Virus record (IMG/VR): IMGVR_UViG_3300009512_000012
Length of the DNA: 64,000 nt
Direction: 5' to 3' (one strand)
Origin: an uncultured virus (IMG/VR IMGVR_UViG_3300009512_000012)
Lineage: Duplodnaviria > Heunggongvirae > Uroviricota > Caudoviricetes
This document shows, piece by piece, positions 1-64,000 of the stretch. Numbering within the stretch: position 1 is the stretch's first letter; each line of letters starts with the position of its first letter. A model generated the notes under the pieces. That model had not been told where the DNA came from. It searched no databases and saw only the letters and a list, made by a program, of their open reading frames with translations. Position numbers and translations under genes: made by a program.

Positions 1-111
1 TCTGTAACCTGTGGACGAACCTCCACCTCCAGCGAAAGTAGAGATTACTCTAAACTTTTCTAATGCTTCTCCAGCATAAACGTCTTTAAGTAAGTAGGGT
101 TTGTATTTCAT
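1..111 (-). CDS. DNA (cytosine-5)-methyltransferase, N-terminus only (runs off window edge)
   Basis: Manual translation from ATG at 111 gives MKYKPYLLKDVYAGEALEKFRVISTFAGGGGSSTGYR, containing C5-MTase motif I (FAGxGG). ATGA overlap with the upstream gene. Not in the ORF track. Confidence 0.8.
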   Translation of the reverse strand, partial: MKYKPYLLKDVYAGEALEKFRVISTFAGGGGSSTGYR

Positions 112-929
112 ATAAAACTTTCAAGTGTGCCTTTTGATTGAACTATATTAGACCAATCTCGACATACATCCATTATTCTTTTTCTATTGTATAGGTTTAT
201 CTCTCTATTGTCAAGGAGTTTTTCAAAAATAATTGGTATATCTGCAACTAATTGTAAATTCAAGTGTTTCTTGAGTTTTAACTCATCAAACTCAGGATAA
301 TGTTGTCTAATTAAGTGTTTTTCATAAGGTTTATTGATACCATCCCAATCAAACTGTATGAAATAATCAAACACTTCCTTATTTAAATAAGGGGCAATAA
401 AGATTTTATCGTACTTTTTACTCAATAGTTCTAATTGTCGCACCCCAGCTGGATTATCAATTTTAAAGTAATCAGTTCTAAATTTATCAAACTTTTCTTT
501 TGTGTGTTTGAAATGTATCATTGCCTTTTTACTTAAACCATAATGGCCATCAGCGGCAACACCAGATATAACAACTTTTTCCTTTATCTTTGGAAACATG
601 TATAAAAATGGCCAAGTACATTCAAAGTGAACTTTCTTTTTACAATTCATTTCATAAGCCATCATTTTAAAGTCTTCAACCAAATTATCTATTGGTACTG
701 CAACACTTGTAAATGGAATATTAAACTTTTCGCAAACCTCTTGTGCCTTTAGTGAATCATATGTAGGATTGCCTTCTATGTGAAAAGAGTAACCATGAAC
801 GGATAGACCTAGTTTGTACGATGTAAATAAACAAGTATTACTATCAACACCACCAGAGAGCAACACAGCGATATCATTATTTTCATTTCTTTCCTTTTGT
901 ATAATATTTTCTAATAATTTATTAATCAT
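108..929 (-). CDS. PP-loop (adenine nucleotide alpha-hydrolase) protein, asparagine-synthase C-terminal-like, no glutaminase domain
   Basis: LLSGGVDS PP-loop, VISGVAADGHYG (cf. SGEGADE of AsnB), APYL...F and EK.LIR motifs; 273 aa. Confidence 0.75.
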   Translation of the reverse strand: MINKLLENIIQKERNENNDIAVLLSGGVDSNTCLFTSYKLGLSVHGYSFHIEGNPTYDSLKAQEVCEKFNIPFTSVAVPIDNLVEDFKMMAYEMNCKKKVHFECTWPFLYMFPKIKEKVVISGVAADGHYGLSKKAMIHFKHTKEKFDKFRTDYFKIDNPAGVRQLELLSKKYDKIFIAPYLNKEVFDYFIQFDWDGINKPYEKHLIRQHYPEFDELKLKKHLNLQLVADIPIIFEKLLDNREINLYNRKRIMDVCRDWSNIVQSKGTLESFI

Positions 930-1147
930 CTTTTCCTCCTAAAGTATCTCCTCCATAATGCTGACCTTGTCATTGACACTATGGTAAATATTATTGCAAT
1001 TTGAAAATTCTCAAAAATAGTAGGATGCATATCAAACAATGGAAACACAGTTAGTTGTATTATAATGGCTAAAAAGAAACCACTACCTACATCTATTACA
1101 CTTTCAATTATATCTCTATTGCCAAACATCAAAACTCTCTTTACCAT
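926..1147 (-). CDS. small membrane protein (two hydrophobic segments)
   Basis: 73 aa, two hydrophobic stretches, basic C-terminus (WRRYFRRKR); ATGA overlap with next gene. Confidence 0.65.
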   Translation of the reverse strand: MVKRVLMFGNRDIIESVIDVGSGFFLAIIIQLTVFPLFDMHPTIFENFQIAIIFTIVSMTRSALWRRYFRRKR

Positions 1148-1259
1148 GAACTATACCTTCGATATTGCATATATCAATAGGATTAATTTGTACACTTCGT
1201 AAAGAAGAAAGTTTATCAATTGCACCTGATGATTGTTCTTTCCTAATACTATTTAGCAT
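1116..1259 (-). pseudogene. 47-aa ORF, possible truncated radical SAM gene remnant
   Basis: TAATG-coupled to the gp43 stop. MLNSIRKEQSSGAIDKLSSLRSVQINPIDICN... resembles the run-up to a CxxxCxxC motif but breaks after the first Cys-Asn. Confidence 0.35.
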
Positions 1260-3733
1260 TACGAAAAGAAGTCCTCTAAAGAACCTGATGTACCATAAGT
1301 TCTATCAACATTCCAATGAATCTTTTCAATAATAAAGTTTAATGGTTCAATAAATGATTTTTCAAACTGCAATTCATAATCAACTTTAAAGTCAAGTTGT
1401 TTAGGAAGTTTTGTAATAAACGAAATGGCTGATGATTGATATATATTTGGAAGTTTAAGGTATAAGAATTTAATTTTATCACCCTCGTTGATATAAGGAA
1501 AAATATTTCCTAAATTGTTTTTCTTAATTAAATGATTGTAAAGAATACCACCCTTAACATGTATGGGAGCACCTTTTTTAAATAACGTGTGTGTCTCTGA
1601 CCATTTACCTATACCATTTACACTTCTAGGATATGCAATCTCTTCAGGTGCAAGTGTAAGAAACTTTTTACGAAAGTCTTGTATAAATGTATTTAATTCT
1701 TTTTCATCACCAGACATCATAATCTTTAATGCCTCTTTAATCTTTGCACGACAAGGTGCTGGTGTTGATGACTTAACTGCTTCAATACCCATAATCTTTA
1801 GAGTTGGTTCTTTGTAACGTACTCCTTCAACATCCCATGCATTGAGGATATATCTTTTCTTTGCAGTCCAAATACCTTTATCAGCAATTACTTCTCGTTT
1901 CATTTGCATTTTATTTTCATATGCATGAAGATAATCAGCAAGTTCTTGATATGATTTATCAATGAAAGGTTCTATCTTTTCTTTTGCGATGGTATTTAAA
2001 AAGTCTACAGGATTTTTAGGTTTAACTTTTTCTATTAATGTATCAAATGTAATATAAACAGAATCAGTATCAGACGCAAGAACATAGTCAACCTTTTCTG
2101 TTTTAAGAATACTATTCATATATTCATTAATCTTTTTTTCAATCCAACGAATAGACAACTGACCAGAAGTAGTAATTGCTTCAGCCATTGTATTAGAATA
2201 ATATCTAAACCAATTGTTACCAATTGCACCATAGGCCGAGTTTAAAGAAATCTTTTTTGCCATTTGAATATTATTAAATGTAGAAATTTGTTTTTCATAC
2301 TTCTTGTCTTTTGTATTAACAAGATTTTGTTTTGCTTCAAGCATATACTTTTTATACTTAACTCTATCATCATACATTGTTTGCATCATCTCTGGTAAGA
2401 AACCTTTTTTATCAGTTCTAAACAAAGCACCATTTGGTGTCATCGTTGTATTTTTAAGAATAGAAGTATCAATCTTTTTGTCTAAGAGTTTATCAACTGT
2501 CATATTAGGAACAGTCTTTTCACTTTTCATAGTTTCAGGTGAAATGTTATATTGCATAATTAAGTGTGGATATAATGAATTTAAATCAAAAGATAATACC
2601 CATTTATGCATACCTGTTTGTGGGTCTTTTACATATGCACCCTCATACTTGTCTGACTTTTCACTATATGTTTTTTGTGGAATAACAATATTCCTATCCA
2701 TTAGATAATTGTGAATAAGAATATCCCAATACTTAACCGAACCTAAAACATCTGTGTAATTAACTTTTGCATCATAAGCCATGGTTAAACATAATTCAAT
2801 AAGTTTCATTTTGTCTTCTAGTTTATCAACAATTTCCACGTCCATAATATTATAATCAATAAACGATTGAAAATCTTTTTGATACCATTCACTAAATGTT
2901 TCATAAGGATTACCATCTTTATTTTCACCTAGTTCAACATTAGCGATGTGGTCAAGACGATATGATTCTTGATTTGTGTAAGTAAACTTTCTGTACAAGT
3001 CATAGTAATCAAGTGCGGCAATACCTTGAATATCAAACACCTGATGATTACGACCCATTTTGTAAATAGTTCTTGCTTGAACTGAACCCCATGGTGAAAG
3101 TCTTTTTAACTGTTGTTCATCAAAGAGTTTGTTAATACGATTACACAGATAAGGTATATCAAAAAATTCAGTATTCCAACCAGTAATAATATCAGGTTGA
3201 TTGTGTTGCCAGAATTTTAGAAATTCAAATATAAGTTCTTTTTCAGTTTCACATTTTACATATGCAACATCAGGTCTAGTACTTTTGTATTCACCAACAC
3301 CCCAAACAAAGATTTGTTTATTTGCATGATTCTTTATAGTAATAGAAAGCAATTCATCATTTGCGTCTTGTGGGTTAGGAAATCCATTATCACATTTAAC
3401 TTCGATATCAATAGTTGCTATAAGAATATCATCTAGTGACCATTCAAGATTTCGATAGTTTTCATATAAGAAAGAATATTGGTATTGTGTATTACCATAA
3501 ATGAGATGTGGTTGTTGTTTATACTGTTCAACCCATTCCTTTGAATCTTTAATAGATAAATGTTTTATAGGTGTGACATATTTACCATCAAGTGTTTTAA
3601 ACTTAGTTTCACGCATAACAGGTGAATATAGAGTAGGTGTGTATTTAACCTTTCTATTGATACGTTGGCCGTCTACAACCTCACGTAATAGTAGATTGTT
3701 TCCCCATTGGGAAACATTAGTATAAAATTTCAT
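1259..3733 (-). CDS. 43: family B DNA polymerase (T4 gp43)
   Basis: DIEV exonuclease motif, SFDLNSLYP, KISLNSAYG, SDTDS, KKRY; 824 aa, uninterrupted. Confidence 0.98.
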   Translation of the reverse strand: MKFYTNVSQWGNNLLLREVVDGQRINRKVKYTPTLYSPVMRETKFKTLDGKYVTPIKHLSIKDSKEWVEQYKQQPHLIYGNTQYQYSFLYENYRNLEWSLDDILIATIDIEVKCDNGFPNPQDANDELLSITIKNHANKQIFVWGVGEYKSTRPDVAYVKCETEKELIFEFLKFWQHNQPDIITGWNTEFFDIPYLCNRINKLFDEQQLKRLSPWGSVQARTIYKMGRNHQVFDIQGIAALDYYDLYRKFTYTNQESYRLDHIANVELGENKDGNPYETFSEWYQKDFQSFIDYNIMDVEIVDKLEDKMKLIELCLTMAYDAKVNYTDVLGSVKYWDILIHNYLMDRNIVIPQKTYSEKSDKYEGAYVKDPQTGMHKWVLSFDLNSLYPHLIMQYNISPETMKSEKTVPNMTVDKLLDKKIDTSILKNTTMTPNGALFRTDKKGFLPEMMQTMYDDRVKYKKYMLEAKQNLVNTKDKKYEKQISTFNNIQMAKKISLNSAYGAIGNNWFRYYSNTMAEAITTSGQLSIRWIEKKINEYMNSILKTEKVDYVLASDTDSVYITFDTLIEKVKPKNPVDFLNTIAKEKIEPFIDKSYQELADYLHAYENKMQMKREVIADKGIWTAKKRYILNAWDVEGVRYKEPTLKIMGIEAVKSSTPAPCRAKIKEALKIMMSGDEKELNTFIQDFRKKFLTLAPEEIAYPRSVNGIGKWSETHTLFKKGAPIHVKGGILYNHLIKKNNLGNIFPYINEGDKIKFLYLKLPNIYQSSAISFITKLPKQLDFKVDYELQFEKSFIEPLNFIIEKIHWNVDRTYGTSGSLEDFFS

Positions 3734-3739
3734 ATTTGT

Positions 3740-3768
3740 ACTGTACCATAATTAAGTGTGAAAGTCAA
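3740..3768 (-). promoter_or_regulatory. sigma70-like promoter for gp43
   Basis: TTGACT-17bp-TACAGT with TG extension; -10 ends 6 nt before the ATG. Confidence 0.6.
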
Positions 3769-4970
3769 GAGAAATAATTAATAAGTTCTCCGTCTCTTTC
3801 TAAGTCAACTGAACAACAATGAGCACCACCAGACCATAAGACGTTCCAGCGATTAACCCAAGGTATCATGTCAATATTATATTTTTTTAGTTTATCTGCT
3901 AAGTTTTTATCATACCCAGAGGTTATAATTGTATTTTCATCTAAAGATAATACATTACAATCGAATCTAGTTTCTTGAGAAACACCAAGTAAATGTTCTA
4001 AAGGATATTTATTCTTTAATCCTCTTTCTTCGCATAGTTCTTTAATTGTCTTACCAGTAAAGTTTGCTGATTCATCAATCAAAATAATATCCCAATTGTT
4101 ATCTTTCATAATTTGAGGTACATACTTTTCATGCCAAGTAATAACCAAGCCAGGTCTTAAAATAGCAAACTTACCATCAACATGGCCATATGCATTTAAA
4201 GATAAAAACTCATGTTTAGGAAATTCTCTTTTCCACCACTCTAATCCATTTTCAGTTATACAAATTTTAGAATGTTCTTTAATGTCTAACAGTTCATCTG
4301 GTTTGGCATGTGTATGAAAAATATGTTTACCACACTTATAGAATGCAGCAGTATCGCCAACAAATTCTCTAGCCTTATTATAAATTTTAATTGTTTTATT
4401 TGCAGTTGTGTTTCTTGATTCAATATCATCAACAGAGTTATTCCAATCCTCTGCTATCTCTGTAATCACAGGTGGCATTGCAATAAATCTAGCACCATCA
4501 TTAAATTCATCTAACAAAACTTCTCGATGATTAAAATTTTCAATACGTCTATCGTGTGATGCTGTATTTATTTCAAAAATAGTATTACCTATCTTTCCAA
4601 CTGTATCACGACATTGCATTGGATGTTCTAATTGTCTTTCAACACCATACCTAAGATTTGGTCGAACAACTTCAGCACCAAAAGATTTACAAATATCTGC
4701 TAGTGCGTTAAGGTCTTCATTTGTTTCATCATGAACTTTTTTTAATACATCAATTGTAGGTGAATCGAATATATCGAATAAACTTTCAGCAGTACTTCTT
4801 ATGTGATTTGAAACATTATTATCTAGATATTTGTTATATCTATGATTTACTTCATGTTCATAATCAAGTAATATTTTTAATTTATTGTCGTCAAGTATGT
4901 GGTCAACTTTAAAAGATTTTCCTATTAAAACCTTTTTTAGTTTAGTCCACTCATCATAAACTGTTTTCAT
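3765..4970 (-). CDS. amidinotransferase (glycine/inosamine-phosphate amidinotransferase family)
   Basis: VYDEWTKLKKVLIG N-terminus, CRD, HVDG..ILRPGL, CNVLSLDE and GGAHCCSVDL catalytic Cys. Start at 4970 preferred (ORF open to 4985). Confidence 0.88.
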   Translation of the reverse strand: MKTVYDEWTKLKKVLIGKSFKVDHILDDNKLKILLDYEHEVNHRYNKYLDNNVSNHIRSTAESLFDIFDSPTIDVLKKVHDETNEDLNALADICKSFGAEVVRPNLRYGVERQLEHPMQCRDTVGKIGNTIFEINTASHDRRIENFNHREVLLDEFNDGARFIAMPPVITEIAEDWNNSVDDIESRNTTANKTIKIYNKAREFVGDTAAFYKCGKHIFHTHAKPDELLDIKEHSKICITENGLEWWKREFPKHEFLSLNAYGHVDGKFAILRPGLVITWHEKYVPQIMKDNNWDIILIDESANFTGKTIKELCEERGLKNKYPLEHLLGVSQETRFDCNVLSLDENTIITSGYDKNLADKLKKYNIDMIPWVNRWNVLWSGGAHCCSVDLERDGELINYFS

Positions 4971-5376
4971 CCCTAGTCTTCCCAATATTATATTTTGTTT
5001 CCAAATTCCACTCCGACTTTTCTTTAAAACTTATTATTTTGATTTGACTTAAAGGTGACATCTCTCCGATTTCACCAACAACATCTATTAGACCCCAATC
5101 TTTTAATAGACTAGCAATCCTATTTCTTCTTGATATGTCATTCTCTGTAAGGTTTGTTTCTTTGCCGTCTAAAGCAAATAGTTCTTTAAAGTGAACTATG
5201 TAATACTTACCTTGTTTATGAAGAATATGACACGATTGATATAACTTTTTTTCTTTTCTTGAAGCAACACCGATTCTAGATAATGTTTCTCTAACTTTTA
5301 GAAAATCATCTGGCTCTTTTAATGTTACCTCAAGCATTTGGTCTTTATTAAAACTAACGCTTTCCATTTTTTCCAC
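4954..5376 (-). CDS. regA: translational repressor RegA
   Basis: DDFLKVRETLSRIG, LYQSCHILHKQGKYYIVHFKELF; canonical position after gp62. Confidence 0.97.
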   Translation of the reverse strand: MEKMESVSFNKDQMLEVTLKEPDDFLKVRETLSRIGVASRKEKKLYQSCHILHKQGKYYIVHFKELFALDGKETNLTENDISRRNRIASLLKDWGLIDVVGEIGEMSPLSQIKIISFKEKSEWNLETKYNIGKTRDENSL

Positions 5377-5749
5377 CCCTGTTCAATTTTTGTTTTATGT
5401 AATCTATTTGTTCATTACTAAGCATGTCAAGAGCAGATTTTGCCTTTTCATTACTATAACCATAATACTCTTTTACATACTCCAAGTTTTTAGATTTGCT
5501 CGATTTCATCCATGGTGCAAATCTTTTTCGTGTTCGCAAACTATTTAGTAAAAAATTATATTGAAGTTTGTTGTTTAAGTGGTGTCTTATGTTCATTTCA
5601 TTGACAAGCATAATAGTATCGCCAAAGGGGGCAAGACATTTGTTGACAATATAAGCAGGGTATTTCTTTTCCCATGCTACGTCATCTGTATCCATTAGAT
5701 TATTTTTTTGATAATTAATAGAGTTTAGATATTCTTTCAATTCATACAT
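5354..5749 (-). CDS. 62: clamp loader small subunit (gp62)
   Basis: KRFAPW.K, VKEYYGYSNEKAK.AL; start MYELKEYL at 5749 preferred. Confidence 0.93.
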   Translation of the reverse strand: MYELKEYLNSINYQKNNLMDTDDVAWEKKYPAYIVNKCLAPFGDTIMLVNEMNIRHHLNNKLQYNFLLNSLRTRKRFAPWMKSSKSKNLEYVKEYYGYSNEKAKSALDMLSNEQIDYIKQKLNRGGKNGKR

Positions 5750-6785
5750 TCCGAATACTCCATTTGTAAGTTTCAATTAAATGACTTAGTGCATCCATAT
5801 ACTTTAAATCACCTTCTTGAGGTTCAATTTCTTTCATGTTTTTTAGGGCGTCATCAATTGTTGATTGATAACAGTTACCTAAGATGTGTCTGTCACTACC
5901 AGGTCTATCTAAAAATGCAGCTCCTGTATAACAGTATATATCACCTTTAGGGTCAATATAAACCTTTGTTTGTGGTGATTGTTTACTATCTAGATGTTTT
6001 AATTCACATCTAACTAGTTTAGTTTCTTTACCATTCATTAAGTCATACATTGAATAACCATAATGAACTTTTACACCTCGTTTATTTGCAAGGTCATAAA
6101 ACTTATTTAAAATATCAGTAAACCTTTTTCTATCCTCTATAGGATATTGTGCTGACCAATCTTCTCGTAAACTTAATTCTTCAACACCACCAATATCCTC
6201 AATGTAATCTAATATCAATGGTAGTTTATAATAGTTAGTAGGTAATAATACCCAATTTAATTTTACTTTTCTTTTCATACTTGTCAAGTTATCTTTAACT
6301 TGATTAAATCCTTTTGGATTTCTAGTTGTTATTGTATACTCTTCTTCATCTACACCATACAAAGATATTCTAATTGTATCAAGTTTTTCTACATAAGGAT
6401 TCTTTTTTAAATACTTTGGTGTCATCATAAATCCATTTGTAATCAATCTCGACTTCATACCAACATCAAGTAAATCTCTACAAATTAAATCAAAGTAAGG
6501 ACTTGTTAGTGGTTCTAATCCACCACCGATATTAATTGTTGCACGTCCTTTATTTTGATAAATGATATCTTTAAATACATGATAATATTTTTCATCGTTT
6601 TTAAAAGCTGCATCATAGTTACGACCACAAAAAGTACATTTGTACATGCAAGAAATACCTGGTAATAAAACTATAGTATGTGGGTATCGGTACTCACCAT
6701 TAACTGCTGAATCCATGTGTGAACCAAATGAATTAATAGTTTCTAATTGTTCAGTTGAAAAATTTTCTAACATACTCTCTACCAT
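5742..6785 (-). CDS. DesII-like radical SAM enzyme (NDP-4-amino-4,6-dideoxyhexose ammonia-lyase family)
   Basis: YP..I.L.PG.SCMYKCTFC, GGLEPLT.P, IRISLYG.D.EEY..TT, LREDWS and D..GD.Y.Y..A.F.D..G..R.I.G match the motif series I recall for Streptomyces DesII. Confidence 0.8.
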   Translation of the reverse strand: MVESMLENFSTEQLETINSFGSHMDSAVNGEYRYPHTIVLLPGISCMYKCTFCGRNYDAAFKNDEKYYHVFKDIIYQNKGRATINIGGGLEPLTSPYFDLICRDLLDVGMKSRLITNGFMMTPKYLKKNPYVEKLDTIRISLYGVDEEEYTITTRNPKGFNQVKDNLTSMKRKVKLNWVLLPTNYYKLPLILDYIEDIGGVEELSLREDWSAQYPIEDRKRFTDILNKFYDLANKRGVKVHYGYSMYDLMNGKETKLVRCELKHLDSKQSPQTKVYIDPKGDIYCYTGAAFLDRPGSDRHILGNCYQSTIDDALKNMKEIEPQEGDLKYMDALSHLIETYKWSIRNV

Positions 6786-7788
6786 TCATATTATATTGTT
6801 TTACTTTTAATTTTTTACTATATTCAATTGCATCATTTAATGTATCTATATTAATATCATCATACAATAAAGCTTTACCGCCACCTTCTATTTCATAGTG
6901 GTCTGCCCTATACTTTTGTTCATGACTTATTATCTCGCCATAATTATCCCAAACACTCCCATTATTAAATTGTTTAGGTATCATAACACAAGGTGTTTTT
7001 GTTAAATTAACATCCAACCAAGTACCAGCACCTATTTCACTTATTGATACCTCATGATATGCCAATAATTCTCTATACTCATTAATAGTTGGTTTATGAA
7101 TAACAGTTCCACAATCAACAAGTTTGGTCATCATTTCGTTTGAAGTTTTGTCACCAACAATATAAGTCCATTGACCACCAATCTTTTTTTGCAATTCAAG
7201 TGCTGTGTTGTAATACTTTTCTATATGTGGATACCAATCTCCACCAGAAACAATGATACCATTTCGGTCTTCTTCGTGTTTAAAAGATTGTGTTACATAA
7301 TTTGTACTAATAAAATCTACATCTATAATTGGATTGTGAATAATTGTTTTGGGGTTTATGAAATTGTTATCTGTGTGAAATAATACACCATTGTAATACT
7401 CATTTAAAACACTTGCATGAAATCTAGATTGTTCAGGTTCAACCCAAGGAATATCTCTGTCTAAAGAATAGATACCCTTGCTATGGCTCTTAGCATCGTC
7501 TAAAATATCAATAATACCACCATGTTCAAGTGTTTTATTAAAATGTGGATGCCATCCATATCGTCCAAAAGGAAAACCTTCGGTGACAATTATATCAGGG
7601 TTGTAGTCTTTATACATTTGTAGTAAGTCATTCTTTTCATAATTAAAAAAATCTATATCTAAACCTACACCAGTAAAACTTTTAGTGATAACTCTAGAAT
7701 CATCTATGTAATTGTTAAAGGCATTGACACGACTATGATGTCCTTTACCCACATTACTTTGTACTAGGAATAATGTCTTCATTTTCAA
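6751..7788 (-). CDS. GT-B glycosyltransferase (GT28 C-terminal-like)
   Basis: G.GH..R N-terminal motif, PDIIVTEGFPFGR, IIVSGG, SISEIG..T, PCVMIP, EQ.YRA. Confidence 0.8.
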   Translation of the reverse strand: MKMKTLFLVQSNVGKGHHSRVNAFNNYIDDSRVITKSFTGVGLDIDFFNYEKNDLLQMYKDYNPDIIVTEGFPFGRYGWHPHFNKTLEHGGIIDILDDAKSHSKGIYSLDRDIPWVEPEQSRFHASVLNEYYNGVLFHTDNNFINPKTIIHNPIIDVDFISTNYVTQSFKHEEDRNGIIVSGGDWYPHIEKYYNTALELQKKIGGQWTYIVGDKTSNEMMTKLVDCGTVIHKPTINEYRELLAYHEVSISEIGAGTWLDVNLTKTPCVMIPKQFNNGSVWDNYGEIISHEQKYRADHYEIEGGGKALLYDDINIDTLNDAIEYSKKLKVKQYNMNGREYVRKFFN

Positions 7789-8443
7789 ATACAGTTGTTA
7801 TTTCAGTAATTGGTGAATACCAATCCCATTTTCTTCTAGGGTCAGGTTCTTTGTCCTTTACTATTTCAAAGTTTTTTAAACCTAATTCTGCTTTATCATT
7901 TGTCATGTAATAATGATATCCCATATTAATTTTTTGTTTATAGTATGGTGTATCCGTTCTATCTCTACCATCATATGTTAATTTAATTAAGTGTTCATAA
8001 TCATCTTTATTATCAAGTAGAATAATTCCACCCCTATCAGTTGACAAATGTTTTTTTCTAAAAAAACTAATACACATTAATGTACCAGGTACATAACCAT
8101 CTCTTTTCCAATAGACGGCTGCATCAACTACTCTTTCGGTTAAATGATAATATCCTACCCACTCTTCATCAGTAAATTTAAACTCCCAATTGTTTTTCTT
8201 TAACATGAAAGGAACTGAAAGGTATGTGTACACAGGTACTTTTATTTCACCACTAACAATACTATTTGTCCTTAGTCTAGGTGATATATTAGAAAATGTT
8301 TTTGTTTCAAAAGATTGATTTGATATCCTAAGTGAAAGTTCTATAGCATTGGTACAACAATCAGTTGCCACTGCATATGGAGCTCCAAAGAAATCTGCAA
8401 TAGTTCTTTCAAACTTTTCTACTGAAACAAAATCTTCTTTCAT
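7754..8443 (-). CDS. DegT/DnrJ/EryC1/StrS-family PLP aminotransferase (short form)
   Basis: FE..IA.F.GAPYAVA..CT.A..L, VP.YTY.S, DAA (PLP Asp), SF..KK.L....GG (Schiff-base Lys), GYHYYM; 229 aa. Confidence 0.88.
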   Translation of the reverse strand: MKEDFVSVEKFERTIADFFGAPYAVATDCCTNAIELSLRISNQSFETKTFSNISPRLRTNSIVSGEIKVPVYTYLSVPFMLKKNNWEFKFTDEEWVGYYHLTERVVDAAVYWKRDGYVPGTLMCISFFRKKHLSTDRGGIILLDNKDDYEHLIKLTYDGRDRTDTPYYKQKINMGYHYYMTNDKAELGLKNFEIVKDKEPDPRRKWDWYSPITEITTVFENEDIIPSTK

Positions 8444-9375
8444 TTAAATTTTACTTGAGACATTAGTTCTGTCATACAAGCCAGTAGGTTAATTTCTTGG
8501 TCAGCCGCAAATGCTGATTTGTATTGATAATCAGCGAGTATAAGTGTTGCATGAGGAATAGTAGAATGGTCAATAGAAGTGTAAAGAGAATCATAGATTG
8601 TTCTAATAATTCTAGTAGCATCGTTATCAAGATTATTAACAATCCATTTACGAACATGAGTAAATTCTTTTGCCTTTAAGAAACCCATAAGTTCTTTGAC
8701 ATTCTCATTACTAATATTAACAAGAATACCTGCATCGATTTGACCAGATGTAGAATATCTCTGTAATTCATTTAATACTCTTCTCCAATCAGGAAAGTGA
8801 GCATTGATTAGTTCTGCAACTGCCTTAGGTTCTGATTTAATATTCTCTTGTTTTAAAATATTAAGAACTCTTTTAAAGAATTTTTCAGCAAGTTGTACTC
8901 TCTCACCATTACGAATTGTAAAGTCCACATTAGAACATCTTGATTGTAAAGGGTCAATTAATCTATTCTTGTAATTACAAGTAAGAATAAACCCACAGTT
9001 CTTATGAAACTCTTCCATAAACCCACGAAGGGCAGGTTGAGTAGATTGTGGATTTAAATAATCTGCCTCATCTAAGATGATATACTTACGGCCACCTTCT
9101 AGTGATACAGTTGATGCAAAGTTTTTAATCTTAGTTCTAAGAACATCTATACCAGATTCCTCTGAACCATTTATCATCATCCAAGTACTACCAATTTGTT
9201 CAACCATTGCTTTTGCAATTGTTGTCTTACCAGTTCCAGCAGAACCAGATAAAATTAAATTGGGTATATGTTTGTCATTAACAAACTCTTGAAAAGTAGT
9301 TTTAAGTTTACTAGGTAATATACATTCTTCTACCGTTGATGGTCGATACTTCTCGACCCATAAAAATGTTTCCAT
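8440..9375 (-). CDS. 44: clamp loader large subunit (gp44)
   Basis: LWVEKYRP, GSAGTGKTT, IILDEAD, LQSRC, FPDWRR. Confidence 0.97.
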   Translation of the reverse strand: METFLWVEKYRPSTVEECILPSKLKTTFQEFVNDKHIPNLILSGSAGTGKTTIAKAMVEQIGSTWMMINGSEESGIDVLRTKIKNFASTVSLEGGRKYIILDEADYLNPQSTQPALRGFMEEFHKNCGFILTCNYKNRLIDPLQSRCSNVDFTIRNGERVQLAEKFFKRVLNILKQENIKSEPKAVAELINAHFPDWRRVLNELQRYSTSGQIDAGILVNISNENVKELMGFLKAKEFTHVRKWIVNNLDNDATRIIRTIYDSLYTSIDHSTIPHATLILADYQYKSAFAADQEINLLACMTELMSQVKFK

Positions 9376-9378
9376 AGA

Positions 9379-10062
9379 TTAAACCCCATACGTTGATTCA
9401 GGTTCAAGTGCTATCCAATATTCTACATCGTTACTTTTAGATTTAAAGTGACTTATGTTTTTAGATGAAACAGATACATCATATGACCCTGGTAATAGTT
9501 GTAAGTTCTCTACTTTAAAATAAAACTGAAAAGTCTCTGCTTCCGAAGTACATTTAACTTCTAAAGAAAAACTATTTGCAGTATCATTCTTTTTATCTTT
9601 TACAGTAAGAAAACTACCTTCTTTGGTTTTTTCAAATACAAGGTCAGGTGCCATAACAGCAGATGCAGCCTTTTTTAATTGATTTAAATCTTCACTTGTA
9701 AGTTCAAATGTAACATCAACTGATGGCATTGTAATCATTTTACTAGGGGTTGTAATTACGGAAGGGTCGGAATAAAAATACTTTAGTTTAGTACCGTTAC
9801 TACCTTCTTCTTTGATTGTAAGATACTGTTCGCTAAAATCAATCACAGGGTCTTTAAATAAACTTGTCGATGACAAGAATTCATTTAAATCATAAATGGC
9901 AACTTGTTGTGGGAAAGTTTCTTTCACTGTTGCTTTGGCCACGATGTTTTTCATCGCTGACATTGTTGTTAATGTATTACCTTCTTTAATCATCAAGTTT
10001 TGATTAATTGCAGAAAAGTTTTTCAATACACTTAAAGTTTCACTATTCATTTTCATTTTCAT
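9379..10062 (-). CDS. 45: sliding clamp (gp45)
   Basis: LKNFSAINQ, IYDLNEFL, YWIALE. Confidence 0.96.
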   Translation of the reverse strand: MKMKMNSETLSVLKNFSAINQNLMIKEGNTLTTMSAMKNIVAKATVKETFPQQVAIYDLNEFLSSTSLFKDPVIDFSEQYLTIKEEGSNGTKLKYFYSDPSVITTPSKMITMPSVDVTFELTSEDLNQLKKAASAVMAPDLVFEKTKEGSFLTVKDKKNDTANSFSLEVKCTSEAETFQFYFKVENLQLLPGSYDVSVSSKNISHFKSKSNDVEYWIALEPESTYGV

Positions 10063-10330
10063 TGGTCTCCATATCTAAATTGTAAAGTGCTATCATACCA
10101 TAATGCAAGATTTTAAGCAAGTCTTTTCTGTTCTTGCCATCTTTGTTGCCAAAACGTTGAGCGTATTTCATAATGTTTCCAAGTGCAAACCCTTCACCGT
10201 GACCACTATCAATAATAAACTCGGTAGATTGAAGTTTACCTTTTGCATAGTGTTGACTGTAAGTATCTGTAATATAATCTTGCAATTCTGTCAGATACTT
10301 GTCTTCGTTAAATGTGTAAGTATTAGTCAT
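10043..10330 (-). CDS. DUF3310-like conserved phage protein
   Basis: QHY...GF..GNIMKYA.R.G.KDG...DLLK..HY pattern. Confidence 0.7.
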   Translation of the reverse strand: MTNTYTFNEDKYLTELQDYITDTYSQHYAKGKLQSTEFIIDSGHGEGFALGNIMKYAQRFGNKDGKNRKDLLKILHYGMIALYNLDMETNENENE

Positions 10331-11003
10331 TAAAACTAACCTTTACAGACATGTGTTGTCTCATACCTGTATTAGAACGTGTACTGCTCCTTACATAACT
10401 CGGATATAACATTAGTACACCCTTTTCATGTTTTATAGTCTCAGATGTAGCAGGTCGTAATACATGGTCTGTTTCTTCAACTTTTCTTATAAAAGAAAGT
10501 TCATTTTCACCTTCTTTAAATTGAGATTTCTCTTTACCCCATTCAAACTTTGTTTCACCGTCACCATCTGTACCTAAAAATAAAAATCCTTTAACAATTA
10601 TATTGGATTCATCAGGTAGATATTCACCAGGGTTAAGTGTGTAGATATCTCTTTCAGAAAAAGAAAACATAATATTAAGTTTTTTTTCTAAATTAAAATT
10701 GTGTTTAAGATAAGACTTTACACACTTCTCTAATACGTGAGTTAAATTTGCAATAAAATCTTTATCGTCTTCCTCTTTTAATTCTTTAATTTCTTCAATA
10801 ATATTATCTGGTATTTCCACACGCATAAAATGAGCAGCCATTTTATTTCTCATTTCAATCTTTAAACCTTTATTGGTATCTTCGTGTGTTTCTTCAATTG
10901 AAAATATTTTTGAATCGTGTTCTGCAACTTTTTTATTAAATTCTTTGTCTTCCGTTACTGTGCCATCTGGCATCTGGTCAAATGCTTTCATAATTTTACT
11001 CAA
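10323..11003 (-). CDS. hypothetical protein, degenerate 2OG-Fe(II) oxygenase-like fold; paralogue of the adjacent ORF
   Basis: G.T.F.WG, G.LMLYPSY and terminal R...SFN resemble the DSBH fold, but the metal-binding His residues are absent. Confidence 0.5.
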   Translation of the reverse strand: MSKIMKAFDQMPDGTVTEDKEFNKKVAEHDSKIFSIEETHEDTNKGLKIEMRNKMAAHFMRVEIPDNIIEEIKELKEEDDKDFIANLTHVLEKCVKSYLKHNFNLEKKLNIMFSFSERDIYTLNPGEYLPDESNIIVKGFLFLGTDGDGETKFEWGKEKSQFKEGENELSFIRKVEETDHVLRPATSETIKHEKGVLMLYPSYVRSSTRSNTGMRQHMSVKVSFND

Positions 11004-11490
11004 ACCTTCCGTTTATTTCTAAATAACTATTGACATCTTTTGTATCAACAATTTCTACATAGGTAGGATATATTAACATCATACCCCGTTCACTTTCTAC
11101 AGCTTCTTCCGTATAAGGATATAGTGGATGAGCATTACTTTCACCCCATTTAAAAGTTGTTGTGCCTTCATTGTCAAAATACATTCTCATTTGATATAAT
11201 GGATTAACAATTTTATTAGGAATTTCATCTCCGTCACCAACTATAGAATTGCCATTATGAAAAATATTAAAATCATGTACTGGGTCTATTTCTAGATTGT
11301 GATTAAATTTAATATATGCTTTTGCTAAATCATTTAATATTTTATTTAAATTCACAGCCATATCTTCATTGCCAGGTATAAACAAAACTCCTCTGTTTTC
11401 CCATATCTCATGGACAATTGTTTCTGGTACTTCAACACGCATAAAGTGTACGGCAATTTTATTTCTCATACTGAGATTCATATCTGTCAT
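10996..11490 (-). CDS. hypothetical protein, paralogue of 10323..11003
   Basis: Shares MRNK.A.HFMRVE.P..I..EI, F.WG, HxLxP.T.E and G.xxxYP.YV. Confidence 0.55.
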   Translation of the reverse strand: MTDMNLSMRNKIAVHFMRVEVPETIVHEIWENRGVLFIPGNEDMAVNLNKILNDLAKAYIKFNHNLEIDPVHDFNIFHNGNSIVGDGDEIPNKIVNPLYQMRMYFDNEGTTTFKWGESNAHPLYPYTEEAVESERGMMLIYPTYVEIVDTKDVNSYLEINGRFE

Positions 11491-11523
11491 AATATATTTC
11501 CTTTTTTATTCATCGTATATTAT

Positions 11524-11549
11524 AATGGGGGTCATTGTCAACCCCCATT
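11524..11549 (-). promoter_or_regulatory. stem-loop overlapping a TTGACA box, downstream of hsp20 (promoter and/or terminator)
   Basis: AATGGGGGT-TGACAATG-ACCCCCATT perfect 9-bp stem followed by an AT-rich -10-like sequence. Confidence 0.6.
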
Positions 11550-11565
11550 GTTCATTTTTTAATAA

Positions 11566-11997
11566 CTATTTTATTTCAATAGTTCTCGGTTTTTTACCTT
11601 CGGGTAGAATTTTTTCCAATTCAATAACAAGTAACCCGTCTCTCAATTCAGCATCGTTTACAACTACATTATCTGCAACTGTAAACTTTTTTCTAAATTG
11701 TCGTTTAGATATTCCTTTGTGAATAACTTTATCATCTTCTTCAGCACTTTCCTTAGCAGATTTAAATTTCACTTTACTTTCAATTGTAAGTTCATTATTT
11801 GAATATTGTACATCAATATCATCTTTACTAAATCCAGCAACTGCTAATTGTAAACTAAACTTATAGTCATCTATCTTTACAATATCATATGGTGGGTACT
11901 GTGTTTTTGCGATTGGTTGCCCAACGATTGCCTCCATTGTATCGAAGATATCGTCAAAGCCTATGGTTACAGGTCGTAACCTATTAAAGTCTATCAT
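11566..11997 (-). CDS. hsp20: small heat-shock protein Hsp20 (IbpA-like)
   Basis: YPPYDI.K, LAVAGF, HKGIS.R.F...F, A.L.DGLL.I.LE...PE.KKPR.IEI. Start MIDF at 11997 follows AGGAG. Confidence 0.95.
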   Translation of the reverse strand: MIDFNRLRPVTIGFDDIFDTMEAIVGQPIAKTQYPPYDIVKIDDYKFSLQLAVAGFSKDDIDVQYSNNELTIESKVKFKSAKESAEEDDKVIHKGISKRQFRKKFTVADNVVVNDAELRDGLLVIELEKILPEGKKPRTIEIK

Positions 11998-12003
11998 TGT
12001 TTT

Positions 12004-12046
12004 CTCCTTTTTAAGCAAGTTATAGTTGATACCCTTTCGGCGTATC
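12004..12046 (-). ncRNA. ROSE-like RNA thermometer in the hsp20 5' UTR
   Basis: CUUGCU-UAAAA-AGGAG hairpin with a bulged G occluding the SD, preceded by a GATAC-G-CC-GAAA-GG-GTATC hairpin. Confidence 0.65.
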
Positions 12047-12051
12047 ACTTA

Positions 12052-12089
12052 TATTTATATGGGGGTTAGCAATCAAATGTCAACCCCCA
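12052..12089 (-). promoter_or_regulatory. composite hsp20 promoter: stem-loop with TTGACA plus late box TATAAATA
   Basis: TGGGGGTTGACA...AACCCCCA followed by TATAAATA at 12059-12052. Confidence 0.65.
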
Positions 12090-12106
12090 CACAAAAACTT
12101 TTTTTA

Positions 12107-12214
12107 TTAACCTTCATCTTGAACTATTTTAATAGCTTTTTCCCAAGCCTCTTCATAAGAATACCCTTCGGCTTCTAACTCTTCGGCTATTTCGTAATAT
12201 CTATTATAGTCCAT
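12107..12214 (-). CDS. 35-aa acidic hypothetical protein
   Basis: Manual translation MDYNRYYEIAEELEAEGYSYEEAWEKAIKIVQDEG; GAGG upstream; overlaps the stop of the CobS-like gene. Confidence 0.55.
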   Translation of the reverse strand: MDYNRYYEIAEELEAEGYSYEEAWEKAIKIVQDEG

Positions 12215-13385
12215 TTGATTCATCCTCTTCATCTTGAACAATTTCATCTGACTGTTCAGGTTCTGAAATATCAATACCTGCATCAATCTTAGAATAAAGA
12301 TTTAAGAAAGAATCTTTAGTGTCATCATCAAATCTGGCGACACATAACTCAACTGCTTTCTTTTTATCTGAAAAGATTGCATATGCCTTGACAATGTGGT
12401 CAAGTCTTCTGGTAGAGATGATTTCATCAATCCCACCTTCGAAAAAGGTCTTTCTAATAACCTCTGCCCAAGTACATAGATTTTCAGCAAACGCCTCATC
12501 TATCTTACCATACTTTTTCATAGAACCAAGAATAATCTTTTCTTCTACTTTTTTTGCGGCATATGGTTGTTCAATAGTAATGGCAAATCTTTCTAAGAAT
12601 GCTTCGTTTAAAACATTCGTTCCAATAAATCTACCATCCTCTGAACCCTTACCTTTAGTATTGGCAGTGGCCATAACGTTAAATCCTTGTTTTGGTGTAA
12701 CCCACTTATTTACTTTTTTCAAGTAAACGCCTTTTCCTTCAAGGACAGGTTGTAAACACATAAGTTTATTAGAACCTAAATCACACTCATCCAATAGAAG
12801 AGTACATCCTCTTTCCATTGCATCGATGACTGGGCCAGGTACAAACTTGGTCTCGCCGTTAACAAGTCTGAAACCACCGAGTAAATCGTCCTCATCAGTT
12901 TCGATTGTAATGTTAACTCTGATTAAGTCTTTTTTCATTTCGGCATGAATTTGCTCAATCATTAAAGTCTTACCGTTACCAGATAGACCAGTAACAAACA
13001 CTGGGTAAAACATATCAGACTTTGAAATCTGTTTAATTGTATTGTAGTGACCCCAAGGTACAAATCCCTCAAACTTCGAAGGTATCAAATTTTGAACATC
13101 AATTGATTTCGCCATTAAGTTTACACTTGTCGGTGAAGGTGCATCTACAGGTTGATTAATAATTGGTTGAACTGATTGTACAACCTCCTCGACTGATTTA
13201 TCACCAGACGTTGGTAATTGATACTTACCATGACCACATTTGAATTGTGGTTTCTTTAACCAAGAAGGGTTTTGAAAACCATTCTTTTCTGCGAAATCGT
13301 TGATTTCAAATCTAGTAACTACGGCAGCATCGCCGTACTCTTTAGACATCGCAATCACGAACTCTTGTTTTTTAGGTGTTAACAT
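12204..13385 (-). CDS. CobS/MoxR-like AAA+ ATPase
   Basis: GLSGNGKT Walker A, LLLDE, ATANTKG.G, LNEAFLERF, ISTRRL. Confidence 0.92.
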   Translation of the reverse strand: MLTPKKQEFVIAMSKEYGDAAVVTRFEINDFAEKNGFQNPSWLKKPQFKCGHGKYQLPTSGDKSVEEVVQSVQPIINQPVDAPSPTSVNLMAKSIDVQNLIPSKFEGFVPWGHYNTIKQISKSDMFYPVFVTGLSGNGKTLMIEQIHAEMKKDLIRVNITIETDEDDLLGGFRLVNGETKFVPGPVIDAMERGCTLLLDECDLGSNKLMCLQPVLEGKGVYLKKVNKWVTPKQGFNVMATANTKGKGSEDGRFIGTNVLNEAFLERFAITIEQPYAAKKVEEKIILGSMKKYGKIDEAFAENLCTWAEVIRKTFFEGGIDEIISTRRLDHIVKAYAIFSDKKKAVELCVARFDDDTKDSFLNLYSKIDAGIDISEPEQSDEIVQDEEDESNGL

Positions 13386-13419
13386 TATAAAGTCCTCTCT
13401 TTAATTATCATCTATTATT

Positions 13420-13449
13420 AGAATATCAGGTAAATCTTGTTATTGTCAA
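13420..13449 (-). promoter_or_regulatory. early (sigma70-like) promoter
   Basis: TTGACA-18bp-TATTCT with TG extension, followed by ATAGATGAT. Confidence 0.65.
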
Positions 13450-13457
13450 GGCCTAAA

Positions 13458-15707
13458 TTAGGCAATGTTTTCAATGAATTTGTTAAGTAATTGACGATTT
13501 AGTGTCTTTTTTGTGGCGTGTTTAAGGAATTCACGGGCCATTCCGGCAGATTTCATATTCTCTTTAAACTCATAATCAGATGATTCTTGAACATTTTCAC
13601 CTCTAGGCAAAATATAAAATTCATCATATCCAGCAACTTTGCAAACTGACACTTTATCTTTTGATAATTGTCTTTGAATTTTTGCAATTTGAGCATGGTC
13701 ACTATCACTGTATTGATTTAAATGATATGCATTACAAATAACATTTAAAGGAACTTTTCCCTTTTTACCTGAACCTGCAATGAAGAAACCTAAAACAGAA
13801 ATATTAGGTAATTGTTTTCTAAGTAATTGTAAATATGTTTTTGTTTGTTCAGAACCATACATTGCGCCACTAACTACTGTTGCACCAGTCTCTGGGCAAG
13901 TAATATGAACATCTTTACTACCAACTGAGTATGAACCATGTGGTTGTAAATAATCTTCACCAGAAGCACCAGAACTATCAGACCACCACTCACTATGAGT
14001 ATGACTTTCACCATCTGTCAAATAAACAAGATTTAATTTTTGAACTTTGTTTTCTGACATAAACTTTTTAGTAGTTTTGTAAGTAGTTATGATTGCTTGA
14101 TTAAGTGGTGTGCCACCAAGATTGAATCTACTAGGTATCCATGTACTATTAACATAACCATATTCGTCTTCTAAATCAGAATAACTCCATTGATAAGTCA
14201 TTGAAAGTAATTCTTTCATCATCCACATGGTTTCTTGTTTAGTCATTTTATTAGTAAAGAACTCAAATAAATTAAAACGACCAAAAGTTAAATCATTACG
14301 TACCTTGTCTTGTACTTCTTCGTGGTCATTATTTGTATTATATTTGTATCTATCTGAAAAGGCAAAAACTTGAAAAGGAATTTTTACTCTTTGGCAAAAC
14401 CAAATTAAGTTGTAAAGTTGAATAAGTGTAAATCTCATATTACCTGCCATTGAACCTGACCAATCAAGATACATAATCATACCGTGATTAGTAGAACCGG
14501 GTATCGTAGTAATCTTTGCGAATAAATCTTCATTGTATCGATAACTATGGAGTTTAGTCATATCAAGACTACCTGTCTTTGAAACAGTGGCTCTTTTGTA
14601 TGCATCAGCAGACTTTTTCATTTCAAACTCTTTAACCATATACTGAACAACTTTTTTGTTTTCATTAAAGATTTTATCCATTTCTTTTTGAACTGCGTTA
14701 TCAAAACTCTTACTATGATTGATAGTATAGTCTTCTTTGAGTTCTTGCATAATTCTTTTATATGATAAAGTAATTTTTGACATTTTAAGACTTTTAGGAA
14801 TATTTAAGTACATACGGTCTTTTGCTTTTTCATCAATATGTGCTTTCATGGCATCATCATAAGCACTATCGGTAACTGATTTTAAATCACCATTAGTAGG
14901 GGCACCACCTTTTGAAGCAGTAGTTGATTGTTGACTTTCTTGTTCTTCACCTTCGTCACCTTTATCTTGGTCACTTGTTTGAGTACCGTTAGAACTTTCT
15001 TCATCATCATCTTGAGATTTTGACTTGGATGAACTATCTTCACCTTCCTCGCCATCGTCTGAGCCATCGTCTGAGTTTTTTTGTTGTTGATTTTGTTGTT
15101 CACCATCATCGTCTTCTTTATCTACACCTGACATTGATTGTTGAGCATTATTATCTTGATTTTCTTTTTCTTGTTTTTCGTGAAACTCACAAAGTTTTGC
15201 CGCAAGACTAATTACATCTTCTGGTGTTTTACATTTTGAAACTTCTTCGATAAGTAATTTTTCTTCTGGTGAAACATCACCAAGAAGACCTGTCTTGTAA
15301 AAGATATTAATTTTATCAATGATATTAAGTTTTGAGATATCTTTATTATCTATACCAAAGAAATTTTTCTTTAATAACTCTTTATAACCTTTTTGAAAGT
15401 TTTTAACAGAACCGGGGTATTTCTTTTGAAACATTTTTTCGATACGTGCATCTTCGATTACGTTAACAACACCATGGTCAATACCTTGATGATGAATTGC
15501 ATCTAACATATCTAGAGGTGTATATAATGCATGACCAACTTCATGACAAACGAACATGTCATAAACATCGTTACTCATTTCTTCTTTGAAAATTGGTAAA
15601 ACTAATTCTCTTGATTTAACATCAAAAGAAGCAGTCTGTGCTTTTTTGTGAACAACGTAAACGTTTTCTTCAGCAAGTAGTTTCGCAATAGTAGATTTTT
15701 TAGTCAT
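13458..15707 (-). CDS. CobT-like protein: HExxH peptidase-like domain, acidic linker, vWA domain
   Basis: HEVGHAL, NVIEDARIE, DWSGSM (MIDAS), GGTPL, LTDGES. Confidence 0.88.
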   Translation of the reverse strand: MTKKSTIAKLLAEENVYVVHKKAQTASFDVKSRELVLPIFKEEMSNDVYDMFVCHEVGHALYTPLDMLDAIHHQGIDHGVVNVIEDARIEKMFQKKYPGSVKNFQKGYKELLKKNFFGIDNKDISKLNIIDKINIFYKTGLLGDVSPEEKLLIEEVSKCKTPEDVISLAAKLCEFHEKQEKENQDNNAQQSMSGVDKEDDDGEQQNQQQKNSDDGSDDGEEGEDSSSKSKSQDDDEESSNGTQTSDQDKGDEGEEQESQQSTTASKGGAPTNGDLKSVTDSAYDDAMKAHIDEKAKDRMYLNIPKSLKMSKITLSYKRIMQELKEDYTINHSKSFDNAVQKEMDKIFNENKKVVQYMVKEFEMKKSADAYKRATVSKTGSLDMTKLHSYRYNEDLFAKITTIPGSTNHGMIMYLDWSGSMAGNMRFTLIQLYNLIWFCQRVKIPFQVFAFSDRYKYNTNNDHEEVQDKVRNDLTFGRFNLFEFFTNKMTKQETMWMMKELLSMTYQWSYSDLEDEYGYVNSTWIPSRFNLGGTPLNQAIITTYKTTKKFMSENKVQKLNLVYLTDGESHTHSEWWSDSSGASGEDYLQPHGSYSVGSKDVHITCPETGATVVSGAMYGSEQTKTYLQLLRKQLPNISVLGFFIAGSGKKGKVPLNVICNAYHLNQYSDSDHAQIAKIQRQLSKDKVSVCKVAGYDEFYILPRGENVQESSDYEFKENMKSAGMAREFLKHATKKTLNRQLLNKFIENIA

Positions 15708-15734
15708 TTGAATACCTCATCATCATCTATAGTT

Positions 15735-15764
15735 ATAATGACAGGCATTCGGGCCATTTGTCAA
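15735..15764 (-). promoter_or_regulatory. early (sigma70-like) promoter
   Basis: TTGACA-18bp-CATTAT with TG extension, followed by ATAGATGAT; same layout as 13420..13449. Confidence 0.6.
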
Positions 15765-15774
15765 GGGTTAAAAA

Positions 15775-16920
15775 TTAAAGGTGGTCGTTACCGTAATTCT
15801 TCCATATGTCAAAAACCTCAATATTTTCGGGCGTTTCATCACTTGGCCAAGATTTGAACAATATGTCGCACCCTGTTTTTGCGTTGATTTTTACTATTTT
15901 TCCACCTAATTCTTTAATATAGTGTTGGATTAATAGGATATAACTGCCGTCTTCGTTCTTAACACCCTCTTTAAACCCTGTACTAGTAAATGCAACTTTA
16001 AGTGGTTGAACCTTACCTGACGGGTCTTGAAGCACTCTTCTTGCGACTGCTTCTGCTTGTTTTTCTCTGACAATCATTGTGTTGCCAAAATAATCATAAG
16101 TCATGTCTAATTTCTTAGTCAACCAACTTAATGCAATATTATCTCTAGGGTGACAACTTCCACCATCACCTAAACCTGGTTTCATGTATTTTGGACTTAT
16201 TAATCTATGAGTACACTTTGACAGTACATCGCAAACAAAATTTGCATCTGCATTTTTCATTTTATCTGCTGCATGTTGAATCATGTTTACAAAGTTAATT
16301 TTTTGAGTAATGAAAGTATTATAGAATACTTTAATCATTTCTGCTTCTTTAAAGTTACATATTTGAATTCTTGGATTGTTTTCTGCGATTGTCTTATAGA
16401 AATCGATTAATATCTTTGGTCTATAATTTGGTCTTTCGCCATTTGAACCATCTCCACCATTTCTGTCTGCACCAATTACAAACAACTCAGGATTTTTGAA
16501 ATCCCATGCAACGGTTCCTTGTGCTATGAAAAATGGACTATAAACAAAATCGGCATCTGTTATAAGGTCTCTAAGTTTATTATCAATTGTCGTAGGTATT
16601 ACAATTGAAATAAGAACAATCAATTGTGGTTTCTTTACGAACTTATTTAATTCAGATAGTGTTTCTTCAACTGCTGAATAATCGAAATCTTTTGCTGGTA
16701 AATCAGAGGTAGGAGTTTCTCCTCCATAACCATCTTCATGTGGTGTTGGTACTGAAACAAAGATAATTTCTCTATCACTTATTGCTTCAAACAAATTTTT
16801 ACGACAAATCGCAAGATTACTTACTTTTGGGTCGTACCCTGTTACATCGTGACCTTTTTCATACGCCACATCACTGCATGGCTTTACTAGTTTTCCTAAA
16901 CCAACAAATCCTACTTTCAT
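15775..16920 (-). CDS. UDP-glucose/GDP-mannose dehydrogenase family protein
   Basis: N-terminal Rossmann motif GLGKL, VPTP, AE.IK..YN, GGSCHPRD catalytic Cys. Confidence 0.9.
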   Translation of the reverse strand: MKVGFVGLGKLVKPCSDVAYEKGHDVTGYDPKVSNLAICRKNLFEAISDREIIFVSVPTPHEDGYGGETPTSDLPAKDFDYSAVEETLSELNKFVKKPQLIVLISIVIPTTIDNKLRDLITDADFVYSPFFIAQGTVAWDFKNPELFVIGADRNGGDGSNGERPNYRPKILIDFYKTIAENNPRIQICNFKEAEMIKVFYNTFITQKINFVNMIQHAADKMKNADANFVCDVLSKCTHRLISPKYMKPGLGDGGSCHPRDNIALSWLTKKLDMTYDYFGNTMIVREKQAEAVARRVLQDPSGKVQPLKVAFTSTGFKEGVKNEDGSYILLIQHYIKELGGKIVKINAKTGCDILFKSWPSDETPENIEVFDIWKNYGNDHL

Positions 16921-16985
16921 TTTAATACTCCTATTTCTTTAAATTAATTCTATATATTATATATACGTGCTTATTTAGTCTTTCT

Positions 16986-17789
16986 TTATAGTGCAATATC
17001 AAGTTCTTTATAGATAAATTTCATAATATTTCTTTGAGATTCAGCATTTGGATGTGCATCTATTCCACTAATTCTTTCATATTGACCTGCTCGTTCTAAA
17101 AAGTTTATCAGATGAAATCCACCTAATTCATTAAAACACGGCCATCCCATAAATGTATCTTCTTTTATCTGTAAAGATAATGGGTTCTTTATTAATTGTT
17201 CCATAGATTCTTTTTTAAACAACTTTGCTTCTTTATCATGTTCAAAGTAATTTGACATAGGATTTAACATTTGAAACATTTGTAATTTTATATTTCTAGA
17301 TTCGCAAATACATTGTAATGAATAAAACAATTGTAAATTCTTATTAATAATTTGTTTAGGTGTTGGATACTCACTAGAAAAAGTATTTAGATACCATTGA
17401 TTTAAATATTCGTAATCAAAAACTTCTCTATCAAGTTTTTTATCTATCACATCTTTTCGTCTTGGTACAAGTGTTCTCCATTCAGGACCTCTTCCTTCGG
17501 ACGGAAAGGGTCCAATACAGCAATCATCTTTATGTTTAATCATAAAATCTTGTCTTGTCCACTCTGTCCAACCAACTATTACATAATCAATTTTATCGTG
17601 TTTAGATATTTCAGAAACAACTCTATTAAAGATTATTTCGTTTCCAATACCACATATTGCAAGATTGATAACATTAGTATTTGTTTTTTCAGAAAGTAAC
17701 TCTGGCCACATTTTAAATTCAAGAGGCATTGGTTGTGCTGACTTTGGTTGTTCTTTATCTGTAAAACTGCAACCACCTACAATAATCAT
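16986..17789 (-). CDS. SGNH/GDSL-like hydrolase or acyltransferase
   Basis: GCSFT, W..LL, NLA..G.GN, VGWT...R, DAHPN (Ser...Asp-x-His). Confidence 0.75.
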   Translation of the reverse strand: MIIVGGCSFTDKEQPKSAQPMPLEFKMWPELLSEKTNTNVINLAICGIGNEIIFNRVVSEISKHDKIDYVIVGWTEWTRQDFMIKHKDDCCIGPFPSEGRGPEWRTLVPRRKDVIDKKLDREVFDYEYLNQWYLNTFSSEYPTPKQIINKNLQLFYSLQCICESRNIKLQMFQMLNPMSNYFEHDKEAKLFKKESMEQLIKNPLSLQIKEDTFMGWPCFNELGGFHLINFLERAGQYERISGIDAHPNAESQRNIMKFIYKELDIAL

Positions 17790-18511
17790 ATGTTATTTCC
17801 TAATATTTTTGCAAATTCTTTATGTGCTTTTGAAGTTGGATGAGCATCTGATGTATGATAAGACTTATCATTTTTTTTGTTCCATGATTGAAGAGAAAAT
17901 CCACCAACTTCTTTCATAAAAGGAAACCCTATTAAAGTACCATTATCCACAGTATCAAATCTAGGATGATTCATAACATGTTTGATGAACTCCATGTCAT
18001 CAAAAATATTTGGTAAAGGATTTAATGCTGCAAAAATTTTATATGGTATTCCTATTTTTTCTAAAACAGATTGCATAGTTATAATTTGAGTATAAAATTT
18101 ATATACCATTTTTTTAGTTCTAGGGTCGTAGTCTCTTATCATTTTTCCATTTAAAAGATTTCTTGTTATTTCCGTCATACCAATAACAACTAGACCATCT
18201 TTACTAAATGATAACAAATCATAATCGTCAATAATCTTTTGTATAATATGTTCATTTGAAGTACCATCTTGCCCATGATTAACAACAGGTGTTTCTAATA
18301 TTTCACCAAGATATTCTGGCCAACATTTTTGTATAACTCTTACATAGTTTGTAATATTACGTAATTCGCCCAATCGTGGTATTTCAGTATCCTCATCAAA
18401 AATTGTTTGTGACAGAGAACTAACTGCTACATCAGTTTCATATTCATAGTGTGTAAAACTACAACCATATGTAAATAATCTAGAATACTTTGACATTATA
18501 TTTCCTTTCAA
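17786..18511 (-). CDS. SGNH/GDSL-like hydrolase or acyltransferase (paralogue)
   Basis: GCSFT, WP.YL, N.G..G.SN, DAHPT..AH; shares G(F/W)P...E.GGF with its neighbour. Confidence 0.75.
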   Translation of the reverse strand: MKGNIMSKYSRLFTYGCSFTHYEYETDVAVSSLSQTIFDEDTEIPRLGELRNITNYVRVIQKCWPEYLGEILETPVVNHGQDGTSNEHIIQKIIDDYDLLSFSKDGLVVIGMTEITRNLLNGKMIRDYDPRTKKMVYKFYTQIITMQSVLEKIGIPYKIFAALNPLPNIFDDMEFIKHVMNHPRFDTVDNGTLIGFPFMKEVGGFSLQSWNKKNDKSYHTSDAHPTSKAHKEFAKILGNNI

Positions 18512-19802
18512 AATTTAACGCATCTGACCATGTATTAACTATTGGTTGTCCTTTAATATTCAAAGAAGTGTTTAAAAGCATTGGACAACCTGTTTTAGCA
18601 TAGAATTCTTCCAATATAAGGCGGGCTACAGAGGTATTTGTTTGTTCTACGACTTGTACTCTGGCAGTACCATCAATATGCGTTACTGAACTATAATCAT
18701 GCATTGCTTTTGATACAAACTGCATATATCTATTCTTTCGTCCTTTAAAGTAGTCATCAAAATGCTCCTCTAAAATCATAGGTGCAAACGGACGATATTT
18801 CTGTCTTTGTTTAATAGTATTAACTGTATCCTTTACATTGTATCTAGGGTCTGCAATTAATGAACGATTACCTAATGCTCTTGGGCCAAACTCTGCACGA
18901 CCATTAGCAATACCACAATACTTGTGTTTTAATAAATGTTCAACAACTTCTTTTGGGTTAACATACTGATTAATATTATAACCAAGATACGGATGTTCCC
19001 AATCCAATCTTATACCATTAACTAATGCAGCTGCTCCTAACGATGAACCTGCATCACCAGGTGAAGGCATAATCCATATGTTATAATAATCTAAAAGTTT
19101 ACTATTGGCAACACAATTTAAAGCACATCCACCTGCTAGTATTAAATTTTTCTTTGTTGTGTATCTTAACAATTCTTTTAATTTTGTTTCATACAAATTC
19201 TGAATTGATGCAGCCAAATCTTCAGGTCTTGCATTTGGTAAAATGTTACCAACACCTCTGTGATTATTTTGTTCTAACAAATATTCTAAATCGTATTTGG
19301 GTTCACCGAATGCAGCCATACCCATAGTAATATATTCTTCTTCATTTGGTTTCAATCCTAATCTTTGTGTAATCGCTGAATATAGTAATCCAAGTGAATA
19401 AGGATACCTAAATGATTTTATTTTTTTCATATTATCCCAAATGGTAATTGTTTCCCATTCACCTATGGCATCTATGACAATAATATTACAATCATGAAAA
19501 GGCGCCGTTAAATAACCTGCGGCTGCATGAGTTTGATGATGTCTAAAATAATAATCATATTTTCTTTCAGGCCATTCCATACCTTGACCTGCAAAAACTC
19601 TTCTAGTGTTTTTCCAAAATGGTGATTCGTAATATGCAATGTTATCGTAAGTGTGAGGTAATTGTTTTAATGATATCCATTTATCATTTTTAACTCGACT
19701 GTATCTTTCACTATGCGATGCATGTAAAATCTTTTTTCCTTCTAACACAGTTACACCTGCATCATGAAATCCCTCTGATACACCGACATTAATCATCTTC
19801 AT
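18480..19802 (-). CDS. O-carbamoyltransferase (NodU/CmcH/TobZ family)
   Basis: HDA, SERYSR.K, HH..HAA, DAIGE, EY..MGMAA, GG.ALNC.AN, GDAG, EFGPRALG.RS, RPFAP, H.DGTAR.Q, LNTSLN. Confidence 0.95.
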   Translation of the reverse strand: MKMINVGVSEGFHDAGVTVLEGKKILHASHSERYSRVKNDKWISLKQLPHTYDNIAYYESPFWKNTRRVFAGQGMEWPERKYDYYFRHHQTHAAAGYLTAPFHDCNIIVIDAIGEWETITIWDNMKKIKSFRYPYSLGLLYSAITQRLGLKPNEEEYITMGMAAFGEPKYDLEYLLEQNNHRGVGNILPNARPEDLAASIQNLYETKLKELLRYTTKKNLILAGGCALNCVANSKLLDYYNIWIMPSPGDAGSSLGAAALVNGIRLDWEHPYLGYNINQYVNPKEVVEHLLKHKYCGIANGRAEFGPRALGNRSLIADPRYNVKDTVNTIKQRQKYRPFAPMILEEHFDDYFKGRKNRYMQFVSKAMHDYSSVTHIDGTARVQVVEQTNTSVARLILEEFYAKTGCPMLLNTSLNIKGQPIVNTWSDALNFERKYNVKVF

Positions 19803-20121
19803 TTACCGTACAATATTTTTTACATTTGTAATAAGCATCATCATAGTTTTCCCATGATTGAGGTAGTGTTTCATCAAACCACTTTCCCTTGAGTATTTTA
19901 CTTAAAGGGTTTTTGTATATATTGTACTCATCTTTATTGTCCATATACTTTTTCATGATATGTTTATTTTTTGATTCTTTTCCTTTATACAATTCCTCAA
20001 TGTCTGTATTATCAAACTTGTATGCCATGTTACTTAAATAACAACATGGAAAAACTTGTCCGTCTGGGTTAACAATAACAAGTTCATCGTTTTTCCATTC
20101 ACAACTAATACACTTACTCAT
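19789..20121 (-). CDS. stand-alone SPASM/Twitch-like Fe-S domain protein
   Basis: C.W...VNPDG.VFPCC.L ... CKKYC. Confidence 0.8.
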   Translation of the reverse strand: MSKCISCEWKNDELVIVNPDGQVFPCCYLSNMAYKFDNTDIEELYKGKESKNKHIMKKYMDNKDEYNIYKNPLSKILKGKWFDETLPQSWENYDDAYYKCKKYCTVNEDD

Positions 20122-20771
20122 TTTCGTAAAACCTTTTCTTTTCCATTTTCATCAACAAATTCAAATGTATCACTTTCTCTAAATCTATTAGAATCAAAAT
20201 GACGCCAATATTTTGCACCATTGTCTTTTGCAAGATTTTCAATCTCTTTAAGATAAGGTCGATTGTGTTCAAAGACAACTGTTTGTGCCATTGGTGTTGA
20301 CCATGTTTCAGATAGTGATTTCATATTACTTAATGTTTTTTCTAAATTAGTTTTTCTACGATAGTGACTATGCATCTCTTGATTGACACCATCAATATCA
20401 AAATACATTTTTAATCTCTTGCCACATAGTATACCAAGTTTCCAATAATAATCCTCATCTCTGATAGAACCATTTGTTGTGATTTCTATTCTACAATTAC
20501 TTTCATCAATAATATATTCACACATAGGATACAAATCTTTAAGCATCATTGGGTCACCCCAAGTTCCACAGAATTGAATTTCATCTAACTCTTCTAATGT
20601 TTCTTTTGGAAATGCTTTTTTAAAATCTTCTATTGACCACTGTACAAGTGGCAACCATTCAGCAGTTCCACAACCATTTGGATTAATTCTGTCGCATTGA
20701 GGACAACCTGCATTGCAAAAATTAGTTATTGATAAACTAATCTTTCTTATTGGTGTTTCGTTCCACTTCAT
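20118..20771 (-). CDS. radical SAM protein
   Basis: CNAGCPQC.R, FCG..GDP, TNG, F.IDG. Start MKWN at 20771 follows GAGG. Confidence 0.9.
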   Translation of the reverse strand: MKWNETPIRKISLSITNFCNAGCPQCDRINPNGCGTAEWLPLVQWSIEDFKKAFPKETLEELDEIQFCGTWGDPMMLKDLYPMCEYIIDESNCRIEITTNGSIRDEDYYWKLGILCGKRLKMYFDIDGVNQEMHSHYRRKTNLEKTLSNMKSLSETWSTPMAQTVVFEHNRPYLKEIENLAKDNGAKYWRHFDSNRFRESDTFEFVDENGKEKVLRK

Positions 20772-20880
20772 GTTTATCCTCGTAAATATATACATCAGAC
20801 TTTTCTCTAGGTTTAAAGTAACCTAAAAAAGTATTCCAATATAATAAAGTATATAATTTTATTCTTTTAAGTTTTTTCAT
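20737..20880 (-). CDS. 47-aa hypothetical protein
   Basis: Manual translation MKKLKRIKLYTLLYWNTFLGYFKPREKSDVYIYEDKHEVERNTNKKD; ATGA-coupled to the gp46 stop. Confidence 0.55.
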   Translation of the reverse strand: MKKLKRIKLYTLLYWNTFLGYFKPREKSDVYIYEDKHEVERNTNKKD

Positions 20881-22610
20881 GTTATTGCACTGTAACTGTT
20901 ATTGTAATTAACTCTACTAAAGTTTTGTACTTTTTCAAACTTAATACTATTACTAAATTTATCTGCAAGTTGGTCACCTTTATGACTAATTACAAATATG
21001 TTTTCATTGTCTAGTGTGTTTAGTATTCTTAGAAACTCATCTGTACCTTGGCCATCTAATGAACTGTCAAATATCTCATCTAGAATTAATAGATTTGTAT
21101 TTGTTGAATTTTTCATTTTAGCAATTGCTCTCCAAGTAAACAATAATGCTAAATCAATTCTTAGTTTTTCACCTTCACTAAATGAAGCATAGTTAAAGTT
21201 ATCTCTAAATCTAGACTTAATCGTTTCATTAAAATTTTCATCTAAATTAAAGTTTACATAAAACTCCATAGACATAAGATACTTATTAATTAACTGATTC
21301 ATAATTGGCAAGTATTGTTTAATAATTTTTGTTTTAATACCTGAATCATCTAACATATCTCTGACTGCATGGGTATATGTTTTTTCTTCCTTCTTTTCAC
21401 TTCTTGTTTGTTCAACACCTTTACATTCGTTTTTCATATTAGAAAGTTTATCTAAGTCTGTTTGTGATACTGAACCTTTTTCAAATGATGATATTTCATC
21501 TGATAATCTATTATTATACTTTTCTAATTCAGTAATTGCTGAAGTTAACTCTGCCCTTTGAACTTCATTATCACGAATTTTTTTCATTATCGCATCAATG
21601 TCTTCTATTCGTTTATCAACTTCAAGAAGCTCATCTTTAAGTTTTGTTGCTCCGTCAAGTATATCTTGTATTTTATTTTGTTTGTCTTCTACCATTGTCT
21701 CTTTATGAGATGTTTCAATATCTTGTTCACAGGTAGGACAACTTTCATTGTCTTTAAAAAACTCCATATCTTTTGTTAACTGTTTATGTTTTTCTGTTAT
21801 TGTTGCTCTAATGTTACTTAACTTTTTTAATTTGTTTGTAACTTTATCTTTATCAGTAATACTTTCGTGTAAGTCATCTGAAACTGTTTTTAAATCATCG
21901 ACTTGAGTATTTCTTTCATTTAATACAGTTTCATTTTTGCTAAACTCATTTTCTTTTTCAGAAACAATTTGTTCTTTGTTTGCTTTCATGTCATCAATAT
22001 AATTTTGTTGCATAGCAATTTTTTCACAAGCAAGTTCAAACTGATAATCTAAATCTTTTATATCATCTGTTATTTCTTTAATCTTTTGTTTAAGTAAAAA
22101 CCCCATAAGAGAAAATATTTTAATATCAAGAATTTCTTCAACAACTTCTCTACGATGACTTGCCTTTAATTGCATAAAAGGAATAAATGTCGATGAACCT
22201 AAAATAACAACCTGAGTAAATGAACGGAAGTTTAATCGTAATACATTTTGTTCTAAAAACTTTTGATAGTCTCTAGAGTTTGCATCTTGATTAACAAGAA
22301 GATTGTCACAATAGATTTCAAATATATTTGGTTTAATACCTCTTATGATTTTCCACTCTTTAGTACCTATACTAAATTCTACTTCGACAACTGCTTCTCT
22401 ATCATTAATAGTATTAACTAATTGTGATTTACTAATAACACGAAATGGTTTACCAAATAAACCAAAACACAATGCATCAAGAATAGTTGATTTGCCTGCA
22501 CCATTTTCACCAATGATTAATGATGTTCTATTTTCGTCTAATTTTATTTCTGTAAATTGATTACCTGTAGAAAGAAAGTTTTTCCAACGAACACAATTAA
22601 AATTAATCAT
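20877..22610 (-). CDS. 46: recombination endonuclease subunit, SbcC/Rad50-like (gp46)
   Basis: WKNFLSTGN, GENGAGKST, CPTC zinc hook, FSEGEK, LDEIFDSSLD, ISH. Start MINF at 22610. Confidence 0.97.
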   Translation of the reverse strand: MINFNCVRWKNFLSTGNQFTEIKLDENRTSLIIGENGAGKSTILDALCFGLFGKPFRVISKSQLVNTINDREAVVEVEFSIGTKEWKIIRGIKPNIFEIYCDNLLVNQDANSRDYQKFLEQNVLRLNFRSFTQVVILGSSTFIPFMQLKASHRREVVEEILDIKIFSLMGFLLKQKIKEITDDIKDLDYQFELACEKIAMQQNYIDDMKANKEQIVSEKENEFSKNETVLNERNTQVDDLKTVSDDLHESITDKDKVTNKLKKLSNIRATITEKHKQLTKDMEFFKDNESCPTCEQDIETSHKETMVEDKQNKIQDILDGATKLKDELLEVDKRIEDIDAIMKKIRDNEVQRAELTSAITELEKYNNRLSDEISSFEKGSVSQTDLDKLSNMKNECKGVEQTRSEKKEEKTYTHAVRDMLDDSGIKTKIIKQYLPIMNQLINKYLMSMEFYVNFNLDENFNETIKSRFRDNFNYASFSEGEKLRIDLALLFTWRAIAKMKNSTNTNLLILDEIFDSSLDGQGTDEFLRILNTLDNENIFVISHKGDQLADKFSNSIKFEKVQNFSRVNYNNSYSAIT

Positions 22611-22882
22611 ATAAACAATCTCCAAAGAGCAATAGTATTCATTGTAGTAAACCATACAGTTAGTACCATAATCCAAGCAGATTTTCTGTAATATGCTCCA
22701 AAGAAACCACTTACACTTCCTACCCAATAAAATGGCATAAAGATATCTGGTCTTGGTTCTAATACTGTAAATGTTAATATTGCACTACCAATCATAACAC
22801 TAAATGCACTTAGCATTTCTAGATAAAATGCTGTCACGTTTGTTTTGTAACTATCAATCCAAAAGTTTCTAACTCTGTTCAT
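22607..22882 (-). CDS. small membrane protein (about 3 TM segments)
   Basis: 91 aa, highly hydrophobic; ATGA overlaps on both sides between gp47 and gp46. Confidence 0.7.
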   Translation of the reverse strand: MNRVRNFWIDSYKTNVTAFYLEMLSAFSVMIGSAILTFTVLEPRPDIFMPFYWVGSVSGFFGAYYRKSAWIMVLTVWFTTMNTIALWRLFI

Positions 22883-23940
22883 AATTCTAAATCCTGAGCT
22901 TCGTTGTATAAGCCACGCATTATTCTTTTTAGTCTATCCTTATCAAGAGTAATGTCTAATTCATCAACATATTTGTTTAATAATGTAGTTGTATCTTCAG
23001 CATGTTTTACAATATCATCTGGTACAGTATCAGCATGTAAATCTGAAAAGTCTTCGATAACTTTTACTTCATGACAGTTTGCTTTCATTAGTCTTTCCAT
23101 AAATCTATCAAACTGATATAAATCTTTTTTGTTTACTACAACTAACTTAACAAACTTGTTTTTGTATTGAGACACATCATGATTTTCATACATTGTATTA
23201 GTATCATCATAAAAAATCTTTTCATGCATTCTGATAGGGTTTACTATTCTTTCTAACTCTAAAGTTTCAGTATCAAATATATGAAATCCTTTTGTGTCAT
23301 TGTAATCAGACCAAGTTATTTCATAGGGTGCGCCTAAATAGTAAATTTGACCATCATCTGATTTATGATGAAAGTGGCCAGAAAACACAGTATCAAATTT
23401 TTTAAACATTTCTTTATCATGACCATGGTCACTTACAATTCCCTTATTCATTTGAAAACCTTTTATTTCTAAATGCCCCATAGCAATATTTGCCTTTGAT
23501 TCTAGAATCATTCCTTCAGCATAAATTGAGTTTTGAGAATTAATCCATGGCAAAAATAAAATATCTAATCCGTCAAAATTAACTTCCGTTGCATCTTCAT
23601 AAATGTGAATATGTTTTGACTTACCATCAATTAATTCTCTTAATGAATTAACATCATTTGTGTTCTTAAAAAATATATCATGATTACCAACAAGACAATG
23701 AAAGTTTATTTTTAAATGTTGTATTGGAAATAGAAATCTTTCTCTAAATTCTTTTGCAGTTTTAAAAGAAACATATTTACGTCTATCCATTAAGTCTCCT
23801 AAATGAATAACATTTTTAATATTATGTTTTTCTAAGTAAGGAAAAAATATACCCTCATAAAATGAAAGCATATAATCTAAAAAGAAAGTATTATCGTTCC
23901 TTGCACCAAAATGAGTATCGGTGATTAGAGCGACTTTCAT
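22879..23940 (-). CDS. 47: recombination endonuclease subunit, SbcD/Mre11-like (gp47)
   Basis: TDTHFGAR, HLGD..DRR, GNHD, SGHFH. Confidence 0.97.
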   Translation of the reverse strand: MKVALITDTHFGARNDNTFFLDYMLSFYEGIFFPYLEKHNIKNVIHLGDLMDRRKYVSFKTAKEFRERFLFPIQHLKINFHCLVGNHDIFFKNTNDVNSLRELIDGKSKHIHIYEDATEVNFDGLDILFLPWINSQNSIYAEGMILESKANIAMGHLEIKGFQMNKGIVSDHGHDKEMFKKFDTVFSGHFHHKSDDGQIYYLGAPYEITWSDYNDTKGFHIFDTETLELERIVNPIRMHEKIFYDDTNTMYENHDVSQYKNKFVKLVVVNKKDLYQFDRFMERLMKANCHEVKVIEDFSDLHADTVPDDIVKHAEDTTTLLNKYVDELDITLDKDRLKRIMRGLYNEAQDLEL

Positions 23941-24482
23941 TTTTTAGGTTCTTCCATAAAATTCTCTAAACCTGCTGGAGTTTTTTCTTCCTTTTCTTTT
24001 TCTTTTGTTTTGTACACAGGTTCACTAGGTAACATAATTGTAGCATCAAATCCATGAATACTATAATTTGTAGTGTCTATTGGCATAACAACATGTGTAC
24101 GATACTCTTCGTTTTCAATAATCTTATGTTTGATATGAGTTTGTTTTTTTTCTTTTTGTATCCTTCTAACAAAAGCATAATAGATTATTTGTGTAAAATA
24201 CGCAAAAGGATTTTTTGATTTCTCAGGATTAAAGTTGTAAATATATTGGAGACAGTTTTCGATACCATCTGAAATCATTTCGTCTCTGTAAGTGTAATTA
24301 ATAAAGTTTGGTCTATAAGATAAACCATTTGCAATTTTTAAGAAACACTCTCCTATGTAATGAGGTACTAGTGGCATTCGTTCGCCAACACCTTCTGCTT
24401 CTTTGCATTTCTCTTTGAACTTTTGCATTTCTTCAAAAAGTTTTTTGTTGTCAACGTAATGAACTGAATTTTTTTTCTTCAC
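23937..24482 (-). CDS. 55: late sigma factor (gp55)
   Basis: HYVDNK, YIGECFLKIA, PNF.NY, EMISDGIENC, NPFAYFTQIIYYAF.RRI.KEKKQ; GTG start. Confidence 0.97.
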   Translation of the reverse strand: MKKKNSVHYVDNKKLFEEMQKFKEKCKEAEGVGERMPLVPHYIGECFLKIANGLSYRPNFINYTYRDEMISDGIENCLQYIYNFNPEKSKNPFAYFTQIIYYAFVRRIQKEKKQTHIKHKIIENEEYRTHVVMPIDTTNYSIHGFDATIMLPSEPVYKTKEKEKEEKTPAGLENFMEEPKK

Positions 24483-24540
24483 AAGTCACATCCTTTTTCA
24501 CTGACGCCGTATTGCACGGCGCCATACTTAATTATAATTG

Positions 24541-24852
24541 TTAATTGCCGAATTCGTCTTTTGCGATGCTTTCATTAACATCATCTTCGTCATCGTAATT
24601 GTATTCTTCTTCGTTTTCCGTTTCTTCACCCCAACTAGCACCTGCTGGTGGAATTATTTCATCTTCGTCATATGCGTCTACTGGCACATTAATTAGTTGT
24701 ATAACTTCTTCAAGTTTATCTTCTAGAGTATCAAGTCTTACTTCAAGTTCATCTCTTAGTTCTTCAACTGCTTCTAGATGTTCTTCACTTTCCTCAAGAG
24801 CTTGTATTCTCTCTTCTAACTCTTCTAACTTATTTTTATCTTCGTCTGCCAT
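24541..24852 (-). CDS. acidic coiled-coil hypothetical protein
   Basis: AGGAG SD; heptad Leu/Glu N-half and Asp/Glu-rich tail. Confidence 0.7.
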   Translation of the reverse strand: MADEDKNKLEELEERIQALEESEEHLEAVEELRDELEVRLDTLEDKLEEVIQLINVPVDAYDEDEIIPPAGASWGEETENEEEYNYDDEDDVNESIAKDEFGN

Positions 24853-24917
24853 TTTGTACTCCTATTTTTATCATAGTTGACACACAATGTCAAGGTAATA
24901 AAAAATAAATTTAACCC

Positions 24918-24945
24918 TTGACATTTACACTTTTGCTCGTATAAT
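24918..24945 (+). promoter_or_regulatory. consensus sigma70 promoter in antisense orientation
   Basis: TTGACA-16bp-TATAAT in an intergenic gap, pointing into minus-strand genes. Confidence 0.5.
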
Positions 24946-24967
24946 AGGTTAATGTACCTGTTTGAGT

Positions 24968-25393
24968 TTAGTGTTGGGTAGGTTTAATACCATCTAAGAA
25001 TTTCTTTACTTCGCTCTCTTCCCATTCATCTTCATGGCTATCTCCGTAATCTTTATTTTCTTTACTGTCAAAGTCTTCTTGAAAAGTTGAGTATCCTAAC
25101 TTCATTGGATTTCTATTTGCAATTTCTATTTGTTTAACATAAAAAAGTTTCATACCTTCGGAAGCTGCTACTACTGTAATAATACTATCTTTTCTTATTT
25201 TGCAAACTGCTTGTTCTGTATATGGATGCATCCACTTATTTAATGATAATGATTCCACAACACCGTCTTTCGTCATTCTTGGGTGAGTTGACATTTTCAT
25301 TGGATTCTTTATTGTAAAATAGTCTTTATCAAATTTAACTATGTCTGTGATAATCTCTTCACCACTATTAAACTTAATTATTTGTTGTGTCAT
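24968..25393 (-). CDS. conserved T4-like phage protein downstream of uvsW (Sm-like fold candidate)
   Basis: IIKF.SGEEII..., NPM, W..Y pattern; conserved position. Confidence 0.65.
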   Translation of the reverse strand: MTQQIIKFNSGEEIITDIVKFDKDYFTIKNPMKMSTHPRMTKDGVVESLSLNKWMHPYTEQAVCKIRKDSIITVVAASEGMKLFYVKQIEIANRNPMKLGYSTFQEDFDSKENKDYGDSHEDEWEESEVKKFLDGIKPTQH

Positions 25394-26826
25394 ATTTTTA
25401 CCTCATCTATCCTATATGAGAAACTTTCCTCATTGTATATATTTATTCTTTCTTCAAAGTGTCTTAGTGTAAAATTCTTCTTAGTTTTGTATGTAAAATC
25501 ATCGCATATATCCCATATTAGAACGGAACTTTTAGTGTTGGATTTACGCAACCCACGTCCAATCGATTGTAACACTCGTATTCTACTTTTACTTGGACTT
25601 GCGAACACGATATTGTTAAGGTTAGGAATATTAATACCAGTGCTAAAAGTGCCATAAGACGCAACAATAATAGAATTATCTGATAAATTGACATTTTCTC
25701 TTATCTTTTCTCTTTCTTCAGCGCTTGTTCCACCATACACGTAATAGGTATTATCACCTTTTAACATATCGTATAGTATATTACCATGTTTCTCTACTAG
25801 TTGAAATAAACATAATGTATTACCTTCTAGTGTTTTACATAAATTGACAATAAAATTATTTCTTCTAGTATGACCTGCAAGATAACTTATCTCTTCAGCA
25901 TATGTATAATCTTTAATTTGTTTACATTCTTCTTCTTTATGTTTTAAAACAACACAGTTTGTTGTTAATTGTGCAAGTGTTTTATCATCCATTAATTCTT
26001 TTGTAGTAGTTACTTTTTCTACTTTACCAAATAAACCTTCTAGAACTAATCGATGGGTTTGTGTACCATCAAGTGTACCTGTAAATCCGAAACGATAAGG
26101 ACATTGCTGTAACTTTTCCATAATACCAGTTAAAGATTTTGCTTTAAACGTGTGTGCTTCATCGCCAAAGATACATTCATATTGTTTAAAATAATTCTTT
26201 TGCAATTTATATAAAGATTGCCAAGTTGATATGACAACAGGCTTATCTGATTCTTTATCATGACCAGAATAAACTTTATGTATTTTATCTTCTTTCCAAC
26301 CATAAGAAATAAAATCGCTTGTCATTTGTTCTACTAAAGAGGTTGTCGGTACTAATATTAATATTTTTTTATTCATCATACTATAATAACGAACTAAACA
26401 ATAAATGATAAATGATTTACCAGATGCAGTTGGACTTACAAACAATCTTCTAGAATTTTCTATCGCAGTACAAATTGCATTGAATTGGTAATCTCTTGTT
26501 TCAAATGGTATCTTTAATGCATTAATAAAACCTTGAACATCTTCTACATTAACAGGCTTTACATTTGAGTTAACACCCTCATGAAGAACATATTCTAAAT
26601 TATTGTTTTTTAAAAAGTCTTCTAGGTAAGATAACAACCCTACATAAATCATACTTGTCTTTTGTGAAAATAAACGTATCTTACCATCCCACATTCTATT
26701 ACGAAATGCTGGCATGAATTTAGCACCAGGCACTTCGAATTCAAAAAATGTACTTAGTTCTCTTGCAACATGTTGTTCGCATTCAACCATTAAATGTACA
26801 TCGTTTATTTTGTGAATAAAAATCAT
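25390..26826 (-). CDS. uvsW: SF2 helicase UvsW
   Basis: WDGKIRL, RDYQ, SPTASGKS, DEAH, G.TGT, LQSIGR.LR. Confidence 0.97.
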   Translation of the reverse strand: MIFIHKINDVHLMVECEQHVARELSTFFEFEVPGAKFMPAFRNRMWDGKIRLFSQKTSMIYVGLLSYLEDFLKNNNLEYVLHEGVNSNVKPVNVEDVQGFINALKIPFETRDYQFNAICTAIENSRRLFVSPTASGKSFIIYCLVRYYSMMNKKILILVPTTSLVEQMTSDFISYGWKEDKIHKVYSGHDKESDKPVVISTWQSLYKLQKNYFKQYECIFGDEAHTFKAKSLTGIMEKLQQCPYRFGFTGTLDGTQTHRLVLEGLFGKVEKVTTTKELMDDKTLAQLTTNCVVLKHKEEECKQIKDYTYAEEISYLAGHTRRNNFIVNLCKTLEGNTLCLFQLVEKHGNILYDMLKGDNTYYVYGGTSAEEREKIRENVNLSDNSIIVASYGTFSTGINIPNLNNIVFASPSKSRIRVLQSIGRGLRKSNTKSSVLIWDICDDFTYKTKKNFTLRHFEERINIYNEESFSYRIDEVKI

Positions 26827-27338
26827 GACTTTTTTAATGCAACTAAATTGTTTTGTTTATCATACAATGTGGCCATATCTAAATCTACCATAGAATCAAC
26901 AAACTTTTCAACACCTGGTGTATTGTAATCGTGATATAAAATTAAACCATTATCAACAACATTGTTCCAATACGATAATGAATCTCTACGAACTGAAGTA
27001 AATGTGTGGTCACCATCAATTAATAACATTTCAAAATTAACTTTTTCTAAGTTATATTCATGTGAGTTTGCTTGAATAAAAGTAAGTCTTTCAAGATAGT
27101 CTTTTGGTATATAATCATAGTAATCTTTTAATTTATCTTTTAAGTCTATGGAATAAACTTTTCTATCTGTATCTTTTGTTGCATCTAAGAAAGCAAAAGT
27201 AGAACCACCCATACCTATTTCTAGAATATCACCCTCGGTGCTTTCAACCATTTTATAGAGAAACTCTATCTCTTCGTTTCTCATTTGTTGAATATCATTA
27301 AACCATTCCGGCTTCAAATTTTTTCCATTCAATAGCAT
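26823..27338 (-). CDS. class I SAM-dependent methyltransferase (Methyltransf_24-like)
   Basis: ILEIG.G.ST, YSID, IDGDH.F..V..D, G.I..HDY; true start may be internal (MRNEE). Confidence 0.85.
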   Translation of the reverse strand: MLLNGKNLKPEWFNDIQQMRNEEIEFLYKMVESTEGDILEIGMGGSTFAFLDATKDTDRKVYSIDLKDKLKDYYDYIPKDYLERLTFIQANSHEYNLEKVNFEMLLIDGDHTFTSVRRDSLSYWNNVVDNGLILYHDYNTPGVEKFVDSMVDLDMATLYDKQNNLVALKKS

Positions 27339-27726
27339 TTTTAATATCCCAACCTCTAGAAGAAATAGACTTTAAAACATAATCAATATATTTTGTTGTA
27401 GTTTCCAAGTAAACTATTTTATTTTCTGCATCAATAATTTCTTTGTCTGATTCAATATAAACATGTAAATCATTTTTTAATACTTTTAAATCAAAAGGTT
27501 TTGTTGCATATACTTTGGCGTCTGCTTTTCCACCATAGTATTCCCATTTGTCTCTATATAAAACTTTGTAATCTCCTTTTGATTTTGCAAGTAAAAATTC
27601 AAAGTTAGTTTTGTAATCAATAAACTTAGCATACAAATCTTGATTTCTTAAAGCCTCTGTATCTAAATGGTCTTTATTAACAGGTAATTCTTTGTAGACT
27701 ATTTGTTTTAATTCATCTAATGTCAT
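27298..27726 (-). CDS. uvsY: recombination mediator UvsY
   Basis: KWEYY.GKA...Y..KPF..KVLK.D...YI..D, I..R...IKNAIEW.KF. Confidence 0.93.
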   Translation of the reverse strand: MTLDELKQIVYKELPVNKDHLDTEALRNQDLYAKFIDYKTNFEFLLAKSKGDYKVLYRDKWEYYGGKADAKVYATKPFDLKVLKNDLHVYIESDKEIIDAENKIVYLETTTKYIDYVLKSISSRGWDIKNAIEWKKFEAGMV

Positions 27727-27751
27727 TTTGTATTAGTATCCTTTGCTTTAA

Positions 27752-27780
27752 AATATACACTATATATTGTGTCTTGTCAA
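27752..27780 (-). promoter_or_regulatory. sigma70-like promoter for uvsY-uvsW
   Basis: TTGACA-17bp-TATATT. Confidence 0.65.
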
Positions 27781-27787
27781 GGGTTAT

Positions 27788-28408
27788 TTAATCACCACCA
27801 CCACTTGATAGTACAGGTATTTCTCTAGAGTTGACAATCATCTTTCTTCTTTTAACTTTATTTGTATTGTGATAATTCCTATAGATTTTAGTTTCTATAT
27901 GACTAAACACTGCAAGATTTTTTGTTGCAAACTGTAAAGGTATTTTTTTATCAAACTCTGTTATCCATGAAAAGTTTTCTATCTTTCCATAGTGATAGAG
28001 AATATAATATTTTGGGGGATTAATTAATTCATAATCAACTTCTTCGGGGCCTATACAATCACATACACAATCATAATAGTATGAAAATATTTTATCATTT
28101 GTAGCATCTCTATTGTCAAAATGATAATTGCCTTTGTAGTTAAATAAAGATTTGTAGTCTTCAATTACTTCTGGTATATTAAGACCCATTCGATTAATTA
28201 AATTAATTTCTGTGTTAACGCAACTTGTAATATTATTATTACTTTGTGCGGCAAAAAAATCTAAATTAGTTCCACCACCGTGATATTTTACTGTTTGGAT
28301 TTTAGAGAAGATGTTATTAAGAACTTCATATTCAAAGTACTCAATATCTATGTAGTTGTTGTTTCTTGAAAGAGACTTAAGCTCTTTCCACAAATCAATG
28401 TGTGTCAT
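27788..28408 (-). CDS. hypothetical protein
   Basis: 206-aa ORF with AAGGA SD; no family recognised. Confidence 0.6.
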   Translation of the reverse strand: MTHIDLWKELKSLSRNNNYIDIEYFEYEVLNNIFSKIQTVKYHGGGTNLDFFAAQSNNNITSCVNTEINLINRMGLNIPEVIEDYKSLFNYKGNYHFDNRDATNDKIFSYYYDCVCDCIGPEEVDYELINPPKYYILYHYGKIENFSWITEFDKKIPLQFATKNLAVFSHIETKIYRNYHNTNKVKRRKMIVNSREIPVLSSGGGD

Positions 28409-28421
28409 AATATAATTCCTT

Positions 28422-29009
28422 TTATAGGGTTACTATTTCATAATATTTATATGCGAATTCTGTCGTTGCTTTTAAGTATGTTATATCTGTTTCCTCTTGA
28501 GTAAAATCTAAAGCTGAAAGAGATAATGGATATAAGTCTTGAAATCTTACTTCGATTAAAGGATTGTTTTTATTTGTTAGTAGTGTTAATGTTGCATCTG
28601 AAAACATTGCGTTTGCAGGTGTTCTTTCACTAGTATGTCCAACATCAGTACCTGAAGCAACAGCACCTCTAGTAGGTGAAGGTGTATTGGATGTAACTGC
28701 TCTAAAGTCGCTAAATTGTTTTCTTGATTTTGGAAAACCTATTGCTAATAACCAATTGTGTAATTCAATGTAGTTTTCATAGCTTTCTGCTACTTGAAAT
28801 CCAATGGTAAGATTGTCAAATGTAAGTTCATCACCCATCATAGGTATTTGTTTTAAAGGTGTAGGCATAAATGCTTCGCCAAGTGAAATACCAGGCAAAT
28901 TACATTGCGTTACAAAGAACTCAACCTTTGGAAGTTGAGTAATTCCAAACTTAAATTGAGTTGGACTTGCAAAGTCCAATGTTGTTGGTTGTCTTGATAC
29001 ACTAGTCAT
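28422..29009 (-). CDS. 3: tail completion / tube terminator (gp3-like)
   Basis: SP..FKF....P.V.FF....N.PGI.LG, NY.E.H.W, SDATL, F....P.SLS...F; follows gp23. Confidence 0.88.
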   Translation of the reverse strand: MTSVSRQPTTLDFASPTQFKFGITQLPKVEFFVTQCNLPGISLGEAFMPTPLKQIPMMGDELTFDNLTIGFQVAESYENYIELHNWLLAIGFPKSRKQFSDFRAVTSNTPSPTRGAVASGTDVGHTSERTPANAMFSDATLTLLTNKNNPLIEVRFQDLYPLSLSALDFTQEETDITYLKATTEFAYKYYEIVTL

Positions 29010-29028
29010 AATACTATTTAGTAGAAAT

Positions 29029-29054
29029 AAAAAAGGGCGCCGAAGCGCCCTTTT
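29029..29054 (-). terminator. Rho-independent terminator after gp23
   Basis: GGGCGC-TTCG-GCGCCC followed by TTTTTT (UUCG tetraloop). Confidence 0.92.
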
Positions 29055-29075
29055 GGAATAAAATTGTAATCGAGA

Positions 29076-30389
29076 TTACATTAAGTTAGCTACTTTAACT
29101 CTTCTGTAGTACTTGTTAGTGTTCGCTGTAATTGCGACACTTCCGTTAGTACTTGCACCCACTGTTCCTGTGTGGAATGGGTTTGAAGCGATACCGTATC
29201 TAGTCTTAAATCCAATTTTTGGTTGGAATGTGTTCTCGCCAACCGCTCTCACCATTTGTAGTGGAACATATGGACAGTAGAACATACCTGCGTCATAAGG
29301 TGAAGAACCTTTATAACCAACTACGTAGTATTGTGAAGCTGATACGTTGGCTGCATATGGGTCTACATATACTTTGTATCTGCCGTTTAACACACCAGCA
29401 AAAGTTGTTGATGTATCATCTACGTTTAAGTTAGTTGATAACGCTGGAGTGTAATCTAAAACACCAGCCATTTGTAAGGCAGAAGCAACGTCAGCACTTG
29501 TAATGATGATGTTACCTTTCCCTCTTCTTGTCTGTTGACCGATTGCGTTAGCATCTCTTTCAACTGCAAAAAGAAGTCCTTTGAACTTTTCAACTGACCA
29601 ACGTCCGTTAGAATCAGTATCTAAATCAAAGACACCTGCGTTTGTTACATTTACCTGAGCACCTTTAACAGCTGAGTTATAGATGTTTCTGATAACTTCT
29701 CTGTTAATTTCTGTTAAGATTTCTGCTGATAAAATGTTAGCAAGTTCTGTTTCTGCGTCTAAACCATGGATTGCTTTTAAGTCTTGAGCAAGTTCCATTG
29801 TGTATTCAGCTTTAAGAGCTCTTGATACAGCTGTAACTGTGTGCTTCTCAATTGAGAATGCCATTTCTGCGAAAGCGTCAGCAGTAGTATCACCTAAAGC
29901 TTCACTTTGTGCAGTTGTCATACCAGTAACAGTTGAGTAAGTACCTGCAGGTGTATCGTTTAACACTGCTGGGTTTGTACCAGATTGGTCGCCCGCACCA
30001 GTATTACCAGCTGCGTCTTGGTTAGATAGAAATGGAATTTCCTCATCTACTAACGCTTCTGCGCCTGCTTGTGAAATACTTCTTGCTCTCATTGCAAAGA
30101 TAAGTCCTGTTGGACCAGTCATTGGTTGAACACCACATACATCGTATGCAATAAGGTTTGGCATTGAACGTCTAACAAGAGAGATTAAAATTGGGTCCCA
30201 ATTGTCAATTGATGAACCTGTTGCGTTTGTTGCTTCGCCTAAAAACGCTCTATCTTCTCTTAATGCTTTTTCTTGGTTTTCCAAGATGACAGTAGTAACA
30301 GCTCGTCTGTATGCATCATCGATTTTTGGTAATTCGGGATGCTCTAGGACTGGCTGCCACTTTTCTTGTAAGTTTTGTGTTTGAAACAT
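29076..30389 (-). CDS. 23: major capsid protein (gp23)
   Basis: GVQPMTGPTGLIFAMR, SRALKAEY..ELAQDLKAIHGLDAE, YCPYVPL, FQPKIGFKTRYG. Confidence 0.99.
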   Translation of the reverse strand: MFQTQNLQEKWQPVLEHPELPKIDDAYRRAVTTVILENQEKALREDRAFLGEATNATGSSIDNWDPILISLVRRSMPNLIAYDVCGVQPMTGPTGLIFAMRARSISQAGAEALVDEEIPFLSNQDAAGNTGAGDQSGTNPAVLNDTPAGTYSTVTGMTTAQSEALGDTTADAFAEMAFSIEKHTVTAVSRALKAEYTMELAQDLKAIHGLDAETELANILSAEILTEINREVIRNIYNSAVKGAQVNVTNAGVFDLDTDSNGRWSVEKFKGLLFAVERDANAIGQQTRRGKGNIIITSADVASALQMAGVLDYTPALSTNLNVDDTSTTFAGVLNGRYKVYVDPYAANVSASQYYVVGYKGSSPYDAGMFYCPYVPLQMVRAVGENTFQPKIGFKTRYGIASNPFHTGTVGASTNGSVAITANTNKYYRRVKVANLM

Positions 30390-30420
30390 TAGTTTCTCCT
30401 TCTTATATTCTTACTATTTA

Positions 30421-31767
30421 TTAATTTGCACTATTCACTGTTCTGCCAATTGCAGACATGTAAGCTGCCATTGAACTATCTTCAGTGATGTCCTGTACAG
30501 GTGTGCCAGTTTCTACGTCATTATCAGTTGCTTCAGAAATTACTTGTTTTGGGAAGTAAGATTCTTTAAGGGTGTTTAACTTTTCAGCATAAACAGTTTC
30601 CTCTGTGAATTCTACGTCTTGTACAAGTGATTCGAACTTTTCAATCTCTGTGCTGGTTAAATCAGATGAAACATCTTTTAAAACCTTTTCCTGAACCAGA
30701 AAACCCTCAGCCTTTTTGGATTCAACAACTTGTTGAATTGTTGCTTCAAGTTTTTCCTCTAGTTTAGAAATCTTTTCAGCTTGTGCTTCAAGTACATCGT
30801 ACTTGTCGTCAGGCACATCGATGTAGTGGTCTTCAAATAAAGTTTTTAGACCAGAGATGAAGTCTTCAGCGATTTCGCCTTTAAGGCCACGCTCAAGAGC
30901 AAGTTCGTTTTCTTTCATCCACTCTTCAACAACATAGTTTAAGTAGTTATCTACTTTTTCTGTTAGTGAAGTTCTTACATCAGCAACTTCTTCGATTAAT
31001 TCAGATTTGTATTCTTCTTCTAATCTTTTAATCTCTTCTCTAATCTTGCTTTTTACAGCAGTTTCAAAGATTGTTGCAGCTTTTACTTTAAATTCTTCGG
31101 AAAGGTTAGTATCTGCACCTAAAAGAGCATCTACATGTTCTTTAACGTTAACAGACTTTAATCTTTCTTCGGTCTTAGCATCTTTTTCTTCGTCATCTGC
31201 GCCGTGAGCCATTTCTGAATTGTATGCTGCGTGTAGTTTTTCCATTTTGTCTTTTGACATTTTGGACATACCGTCTTGCATTTCTTTATACATTTCGTCT
31301 TTGGTTTTGTGCATTGCAGCCTTCATGTATTGAGCATATAATTCAGCCATGTCGTCTTTTTTCATAGACTTCATTGCTTTAATCATAGTTTCTTTCATTT
31401 TATCAGGCGTCATTTGCTCATCGGTCTCATCTGCGTCATCAGAATCGTCAGAATCTTTGGACATATCATCGTCATCGTCCTTTTCTTCTTCTTCTTTTAA
31501 CTTAGGTGTCGCATCAGCTTTACCGGCCCCTTTTTTAGCAGGGTCGTTTGAAACTTCTTTGGTTCCTTTACCTGCAGCTACAGACGCATCACCAACTTCG
31601 GCTGGTTTTGCACCTTTATCTACTTTAGTCTTACCATCAGATACAGAATCAGCTTTATCAGCTGGAGCTGCACCTTTTTTTGGAGCATCAGCACCATTGG
31701 CTTCTTCAAGTTCAGCCAAAACTTCCGCTTCTAGTTCCTCAATGGTTTTGTCTAATTCATTAGCCAT
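30421..31767 (-). CDS. 22: prohead core scaffold (gp22)
   Basis: LSEEFK.KAATIFETAV, VD.YLNYVVEEW, LKESYF; long acidic N-terminal extension. Confidence 0.93.
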   Translation of the reverse strand: MANELDKTIEELEAEVLAELEEANGADAPKKGAAPADKADSVSDGKTKVDKGAKPAEVGDASVAAGKGTKEVSNDPAKKGAGKADATPKLKEEEEKDDDDDMSKDSDDSDDADETDEQMTPDKMKETMIKAMKSMKKDDMAELYAQYMKAAMHKTKDEMYKEMQDGMSKMSKDKMEKLHAAYNSEMAHGADDEEKDAKTEERLKSVNVKEHVDALLGADTNLSEEFKVKAATIFETAVKSKIREEIKRLEEEYKSELIEEVADVRTSLTEKVDNYLNYVVEEWMKENELALERGLKGEIAEDFISGLKTLFEDHYIDVPDDKYDVLEAQAEKISKLEEKLEATIQQVVESKKAEGFLVQEKVLKDVSSDLTSTEIEKFESLVQDVEFTEETVYAEKLNTLKESYFPKQVISEATDNDVETGTPVQDITEDSSMAAYMSAIGRTVNSAN

Positions 31768-31787
31768 GGGATTGTCTCCTTTAGTTT

Positions 31788-31809
31788 TATTTATACATCA
31801 TTATTTATA
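31788..31809 (-). promoter_or_regulatory. tandem T4-type late promoters (TATAAATA x2) upstream of gp22
   Basis: tatttata at 31788-31795 and 31802-31809 on the plus strand. Confidence 0.75.
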
Positions 31810-31811
31810 AA

Positions 31812-32474
31812 TTAAAGCATTTTAAGGAACTTTGCAAACTCTAATGCTTGTTCCTTATCTTGTCTTGCTCTAACTTTTTGTTCAATTCTTTCTTTCATTT
31901 CGAAAACTTGTGCCTCGATTAGTGAACCATGGTTCCAAACCCATTCTTTTCCTTCCATAATGCCCTCTACGAAAGCGGAAGGTGCTGACGGGTCAGCCAC
32001 AATATCACCTGCTGTTGCAAGTTTGAAATCACTTCTCACATAATTCACACCACCTTTTTGGTCTAAACTACCCATGCCTCTTGATGAAACGCCGAGTGTA
32101 GCACCCTCGTCCATAAGATTCTTTACAATTTCACCCATTGGAGTTGACATAATCTTTGCCTCTCCTATGAAGTTATCGCCTTCAGCCTTTAAACTTGTAA
32201 TCATATGTGATACTCTATCTAAATTGACTGTTGGTCCTTCTGGGTGTCCTAGCTCTCCGAATGCTCTTTTCTTTTGAACATATTCTTCGTTATAGGATTT
32301 AACTTCTTTCATAAGGATATCTTTTGGATATACTCTGCCATTTCTATTCTTTATATTGGCTTGCATAAAGATTCCTCTTATTTTGTAATCCTTTTTGCCA
32401 TCTTCCTTTTCTTCTATAAGATAGTTTTGAGAACTAAAATCGTTTGCTTCTGTGATTAATTTAACTGTATTCAT
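31812..32474 (-). CDS. 21: prohead protease (gp21)
   Basis: GIFMQ...KNRNGRVY, GELGHP, LGVSSRGMGS, DIVADPSAP.AFV. Confidence 0.97.
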   Translation of the reverse strand: MNTVKLITEANDFSSQNYLIEEKEDGKKDYKIRGIFMQANIKNRNGRVYPKDILMKEVKSYNEEYVQKKRAFGELGHPEGPTVNLDRVSHMITSLKAEGDNFIGEAKIMSTPMGEIVKNLMDEGATLGVSSRGMGSLDQKGGVNYVRSDFKLATAGDIVADPSAPSAFVEGIMEGKEWVWNHGSLIEAQVFEMKERIEQKVRARQDKEQALEFAKFLKML

Positions 32475-32860
32475 TAGCTTATATTATCGAAACCCGATAC
32501 CTTTCTACATTTTAGGATAATAAATCCTACACATGCACTATCATTTTCATAGAAAATATCACCAGTGATTCCGTCACCAGCGTTGTTTGCAATTGACGGC
32601 ATTTGTTGACTACCGACATTATAACTACCATTACCATTTAGTGTAAGAGCAGTTATATTCGCTGTTGCGTCAAATTCTATTTCTGTTACGGAACTAACTG
32701 ACCATTGACAAGCAACAATACTTACTCTTGGGTTGGTAGCGGCACCAGCTAATGCAGACACATCAATAATCTTTAGTGCTGTTGCATTTGTACCTGTAAT
32801 TGTTGTTTTAGTAATAACTTCAAAATCTGAATCTACTAAAGTTTGCGTTATATAAGCCAT
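32474..32860 (-). CDS. hypothetical head-module protein
   Basis: 128 aa, AGGAG SD, TAATG-coupled to gp21. Confidence 0.65.
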   Translation of the reverse strand: MAYITQTLVDSDFEVITKTTITGTNATALKIIDVSALAGAATNPRVSIVACQWSVSSVTEIEFDATANITALTLNGNGSYNVGSQQMPSIANNAGDGITGDIFYENDSACVGFIILKCRKVSGFDNIS

Positions 32861-32870
32861 TTGTTACTCC

Positions 32871-33119
32871 TTAAATACCTAATGCTTCCTTTTCAAAGTA
32901 ATCGTATAACTGTTTTTCAGGCACACGATTCTTTTTGGCGACATCAGATATTGCTTTTTCAAAATTATTTAGGAAATTTGAACCTTTAGTATCTAATTTA
33001 TTGAATAATTCATCTACTGCATTCTTCATCTTGGGCGATAGTTTCTTATAGGACTTAGTTTTCTTATGTTCATCCTTTTCAACAATCGAACTATAAATGT
33101 CTGCAAATTTCTTAGTCAT
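32871..33119 (-). CDS. small head-module protein (gp68-like position)
   Basis: Start MTKKF at 33119 overlaps the previous stop; call based on synteny. Confidence 0.55.
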   Translation of the reverse strand: MTKKFADIYSSIVEKDEHKKTKSYKKLSPKMKNAVDELFNKLDTKGSNFLNNFEKAISDVAKKNRVPEKQLYDYFEKEALGI

Positions 33120-33297
33120 CCGTTTTGTCTGTATCGTCAGGCAAATGGTCTCTAACAAAAGATTTTGCAACTTCAGCTTTTTTAGTTTCAAGTGAATCTG
33201 CCATCTTTGCTTTCATTGTGCCTTTAAATGCATCTTCGGCGTCAAGTGTTTTTCCGTTTGCCAATGCATCGATTATATCTTTACTGTTCATCGTCAT
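33112..33297 (-). CDS. small prohead core protein (gp67-like)
   Basis: 61 aa, directly after the portal gene; II.A...G....A...F...M..K pattern. Confidence 0.6.
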   Translation of the reverse strand: MTMNSKDIIDALANGKTLDAEDAFKGTMKAKMADSLETKKAEVAKSFVRDHLPDDTDKTDD

Positions 33298-34840
33298 CTC
33301 CTATTTCATCATCTTCTTCTGGTCCTTTAAGTGGTTCGTTGTTAATACCACTGTTTGGTTCTAAATTTACCCCACCGTCTTCAGGTTCGATTCCAGCCTC
33401 TGTGTTTATTTCTTTTCTCATTTCTTCCATTTCATAATCAGTCATCCTTAAAACGTTTTTATTAACCCAAGATTTAGAAAAGAATGTTCCAATATAACTT
33501 TCTATTGCTCCAAGTTGGTCTATTTTTTCTCTTAATAATTCTGCAGCTTTTAATTCTGCAAAATGACCATCTTGCATAAAGTCATATTGTATATGCTCTT
33601 TAATTGAAGTCCACTCATTAATATTTATAACACCCTTTAAAACTAATTGTGTTTTTAATATGTCATTAAATAATGGTGTAAACTTTTTTCTTATTCTTTG
33701 AACGAACTTAGTAAACTTTAATTCGTCTCTAGTAATTTCCGTTGAACGACCTAAAGAAAAGCTTTGTTCTGCTTCTAATCTTGAAATAGGAACATTCAAA
33801 GAACGATAAAGTTTTCTTTGGAAATAAATGATATCATCTATCTCACCTAGATTTGAACCACCAGGCAATGTTGATATCTCTGTTCCTCTTCCACCTTCTC
33901 GTCTTGGTAACCAAAAATCTTCTAGCATTGACATATGATTTCTGTCATCTCTAATTTCACCAGTCTTTGCATCATAAACTAATTTGTTACGATATCTTTG
34001 CATAACATCCTTTAGATATTGTTCTGCTTTTACTTTTGGAAGATTACCCACATCAATGTAAAATATTCTTCTTTCTGGTGCTCTTGATATTCTGTAAATA
34101 ACTAAAGAATCTTCAATCATTCTTAATTGATTGACAGGTTTAATTGCTTTTTGTAAGTATGATAAAACAAGATTTTTGTTTGCATCAACTAAACCAGAAG
34201 GTACATAAGTTACTGCATCAGGTGAGATACGAATACCTTGAGTACCATTTAAGTTTACACCTTTTTCGTTGTAAACATAATAGTCAGCAGTTCCAGCAAT
34301 TAAGTCTGGGCCTGTTCCTCTATTTGGTTTCTTCTTTACTTCTTTAACTTTTTTAATTTTTCTTGGGTCTATGTATCTAAGTTCTACAATACCAAGTTTA
34401 GGATTTTTTGTATCAATTACTTTATGATAATATAATCGACCATCAACATACCATCTTCTAAAAATGTCATGTCCTTTTACATCAAAATCTAAAAGTGATA
34501 ATGTTTCATCAAAACACTTTCTTATTTCATCTTTAACATTTTTTTTATAAGGTAGTTGGTCAAGTATAATAGAAACTGCTTGGTCTCTCTCATTTGAAAT
34601 AATTGATTCGTTAACGATATCTTCTATCGCACTGTCACATTCAGGTTGTTGGGATACTTCACGATATCGTTTGACTAAGTCATATTCACTTTTGTCTCTT
34701 CCGTCTGTATCTAATACAGTTGCGAAGTGACCTCCACCTGATATTTCGACTGTGCCGTCATCAGGTGAAGGTTGTGTGAATTTCTGAACGCTATCGCTGT
34801 CTTTAATTCTTTCGAATTTAAATCCGAATAATTCTGCCAT
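33281..34840 (-). CDS. 20: portal vertex protein (gp20)
   Basis: WYVDGR, EDSLVIYRISRAPERRIFYIDVGNLP, EDFWLPRREGGRGTEI.TLPG. Confidence 0.98.
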   Translation of the reverse strand: MAELFGFKFERIKDSDSVQKFTQPSPDDGTVEISGGGHFATVLDTDGRDKSEYDLVKRYREVSQQPECDSAIEDIVNESIISNERDQAVSIILDQLPYKKNVKDEIRKCFDETLSLLDFDVKGHDIFRRWYVDGRLYYHKVIDTKNPKLGIVELRYIDPRKIKKVKEVKKKPNRGTGPDLIAGTADYYVYNEKGVNLNGTQGIRISPDAVTYVPSGLVDANKNLVLSYLQKAIKPVNQLRMIEDSLVIYRISRAPERRIFYIDVGNLPKVKAEQYLKDVMQRYRNKLVYDAKTGEIRDDRNHMSMLEDFWLPRREGGRGTEISTLPGGSNLGEIDDIIYFQRKLYRSLNVPISRLEAEQSFSLGRSTEITRDELKFTKFVQRIRKKFTPLFNDILKTQLVLKGVININEWTSIKEHIQYDFMQDGHFAELKAAELLREKIDQLGAIESYIGTFFSKSWVNKNVLRMTDYEMEEMRKEINTEAGIEPEDGGVNLEPNSGINNEPLKGPEEDDEIGDDDEQ

Positions 34841-34861
34841 AATATTTACTCCTATACGCTT

Positions 34862-34885
34862 TATTTATAAGAGGCTGTAAGCCTC
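34862..34885 (-). promoter_or_regulatory. hairpin after gp19 directly followed by a late promoter for gp20
   Basis: GAGGC-TTACA-GCCTC, then TATAAATA (34869-34862). Confidence 0.7.
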
Positions 34886-34891
34886 CTAAAT

Positions 34892-35434
34892 TTAACTTAG
34901 AGTGAAAGCATTAAGACCTTGAGATACAAAGTGTTGATATCTCCATGTGACTTCAAATTCCTCAATAGCATTTGTTGTTTCATATGACAAGTCAATCTGT
35001 GCGATTGTCTGTGGATATGCGTTAACAAATCTATATGTTTTTAGAATTGTGTCGTCTCTGTCTAATTGCTCTACTGTCAAATCAGTTTGATAGTCACCAA
35101 GTTCTGTAACACCAGTGTTACTTGCAAGGTCATTGATTCCGTTCATCCAACGTTCAATTGCATTCCTTACAGAAAAGTCTGTATCATTAATGAATGTAGT
35201 TGACCATGTTTCGAACTCTCTATCACCTGCGATGTAGATGTTTCTTCCTCTGAAAGGTACAGGTATCTCGCCAAGTGTTTGACCTGGTAAGTTTGATGCC
35301 TTTGCTAAGAATGAAGACTTTCTTGTATCTAATCCAATTGCGATACCTGGTGGTGGTGTTATAGTTACTCTAAATTGGTTGGCTCTTGCGCCAGCACCAA
35401 TCATATTTGCTTTAAAGTCATCTATGTTTGCCAT
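34892..35434 (-). CDS. 19: tail tube protein (gp19)
   Basis: GARANQF.V, LPG.T, FRGR...AGDR.F..W, QLDR, IEEF.VT. Confidence 0.96.
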   Translation of the reverse strand: MANIDDFKANMIGAGARANQFRVTITPPPGIAIGLDTRKSSFLAKASNLPGQTLGEIPVPFRGRNIYIAGDREFETWSTTFINDTDFSVRNAIERWMNGINDLASNTGVTELGDYQTDLTVEQLDRDDTILKTYRFVNAYPQTIAQIDLSYETTNAIEEFEVTWRYQHFVSQGLNAFTLS

Positions 35435-37443
35435 TATACTGCTCCTGCCACTTCAGTAAACGCTACACCAGTTCTTGTTGCAACGAAGTTTAATTGAATG
35501 AAGTTGATAGCTCTTGCAGGTTTAACAAAAATATCTGCAACGAATTCATTTCTATCAATGACTTCGCCAGTGTTATTTGTTGCATCTGCTACTACAGAAA
35601 AGTCTGTAATTCCTCTTCTACCTTGAACATCTCTTAGGAAAGGTTCTACTAATCCTCTAAACTGAGCTCTTGTAAATTCGTCATTGAATTCAAAGAGTTG
35701 GAATTTAGCGGCAGTAGCTACTGCTTTTTCTAACAAGATAAACAATCTTCTAACATTGATTCTATCAAATGCTGAGGGTTGTGATAATGCTGTCTTGTCT
35801 CCGAATAAAAGCACACCTTGACCTGGTTGATTGATAACTGGGTTTACTCTTCCTCTGTACAATCTATCTCTTTCAGATTGATTTGGATTGAAAGCAAGTT
35901 TAACTGCTCCTCTAATTCTACCTCTGTTATATCCAGCAGGTGAAAAGAAAGAATCAGCAACTTGGTCTGTTCTTGCACAGGTACCAGCGACATCACCATT
36001 TAATGGTACAAATCTGAAAGTATCATTATACTTGTCGTACATGTACTTGTAACCAGAATCTAAAACCATGAAAGATGAACTTGGAAGTGTATCAGCATCA
36101 GTTGTAACATTGTCTGCTTGTGATGTTGAATCTGTTACTCCAACTACTGCACCTCTTCTAGGTGAAACAAAACATAAACAATCTTTTCTAGCTGTTACAA
36201 TGTCGTTAAGCATTGTTGCATGAGTAGTGACGCCTGCTGTAGTATCAGCAACGATTGATGATGGTCCACCTAAGATTAAGTTTACATCTTCTAATGCGTC
36301 ATCTTGGAATTTCTCATAAGCAATTTGAATTTCCCCAGCAGTAACAGCATAATCGTCTGTTCCACCAGTTAAAGTTCCAGCATCAACTCCAATAACATTT
36401 GTAAATGCAGTTGTGCCTGTAAGATTTGTTCCCCAATTGGTACCACCTGAAATGTGGTCAGTCCAATAAATTTGAGTTGAATTAGCGTAAAGAAAATCTG
36501 GGTAGTAAATTGATGAACCTGATTCGTTCTTTGCGTTTGGATGCTTAGATAAGTTTCCGAAACTTTCGATAACTGAACTAGTTCTTCCACCTGCGGCTGT
36601 ATTTGAAAAACCTGTTACTGAACCGTCTGTATCATAAACAACAACATGTAATTCATCATTTGTTCCTCTTTGATTTGATGACGCATATGTTGAAGTACCT
36701 GGGGCACCGTTAAATAAGTCATAAAATCTCCAACGTCTTTTGATGTATGAGTTGTCAGGTATGGTATTATGAACACCACCACCATTTGGATTATCTTTTT
36801 GTCTAATTGTTAATGTGTCTGTTGAAATAGAAACGACTTCATATTCTTTACCATTTTCGCCAGTTACAGGTGTTGTACCGGTTGAATCTGAAAAGAATGA
36901 AATTAAATCGCCAACATTAATTACATTGTTTGCTAAATCTGCATCATCAACTGCAATTGTTGTTGAACCTGCAGCATCTTCTCCAACTGTTAAGTTAGAA
37001 CCTGATAATACTTGTTCGTATGCTGTTGCACTTGGGCAAAGCGAAACTCCTAGTGAGTTACCCCATGTTCCAGCAGTTCTTGCAGCCCATTCGCCGTGTG
37101 AACCTTGACCTGTTGAAAATGAGTTTAAGTAGTGGTCTGTGTCTCTTATTAAGATACCACTGTTTGCTCCAGCGTTTACAATACCTGATGCAGCTCTTAC
37201 AACCTTTAAGGAGTTTGTATAACCTAAAAAGTTTGCAGCTGTAAAGAATGTTTCAAAGTTACTACTATTTGGTTTACCAAATAACTTAACTAATTCTTCT
37301 TCACTTGATACTGTCGTTACACTAGAAACAGGGCCTTTTTCAAATGCACCTGCGATTGCACCAATAGATGTTGCAACGGAAGGTACCACATTAGTTAAAT
37401 CGACTTCTCTTACCTGTACGCCAGGTGATACTAGAAATGCCAT
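35434..37443 (-). CDS. 18: tail sheath protein (gp18)
   Basis: SPGV.VREVDLT, SPAG.NRG, GDKT, FDRINVRRLF, FEFND..TR, KP.R.INFI.LNF.A. Confidence 0.98.
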   Translation of the reverse strand: MAFLVSPGVQVREVDLTNVVPSVATSIGAIAGAFEKGPVSSVTTVSSEEELVKLFGKPNSSNFETFFTAANFLGYTNSLKVVRAASGIVNAGANSGILIRDTDHYLNSFSTGQGSHGEWAARTAGTWGNSLGVSLCPSATAYEQVLSGSNLTVGEDAAGSTTIAVDDADLANNVINVGDLISFFSDSTGTTPVTGENGKEYEVVSISTDTLTIRQKDNPNGGGVHNTIPDNSYIKRRWRFYDLFNGAPGTSTYASSNQRGTNDELHVVVYDTDGSVTGFSNTAAGGRTSSVIESFGNLSKHPNAKNESGSSIYYPDFLYANSTQIYWTDHISGGTNWGTNLTGTTAFTNVIGVDAGTLTGGTDDYAVTAGEIQIAYEKFQDDALEDVNLILGGPSSIVADTTAGVTTHATMLNDIVTARKDCLCFVSPRRGAVVGVTDSTSQADNVTTDADTLPSSSFMVLDSGYKYMYDKYNDTFRFVPLNGDVAGTCARTDQVADSFFSPAGYNRGRIRGAVKLAFNPNQSERDRLYRGRVNPVINQPGQGVLLFGDKTALSQPSAFDRINVRRLFILLEKAVATAAKFQLFEFNDEFTRAQFRGLVEPFLRDVQGRRGITDFSVVADATNNTGEVIDRNEFVADIFVKPARAINFIQLNFVATRTGVAFTEVAGAV

Positions 37444-37495
37444 GGGTTGTCTCCTTTTAAATGATTTAATATATCATTATTTCTTTATACACGTT

Positions 37496-37503
37496 TATTT
37501 ATA
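37496..37503 (-). promoter_or_regulatory. late promoter for gp18
   Basis: TATAAATA. Confidence 0.8.
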
Positions 37504-37545
37504 GTTTTTTATTTTTCACAACGCCATTTTTATAGACCGATTGTA

Positions 37546-37553
37546 TATAAATA
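37546..37553 (+). promoter_or_regulatory. late promoter for the plus-strand HNH-like gene
   Basis: TATAAATA ending 5 nt before the ATG at 37559. Confidence 0.65.
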
Positions 37554-37558
37554 AGATT

Positions 37559-37855
37559 ATGCAATCACACTATGACAAATATAAAGAAACTATCAAGAAA
37601 GTGGCAAGACGACACTATAATAAACGTGTATCTTGGTTAAATTCCCACTTATCCGATAAATCTTGTATCAATTGTGGTGAATCTGAAACTATATGTCTCA
37701 AATTCTATCCAAATGATTCAGAAATTCGCAAAAAATCAAAAACTACTGCAATTAATGGTCAAAGAGACGAAATTTTAACTCTCATAGACAGTTCAAAAGT
37801 TCTTTGTCATAATTGTTGGATTAAATTAGATAGTGATTTAATCGAACTTATTTAG
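37559..37855 (+). CDS. HNH-like zinc-finger protein, apparently degenerate
   Basis: CINCGE...CL.F and VLCHNC; ATG at 37559 preferred over TTG at 37541. Confidence 0.65.
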   Translation: MQSHYDKYKETIKKVARRHYNKRVSWLNSHLSDKSCINCGESETICLKFYPNDSEIRKKSKTTAINGQRDEILTLIDSSKVLCHNCWIKLDSDLIELI

Positions 37856-39474
37856 TCATCTCTAGGAATTACAACTGTCGACCACTGACTTCCGTATTCT
37901 GTACTTTCATACGGGTCATTTAAACCATCATCTACAAAACCAAAAGGTGCCATATCGGATTCTAATTGATTTTGTGTTTCTGAATACATTTTTGCACGAA
38001 TATTCATATCTGTTAATTCTTTGAAGTACGTTTGGTCACATGCCCAAGAAAACAATACTAAACACATCGCTAAATCGTCATTAGCACCCTCCTCAGCCTC
38101 GATTCGGTTTCCCTTTACAATAAATGTCGATAGTTCATTAATCATGTCAAAATCTTGAATAATTATCTTATCAGATTCTACAATTTGTTTTAAATTGGAT
38201 GTTCCTAACTTCTTTACTGACTTAGTTGTACGCACACCTAATTGTGCTTTACCACCAGAATATCCACCCCCCATAATTTGTCCAGCACGGCCACGCATAT
38301 AACACATAACAATATTGTCGTATTCTAAATCATAGTGTAAATTATTTGAAACTTGTTCACCTATGTCATTAACTTCTACTAAAACAAATGCATGATGATA
38401 TGCTTTTGCAACTGTATTAATTTTATGTGGGAACATTAATGGTTTAATTTCATTGTCTTTAAATGTTGCAACAACTTTATATGGTATTTGTGATACATCA
38501 ATAACTGCAAACGCAGAACTATCATTTTTTGTTCCTCTTGATACATCGCATGTTATAAAGTAAGTATGGTCCTTAATAGGATTCTCATATACCTTTAATC
38601 CAGCACTTTGTTGTATAGGTTCAATATATGAAAGTTGTCTAAGTTTTGAAGCATTGATAAGTGTATTGGCAGAACCTAAAAATTCACATTCAAATTCTGT
38701 TCTAAATTGTTGTTCACTTGTATTTTTAATTGTTTCTTCTTTCCACTTTTCATCTCTGCCTGGTACTTCACTCCAATGTACTTCAATCGGTATGTAAGTA
38801 TTTCTTTTGTGTTCAGCATCATTCCATAATTTGTAAAACATATTCATACCATGTGGTGTAGATACAATTATAACTTTTGTATTCTTACCAGAAGATATTG
38901 TAGGATAAACAGAACTAAAAAAATCTTCAGCAACATTCGCTGGTACATAAGCAAATTCGTCTAAGAAAATAATATTATAAGAACCACCTCTAACAGCAGA
39001 AGCTGATGTAGATGATGCAAGAATTTTAGAACCATTTTCTAATTCTAAAGAACCTTTATTCCATGATAGTATTCCTTGTTGTAACCAAGTTGGAAGATTT
39101 TCATATGCAAGTTGTAATCTTCCTAATAAATCTCTAGCAGTTGCAGCTTTGTTAGCAAGTATAGCAATATTAACATTTGCATTAAATAACGCATAATGTA
39201 ATAAGTAGGATATCATGATTGTTGATTTACCTGATTGTCTAGGTAACTTACAAATTGTAAATCTGTTATTATGAAAAGTACCAATCATTTCTTTTTGAAA
39301 TGTATATGGTTTAAAAGGAATTAAACCTTCGTCTAAAGAAACAATTTGTATATAAGTTTGTACAAAGTATAGTGGGTCATCCATACACTTTTGATATTCT
39401 AATATTTGGTCTTTAGTCCACTCTTCAGGTATGTTTGCCTTTTTGAGATTAGGATTACCTAGATAACTTTCCAT
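37852..39474 (-). CDS. 17: terminase large subunit (gp17)
   Basis: YLGNPNLK, PRQSGKST, LANK...A, FLDEFA, STP.G.N.F, DV.RG, DDL.M. Confidence 0.98.
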   Translation of the reverse strand: MESYLGNPNLKKANIPEEWTKDQILEYQKCMDDPLYFVQTYIQIVSLDEGLIPFKPYTFQKEMIGTFHNNRFTICKLPRQSGKSTIMISYLLHYALFNANVNIAILANKAATARDLLGRLQLAYENLPTWLQQGILSWNKGSLELENGSKILASSTSASAVRGGSYNIIFLDEFAYVPANVAEDFFSSVYPTISSGKNTKVIIVSTPHGMNMFYKLWNDAEHKRNTYIPIEVHWSEVPGRDEKWKEETIKNTSEQQFRTEFECEFLGSANTLINASKLRQLSYIEPIQQSAGLKVYENPIKDHTYFITCDVSRGTKNDSSAFAVIDVSQIPYKVVATFKDNEIKPLMFPHKINTVAKAYHHAFVLVEVNDIGEQVSNNLHYDLEYDNIVMCYMRGRAGQIMGGGYSGGKAQLGVRTTKSVKKLGTSNLKQIVESDKIIIQDFDMINELSTFIVKGNRIEAEEGANDDLAMCLVLFSWACDQTYFKELTDMNIRAKMYSETQNQLESDMAPFGFVDDGLNDPYESTEYGSQWSTVVIPRDD

Positions 39475-39887
39475 TAATCTTTTTTCTTTAACATCTTTTG
39501 TAATTCAGCAGTTGAACCAACAAACAAAGCATTCGTAACATTTTTAGGACCAGTTTCAGGTATCTCTTTTAACTTTTTCATTTTTGTTTGTAAGTCAACA
39601 AGTTTCTCTGTAACATCTGCAACGCTCTTTATTAAGTTTCCAGCAACTTCATATGCTCTTGGGTGTTCAGATTCTTGAGCAAGTTCTAAAATACCTTCAA
39701 CAGCATCTTGTCCTCTTTCAATTAAGTTATAAAAATTTTCTCTTTGATACTTGTAATCTTTATCCATATCATCGTCAGACGATTCTAGTTTAGGTCTAGG
39801 TATTACTGCTTGTTTTTTAGTTTCTCTTTTAACATCATCAACAACACCTAATGCCTTATCGATTATATTTTCTACATTGTCTGTCAT
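39474..39887 (-). CDS. 16: terminase small subunit (gp16)
   Basis: DY.Y.R, HPRAYEV, NALFVGST.ELQK.L. Confidence 0.95.
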   Translation of the reverse strand: MTDNVENIIDKALGVVDDVKRETKKQAVIPRPKLESSDDDMDKDYKYQRENFYNLIERGQDAVEGILELAQESEHPRAYEVAGNLIKSVADVTEKLVDLQTKMKKLKEIPETGPKNVTNALFVGSTAELQKMLKKKD

Positions 39888-40789
39888 ATTTGTATCTCAT
39901 TCATAGTAGTTCTAGTACTTGTTTTTCCACCTCTTACACCACAATATTTTTTACAAATGTCTGGTGCATTTTCTGGGTTGTTTTTTAACATAATATGAAA
40001 GTCTTTCCATTCCTTCGAATTAATAACATCTTCCATACTATTAATATTACTTATATGAAACTTATCTTTAGTTAAATGAGGAAATGGTTTATTATCTGTT
40101 TGGAATCCCCAACAACATGGTAATAAGTTGCCCATATAATCCCAACCATATTCTTTACTACCATCAAGACACTTAGGATTAAAATCATTTTTTCTTTCTT
40201 TTTGTGTAAATGATACTTCAGGTTTTAAAGAAGAATCATCATCAAATCTTGAAGATTCAATAAGAATAAATTCCATATTATGTTTTACTGCCATTTGATA
40301 AGCTTCAAGTTGTGTATCTTCGTTATACTCAAATACAATATATTGCCATGCAACTCTTATTCCCACAGACTTTGCTAACTTCATCATTTCCCACAACTTT
40401 TCACCATCTTGGTTGATACGATACTTATGACTGTCTTTAGGAAATCCGTCTAAACCAAATATCCATTTTGCATTTAAGTTTGCATCAAAAGCTTTCTCGT
40501 AAAATTCTTTTGGTTGATGCGATGCGGCAGTAGATACTTCAACATCTATATTTTTATCTTTACACATTTTAAGCATATCGATAAAATCAGGATTAAATAT
40601 TGGGTCAGATATTTGTCCACAAAATTGTACTCTTTCAAAGTAGTTTGAAATTTTATCAAACTCCTCTAATGTCATATCATTTTTTGGAATTGTTTTGTTA
40701 TTCTTTTTATACCATGTTCTATCACACCCACTACATGCAAGTGTGCATCGAGAAGTAATATCTAGATTAACTGTTTTGTGTCTTGTCAT
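39884..40789 (-). CDS. radical SAM protein with C-terminal SPASM/Twitch-like domain
   Basis: CTLACSGC.R, FCGQISDP, FG.DG, WQYIVF.YNE, G.LLPCCW, CKKYC. Confidence 0.9.
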   Translation of the reverse strand: MTRHKTVNLDITSRCTLACSGCDRTWYKKNNKTIPKNDMTLEEFDKISNYFERVQFCGQISDPIFNPDFIDMLKMCKDKNIDVEVSTAASHQPKEFYEKAFDANLNAKWIFGLDGFPKDSHKYRINQDGEKLWEMMKLAKSVGIRVAWQYIVFEYNEDTQLEAYQMAVKHNMEFILIESSRFDDDSSLKPEVSFTQKERKNDFNPKCLDGSKEYGWDYMGNLLPCCWGFQTDNKPFPHLTKDKFHISNINSMEDVINSKEWKDFHIMLKNNPENAPDICKKYCGVRGGKTSTRTTMNEIQI

Positions 40790-40813
40790 AATAAAAATAA
40801 AATCAAAGTTACA

Positions 40814-41614
40814 TTATTTGTCTTCGCCAGTTGCAGGGTCAAAGTTCTTTGAATCTTGAAAGAACGATACTGTTTCATTGAAACCAAAATCGTCATCTGC
40901 TTCAGCACTTGTTGGATTTGGTGTTACTGTTACCCTTTGAGTTCTAGAAGGTGCTTTATCTGGCATATCAGCATATTGGTCAACTTGTACAGATTTAATA
41001 ACTTTACTAGAAGACACTGGGCCATAAAGATAGAATTTAGCAGTGAATGTTAAAGTATAAACAATTGCTCTTCTTTCTTCGTAATTACCTCTATAAGTAT
41101 CTTCATAAGATATTGAATTTAAAATAATTGGAATATCTCTTTTTATTCCCATATCTTGCATATCATTTATTGTTACTGTATAGTCAGGTTGAAAGTATGG
41201 AAGTATTTGTTCAACCATTTGTAAAGCATCATCAGATTGTTTTGCCATAGCGTATAATTCAAAATCTAAATTATATGGCACAGGCATATATTGGGAATCT
41301 AATTGTTTTGTATTACTCGATTTAACTTTTTTAAATTGTTGGACACGATTTAATTTTCTTACAGGGTCATAGGCAATTGCACCAATTTCAAAACCAAGAC
41401 GAGGTAAAGTAATTGCTACTTTAGAATCAAGATTTGCATCTTGGTCTAGTCTTGTTAAGAATTTTTGTTTTGGACCATATGCTAAAGGCACTTTCATTTT
41501 TTGCACAATAACACCATTGTTATCTTTTCTAACAATGTTGATGTCGTTGAAGATTGTACCGAATGTAACAACCATTCTTCTAATAGTTTCGTGATAAAAT
41601 TGTGTTCCTAACAT
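40814..41614 (-). CDS. 15: tail sheath stabiliser / completion protein (gp15)
   Basis: FGT.FN.I, VPL.YGP..KF, LPR..FE, PVPY, EQILPYFQP. Confidence 0.96.
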   Translation of the reverse strand: MLGTQFYHETIRRMVVTFGTIFNDINIVRKDNNGVIVQKMKVPLAYGPKQKFLTRLDQDANLDSKVAITLPRLGFEIGAIAYDPVRKLNRVQQFKKVKSSNTKQLDSQYMPVPYNLDFELYAMAKQSDDALQMVEQILPYFQPDYTVTINDMQDMGIKRDIPIILNSISYEDTYRGNYEERRAIVYTLTFTAKFYLYGPVSSSKVIKSVQVDQYADMPDKAPSRTQRVTVTPNPTSAEADDDFGFNETVSFFQDSKNFDPATGEDK

Positions 41615-42627
41615 TATGTTCTCCCAGCATCACCGAATGGATTAGATTCGCTGAAGTCTAATATATTTTCGTCCTCTGCTTCAAAGAACTCATTTTGAGC
41701 AGTAGTATCAATTGACATGTCACCTACTATATAGTCTTCTTGAATGATGTAATTTGCATCACCTGTATCAGCAGAATTCTCAAGAAGAATACTTTCACCA
41801 ATTGATGCTTCATCATTTTCGTGAACAACCACATCATCGTCTTCCATTAACAACGTGTCTGTATTTGATAAGTCAGTAAAAAATTCAAGAGCAATACTTT
41901 CGTTGTAAGCAGTGGTTGCTTCAAGTGTAACTTGATGTTGTAAAGCATCACCTGTAAGAGCATCTTCAATTGCATCAATATCTGCAATACCTGTATCGAT
42001 AACTTCGCTTGAGTATTCAAACTGTTTGCATCTTAATTTGTAAACAGGGTTGTTATCTAATTGATGAAAGGGTTCATCATGGTCTACAAAAGAAATTTCA
42101 AATACTTTACTTAAAATTGGATGAAATATTAAATCACCTTCTTTTGGTCGATTAGCATATGTACTAGTTGATGCAGCCTCACCTCTTAAATATCCACTAT
42201 CAAAAGATGCTGATAATATATTAGTTGTTGTTGATGTAATTGTACCAGATTCTAAAAGTATTGAACCTTCAGTTGTATTTGTTGCAGTTTCTAAATCCAT
42301 TTGATTAGCAACGTCATCAAACCTTGTTCTACTTACAACAAATGTAATTTCGTTTCTATTTTCTAAACCAAATTGTTGAATTAATTCTTTCTCACCTTGA
42401 TATCCACCATCTGCATCTTCAACATACATTTCAATAGTTTGTGATTTATTAAATTCTGATAAAGAATCTTCACCAAAAATATTATCTCTAGCTGTTAATG
42501 TTCTATCGATGTAATTAACATCATGACCATGAATCTGAATTGCTTCTTTAACTAAATTAGCATATAGATTTTGTTCGGCCTTAGTTGCCGATTGACCTGA
42601 TGTTTTAAATGCACTGTTAACAGCCAT
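41614..42627 (-). CDS. 14: neck protein (gp14) with acidic insertions
   Basis: EQ.L...L..E.I...G.D..Y, RP.EGDLI..P, FEI.FV....PF.QL, DFSE.NPFG. Confidence 0.94.
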   Translation of the reverse strand: MAVNSAFKTSGQSATKAEQNLYANLVKEAIQIHGHDVNYIDRTLTARDNIFGEDSLSEFNKSQTIEMYVEDADGGYQGEKELIQQFGLENRNEITFVVSRTRFDDVANQMDLETATNTTEGSILLESGTITSTTTNILSASFDSGYLRGEAASTSTYANRPKEGDLIFHPILSKVFEISFVDHDEPFHQLDNNPVYKLRCKQFEYSSEVIDTGIADIDAIEDALTGDALQHQVTLEATTAYNESIALEFFTDLSNTDTLLMEDDDVVVHENDEASIGESILLENSADTGDANYIIQEDYIVGDMSIDTTAQNEFFEAEDENILDFSESNPFGDAGRT

Positions 42628-42632
42628 TATTT

Positions 42633-43445
42633 CTATCCCTTAATTATCATATCAGGATATTGTAAGTTTTCAATATATGTCTCTAGTTTTTCTATTTCTT
42701 CTTGAGCCTGACTGAATATTTGTTCGCCATTCATTGTTACTCCACCAAGTAAAGTAACGTTTTGAAACTTTGATAAGTTCATACCCCATTGTTTTTTAAT
42801 TAACGCCGAAGCATATCTTTTTAAATGCATGTTATTATAGATATCGGTATATGTATCTGGGTCTAGTTGTCTGTAACATTCAATGATAAGATAATCATCA
42901 ACGTTAACATCGCCAGTCCAATCCATATCTAGATATAATCTTCCTTGATGTTCTGTAAATCTAATAGGTTTTTCACCAACTAATATGTGTGATAAATAAT
43001 CAAGGTGTTGCATTGTCATTTCATAATGAACAATACTTGTTGAAGAAAAATCATACAAATCATTTAATCTTAATTGATAACGAATATCAAACATATTGTT
43101 TGTAGCCGCATTGTCAAATGAAAAAATGCTTAGTACAGAAACTATACTTGATGGCATAGGAATATAATTTCTTCCCTCTTCAAAAGTCGCTGTTACTGTG
43201 TTGTCTGCTCTATCAGTTGCAGTAGTGGTATCATTACTTAAAGCTCTTGTTCTATCTGCTTCTGTAATTTTATATTTAAGATACATCTTTTCAACACTAT
43301 CATAATAGTAGTGAGCAAAGTATTGTATCGCTTCGTCTATTCTATCGTCAACTTGGTCGTCACTGACATTAATATCAATTACTCCAAAACCTAAGTTTCT
43401 TAAACAATAATTTTTGAATGTTGTCTTTGAATTTGGTGTTGCCAT
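42633..43445 (-). CDS. 13: neck protein (gp13)
   Basis: YCLR.LG..VI.INV...Q..DRID.A, K.QWG.NL.KF, GGVT.NG. Confidence 0.96.
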   Translation of the reverse strand: MATPNSKTTFKNYCLRNLGFGVIDINVSDDQVDDRIDEAIQYFAHYYYDSVEKMYLKYKITEADRTRALSNDTTTATDRADNTVTATFEEGRNYIPMPSSIVSVLSIFSFDNAATNNMFDIRYQLRLNDLYDFSSTSIVHYEMTMQHLDYLSHILVGEKPIRFTEHQGRLYLDMDWTGDVNVDDYLIIECYRQLDPDTYTDIYNNMHLKRYASALIKKQWGMNLSKFQNVTLLGGVTMNGEQIFSQAQEEIEKLETYIENLQYPDMIIKG

Positions 43446-44226
43446 GTATTTTCCCTTTTAAGTATTTATCTAAATTGCGTTTTGGTACCCATCCCAAATC
43501 CAATATATCTGTTATATCTGCCGTATTATCTTGTCTTTCACCCACAAAACCAGATTCTAAGGGTATATTATGTAAGTATTTATCAACTAGCTCATTGACC
43601 TTTCTGCCTTTACCACTTGCAATTTCATAATTATGCTGTGACCATTCTGCGTAAAAGTCCTTACGATAGATGAATAATTTAATTGCATCTACGATATCTA
43701 ATACATGTATAAAGTCTCTTGTATGCTCAGTCTTATACGCTAATGTACCATCAATCATTTTTTGAGTTAACATTGTAGGTCTACACCCTGGTCCAAAAAC
43801 GTTTGTAAATCTTAATCCAATATGTTTACCTGTTGCCTTTGCCACAGATTCCATTGCCTTTTTTGAACCTGCATAAGGATTATTATACCATTCGTGTACA
43901 TTTGAAGATGAAGCATAAACACATGGAATTTCAAGTTTTCCACATAATTGAAACAAGTTAATAGACCAATCTACATTTGTTTCATACCATTTATCTGGGT
44001 CATCCATTGATTTACGAACATCTGCTAATGCAGCCAGATGAACTACTCTATCAAATTGTGATAAGTAATCTTCTTTTATATTTTTAAAATTAAGGGGTGC
44101 TGGATTTCCCTCAAATGTTCTCAATAAATCCCACTCTGAAACTGAATGTTTATCTTTTTTTAATTCTCTTACTACATGTGAACCGATAAATCCACTTGAA
44201 CCTGTAACCAATATTTTCATTGACAA
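43375..44226 (-). CDS. NAD-dependent epimerase/dehydratase (extended SDR)
   Basis: TGSSGFIG, HLAA, YASSS, YAGSK, LRF.NVFGP, RDFIHV.D. Confidence 0.92.
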   Translation of the reverse strand: MSMKILVTGSSGFIGSHVVRELKKDKHSVSEWDLLRTFEGNPAPLNFKNIKEDYLSQFDRVVHLAALADVRKSMDDPDKWYETNVDWSINLFQLCGKLEIPCVYASSSNVHEWYNNPYAGSKKAMESVAKATGKHIGLRFTNVFGPGCRPTMLTQKMIDGTLAYKTEHTRDFIHVLDIVDAIKLFIYRKDFYAEWSQHNYEIASGKGRKVNELVDKYLHNIPLESGFVGERQDNTADITDILDLGWVPKRNLDKYLKGKIHGNTKFKDNIQKLLFKKLRFWSN

Positions 44227-44275
44227 TACTCCATATATATGATACTAATACATACTATACAGATTTAGGTGATTA

Positions 44276-45163
44276 ATGTCAAGGGCAATTTTTAGTTTAT
44301 ATATTGAAATACCAGACGAGGAACTCGATTTCTTCGATAAGGATATTATTAGAAAGGGTAAAACGCCAACTAATATTCATACCAAACAACAATTTCAAAA
44401 ACACTATCAAAGACTAATAGATAACAAAAAACGCTATGCAGAGGCACTTGGTGTTAAGTTCTTTATGTATGAATATTCAACAGACTTCAAAGAGTATGCA
44501 AAACACTTTAAAGAGAATTATCCGTTTATCACAATGTATAACATTGTTAACAAATACAAGTTAGCATTAATGGAAAAACTTGTCAATAAGTACGATGAAG
44601 TTCTTTATCTAGACTTTGATGCTATACCTGTAACAAATGAAAACTTTTTTGATGTGTGGGATTTATCTAAAGGTATTGCAATTTTACATAACAATGATAA
44701 GATACGACCTACACATTATCATCTAGATGAAATTAAAGGTTCTATTCGTTCACCATCAGCAAAATACTTTAACGCAATGGCAATGTTAGAGGAAAATGGT
44801 TTGTCACCACAATGCGATGTAGTTAATACAGGCATCATTGGTTGTAATAAAGAACATTGGAATAAACTTAATTACTTTTCAGATTTAGATAAGTCATTTG
44901 AATTGATGCACTATTTAAGAAGTGATGAATATAAAAAGGATTCTATGTATCCAATAAATATAACGAATACATTTGGATATGATAACGAAACAATTTTCTC
45001 ATATAAATTAAAAAAACAAAATGTGCCTGTTCAATGGTTAAATCACCAATGGCATTATTTTTATGATTATGAAATGCATATACCTAAAGAAACAAAGATA
45101 GTACACGCTATCAATAAGGAGTTTGATTATGTCTGGCGATATGAAAAAAAGATTAATTTTTAG
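44276..45163 (+). CDS. GT-A-like glycosyltransferase (DxD)
   Basis: YDEVLYLDFD, NTGIIG, DNET.FSY, WH, IVH.INK. Confidence 0.7.
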   Translation: MSRAIFSLYIEIPDEELDFFDKDIIRKGKTPTNIHTKQQFQKHYQRLIDNKKRYAEALGVKFFMYEYSTDFKEYAKHFKENYPFITMYNIVNKYKLALMEKLVNKYDEVLYLDFDAIPVTNENFFDVWDLSKGIAILHNNDKIRPTHYHLDEIKGSIRSPSAKYFNAMAMLEENGLSPQCDVVNTGIIGCNKEHWNKLNYFSDLDKSFELMHYLRSDEYKKDSMYPINITNTFGYDNETIFSYKLKKQNVPVQWLNHQWHYFYDYEMHIPKETKIVHAINKEFDYVWRYEKKINF

Positions 45164-45968
45164 TATGTACACAACATCTATTAATTTAGATGAAAGAAGT
45201 AATTCTGCAAGAATTGGTGGTGCTGGAAATATGTTTGAAAAACATTTTGAAAGACTTGTACAGGGTCACAAAGCATTAGCAGAAATGTGGGATGCTGATT
45301 ATATTTTAGATATGCCTAGTCAAACCGATTCTGTTAAAGAATTCGATAAACTTACAATGTGGAAACTTTTTAAATTAGAAGAGTATGTTGAACAATACGA
45401 ACAAGTTCTATATCTTGATTTGGATGTTATTCCTAATCTAAAAAATATAAAGAAGAATATGTTTGAAGAGTTTGATTTTACAAAAATTGTTTCGGGGTGT
45501 AATGACACACATGATTTAGCATTATTTAAAAATGTTCATGAAATGAGAGATAAAGATAATTGGTATAAATCTCTTGACAAGTATCATTGGTCAGTCAAAA
45601 CAAAAATGTTTCATCATATGTTACTATCACAATTAATTGAACCTAAGTTCTATCGTATGATTAATACTGGTATATGGGGTGGAAGTAAAACTGCTACTAA
45701 TAAATTAAAATTTAGTAAAAGATTTGATGAATGTAAAGAAGTCCTTGACGAAATCAAAGACATGGATAATCGATACTTCTACAATAACGAAGTTTTTATT
45801 TCTTACATTTTGGAAAAATACAAACTAGAAGATAACTTTGATTTAGTACCAGACCACTGGCATCGTTTCTTTCTTAATGACAGTAGTTATGATTCATGCA
45901 AAACAGCATGTCTTATACATGTTATGAACAAAGACTTTGAGGGTGTCTTTAAAGCTATAGATTCTTAA
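45141..45968 (+). CDS. GT-A-like glycosyltransferase (DxD), tandem paralogue
   Basis: YEQVLYLDLD, NTGIWG, NNE..ISY, WH, LIH..NK. Start MKKR at 45141. Confidence 0.7.
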   Translation: MKKRLIFSMYTTSINLDERSNSARIGGAGNMFEKHFERLVQGHKALAEMWDADYILDMPSQTDSVKEFDKLTMWKLFKLEEYVEQYEQVLYLDLDVIPNLKNIKKNMFEEFDFTKIVSGCNDTHDLALFKNVHEMRDKDNWYKSLDKYHWSVKTKMFHHMLLSQLIEPKFYRMINTGIWGGSKTATNKLKFSKRFDECKEVLDEIKDMDNRYFYNNEVFISYILEKYKLEDNFDLVPDHWHRFFLNDSSYDSCKTACLIHVMNKDFEGVFKAIDS

Positions 45969-46593
45969 TATCTAAAAGAGTTTGTAAAATTTCAACGGGG
46001 TCTTTTGCTTTTCTTAATTTAGATTTCAATTCTCTATCTTCACAATTTTTAACAACATCTAGTTCAAAGGCTGCAAGTTTAACAATAAACAAATCTTCTT
46101 TTTGTTTCTCTGCGTTAAACTCTTCAAAGAAAAGTTTTAAACCATAGGAATAAAATTTTGTATCTACTTTAGATGATTGAGTTTCACTATCATAATACGC
46201 AATAGGGTCAATTAATAAACCCATTTCTTTTCCAACACGAACAGCATACTCTTTAAAATGTCTTTCTTCTCGTTTAATTCTTTTGTATGTGTTTTCGTGC
46301 ATCGTGTCTAAATCAGTAAGTGTCAAAAGTTTTTGTGTGTACTTATCATCCTCATTCCAATTAAAGTTAATTTCAGTTTCTTTACCAGTTTCTTCTATTG
46401 TGTAATAAACTCTTACATGAGTTCTTTCATCATTGGTAAACTCAGCACGAATAAAATTATCTTTTTGCCAAAGACAAAAAATTGTATCTTTATCATCTGT
46501 CCAATGAACAGGTTCTAAATATTCTGACATAGGTGTCTGGTCTGTTGCTGGAAGTGGTTTAGTATCTAGGGGAATGTTTTTTAGTTCAGTCAT
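45955..46593 (-). CDS. hypothetical protein
   Basis: 212-aa ORF with GGAG SD. Confidence 0.65.
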   Translation of the reverse strand: MTELKNIPLDTKPLPATDQTPMSEYLEPVHWTDDKDTIFCLWQKDNFIRAEFTNDERTHVRVYYTIEETGKETEINFNWNEDDKYTQKLLTLTDLDTMHENTYKRIKREERHFKEYAVRVGKEMGLLIDPIAYYDSETQSSKVDTKFYSYGLKLFFEEFNAEKQKEDLFIVKLAAFELDVVKNCEDRELKSKLRKAKDPVEILQTLLDIKNL

Positions 46594-46621
46594 AATATAA
46601 TCTCCAAAAATTATTTAATAG

Positions 46622-47581
46622 TTAAGAACGAAGTGCCTTAAAGGTAAAAGTTGAAATAGTTGCAGCAGAACCGTTAGGAAATTTCTGTGAACGATAATCA
46701 TCACCGCCAACAAATCTATTTGTTTCTGTACCTGAACCATCAAGTTTTGTATCAGTCATTGCCGTTCCTTTTGCAACACCTGAACCATTTATATTGTAAT
46801 CAATATTATGGTCTGCAGCTACAGCATCATCAACTGCTAGTTTTCTAGTGTAGTTTTGTAGTAACGCTTCGATGTCTGCTTCTGCAAATTGATTTAAGTT
46901 TTTATTTGTATTATCGATAAACAACAATGTTCTCGCAGGTGTGTTATCAACACCATCTCTTTTAAAAAGAAAGAAGCTGTTTATTATTTCATTGTGTGTT
47001 TGAGCAGTACCAGCTGTACCTATAGAACCCTCTGCATATTCAGAGACATCAGCTCTTGTATCAATAAAAACAGCAGTAGAAGAAATTAGTGTATGATTAC
47101 TCAATGAATCTGCATTGTGAATTGTGAACATTCCTCCATAATCACCTGCTGTTCCTTCACTGGCAGCAGTCATAAGAACTAATGCTGGTTTAATAAAAGT
47201 ATCAACAAAGTCTGCTTCTGTCATAGACCGAATCGCTCCAGCAGAGTTATCCCAATAAACAGGAAATGCCACACTATTAGTATCTCCAGCCGCACTTACA
47301 GAAGCCTTTGTTTGTGATATCTTATCAAAATTAGTTGTGGTTGTTTGTAAAGCACCAGAGCCAGGGTGGGAAGAATTTTGAACTACGGCTGCTGAAGCAA
47401 AAAGTCTTGTATCATCCATTGATGGTGAAATATTACCACTACCAGAAACCTGTGAACATGTCACAGATGGGTCTGCGGCATATCGGAATATCGCTTGTTT
47501 TACATACTCTAATACTTCACCTGCAGAAGTCTCAATAAGACTGTTACTGCCATCGTAGTATAAAGGGGCTCTTACTGTCAT
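46622..47581 (-). CDS. putative virion structural protein
   Basis: Ala/Ser/Thr/Gly-rich; DT.L repeats and C-terminal Y..Q.FP.G; located in the structural module. Confidence 0.65.
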   Translation of the reverse strand: MTVRAPLYYDGSNSLIETSAGEVLEYVKQAIFRYAADPSVTCSQVSGSGNISPSMDDTRLFASAAVVQNSSHPGSGALQTTTTNFDKISQTKASVSAAGDTNSVAFPVYWDNSAGAIRSMTEADFVDTFIKPALVLMTAASEGTAGDYGGMFTIHNADSLSNHTLISSTAVFIDTRADVSEYAEGSIGTAGTAQTHNEIINSFFLFKRDGVDNTPARTLLFIDNTNKNLNQFAEADIEALLQNYTRKLAVDDAVAADHNIDYNINGSGVAKGTAMTDTKLDGSGTETNRFVGGDDYRSQKFPNGSAATISTFTFKALRS

Positions 47582-47607
47582 TTCATAATCTCCTAATAAT
47601 TATTAAC

Positions 47608-47636
47608 ATAATACATTTATATATGTACTTTGTCAA
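47608..47636 (-). promoter_or_regulatory. sigma70-like promoter with embedded near-late box
   Basis: TTGACA-17bp-TATTAT; the spacer contains TATAAATG. Confidence 0.55.
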
Positions 47637-47639
47637 CCA

Positions 47640-49277
47640 TTAAATTGCGGCGTGTCCGTTAACTGTTTTTAGTGTTGTGCCACCAGAGTTCTTAATTAAA
47701 AGAATACTATCTGGTGTTGCGTGGAACTTACCTGTTGAACCAACAATCTTTGCTTTCTCTACAGCAGTTTCTGAATTACCTGCTCTGAATGATATTTTAG
47801 TTGCGTTAGATGATGCACTAAAGTCTCCTTCAGCCATCGCTACGATAGCTGCGGCCACTGTAATAGCATCGGTACCTGCACCCTCGTCAGGTGCTTGGAA
47901 GAAGATTCCACCAAGTTCATCGTTTGCGGCAACATCAGTATCACCTGATTGTAAAGTAATAGTTGCAGACGAACCGTCAGCAGTTGCTAAATCTTTGAGA
48001 ATTAACTTACCAGTTGATGTCATAGTTAGTATTCCACCATCTGTACCTGCGGCAGCAGATTTACCTGTTGCGAATATCATAGAAGCAGCGTTATTATCAG
48101 CTGCAAAGTCACCTTCGGAAACAACTTTAATTGTACCTGCGGCTAATAAAGCATCAGTACCTGCACCTTCAGCAGGTGCCTTAAAGTCAATTTGTCCTAA
48201 CACATCATCTGCGGCAATATCGTTATCACCTGCGGCAAGTGTTACTAATGGTGTAGAGTTATCTGCTGTTGCTGGAACAGAAATCGTAAGACCTGAATCA
48301 GCGACATGTGTTATTGTTACGTCTGAGTTAGCACCTAACTTAATTACAGAAGCATCTGAACCTAAGATTAAGTCATCGCCTACTGTGAAGTCACCATTTG
48401 TTGTTAAACCTGTATCTGCTACGTGAGTAATATTAATATCTGAATCAGCACCAAATTTTATTATTGCTGCATCAGATAATAGTAAAAGGTCATCACCTAT
48501 AACTGCATCTAAAGCAACTGATAATCCACCATCAGTTTGTAGTGAACCATCGGTTGTACTTGTTGCAGCAGTTGTATCGTCTGTTTTTAGTATTCCACTA
48601 AATGTACCTGTTGTAGCTGTTAATCCAGCAGTAACTGCTAATGCACCTGCAGAACTTAAAGTCATTTTTGTTGCAGCTGCTTCGGAAGCACCAACCATAA
48701 AGTCAATGGCAGTAGCATTAGCATCAGCCGCAAAGTCACCCTCAGAACGAGCTTGAATAGCTGCGGCAACTAATACTGCATCTGTTCCTGTTCCTTCATC
48801 TGGTGCCTGAAAGGCAATTTTACCTAGAACGTCATTGGCAGCGATATCAGTTTCACCTGATTGTAAGGTTAAAACAAATGGATTGTCGTCACCTGTTGCT
48901 TTTGATTTTATTAATAAACCATCATCAGGGTCGTGTGTTACTATAACGTCTTGGTCATTACCAAATTGAATAGTAGCACCATCGGCTAAAAATAAATCTG
49001 AAAATTCTTTTGTTGCAGAACCCAATGTTGTACCGTCAGCGCTTGTTGGTAATATTGATGTTCCGAATGTACCTGTATTAATAACAGGTGAAGTTAATGT
49101 TTTGTTTGTAAGGGTTTGTGTTGCTCCAAGAGATACACTTGTAAATCCGCCTCCAGTGCTACCATCATGAATTCTCAACGTGTCTAACGTTGTATCATAG
49201 GTTATTTCACCGACTGCGCCTGTAAATGAATCATTCTGTGAAGTTGTACCCCTTCTATGTTGTAGTACCGTTGGCAT
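47640..49277 (-). CDS. tail fibre-like protein with internal repeats
   Basis: N-terminal LQ.RRGT......FTG..GEIT.DT module, TQTLTNKTLTSP, and three copies of the D.AA.D.LG.I.F.AP.EG.GTDA...EGDF repeat. Confidence 0.8.
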   Translation of the reverse strand: MPTVLQHRRGTTSQNDSFTGAVGEITYDTTLDTLRIHDGSTGGGFTSVSLGATQTLTNKTLTSPVINTGTFGTSILPTSADGTTLGSATKEFSDLFLADGATIQFGNDQDVIVTHDPDDGLLIKSKATGDDNPFVLTLQSGETDIAANDVLGKIAFQAPDEGTGTDAVLVAAAIQARSEGDFAADANATAIDFMVGASEAAATKMTLSSAGALAVTAGLTATTGTFSGILKTDDTTAATSTTDGSLQTDGGLSVALDAVIGDDLLLLSDAAIIKFGADSDINITHVADTGLTTNGDFTVGDDLILGSDASVIKLGANSDVTITHVADSGLTISVPATADNSTPLVTLAAGDNDIAADDVLGQIDFKAPAEGAGTDALLAAGTIKVVSEGDFAADNNAASMIFATGKSAAAGTDGGILTMTSTGKLILKDLATADGSSATITLQSGDTDVAANDELGGIFFQAPDEGAGTDAITVAAAIVAMAEGDFSASSNATKISFRAGNSETAVEKAKIVGSTGKFHATPDSILLIKNSGGTTLKTVNGHAAI

Positions 49278-49314
49278 TTAAAATTCTCCTAGTCTTCCTT
49301 TTCGTTAATATAAT

Positions 49315-49322
49315 TATTTATA
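49315..49322 (-). promoter_or_regulatory. late promoter
   Basis: TATAAATA upstream of the fibre gene. Confidence 0.75.
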
Positions 49323-49326
49323 CAAT

Positions 49327-49848
49327 TTAGACACTGGTGTTTGCACCTAAATCTTGTTCAGCAGTAGAACCTTTAGGTTCATTCATATCGTATAAATTAT
49401 TTGCTGTTGAAAATCCAAAGGCGTCAACGGCGCCTGTTGTTAAGTCTCCTAAATCAAAATCGACCTCACTTGTTGGTAGTTGTGTTAATGTAGAGTTCGT
49501 AAATCCTAAATCGGCAGTAAAAGCAACGGTGCCACTTTCGTTTTTAAATGTAATTGTCCTATCTGCTGTAGGGTTTGATACAACAAATGTTGTTTCAGCA
49601 TTGTCATCGGATGTACCTTCAAAAGACATCCTATCACTTTTTAGATTTAAAACTGATGGTTCAACTGTCGTAAGTTCTAAAGAACCTGTAATTGATAGTT
49701 CGCCCACAGAAATATTTGAGGCAGAAACTGTTCCGAAATTTAATGTTCCACTTTCTAGAGCAGAAACATCTGTAACTAGATTATTGAATTGACTTCTCAA
49801 CTGTTCTAGAGTATTTGTGTTTGATACTTGTTGTGCGTTTATAGCCAT
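49327..49848 (-). CDS. putative virion structural protein
   Basis: T.EQ.R..FN.L N-terminus, FEG...D..ET......PTADRTIT.....GTVA module. Confidence 0.7.
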   Translation of the reverse strand: MAINAQQVSNTNTLEQLRSQFNNLVTDVSALESGTLNFGTVSASNISVGELSITGSLELTTVEPSVLNLKSDRMSFEGTSDDNAETTFVVSNPTADRTITFKNESGTVAFTADLGFTNSTLTQLPTSEVDFDLGDLTTGAVDAFGFSTANNLYDMNEPKGSTAEQDLGANTSV

Positions 49849-49906
49849 AACTTAAACTCTCTTTGTCTCTATAATTAATTGTGTTGTTTTTATGTCCATT
49901 TTATAT

Positions 49907-49914
49907 TATTTATA
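49907..49914 (-). promoter_or_regulatory. late promoter
   Basis: TATAAATA. Confidence 0.75.
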
Positions 49915-49919
49915 CAACT

Positions 49920-50153
49920 TTATGCGCCAGTTTTTTCTGTCAGTTGTTGTAGTAAGTGTTTAATCTCATGCATTTCGCATTTAAGATTATTTATTTGTCT
50001 AGTGGCGTCTCTTAATTCATCATTTCTTTTTTGTGCATTTTGTGAAGCAATTCGTGCTTTTAAATATGCAGACTTACTTGTGTTTAAAATAGCGCCAGAT
50101 TCTAAATCCCTTACTAATTCAGAATGTCCTTCTACTTTAACAAGTGTTTTCAT
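49920..50153 (-). CDS. small conserved coiled-coil protein
   Basis: KVEGH..LVRD..SGAI.N; follows the DUF4815-type gene. Confidence 0.75.
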   Translation of the reverse strand: MKTLVKVEGHSELVRDLESGAILNTSKSAYLKARIASQNAQKRNDELRDATRQINNLKCEMHEIKHLLQQLTEKTGA

Positions 50154-53100
50154 TATGTTGCCAATGCAAGTAATCTCAAGTCTCTTATTCTTGGAGGCTG
50201 AGCAGCATTAGTTCCTTGTCCTACTATTTTAATTGCAAACTGAATAAATTCAGGTAGTGGCGTTCCGATACCATCATCAGTAACACCTGCTGTGTAAACG
50301 TATTCTTGGAAATCGTTATCATCAAGAGATGACCCTATGGCAATATCAGTTGTACCAGTTGAGTTAAAGAATGTATAACCCAATTCATCAAAATCAGAAG
50401 CATCATCAGTTCTTAAAATTTTAAACATTGATTTAATTTCAGCACTTTGTTGTTTGTGTGCTGAGAAGATTAACTTAATAGCAGTTGCTGGATTTTCCAA
50501 TGCAACTTTCTTTGTAATATAAATGAATGCGTTTTGGTCACCGCTAGGTTGTGTTGAATCTTTGTAATTAGTTGTAGGGAAGACATCAGATGAACTATCA
50601 ATGTTATTAATTCTATTTGCGACAGCAATAAATGATGCACGACCTAAATCAATTATAGGTGTGATATCTGAATTTTGACTTGTTAGTGTTAATGGAATGA
50701 ATAATGATTTGATACCAGCAAGTTCATTTGTTTCATTTATATCAGATGCGATTATACTTGTTGTTGATTTATTAAAGTTTTCATTGAAAGGAATGGAAAT
50801 CGCATTACCTAGTGTTCTTGTTGAGAATGATGTCTCTGTACCACTTGGTGATGTACCTGTAGTGTCTCTTAATGTAGATGCAATTTTTGTATTACCTAGT
50901 TCAAGAGAACCAATAATTGTTTTAGCAGTTTCGTATCGATAGTTTTCTGAAGCATATATATTTATTCCACCAACTTCAGCAGTTGTAGAACCACCCGAAA
51001 CAGTTGGAGCATTTGTAAGAGTAACAGTATAAGAATCTATTCCTATGTTTGCTATTGCAGTATGAATTTTGTTAATTTCTACAAGTGACGTACCTAAGAT
51101 TTGATAGAGTTCAATTGTTGCGTTTGCGTCATGTATTGCAGCTGTTGAACCACTAGTACCTCTTGTAAGTGAAGATACTGTGCCTGAACTATTTGAACCT
51201 GTAATAATTTCATTTCCAATTTTAAGAGTTATTGCTCCAGCTGGGAAGTTTGTATTAGAAGTTAAAACTAATGAAGTTCCAGCCGCAGTTATACCTGCAC
51301 TTAGTGTTGTACTAATACCTGAACTAACACCCGTAATTCTTACATTATTTGCAGTTGAATACATACCATGGTCGATATGTTTTACTTTTAGTACAGTTGA
51401 ACTATTTGTCATAGTTAATGGATTAGCTGTTAATCTCTTTCCATACACAGTTGTACCCAATTCATTTGTTACTGCATCACCAATAATATCATTTTGTAAA
51501 GTTAAGTTACCTGCGGCAGTTGTATCAAATACTGCTTTGTTTAAAGTAAATTTTAAATCCTCTGATTGAGAAGCAGTCCAAGCAGTATTGTTTTGTGATT
51601 TAAACAATACCCCTAAATGTGGTTGTTTTGATACTACTCTTAATCCACCAATATCAGTTTCACCCATTCTTGAAATCCAAATTTTAGGTTGAATAGTATG
51701 AGCCCTAACAACAATACAATATTCTGTTCCACCCTTAACATAGATAGGTGAATCAAACGTAAATGTTGTTGCTGTTGAAGCATCAGTTGATACATTAATT
51801 TCTGAAGGTTTTAAAACTTTTCTGCCAAATGGAAGAATTTTAGGACCGGGATATCCATTAATAACATTTCTTAATTCAATCCAAATTGGACCATCATTAT
51901 CTCTTGTTTCAAAATAAAGGTCAACTGAAGTTAAAAAACAACCATCTGGGTCTTCTACTAAAAATGTTTGTGCAAGAGGGTCAATCTTTTCACCTCTCTC
52001 TATAGCAGCTGCTCTTAGGGCCTCTCTTCTTTCTTTACCATCACTATTATCTCTTTGAGCAGTTTGACTGATAATTCTAGCAGAGGTATCAAGAACGGAA
52101 GTAGTTTGAGTAACATCTGTTTGTACAACTTTTGCGTTTCTTGTTGCAATAATTGTTTCTTGCTCTGTTTCTAATATTCCTTTTGCAGAATATATTACTG
52201 AACCAGAAGTTATTGGTAATGGACTAACTAAATTTGTTGCACTTGCTGTAATTTTAAATTCTAACTCACCAGTTTTAAATTTAGGAATATTTTCTTGACC
52301 TTTAAATTTATAGTCAGGAATTGCAAAGGTTCCGTTAACATCACCAAGACCATCTGTAACAAGTTGAATACCTGCGGCTGGTGTAACAGCACCTTCGGTA
52401 TATGTAGATGATTCTGCTGTAACATAAGCGTTAACATCGGTACCATCAAAAAATACATAAACTTTTGTATTAGGATAAAAACCTTCACCTGTAAATGTAA
52501 TTGTTCTAGGTCTTACCCATGGTATAAGTGCTTTTGCAATAATTCTTGTACCTGAAGATTCTTCATCAATTTGTTCTATAACATTTGTTGCAATACCAGA
52601 ACGAGTTAAATCGGAACGAGTTGTTTGAATTGCTCTTGTAATTATTCTATTACCTTGACGAGTAGTTTCTTGTCTTGATGCAATAACACCAGACCACTGA
52701 GTTTCCCAAGCATTCCAAAGTGTACCAATTCTATTTTCATTAGCAGCTAAAACTGAATCAAAGTTTCCGTCCACATTAATAATTAAATCGGGTGCAGTTT
52801 CAGTCTCAAACCACTCATCACCTTCTGGTGATAGTTTAATCATGCCTACCCAGTTTGGAACATAAACAGGTTGTATTCTTTCAACTCTTGTTGCATATGG
52901 ATTTTCTGAATGCATTGTAGATGTATATGGAAGTGTTAATAAGTCACCTGTTTTTGCGTATCCTAAAGCAGCTCTTTCTGTATCAGTTGAAACAGTTTCT
53001 ATAAGGCCTGCGGCTCTCATAACACACTTTGGTCTTAATTCTTTAAACTGTTGGTCTATTGCATTTTTATAATCTGTATTTTTAACATCACCTACTCTGT

Positions 53101-56100
53101 GACCTGAAAAGTTATCTACTACAAAACCAGATTTAAATCTGTTTAATCCATTTGCATCTGTAATTTCAAATGATTCGGCATCTCTTTCAAGTAAAGATAA
53201 GTTTGTATAATACTCAAGGTTTTGAATTCTGTTCTGTAATTTACCAATATCCTTCATAGTAAATCTTTGATTTCTTTCTCTTGAAATTTGAATATCAGTA
53301 GGTCTAAATGTAAAGGCAGGTATAAATGCACTTGCAAGTTTCATTGCTCCGTCAATTTGTTTAGGTTCTGTTGGAACTTCAGCAGACGGACCTTCAACGA
53401 TTTTAAATGTTCCGTCTTGACCAAGATATACAGCAATAATTTTATTTAAATAAAATTCAAAGTCAACTGTTCCTAGTGTACCTGGTTTTGGTGTATCAAC
53501 TGTCGAAGAACCTGCACCATCAAATTGTCTATGAAAGAAATCAAATGATTTGTCAGTCAATGTATCAATAGCAGATTCCGTATCACTTGCACCAGTAACA
53601 TTTTCACATGTTGGTCTAAAATCTAAACAATCTGTTAATTCAAACTCACCAGTTGGTTCTGGTTCATCTGGGTCAACTCTTGTAGCAGTATAAGTTGGAA
53701 TATCATCGTATTGCATTCTTTTAGCTGCATCTTGATAAGAATCTACACTAAAGAAAGAACCTGAAGAATGAGAAAAGAAATCAAATACTACTAACAGTCT
53801 TCCTCTTGGTTTTGCAGAATTAGATTTTAATTCTAGTCTTGATATGTCGTAATAGTTATCTCTTTGACCTGTGTCTAAAACATAGTGAGATGTAATAACT
53901 CTTGAACCAGCAGCTATTGATGATACAGTTGCAATTGCAGTTGAAGATGCACCTGTGATTATTTCGTTAGCAGAAAAATCAATAGCACCATCTCCATTTT
54001 GTAAGTAGTAAGAAATTGGTGATGTAGGACTAACAACAATACCTACTGCACCAGAAGAACTACCAGTAATTCTTTCGCCTCTTGTAAAGGTACCAGTAGC
54101 ACTTGTTAATGTTAAAGTTGGAAGGGTCGCATCAGCACTAGTACTTTCGGAATCTAAAACTACTCCTAAATTAAATACGTCAGCTCTTCCTAAAGAAATT
54201 ACTTCGTCAGTTGCTTTTGTTCCAAATGCACCAGCAGTTACTCCAGCTACTTTTACTTGTTTTGATAATTTTGTATTTTTAATTCTTTGTGTTACGCCAG
54301 TTTTTAAAATGGTTGCAGTTAAAAGAACTTTTGAAGAATCGCCAAGAGCAGAGTTGTCTGTGATTGTAATTGTTGATGTACCTGCGCCTGTAATATTACC
54401 ACTTACTGAAACAATATCACCTTGTGCGGCAGTACCATCACCTGCTGTTAGAACACTTAATGTATAATCTTTTTCTGTGTGCGTTAAGAATGATTCATTT
54501 GCACCTGCTGTAAATGAAATACCACCACTTGAGTTTGTTGTGCCAATAAACTGTCTTCTTATTGTTATTGAAGTATCAGACGCACCATCATTAGCAGTTG
54601 TTAAAAGTGTCTTAATAGTTTTTTTAGAAAGTCTATATATGGCAACATTCTTTTCAGAATCTATAAGTTTTGCATCTTGTTTTGTTTCTAACGCTAATGT
54701 TGAAGTATTGTCTGTTTCAGAAACAAAGTTTGCATTTTCATTTGTTCCATTTGCGTCTGATTGGTTTGCAATAAGAGAACCTACTATTGTACCACTTAAA
54801 TCAATATCAGCAGTAAAGTCTTGACCTGCATCAGTATCATCTTGAAATAGTGAACGAGTTTCGGAAAGTGTGTGTGTAACAACATCTAAAACTGTAACAT
54901 CAGCGTTAGCAGCTGTTTCTACAATTTGGTCTGTCTCTGCACTATCAGAAGCAATTAATTTTTCACCTGTAAGAAAATTACCAGAAACATTTGTTAAAAC
55001 AATAGTCACGGCCGATGTTAAATTTCCAAATATAAACCCAGTTGCACCTGTTGTAGCACCAGTAATTCTTACACCACCATTTGCATGATTAGATATTAAA
55101 GTTGCTGACGGTACACCTGATAAAGTTAAATAAGTAAATGGTCTAATATCAAAAAGAAATAATTTGTATATCGCATCATCATTTCCAGCAGAACCAGAAT
55201 CGTATTCTATTGTTCTTGCTCTGGCAAGACCAATCTGTCTACCTGATGCAACTCCTTTAGTATGTGTAACATCATCATGTAATTGAATTGTTTCGTAAGC
55301 ACCTTGTTCACCACTGATTGCACTAACTTTAGGTTGATTGTATAATTTTTTAATTTTAATAAAGTTACCTAGTTCAGTATTAACTGTACCAGTATTGACA
55401 GTATCAAAATCTCTTGCTTTCTTAATATCTTTAAATGTAATTGCAGTCTTTTCAATTTCGTAACCACGAACATATGCTTTACCTGGTGATATTGCTAAAT
55501 CGAAAAAGTCCTCTGCAGCTGTATTACCATCGGCAGTTAAAACACCAGCAGTATAAACACCTCTAAACTCTGTGCCTTTGTGTCTATTTGAAATCTGTTC
55601 TCTTGCATCTATTTGAAAAGGCCTTACAGTATAGTCACCTGATTCATCAAATGTTCTTCTTGCAAGTGTATCACCTAATACTGAATATTCAGTTGGTCTA
55701 GCATCTGAATCTACTTTACCTTCGGAAACTCTAGTTATCTCTACAAACTTATCGTCACTTGTAGAATCAATAGGTAATGATGTAAGAACTAAATCAATTT
55801 TAAGTCTATGAGCACCTTTGGCTGCAAAGTTTGATGAACCTGTTGCATTATCTGTAAGTGAAGCATCATCTTCTGGTGCCGCTAAAGTTTCTGTTATTGT
55901 AAATCCGATTCTACCACTTGCTATTTGTGATGCGTCATCTAATACTAAAGTCTGTTCTTCCATTTGAACAAAAGTTCCACGCACAAAATAAACACCATTA
56001 CCTGCTGTTATAGCAGTACCTTTTTGGGCTGCATTTAAATTATGAGTAGTAGCAGAATTCGAATTAATCGCATAACTTGTTGTATGAGTAATAGCTGTAT

Positions 56101-56554
56101 CAGCAAAGATATTTTCATCATCTGCAAATATATTAGTTTCTAAATCTGAACCTGTTGAAATATATTGAATGTATAATAATGGTTGAGATGTAGTTGTTGC
56201 AGCTTTGACGCCAATAACTTTTGCTTTAACGCCAGTTGTAGCACCAACAATTGTGATGGGTGATGTTGCACTATAATATTGATTAATATCAATTGCTTCA
56301 GATGCAAAAGTAGAAGCTAATAAAACAGATGAGTAACTTGTATTTACACTAATTCCACCAGGTATTACAATTGAACCCTCTTGAAAAACATGTGAACCAA
56401 ATCTTTCAATTTGATTTTGAAGTATTGATTGTAGTTGTGTTAATTCTCTCGCTTGAACAGCGAACCCTGGTCGAAACAATATACGATGAAAATTCTTATC
56501 TTCTTTAAAATCATCATAATATGGTGCGACATTTAAATCTGTTTTTTGTGCCAT
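50153..56554 (-). CDS. large virion structural protein (DUF4815 / VrlC-like)
   Basis: LNV.PYYDDF, LFRPG..VQARELTQLQS, A.GA.RL, RT.DESG.Y, RFKSGF.VD.F, DPLAQTF, DLKF; 2133 aa. Confidence 0.9.
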   Translation of the reverse strand: MAQKTDLNVAPYYDDFKEDKNFHRILFRPGFAVQARELTQLQSILQNQIERFGSHVFQEGSIVIPGGISVNTSYSSVLLASTFASEAIDINQYYSATSPITIVGATTGVKAKVIGVKAATTTSQPLLYIQYISTGSDLETNIFADDENIFADTAITHTTSYAINSNSATTHNLNAAQKGTAITAGNGVYFVRGTFVQMEEQTLVLDDASQIASGRIGFTITETLAAPEDDASLTDNATGSSNFAAKGAHRLKIDLVLTSLPIDSTSDDKFVEITRVSEGKVDSDARPTEYSVLGDTLARRTFDESGDYTVRPFQIDAREQISNRHKGTEFRGVYTAGVLTADGNTAAEDFFDLAISPGKAYVRGYEIEKTAITFKDIKKARDFDTVNTGTVNTELGNFIKIKKLYNQPKVSAISGEQGAYETIQLHDDVTHTKGVASGRQIGLARARTIEYDSGSAGNDDAIYKLFLFDIRPFTYLTLSGVPSATLISNHANGGVRITGATTGATGFIFGNLTSAVTIVLTNVSGNFLTGEKLIASDSAETDQIVETAANADVTVLDVVTHTLSETRSLFQDDTDAGQDFTADIDLSGTIVGSLIANQSDANGTNENANFVSETDNTSTLALETKQDAKLIDSEKNVAIYRLSKKTIKTLLTTANDGASDTSITIRRQFIGTTNSSGGISFTAGANESFLTHTEKDYTLSVLTAGDGTAAQGDIVSVSGNITGAGTSTITITDNSALGDSSKVLLTATILKTGVTQRIKNTKLSKQVKVAGVTAGAFGTKATDEVISLGRADVFNLGVVLDSESTSADATLPTLTLTSATGTFTRGERITGSSSGAVGIVVSPTSPISYYLQNGDGAIDFSANEIITGASSTAIATVSSIAAGSRVITSHYVLDTGQRDNYYDISRLELKSNSAKPRGRLLVVFDFFSHSSGSFFSVDSYQDAAKRMQYDDIPTYTATRVDPDEPEPTGEFELTDCLDFRPTCENVTGASDTESAIDTLTDKSFDFFHRQFDGAGSSTVDTPKPGTLGTVDFEFYLNKIIAVYLGQDGTFKIVEGPSAEVPTEPKQIDGAMKLASAFIPAFTFRPTDIQISRERNQRFTMKDIGKLQNRIQNLEYYTNLSLLERDAESFEITDANGLNRFKSGFVVDNFSGHRVGDVKNTDYKNAIDQQFKELRPKCVMRAAGLIETVSTDTERAALGYAKTGDLLTLPYTSTMHSENPYATRVERIQPVYVPNWVGMIKLSPEGDEWFETETAPDLIINVDGNFDSVLAANENRIGTLWNAWETQWSGVIASRQETTRQGNRIITRAIQTTRSDLTRSGIATNVIEQIDEESSGTRIIAKALIPWVRPRTITFTGEGFYPNTKVYVFFDGTDVNAYVTAESSTYTEGAVTPAAGIQLVTDGLGDVNGTFAIPDYKFKGQENIPKFKTGELEFKITASATNLVSPLPITSGSVIYSAKGILETEQETIIATRNAKVVQTDVTQTTSVLDTSARIISQTAQRDNSDGKERREALRAAAIERGEKIDPLAQTFLVEDPDGCFLTSVDLYFETRDNDGPIWIELRNVINGYPGPKILPFGRKVLKPSEINVSTDASTATTFTFDSPIYVKGGTEYCIVVRAHTIQPKIWISRMGETDIGGLRVVSKQPHLGVLFKSQNNTAWTASQSEDLKFTLNKAVFDTTAAGNLTLQNDIIGDAVTNELGTTVYGKRLTANPLTMTNSSTVLKVKHIDHGMYSTANNVRITGVSSGISTTLSAGITAAGTSLVLTSNTNFPAGAITLKIGNEIITGSNSSGTVSSLTRGTSGSTAAIHDANATIELYQILGTSLVEINKIHTAIANIGIDSYTVTLTNAPTVSGGSTTAEVGGINIYASENYRYETAKTIIGSLELGNTKIASTLRDTTGTSPSGTETSFSTRTLGNAISIPFNENFNKSTTSIIASDINETNELAGIKSLFIPLTLTSQNSDITPIIDLGRASFIAVANRINNIDSSSDVFPTTNYKDSTQPSGDQNAFIYITKKVALENPATAIKLIFSAHKQQSAEIKSMFKILRTDDASDFDELGYTFFNSTGTTDIAIGSSLDDNDFQEYVYTAGVTDDGIGTPLPEFIQFAIKIVGQGTNAAQPPRIRDLRLLALAT

Positions 56555-56555
56555 A

Positions 56556-58049
56556 TTAAAACTCTATAATTAATTTTATGTCTTCGGTTTGGTCTGAAAC
56601 TCTTTGTATTGGTTGTCTGTTTTCTAAGTACACAATGTTACCACTATCTGGTTGTAACTCGGGTGTTGCATAACCACTAGTGAAGGTAATAGTATTTCCA
56701 CCAGTAAGTGTAACTGTATTCGAACTATCAGAAATTGGGGCAGCAACAGCACTTGAAGTAGAACCTGTTACATTATTTGTGCCACTAAATGCTACAAACG
56801 ATTGTGTTGTAGTTGCAGTTCCATAAGTTGAAAATCTTTCTTGTTGATAATATAATATTTTGTTAGTAGAATCCCACTCAACAACTCTACCAATAGCACC
56901 AGTAGTTGTTTGAGTAATTTGTTCATCGACTGAAAATGTACCAGATGCTGAAGCAAATTTAACAGCATAAGTCATTCTAGCTGTTGATGCAGTTGCCACT
57001 GTTGTTGTACCATAAGTCGTAGGGTCTACAACAAGTCCAACATTTCTAAAATCATTTGCAGTTGTTACGTCATCACCCTCTGCTTGTGTTAATGTTGTAT
57101 TGGTCATTACAAAGTGTCCACCTAATTCATTTATCGCATTGTTGCCATGACCGTCAAAAGGTGAGATAACTATTCTTATTGCTCCACCAGAACCTGAACC
57201 AATACTTGTTGAAGAAGATAATGCTGTATCAGAAAAGACATTTGTTAATGAAACGTTTCCAAAAGTATAATTTGTACTACCTGCATGAATTGTTGTATCA
57301 GTTCCAGCAGTTAAACCAAATGAAGCAATAGCCCCACCTGCAATAGTAATACGTACAATACCACCAGAAGATGTTCCTTGACTTGTACCATCACCAAAAA
57401 TTGGAGAGTAGTATGTTCCGTTTGTATAACCTGAACCTGCTGTTACTATAAGAGATTCAATTTTACCAGCTACGGCCGCAGTAGAAACAGTTGTATCTGT
57501 AGATACTGGCATATAATCATTAGTTAAAAATTTTGCACCTTGTGATGCTGTAATATTGTACATGTATTTTAAAACATATCCACCAGATGAGAACGGTGAT
57601 GTACTAGTAGAAGTAGGTTCTGAACCCGAATAAGCAATTCCACCATTGTTATCTAATACTTTATAGACATTTTGAGTTGATGTTATAAAGTAAAAATTAC
57701 CTTGATATATCGAAGAGGCACCACTTGTTGTTGTATTTGATGCTGAGATTGTATCATCATACATATCGTAAACTGTATTGTTAGCCCAGTTAACTCTTGG
57801 AAGAGCGTTAGAGATATTTGAACTTGAAATATTTTTTGCAGCTATCATAGCATCCCATGAATAAAACTCACCTGAAACTGAATCGGCAGGTGTTGGAGGT
57901 GCTGCGTCTGTTCCCCCTGATGTGCCTGATGTGTAAGGCATTGATTTACCTATAAAAAGATAATATGTTGATTTTGAAGTTTCAGAGAATGATTCAACGA
58001 ATTGTGTGGCGTTGTGTAATCTGAATTTTTCTGTAATAATAGCTGTCAT
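56556..58049 (-). CDS. 8: baseplate wedge subunit (gp8)
   Basis: AIIT..FR..NA, VYK.L.N, Y..KYMY, GHG.....ELG, SG.I.Y.ENR.PI.R..DQTEDIKL.IEF. Confidence 0.93.
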   Translation of the reverse strand: MTAIITEKFRLHNATQFVESFSETSKSTYYLFIGKSMPYTSGTSGGTDAAPPTPADSVSGEFYSWDAMIAAKNISSSNISNALPRVNWANNTVYDMYDDTISASNTTTSGASSIYQGNFYFITSTQNVYKVLDNNGGIAYSGSEPTSTSTSPFSSGGYVLKYMYNITASQGAKFLTNDYMPVSTDTTVSTAAVAGKIESLIVTAGSGYTNGTYYSPIFGDGTSQGTSSGGIVRITIAGGAIASFGLTAGTDTTIHAGSTNYTFGNVSLTNVFSDTALSSSTSIGSGSGGAIRIVISPFDGHGNNAINELGGHFVMTNTTLTQAEGDDVTTANDFRNVGLVVDPTTYGTTTVATASTARMTYAVKFASASGTFSVDEQITQTTTGAIGRVVEWDSTNKILYYQQERFSTYGTATTTQSFVAFSGTNNVTGSTSSAVAAPISDSSNTVTLTGGNTITFTSGYATPELQPDSGNIVYLENRQPIQRVSDQTEDIKLIIEF

Positions 58050-58067
58050 GAACTCTTCCTTTACATG

Positions 58068-58087
58068 TATTTATACAAATATTTATA
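58068..58087 (-). promoter_or_regulatory. tandem late promoters upstream of gp8
   Basis: TATAAATA at 58087-58080 and 58075-58068. Confidence 0.75.
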
Positions 58088-58093
58088 CTATAT

Positions 58094-59275
58094 TTAGGTC
58101 CTTGTAATAATAACCGAACTACGTGTTACAGGTTGCATTCCTATCGCTGCATCGTTGTTAGGTATACCTTGATTTACTCCTAATCCATAGTTTACACTAG
58201 GGATTTGTCCTACTTCTAGTATCTTTGTTGATTCTTCACTTATTAAATGATTAAATTCTGCTGCAATATCTAAAAAATCAGTTTCTATTAAAACTGCAAA
58301 GTCATCCTCTAGAGTGATTTGGTCAGATTCTAACCCACCACCAGTACCAACTTCTAATTGAATTCCGTCTTTAGGTTCTGGTTGTAGAGATGTTTCTAAT
58401 TGTATTCTCTGATTTGATTCTGTTGCAAGTGTTCGTTTCAGTGAACGTGTATCATATTCTTCTAAAATTAAAGAACCATTGTCCTCTAATAAAAATCTAA
58501 AGTTATCTTCACTCTTTAGTTGTGAATCTAAATCACTTGAAGATTCATCTGTACCATCTAAAGTAAGTACACCACCACTTTCTTCTAGTTCAAAACCATC
58601 CTCATCAATAGAACCAGAGTTAATATCACCCTGACCTGCGATTGTAGAACGATTTGGATTTAGTTTAGTATCATCAAACTGTTCTTGCAAACTATCCTCT
58701 GCTGTTAAAATTCTACCATCTTCAGCATTTAGTCTTGTTAATGCAGGTACAGTTCCGTCTTCAGATATAAGAGCATGGTCGCCATTAAAAAGAATCGTAT
58801 CTTCTAGTGTTATAACTCTACCATCTTGAGATGCGATAGGTGTTGTACCATCAAACTCTGCAACAAGTTTATTATCAAGTTCAAATCCTTGTATTGAATT
58901 TGGTTGTTCTGATAATATCTTACTTGGTCTAAGTACGTTAGATATATTAATGTTACCGATTTGTTGAAAATTAAATGTTGATTGATTTGTAGGATTATCT
59001 TGTAATAATCTATCTCCAACACTTTGAACTTGAAAGGGTGTAAATGTTAAAACAGAAGTTTCAGCAAGAAATCTATTTGTGTCTTGACCTACAGTTCCAA
59101 ACTCAGCAATAAAATTATCACCATTTGTTTCGTCAACAATAAAATTAGTTTGTGGTGTTGGTGGAATTCCGTCTAAAATAATTCTTTCTGTTAAACTACC
59201 TTCAAGTTGAATACCATCACCATCTTGTTCTCCAAAAGGATTTTGTGCTAAATGTAAAAATAAATTTTGTGCCAT
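58094..59275 (-). CDS. acidic repeat-rich virion protein
   Basis: Many (I/L)xLE(D/E) and LDGTD motifs; TAATG-coupled to the gp7-like gene. Confidence 0.65.
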   Translation of the reverse strand: MAQNLFLHLAQNPFGEQDGDGIQLEGSLTERIILDGIPPTPQTNFIVDETNGDNFIAEFGTVGQDTNRFLAETSVLTFTPFQVQSVGDRLLQDNPTNQSTFNFQQIGNINISNVLRPSKILSEQPNSIQGFELDNKLVAEFDGTTPIASQDGRVITLEDTILFNGDHALISEDGTVPALTRLNAEDGRILTAEDSLQEQFDDTKLNPNRSTIAGQGDINSGSIDEDGFELEESGGVLTLDGTDESSSDLDSQLKSEDNFRFLLEDNGSLILEEYDTRSLKRTLATESNQRIQLETSLQPEPKDGIQLEVGTGGGLESDQITLEDDFAVLIETDFLDIAAEFNHLISEESTKILEVGQIPSVNYGLGVNQGIPNNDAAIGMQPVTRSSVIITRT

Positions 59276-62200
59276 TATCTTGCCCTCGCTGCTCTAGATA
59301 CTCTAGAAATTTTAGACACAGGTACAAATACTAATTCTTGTTTACCACCTTGTACAGAAGCTGTTTCTGCAAATATTCTGTTACCTTTACCATACATTGT
59401 AATTGTACCATCTTCACATAATATACTAACACCTGCATTTTGTGACAATACACTTTCTGCTATTAAGTTATCACCTGTCTCTGCAAGTAAATCATCGCCC
59501 CCAACTTCTTGAGCAAAAGTTGATGTTGAAGAACCATCGATTGTAACTTTATCAGTTCTACTTCCTATTCTTGCTGAAGGTCGTACGACATAATGTCGTC
59601 TAGGAATATGTTCATCAAATATTTTATTAAATGTAGAAGCAAGGATTGGTGAGAATGTACCATCAGTATCAACTCTTGCATATTCTTTACCAGCATTTTT
59701 AATTGATAATGAAACAAATGATGCAATAGAAACTTTACCAAAAGGATTAAATCCAGCAGGGTGAACTGCTCTTTTTAATTCGTTTAAATAAGTTGCAGCT
59801 GATTGACCAACTTGAACTTCATAAGAAAATGCTTGATAGTAATATGAATCTTGTATTCTAATTAAATCTTCATCTATTAAAGATTGTACAGAAATATAAT
59901 TACCATCTGTGTCTTGAGTAATATCTACAATGGTATTTGCTTTGGCAATGTCTGCTAAAAGAATTGTACCAGATGCACCACTAGAATCCGTTATAACAAT
60001 ATCTTCTTTAGAGAAATCTAATTTATCTTGAGTAATAATATTTGCGTCTGCATTGTTTGATGAACTATCTGTACCATCTAAAGCAATGTAGTCACCAATA
60101 GAAACGCTATCCTCTGTTTCAAATAATAATGTAAAACCATCCTCAAGAGTTAATTTATTACCTTGTTGTTCAGTTCGTAATCTTTGACCTGTCTCACCAC
60201 CTAAAAATCTAGTACCAATATTAACGTCACCATCAAGAATTAATTTACCATTTTCACCTGCGATAAGAGCATTAGTAGATTCTAAAAGTATATCTCCACC
60301 ATCATCTTCTAAATCTAAACCAGTTAATTCGTTTCCACCAGGTTGTGTACCTGAATCAAGTAACATTTTATGTTTAGTTCTTGTTATAGAATCAAAAACA
60401 ATATTACTACCTTCATCTGCTATAATTGTATTTCTACTTCTAGTTTCCATAGTTCCACCATTACCAGAATGATTAGTACCATAATAATATAATGTTGGTG
60501 CATTAGTAGGAACAACTATTTGAATATAAGCACCTGCTGTTCCAATTAAAGTTGTAATTGGTGAAGATGTAACGCCAGAAGTAAACGCAACGCCACCACC
60601 GTGAGTACCATCTGGTGTAGAAGAAAATCCAAGTGAATGGTTAAGTGTAATATCTTCGTTGTATAATAAGGGGTTAGATAAATCAAATTTGTAAGTACTG
60701 CCTTCTTTTAATAATATTTGTTTTTGTCTTTCACCATTTATTATAAAATACTCATCACTTGAATCGTTAGGATTTTGATAATGTTTTACATCAATTGTAA
60801 AAACTCTAATTGGTTCAAGTTTTGCACTTGTTCCGTCTAAGATAATATTGTCATCATCTGTTAATGGTATAATTTGAGTATCCTCTGCAAGTATATTATG
60901 ATGATTAACATTAGGTTCTTGGTCTTCAAGAATAAATGGAATACTTACAGCAGTACTACTTTCCATTTCAATTTTTTCAGAATCTTCAAATGTCACATCT
61001 AATTGTTGAGTTGTTGAATCATAACCTTGAACTGTACCAACATGAGTTGTTAAAGTATTGTTAACTGCAAACGTACCAGTAACATCTTTTAAAATAAAGT
61101 GTGCTTGTAATGTTATGTTTGGTAAATCAGTTTCATCATAATTAAAACCAGAATCTTTTATTCTTAAAGAATTTACAGCACCGATATCATTTGTCAATGC
61201 TAAAAGTTTTGCACCAGTACCACTTTCAGATGTAACTGTAATTGTTGGAAGACTTGTATAACCAGTACCTGGTGTTTGTAAAAATATTTGATTGATAGCT
61301 GTCTTTTCTGCTTCTGTATCAAATGAAGCTTCTTCAAGTATGATTCTTTCATCATCATTTGTAAGTGTGTCTAAAGAAACTTGAGTTTGATTTGTTATTA
61401 ATTTATCACCAGCATTTAAACCGTTACTATCTGTTCCTTCTAATATAATATTATCTTCAGTTTGTGGTGGCCATGAAAGATATGTTTCTGAATCATATGA
61501 ACCTGTTGGTTTGGCAACTAGTCCATGATTCATTTGACCTTTTGGCATATAAAAAGTTGTGCCAGGAAATTCTATAAATGTATGTGGATGTGATTCAGTT
61601 GTACCACCTGCAGCTACAGCAGTTAAAAATAAAGGATAAAAATATCCTGTTTTACCAGCACCTAACTGATTGTACTCAGCAGTACCATAAACATAGTAAG
61701 GGCCATCAGCAATTTCTTTTGTTTCTAATGCAACATTAAATGGTAAGTCAGAAAGTTTAGAAGCCGTTTCTCTTTGCATACCATCACCGTCTTCAAATAA
61801 AAGTGAACCTCCTAAAGCAGATACTACACCAGTAGCAGCTATAACCCCATCTCCAGCTGAAAACTCAAGTTTGTCACCAACTTCATAACCAGAACCTGGT
61901 GTTTGCACAAATACTTTTGATATAGAACCTTCTTTTATATTGTTAACTTCAATTTCAGCAAAACCATTACCTTTGTCAGCATCAACGGTTGCAGTTTCAG
62001 TTAAAGAATGTAATATACCATCATTTGTAATTTCAGTATCAGATACTATAGATTTTATTGTAAAACTTATACTAATATCTTTTGTGTTTGAAATGACATC
62101 AATAATTTCTCCTGTTTGAAAATTTGTTACACCTGGTATTATATTTTCAAGTTCAAATTCAGAAACAGAATCATCACCTTGAATAAATGTTGACGCTGCA

Positions 62201-63012
62201 TCTATTACTGCTGTAGCGAAAGAAGTTCTTCCTGTGATAACTTGACTTAAAGCTTCTGAACCAGTTCCTTGTCCATTTGATACACAACGTAATTTTTTCT
62301 TTGTAGACCATTTTCCGTCAGAAAGACGTAACATATTTTGATTAGGATAAAATATATTAGAACTTTCATTAAGTAATAAACGCATAAAAAGTTTATGACC
62401 TTGAGATGTACCTTTGGCAGCATACAGGTCTCTAATATTTTTTATAAGATTTCTTTTTGATACACCTGTTGCAAGTGTATTAGGTATAACTTTTAAAAAC
62501 GATTCTCTAAATTGCGTAAAGAATTCATTAACAGTATTGTCAATATCAGCGTAGTCTAAAAGTTGTTGAATGTTTTGTACTGGGTTACCTTTGTATTCAG
62601 TAAGTTCAGCTTCTGCACCAGATGTCAATCCTTTAATTATTTCGCCAACTTCAAATCTTTGGTTAGAAGTTGTGTATAAAGAAGCGTTACGAACATCTTC
62701 AACTATGATAGTTGTTTCAGCACCTGATGTTTGTCCTTTAATAATTTCACCATTTTGAAATTCTGTAGAATCTTCAAGAACCATTCTATCAATGGCTGCA
62801 CCAAGTACTCCATTTTCAGATAAGACATATGCTTTTGTTTCTGGTTCTAGAGTAAGATAGTTTGTACCAGTTTTATATTTTAATCTGGCAGATTCTAAAA
62901 ACTTATAGAAGTCGGTAACAAATGCAGAGTAAACGGCATGGTCTTCGTCTTGAAGAAAATCTGGTAGTTGTCCTCTTATTAATGGTGAGAGTTTATTATC
63001 TATTATTGCCAT
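59275..63012 (-). CDS. 7: baseplate wedge initiator (gp7-like)
   Basis: QLP.F, LIKNI.DLY..KGT, LR.SDGKW, IQDS.YYQ.FSY, HPAG; lies between gp6 and gp8. Confidence 0.85.
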   Translation of the reverse strand: MAIIDNKLSPLIRGQLPDFLQDEDHAVYSAFVTDFYKFLESARLKYKTGTNYLTLEPETKAYVLSENGVLGAAIDRMVLEDSTEFQNGEIIKGQTSGAETTIIVEDVRNASLYTTSNQRFEVGEIIKGLTSGAEAELTEYKGNPVQNIQQLLDYADIDNTVNEFFTQFRESFLKVIPNTLATGVSKRNLIKNIRDLYAAKGTSQGHKLFMRLLLNESSNIFYPNQNMLRLSDGKWSTKKKLRCVSNGQGTGSEALSQVITGRTSFATAVIDAASTFIQGDDSVSEFELENIIPGVTNFQTGEIIDVISNTKDISISFTIKSIVSDTEITNDGILHSLTETATVDADKGNGFAEIEVNNIKEGSISKVFVQTPGSGYEVGDKLEFSAGDGVIAATGVVSALGGSLLFEDGDGMQRETASKLSDLPFNVALETKEIADGPYYVYGTAEYNQLGAGKTGYFYPLFLTAVAAGGTTESHPHTFIEFPGTTFYMPKGQMNHGLVAKPTGSYDSETYLSWPPQTEDNIILEGTDSNGLNAGDKLITNQTQVSLDTLTNDDERIILEEASFDTEAEKTAINQIFLQTPGTGYTSLPTITVTSESGTGAKLLALTNDIGAVNSLRIKDSGFNYDETDLPNITLQAHFILKDVTGTFAVNNTLTTHVGTVQGYDSTTQQLDVTFEDSEKIEMESSTAVSIPFILEDQEPNVNHHNILAEDTQIIPLTDDDNIILDGTSAKLEPIRVFTIDVKHYQNPNDSSDEYFIINGERQKQILLKEGSTYKFDLSNPLLYNEDITLNHSLGFSSTPDGTHGGGVAFTSGVTSSPITTLIGTAGAYIQIVVPTNAPTLYYYGTNHSGNGGTMETRSRNTIIADEGSNIVFDSITRTKHKMLLDSGTQPGGNELTGLDLEDDGGDILLESTNALIAGENGKLILDGDVNIGTRFLGGETGQRLRTEQQGNKLTLEDGFTLLFETEDSVSIGDYIALDGTDSSSNNADANIITQDKLDFSKEDIVITDSSGASGTILLADIAKANTIVDITQDTDGNYISVQSLIDEDLIRIQDSYYYQAFSYEVQVGQSAATYLNELKRAVHPAGFNPFGKVSIASFVSLSIKNAGKEYARVDTDGTFSPILASTFNKIFDEHIPRRHYVVRPSARIGSRTDKVTIDGSSTSTFAQEVGGDDLLAETGDNLIAESVLSQNAGVSILCEDGTITMYGKGNRIFAETASVQGGKQELVFVPVSKISRVSRAARAR

Positions 63013-63022
63013 ATTGCTTCAT

Positions 63023-64000
63023 CTAGTAAGAACTGCTTGAACTTGAACTGCTTGAACTTGATGAAGTACCACTTGTTGTTCCACCAGAAGTAGTTACAGT
63101 CGTTGATGCGCTACTACCACTACCTGTTGTCGTAAACGTTGACCCTGAAGCAGATTGTGTATCTGTGTTGCCTGTTATAGTTGTATTAAAAAAATCTATT
63201 TCTAAGATTTGGTTTCGAACAGGTACAATATCATTTGAGTTTGGTATTACAACTAATCGTATTGTTGTGGATATTGAACCATCTACATCTGAAATAGCTG
63301 TAATATTAATATTACTAACACTAATGGCTCCTGTGTCATAGTCTATTGTTCCAGCTTGTTCATCAATATAAGAACGTGCTGTACCAACAATAGCATATCT
63401 TCTTAGATTGCCGTTACCATCATCATCAAAAAAATATTCTGTTACTGTATCAGTACCAACTTTAAAACCTGTTGATGATACAACTCCTCCAACACTAGCA
63501 AGATAACCTGCCTCAGGGTGAAATAAAGCGTTATTAAATGGTATGTAATAAGAGATTGTTGTACCTTGAGAAGGTAAAAAGTTCTTTGTTAATTTTACAG
63601 TTGTAGTATTATTTAGAATTGATGGGTCGGCAGAATCAATAAGTCTTGAAACTTCGGATGCTCTAAACTGTGAATTAAATTGTTGTAGTGTGTCTGTGTT
63701 GTAATTTGTAATAGCAGTTGTAATTGCTGAATCGATAGCTGAAGAAAGTTTAGTTGTCGCTGATGTATCAAAAGAATATCCAACTGCCAATTGAATAAAA
63801 GTTGTGTCTGGGTCAACAATAACAGGTGTAATAGAAGCAACTGTGTATGGTGCTAACTCTGTTACCAATTGAGACTTTTGCGTAGATGTTAAAATAGAAC
63901 CTGTTGTTGATTTGATTGAAATAAAAACTTTACCATATTCGGGTGTTGAACTAACACCAGTTGATGAATCATAACTTCCGTCTTCTCCACCAAAAACTGA
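63023..64000 (-). CDS. 6: baseplate wedge subunit (gp6), C-terminal part
   Basis: Frame is open to the window edge (..FGGEDG..PEYGKVFISIK..); F...FR.S, G.IDY.TG.I, P.SND..P.RNQ.L. Confidence 0.9.
   Translation of the reverse strand, partial: SVFGGEDGSYDSSTGVSSTPEYGKVFISIKSTTGSILTSTQKSQLVTELAPYTVASITPVIVDPDTTFIQLAVGYSFDTSATTKLSSAIDSAITTAITNYNTDTLQQFNSQFRASEVSRLIDSADPSILNNTTTVKLTKNFLPSQGTTISYYIPFNNALFHPEAGYLASVGGVVSSTGFKVGTDTVTEYFFDDDGNGNLRRYAIVGTARSYIDEQAGTIDYDTGAISVSNINITAISDVDGSISTTIRLVVIPNSNDIVPVRNQILEIDFFNTTITGNTDTQSASGSTFTTTGSGSSASTTVTTSGGTTSGTSSSSSSSSSSSSY

Follow-up and report, generated by a model that had tools for sequence, protein, structure and literature searches.

Within the window, the whole stretch of 64,000 nucleotides analysed here, the clamp-loader genes gp44 and gp62 are separated by three overlapping ORFs on the minus strand, which encode an aminotransferase (AT), a glycosyltransferase (GT) and a radical SAM protein (rSAM). 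The ORFs lie where an earlier note on this DNA had placed them (Table 1), and its statement that all four junctions overlap is confirmed. The gp44 stop overlaps the AT start in an ATGA at 8443-8440. AT and GT share 29 nt if GT begins at ATG 7782, the start used by its homologues, and 35 nt if it begins at TTG 7788. The overlap between GT and rSAM amounts to 35 nt from ATG 6785 and to 23 nt from ATG 6773, and the rSAM stop overlaps the gp62 start by 8 nt (ATGTATGA). The gp62 ORF extends over 5354-5776 when read from TTG 5776; ATG 5749 is the likelier start. The cassette is embedded in the replication order gp45-gp44-gp62-regA-gp43, and a scan of minus-strand positions 5300-9400 gave neither a terminator-like site nor TATAAATA. 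Because it overlaps both gp44 and gp62 and has no late-promoter or terminator motif of its own, the cassette is probably made together with the replisome in early or middle infection. Translational coupling with the clamp-loader genes is supported by the overlapping junctions.

Table 1. Features of the cassette, its flanks and the amidinotransferase gene.
Feature	Position	Strand	Supporting match
gp44, clamp-loader large subunit, upstream flank	8440..9375	-	PHROG 168, E 3.2e-121; Pfam Gp44_lid, AAA
AT, short DegT/DnrJ/EryC1-type PLP aminotransferase, 229 aa	7754..8443	-	PF01041, E 1.7e-15
GT, GT-B glycosyltransferase, 345 aa as ORF	6751..7788 (TTG 7788); likely start ATG 7782	-	
rSAM, N-terminally truncated DesII-family radical SAM enzyme ("mini-DesII"), 347 aa	5742..6785	-	TIGR04426, E 1.7e-49
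gp62, clamp-loader small subunit, downstream flank	5354..5749	-	PHROG 225, E 5.5e-43; Pfam Phage_clamp_A
StrB1-like amidinotransferase homologue, 406 aa, between regA and gp43	3765..4985	-	profile match to PDB 1bwd

The three genes are real and not chance ORFs, because their order is kept in other viral contigs (protein identity 54-94%), dN/dS values of 0.08-0.28 in five pairwise comparisons indicate purifying selection on all three (0.10-0.21 for AT, 0.08-0.09 for rSAM), and contigs from two further marine DNA studies cross the junctions with zero differing letters. Of the cultured phages, Methylophilales phage Melnitz and the Pelagibacter myophages are the most closely related.

In T4 gp44 and gp62 are adjacent, which the earlier note took to be the normal arrangement. 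That holds for T4 but not for the marine T4-like relatives, in which the gap is usually filled with cargo, annotated as a 2OG-Fe(II) oxygenase in the Pelagibacter phages HTVC008M and Mosig and as a DNA methylase in the cyanophages S-MbCM6 and P-TIM68. The slot is therefore a known kind of variable site and not a unique insertion. Together the three genes make up a cargo operon, conserved, under selection and translationally coupled, in this variable gp44-gp62 slot of an uncultured marine T4-like phage.

All 30 GT-bearing viral contigs related to the window have GT in the slot. The set of three genes recurs in 19 of them. rSAM is an optional module of a modular cassette: in four of the 30 contigs it is replaced by a Gfo/Idh/MocA sugar-3-dehydrogenase-like gene (258-274 aa), four contain neither, and three are cut off. 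Among 54 loci checked, none had rSAM and Gfo together. The best NCBIfam match of the phage Gfo proteins is UDP-GlcNAc 3-dehydrogenase (E 1e-16 to 1e-17), the second best inositol 2-dehydrogenase, and in PDB they come closest to DgpA-type glycoside 3-oxidoreductases. Two near-identical phages, L108 of the Gfo type and L006 of the rSAM type, share 98% identity in gp44 and 89% in AT and only 62% in GT; one AT lineage can thus serve either partner. From the four contigs with AT and GT and no oxidase it follows that AT can obtain its keto substrate elsewhere. In two other phage lineages (L104, L144) rSAM precedes AT, again with overlapping ORFs, and the pair is likewise found in the replication module, adjoining primase.

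The radical SAM protein matches the DesII model TIGR04426 with 168.9 bits over profile positions 101-442 of 468, and the next NCBIfam family, viperin, reaches 39 bits. Against PDB the DesII structure 8HZV is matched with E 1.6e-36 (query 25-337 against 120-462), followed by BlsE with 1e-3. Judged by these profiles, DesII is the only specific relative of rSAM. Family membership stands, but the claim of DesII likeness does not extend to the equivalog level, which is ruled out by a score far below the curated NCBIfam cut-off of 450 bits, the missing N-terminal domain and a Gly at the position of E408.

All radical SAM motifs quoted in the earlier note are present in the translation (PGISCMYKCTFC, GGLEPLTSP, IRISLYGVDEEEYTITT and REDWS). 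The protein shares with the Streptomyces venezuelae TDP-4-amino-4,6-dideoxy-D-glucose ammonia-lyase DesII (PDB 8HZV/8HZY) the CX3CX2C cluster motif (C46/C50/C53), the GGE, ribose and beta-6 motifs and an essential Asp. In DesII the SAM-binding motifs are GGE (G187-E190), ribose (R238/S240/Y242) and beta-6 (D323/Y324) (PMC11434129); their counterparts are GGLEP 88-92 (G88-G89-L90-E91), R139/S141/Y143 and D209, with W210 at the position of Y324. Position D456, whose exchange in D456A inactivates DesII (PMC11434129), corresponds to D331, and all 13 aligned sequences have Asp here. Glu408 is the proposed general base of DesII, although E408A/Q enzymes are still active (PMC11434129). Its position is occupied by G288, as by Gly in L002, L122, L130 and L131; L006, L008, L133, L134 and L104 have Glu, and so do 57 of the 60 homologues matched by pattern.

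In contrast to DesII, to which it is about 30% identical, rSAM lacks the 130-residue N-terminal domain of six helices (DesII residues 1 to about 131); the two proteins align only from DesII residue 120 onward, and the ORF, whose 5' end overlaps GT, has 45 residues ahead of the cluster motif. The phage copies group separately, in a long-branched clade that contains only phage sequences (12 rows, SH-aLRT 100) and in which every member has 324-366 aa. No DesII relative was detected by tblastn in 50,697 phage records, and no relevant paper with both "DesII" and "phage" was found. This agrees with the earlier note, which was not aware of a characterised phage DesII; a DesII-type enzyme has so far not been found in sequenced phages.

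The two other gene products were correctly announced as a PLP aminotransferase and a GT-B glycosyltransferase. AT is of the DegT type (57.6 bits against a PF01041 gathering score of 19.8, profile positions 39-71 and 163-251 of 360). Whereas the usual two-domain architecture has about 360-390 aa, AT comprises the large PLP domain only and leaves positions 252-360, the C-terminal small domain, uncovered; its best 120 homologues have 134-235 aa. K131 (SFxxxKHL), which aligns with the PLP lysine of perosamine synthase, and D107 (DAA), by the DegT family pattern presumably the partner of the pyridine nitrogen, are unchanged throughout the 20 aligned homologues. The best PDB match of the family profile is GDP-perosamine synthase (E 4e-12). 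A predicted model (pLDDT 86) has AtmS13, CalS13, perosamine synthase and PseC as top Foldseek matches and covers only the large domain of its target (TM 0.65 query-normalised, 0.41 target-normalised). Whatever the library, AT is matched best by enzymes that aminate 4-keto-6-deoxy sugars at C4 (perosamine synthase, PseC/LegC, AtmS13/CalS13); BtrR and AHBA synthase are also among the matches, and WbpE and NtdA among those in PDB. The short AT family occupies at least 588 viral loci. The clade of AT itself (13 rows, support 99) adjoins mini-DesII in nine cases and Gfo in three; in a sister clade of the AT family the commonest neighbour is GDP-mannose 4,6-dehydratase (34 of 71 loci). Other members lie next to GDP-mannose dehydratase, NDP-sugar dehydrogenases and acyltransferases.

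GT matches Glyco_tran_28_C below the cut-off (E 6e-4, 20.3 bits against 22), has no match in NCBIfam or PHROG, and its homologues make up only 19 clusters. The two Rossmann-like domains of the predicted model (pLDDT 80) superpose on solved GT-B enzymes. VIA-align gives Z 20.2 with the kitacinnamycin GT 6j31_B (rmsd 3.6 A, 288 residues aligned) and Foldseek E 8e-11 with GtfA; together they return the GT1 enzymes kitacinnamycin GT, GtfA and OleD, and also MurG. By its modelled fold, GT is a GT1/GT28-like GT-B glycosyltransferase.

Two genes downstream of the cassette lies the amidinotransferase gene, a possible fourth component. The single sequence has no match in Pfam; its family profile matches inosamine-phosphate amidinotransferase (StrB1, PDB 1bwd) with E 1.3e-71 over positions 4-324 of 325, as well as HsvA, AGAT and SxtG, and the catalytic Cys C390 (GGxHC) is invariant in nine of nine sequences. 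Relatives of this gene adjoin the short AT in 24 of 71 other viral loci. In another count they accompany it in 21 of 65 loci, so that the amine introduced by AT is probably kept and not removed.

The desosamine pathway DesI-DesVIII includes a 4,6-dehydratase, a second (C3) aminotransferase and an N,N-dimethyltransferase. Its composition is described in part in PMC11434129. None of these three enzymes is encoded in the cassette, which also has no ketoreductase and lacks partners corresponding to DesIV, DesV, DesVI and DesVIII. The term "desosamine-type" used earlier is for this reason too specific, even if the combination of rSAM with a neighbouring DegT-type aminotransferase and GT-B glycosyltransferase resembles deoxyaminosugar clusters. 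A 4,6-dehydratase was found neither in the 64-kb window nor in five related fragments, each 17-35% complete; the sole SDR encoded in the window (43375-44226) is a better fit to GalE or heptose epimerase than to 4,6-dehydratases.

Pairs of a dehydrogenase and a DegT aminotransferase that make 3-amino sugars are known from WbpB/WbpE and NtdC/NtdA. The AT-Gfo-GT cassettes of the sister phages have the same pairing, with a dehydrogenase akin to the archaeal UDP-GlcNAc 3-dehydrogenase family NF040723, while the window differs in that a radical SAM enzyme stands in for the NAD-dependent dehydrogenase and AT is of half size. In bacteria, all 18 long representatives of the radical SAM family (753-905 aa, e.g. 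L017, L019, L021) are fusions of a Gfo/Idh/MocA with a DesII-like domain, which indicates that the two enzymes act together there. Like the phage genes they are linked to Gfo/Idh/MocA, and they occur with surface-glycan genes (Bac_transf, WecG). In contrast to rSAM they keep the DesII N-terminal domain and score 368-432 bits with TIGR04426, and they unite in one protein what are mutually exclusive alternatives in the phage slot.

In our reading the cassette is a module for nucleotide-sugar tailoring and transfer. Comparison between the loci leans slightly towards an order in which rSAM, or Gfo in its place, makes a 3-keto sugar that AT then aminates, a reading we hold tentatively and at a little short of even confidence. 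rSAM would begin as DesII does, by abstracting H-3 from a nucleotide-activated hexose, and would oxidise the C3 carbinol to give a 3-keto sugar, in a reaction that may or may not expel the C4 substituent. DesII itself is reported to dehydrogenate the 4-hydroxy substrate TDP-quinovose to a 3-keto sugar (PMC11434129). In the sister phages the Gfo enzyme could carry out the equivalent oxidation with NAD. AT would turn the ketone into an amine, the StrB1-like enzyme may convert this into a guanidino group, and GT would pass the amino sugar to an acceptor, more likely a host envelope glycan, a lipid-linked or a small molecule than DNA. The swap of Gfo for rSAM, also between near-identical phages with one AT lineage, the nine mini-DesII and three Gfo neighbours in the AT clade, the rSAM-then-AT order in L104 and L144, the amidinotransferases that accompany the short AT and the lack of a 4,6-dehydratase in the window speak for oxidation first. 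The bacterial fusions, with Gfo and DesII-like domains as partners and not alternatives, count against it.

The reverse order, suggested in the earlier note, is in our view somewhat less probable. AT would aminate a host-supplied NDP-4-keto-6-deoxyhexose at C4, mini-DesII would remove the amine radically, a C4 deoxygenation that yields an NDP-3-keto-4,6-dideoxyhexose, and GT would attach this either unchanged or after re-amination by the same AT or reduction by an unlinked enzyme. Several observations favour this order and at the same time weigh against oxidation first. The native reaction of DesII, the sole characterised homologue and only specific relative, is the deamination of a 4-amino sugar, and rSAM retains D456, which this activity requires, together with all SAM-binding motifs; the best AT matches are C4 aminotransferases, and a sister AT clade abuts GDP-mannose 4,6-dehydratase; the four cassettes of AT and GT without oxidase imply an AT substrate independent of rSAM. 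Moreover, AT is conserved and GT diverged when the accessory gene is swapped, as expected for an upstream AT, and the dual-function aminotransferase BtrR is among the structural matches of AT. On the other side, no 4,6-dehydratase turned up in the window or the related fragments, and with a single AT and without a ketoreductase no enzyme is set aside for further conversion of the 3-keto product. Amination followed by radical deamination would also destroy the amine needed by the amidinotransferases that travel with the AT family. The Gly at the E408 position speaks against this order as well, though E408A/Q DesII stays active, and a swap with a 3-dehydrogenase-like Gfo fits it poorly.

A more far-reaching picture, to which we give only a small chance, is that marine T4-like phages possess a self-sufficient amino-sugar pathway in miniature, composed of domain-stripped enzymes made with the replisome. 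It would consist of a mini-DesII oxidase/lyase, a mini-DegT maybe acting twice, a StrB1-like amidinotransferase and a GT1-like transferase, with the radical SAM enzyme and the NAD-dependent Gfo dehydrogenase as interchangeable modules. The product would be a guanidino- or 3-amino-(4-)deoxy-hexose or an aminoglycoside-like glycoside, and thus a phage-made specialised metabolite or a decoration of surface or DNA in a chemical class so far undescribed for any virus.

Also rather improbable is a cyclitol or other small-molecule substrate, from which rSAM or Gfo as an inositol-dehydrogenase-like enzyme, an inosose-type AT, the amidinotransferase and GT would build a guanidino-aminocyclitol glycoside resembling an aminoglycoside during infection. 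In butirosin and neomycin biosynthesis the same step is catalysed by the radical SAM dehydrogenase BtrN and by an NAD-dependent dehydrogenase, respectively, which speaks for such a substrate. StrB1 as best match of the amidinotransferase profile, inositol 2-dehydrogenase as second-best match of the phage Gfo, the natural-product GT1 enzymes matched by GT, and BtrR and AHBA synthase among the AT family matches point the same way. However, every one of these matches is at family or fold level only, and inositol-phosphate synthase, 2-deoxy-scyllo-inosose synthase or a kinase were not seen in the window. The neighbours of the short AT family also point to nucleotide sugars, and the substrate of DesII is a nucleotide sugar.

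The position within the replisome genes would be explained if the sugar were put on a modified base during replication, comparable to the glucosylation of hydroxymethylcytosine in T4, whose DNA glucosyltransferases are likewise early gene products with a GT-B-type fold. Embedding in and coupling to gp45-gp44-gp62-regA-gp43 would suit such DNA hypermodification, as would the rSAM-AT pair beside primase in L104 and L144. We nevertheless regard it as quite improbable: a thymidylate-synthase-type hydroxymethylase was not detected in the 64-kb window, the listed structural matches of GT are small-molecule GT1 enzymes and MurG, and the unrelated cargo in the slot of relatives means that the position may only mirror an insertion hot spot. 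In addition, a survey of pelagimyophages makes the case for host LPS as the target of the glycosyltransferases in these phages (PMC7029224). That the phage carries the genes as decaying, functionless passengers, as the reduced length of AT and rSAM and the dispensability of rSAM in some relatives might suggest, is effectively refuted by the dN/dS values, the intact catalytic motifs, the intact reading frames of every full-length copy and the large conserved families (AT and the phage rSAM clade) formed by the short versions.

Comparable gene sets are found in other marine phages. In pelagimyophage (SAR11 myophage) genomes, scattered clusters of two to three sugar genes and radical SAM cassettes are described, for which host surface remodelling is proposed (PMC7029224). 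These LPS-related clusters resemble the window in being small sugar-gene clusters with a radical SAM gene; the survey mentions neither a DesII-like enzyme nor a short aminotransferase nor the gp44-gp62 slot, and "aminotransferase" and "clamp loader" are absent from the passages searched. Synechococcus phage S-SCSM2R encodes in ORF305-309 an AHBA_syn-family protein, a radical SAM protein, glycosyltransferases and an inosamine amidinotransferase (PMC12801897). Its authors call the AT, radical SAM and amidinotransferase genes "antibiotic synthesis genes" with an unclear role (PMC12801897), which would agree with a cyclitol product. The phage is also a marine T4-like phage, its AT belongs to the same short family (41% identity), and the neighbouring gene types correspond. 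However, its radical SAM protein (266 aa) is SkfB/PqqE-like and not DesII-like, and the genes lie at another genome position with other glycosyltransferases.

The gap between the clamp-loader genes gp44 and gp62 holds a cassette of three enzyme families, namely a short aminotransferase (AT), a glycosyltransferase (GT) and a radical SAM protein (rSAM). As stated in the earlier note, the reading frames overlap at all four junctions: gp44 and AT share ATGA at 8443-8440, the AT/GT overlap is 29 nt, that of GT and rSAM 35 or 23 nt, and rSAM and gp62 share 8 nt (ATGTATGA). The G+C content is 27-34% over the region and the base composition is flat. Because a consensus scan of the minus strand from 5300 to 9400 revealed neither a terminator-like site nor a T4-type late-promoter motif, the cassette would fit, at consensus level, an expression by read-through together with the clamp and clamp-loader genes. 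In X20, the only metatranscriptome run with any matching words, conserved parts of regA, gp62 and gp44 are covered and the cassette is not, which is uninformative either way. A late-promoter-like TATAAATA is located at 12052-12059 upstream of hsp20, which is adjoined at 12204-15707 (minus strand) by genes for a CobS-like AAA protein (393 aa) and a weakly CobT-like protein (749 aa).

Genes of the region from gp45 to gp43, every one encoded on the minus strand
Feature	Coordinates	Strand	Place in transcription order
gp45	9379-10062	-	first of the region
gp44	8440-9375	-	after gp45
AT ORF, 229 aa	7754-8443	-	after gp44
GT ORF, 345 aa	6751-7788	-	after AT
rSAM ORF, 347 aa	5742-6785	-	after GT
gp62	5354-5776	-	after rSAM
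regA	4954-5376	-	after gp62
amidinotransferase-homologue ORF, 406 aa	3765-4985	-	between regA and gp43
gp43 DNA polymerase	1259-3733	-	last listed of the region

The flanking replication genes are nearest to those of Methylophilales phage Melnitz (70% nucleotide identity) and of the Pelagibacter phages Mosig and HTVC008M, followed by T4-like cyanophages. According to the record annotations, the gp44-gp62 gap of these relatives is occupied by a 2OG-Fe(II) oxygenase, a DNA methylase or hypothetical genes. This unrelated cargo indicates that the gap is a recurrent variable site of marine T4-like phages. Near-identical DNA is present in marine metagenomes of many studies, with at least half of the sampled words in 13 runs, and in two runs of other studies, contigs reach across the cassette junctions with zero differing letters. 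Joints of gp62 and gp44 that skip the cassette occurred in single contigs with sides of 26-36 letters and are too weak for use. The nearest related record (G001), a 26-kb fragment without rSAM and without a thymidylate-synthase family match, is uninformative.

In Pfam only the generic Radical_SAM domain is recognized in rSAM. The resemblance to DesII proposed in the earlier note holds at the level of the family: the NCBIfam DesII model TIGR04426 is the best match (168.9 bits, E 1.7e-49, profile span 101-442 of 468; viperin is second with 39 bits), and DesII (8HZV/8HZY) is the sole strong match among solved structures (E 1.6e-36, residues 25-337 corresponding to DesII 120-462). It does not extend to equivalence, as the score lies far below the equivalog cut-off of 450 bits. 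Residues named in passages of the DesII structure paper (PMC11434129) were mapped onto rSAM. The cluster cysteines C141/C145/C148 correspond to C46/C50/C53, the GGE motif to G88-E91, the ribose motif R238/S240/Y242 to R139/S141/Y143 and D323 to D209, and D456, the residue replaced in the inactive D456A, is kept as D331. The six-helix N-terminal domain is absent and the proposed general base E408 is replaced by Gly288. This glycine is not disqualifying, because the DesII mutants E408A and E408Q stay active according to the same passages, which also describe H-3 abstraction from a TDP-hexose, followed by ammonia elimination from a 4-amino substrate or dehydrogenation of a 4-hydroxy substrate, with a 3-keto sugar as product in either case (PMC11434129). 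Glycine is found at the E408 position here and in four other loci (L002, L122, L130, L131), glutamate in the other cassette copies and in 57 of 60 pattern-matched homologues.

DesII chemistry is to our knowledge known from one enzyme only, in macrolide antibiotic biosynthesis. The family is rare and tiny: in an exhaustive HMMER search of 1.84 billion cluster representatives, E <= 1e-3 was reached by 309 proteins, <= 1e-10 by 63 and <= 1e-30 by 35. Full-length relatives fall into three size classes. Those of about 350 aa are the phage forms. Proteins of 412-539 aa have a DesII-like N-terminal extension and Radical_SAM as sole domain (12 of 12 tested), and those of 753-905 aa, with TIGR04426 scores of 368-432 bits, comprise an N-terminal GFO_IDH_MocA oxidoreductase domain fused to the DesII-like part (18 of 18 tested). 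These uncharacterised bacterial fusions (loci L017, L019, L021; proteins P0217-P0250) make up about half of the diversity of the family. In three bacterial genomes the fusion gene is followed by a Bac_transf phosphoglycosyl (sugar-phosphate) transferase, a neighbourhood that suggests radical deoxygenation in two steps during the synthesis of surface glycans. In a Pelagibacteraceae single-cell genome a 505-aa member adjoins a separate Gfo/Idh/MocA gene, an NDP-sugar dehydrogenase and other glycan genes. None of the bacterial DesII-like genes is adjacent to a DegT gene; in the single-cell genome one lies about 16 kb off, if contig C5 is the contig of the bacterial locus L022. A quick IQ-TREE analysis of 57 trimmed sequences places all 12 phage forms in a single clade (SH-aLRT 100) whose stem is long (1.26 substitutions per site). 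The earlier note was aware of no characterised phage DesII, in agreement with zero tblastn matches for rSAM, as for GT, among 50,697 phage records and with literature searches on DesII that gave no relevant paper. A DesII-family enzyme in phages is therefore new, as is its minimal, phage-specific form, and this phage-only branch may offer a minimal scaffold for the question of deamination versus dehydrogenation.

All 30 viral loci found with the GT profile carry the gene in the gp44-gp62 slot. The co-occurrence of the three genes implied by the earlier note was found in 19 of these contigs, 18 with the order AT-GT-rSAM and one with AT-rSAM-GT. Four contigs contain, instead of rSAM, a Gfo/Idh/MocA gene (Gfo, 258-274 aa) between AT and GT, four contain AT-GT alone and three end too early for typing. 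Such an interchange of rSAM and Gfo in one slot is new, and none of 54 loci checked has both. The NCBIfam best match of the phage Gfo is UDP-GlcNAc 3-dehydrogenase, at scores far below the cut-off (E 1e-16 to 1e-17), and the PDB best matches are DgpA-type glycoside 3-oxidoreductases; it resembles the Gfo domains of the bacterial fusions only as a member of the same family would (21-31% identity, E 1e-8 to 1e-11). The slot contents are exchanged as modules, and judged by identities the swaps are recent. Between L108 (Gfo type) and L006 (rSAM type) gp44 is 98% and AT 89% identical, GT only 62%; the values for L127 (AT-GT) and L131 (AT-GT-rSAM) are 98%, 84% and 83%. The rSAM/Gfo swap in otherwise near-identical phages is a natural experiment. 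The cassette genes are under selection, with Nei-Gojobori dN/dS values in five pairs of 0.10-0.21 for AT, 0.11-0.28 for GT and 0.08-0.09 for rSAM (gp44 for comparison, 0.03-0.06).

The truncated DesII form is also found outside the slot. In two viral loci (L104, L144) a short AT follows it immediately, the two ORFs overlapping; the pair is flanked by a DUF7201 gene and a primase, and GT of this family is absent nearby. Seven further loci (L097, L098, L100; L099; L101-L103) contain the DesII form without an AT within 8 kb. Neighbouring proteins of 339 aa (L104) and 314 aa (L097) show no similarity to GT, the former being primase-like as is its L144 counterpart, and a 206-aa protein in L101 shows none to AT. 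In a FastTree of 77 short ATs those of the slot and of L104/L144 form one clade of 13 (support 99), of which nine have the DesII form beside them, three Gfo and one neither. AT and rSAM are therefore a coupled pair across genome contexts.

PF01041 matches AT only at profile positions 39-71 and 163-251 (of 360). A profile of 20 homologues has GDP-perosamine synthase as best match (E 4e-12), and the conserved lysine of SFxxxK aligns with the PLP lysine. In the AlphaFold model (pLDDT 86), AT corresponds to the large domain of sugar aminotransferases and lacks the small C-terminal one; AtmS13, CalS13, perosamine synthase and PseC rank highest among its structural matches. With 2,036 proteins at E <= 1e-3 (134-235 aa in the best 120 of 2,036) and at least 588 IMG/VR loci, the short AT constitutes a large family of its own that is abundant in marine viruses. 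Among the 50,697 phage records AT has 7 tblastn matches. No characterisation of such half-size DegT proteins was found in the literature searched, and their link to the cassette is new. In L144-L214 (IMG/VR) the half-size DegT is about 195-235 aa long, and several abundant families among its neighbours (176, 280 and 384 aa) match nothing in Pfam.

Clustering of 570 ORFs from 71 further viral loci revealed two gene sets with which these proteins travel. GDP-mannose 4,6-dehydratase occurs in 34 of the 71 loci, directly beside AT in 22 of 65, accompanied by hexapeptide acyltransferases and methyltransferases and never by a radical SAM gene. This set looks like a perosamine-type pathway, and the ATs in it fall in a separate 26-member clade (support 96). 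The second set, in 24 of the 71 loci, has a 324-aa amidinotransferase-related protein adjoining the short AT. Radical SAM proteins of other families go with it, one of 283 aa in 6 of 8 loci and a B12-binding one in 4 of 4.

A homologue of the 324-aa protein (406 aa, BLASTP E 1e-12), missed by Pfam, is encoded two genes downstream of the cassette. The joint profile of both matches the inosamine-phosphate amidinotransferase StrB1 (1bwd, E 1.3e-71) as well as HsvA, AGAT and SxtG, and the catalytic-type cysteine in GGxHC is invariant. The gene is found in most, not all, relatives of every cassette type and has 3 tblastn matches among the 50,697 phage records. Phage sugar-modification cassettes as such are already known. 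The cultured cyanophage S-SCSM2R combines a short AT, glycosyltransferases and an amidinotransferase with a different radical SAM protein; its authors describe these as 'antibiotic synthesis genes' whose purpose is unclear (PMC12801897).

GT is hardly recognized by sequence libraries (Glyco_tran_28_C 20.3 bits, cut-off 22), and only 19 homologue clusters were found. One homologue (P0198), with 88% identity, is encoded on a 140-kb contig. Its model (pLDDT 80) predicts a GT-B fold, an assignment that covers the fold and not donor or acceptor. The model matches GT1 natural-product and plant UDP-glycosyltransferases and MurG (top match Z 20.2, rmsd 3.6 Å, 288 aligned; list flat to Z 18). A PseG-type hydrolase, considered on account of an N-terminal motif, is not among the structural matches listed, which speaks neither for nor against it. 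Enzymes related to GT in fold glycosylate small molecules and lipid-linked acceptors; DNA could still be the target. For pelagimyophages, parts of PMC7029224 describe LPS-type genes grouped in twos or threes as well as radical SAM cassettes, and make the case that they modify the host surface. If the products decorate abundant ocean bacteria or the phage, they would bear on host range and phage competition in SAR11- or OM43-type populations.

For the cassette chemistry we infer, and tentatively favour, an order that seems quite possible: rSAM or Gfo would oxidise the sugar first, AT would act second and GT after it, and the amine might be amidinated by the amidinotransferase. The usual way to a 3-amino sugar is a dehydrogenase paired with an aminotransferase, which argues for this order, as does the replacement of rSAM by the 3-dehydrogenase-like Gfo while the same AT lineage stays. 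Moreover, the amine set by AT would have to survive if the amidinotransferase is to use it, and no 4,6-dehydratase is in view; PF16363 (GDP-mannose dehydratase family) has no match in five cassette-bearing viral records, which are 17-35% complete. The earlier note proposed that AT aminates C4 and a DesII-type deamination follows. This is a strong rival, if on the unlikely side, as the nearest characterised relatives of AT are C4 aminotransferases, D456 is conserved and AT in the AT-GT cassettes has a keto substrate independent of rSAM. The fusion of Gfo and DesII-like parts in bacteria likewise points there to cooperation and not to substitution. With deamination after AT, the 3-keto product would have to be handled by AT once more or by an unlinked enzyme.

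A second sugar island on the minus strand (15775-20795) encodes an NDP-sugar dehydrogenase (TIGR03026, E 6e-36), which shares 41% identity with dehydrogenases found beside short ATs elsewhere. It also contains the unknown ORFs 16986-17789 and 17786-18511, a gene for a NodU-like carbamoyltransferase (18480-19802) and a radical SAM ORF (20118-20795) split from its SPASM-domain ORF (19789-20121) with a 4-nt overlap. The genes for the tail-sheath stabiliser gp15 and the small terminase subunit are separated by an inserted third radical SAM gene (39884-40789, minus strand, 301 aa), for which a tungsten-cofactor maturase-type model is the best match (E 9e-12). The tail-fibre region encodes a 283-aa extended-SDR protein of the epimerase/dehydratase family (43375-44226, minus strand), best matched by GalE or heptose epimerase and not by 4,6-dehydratase, and the start of the window a 273-aa Asn-synthase/QueC-like adenylating-type protein (108-929, minus strand).
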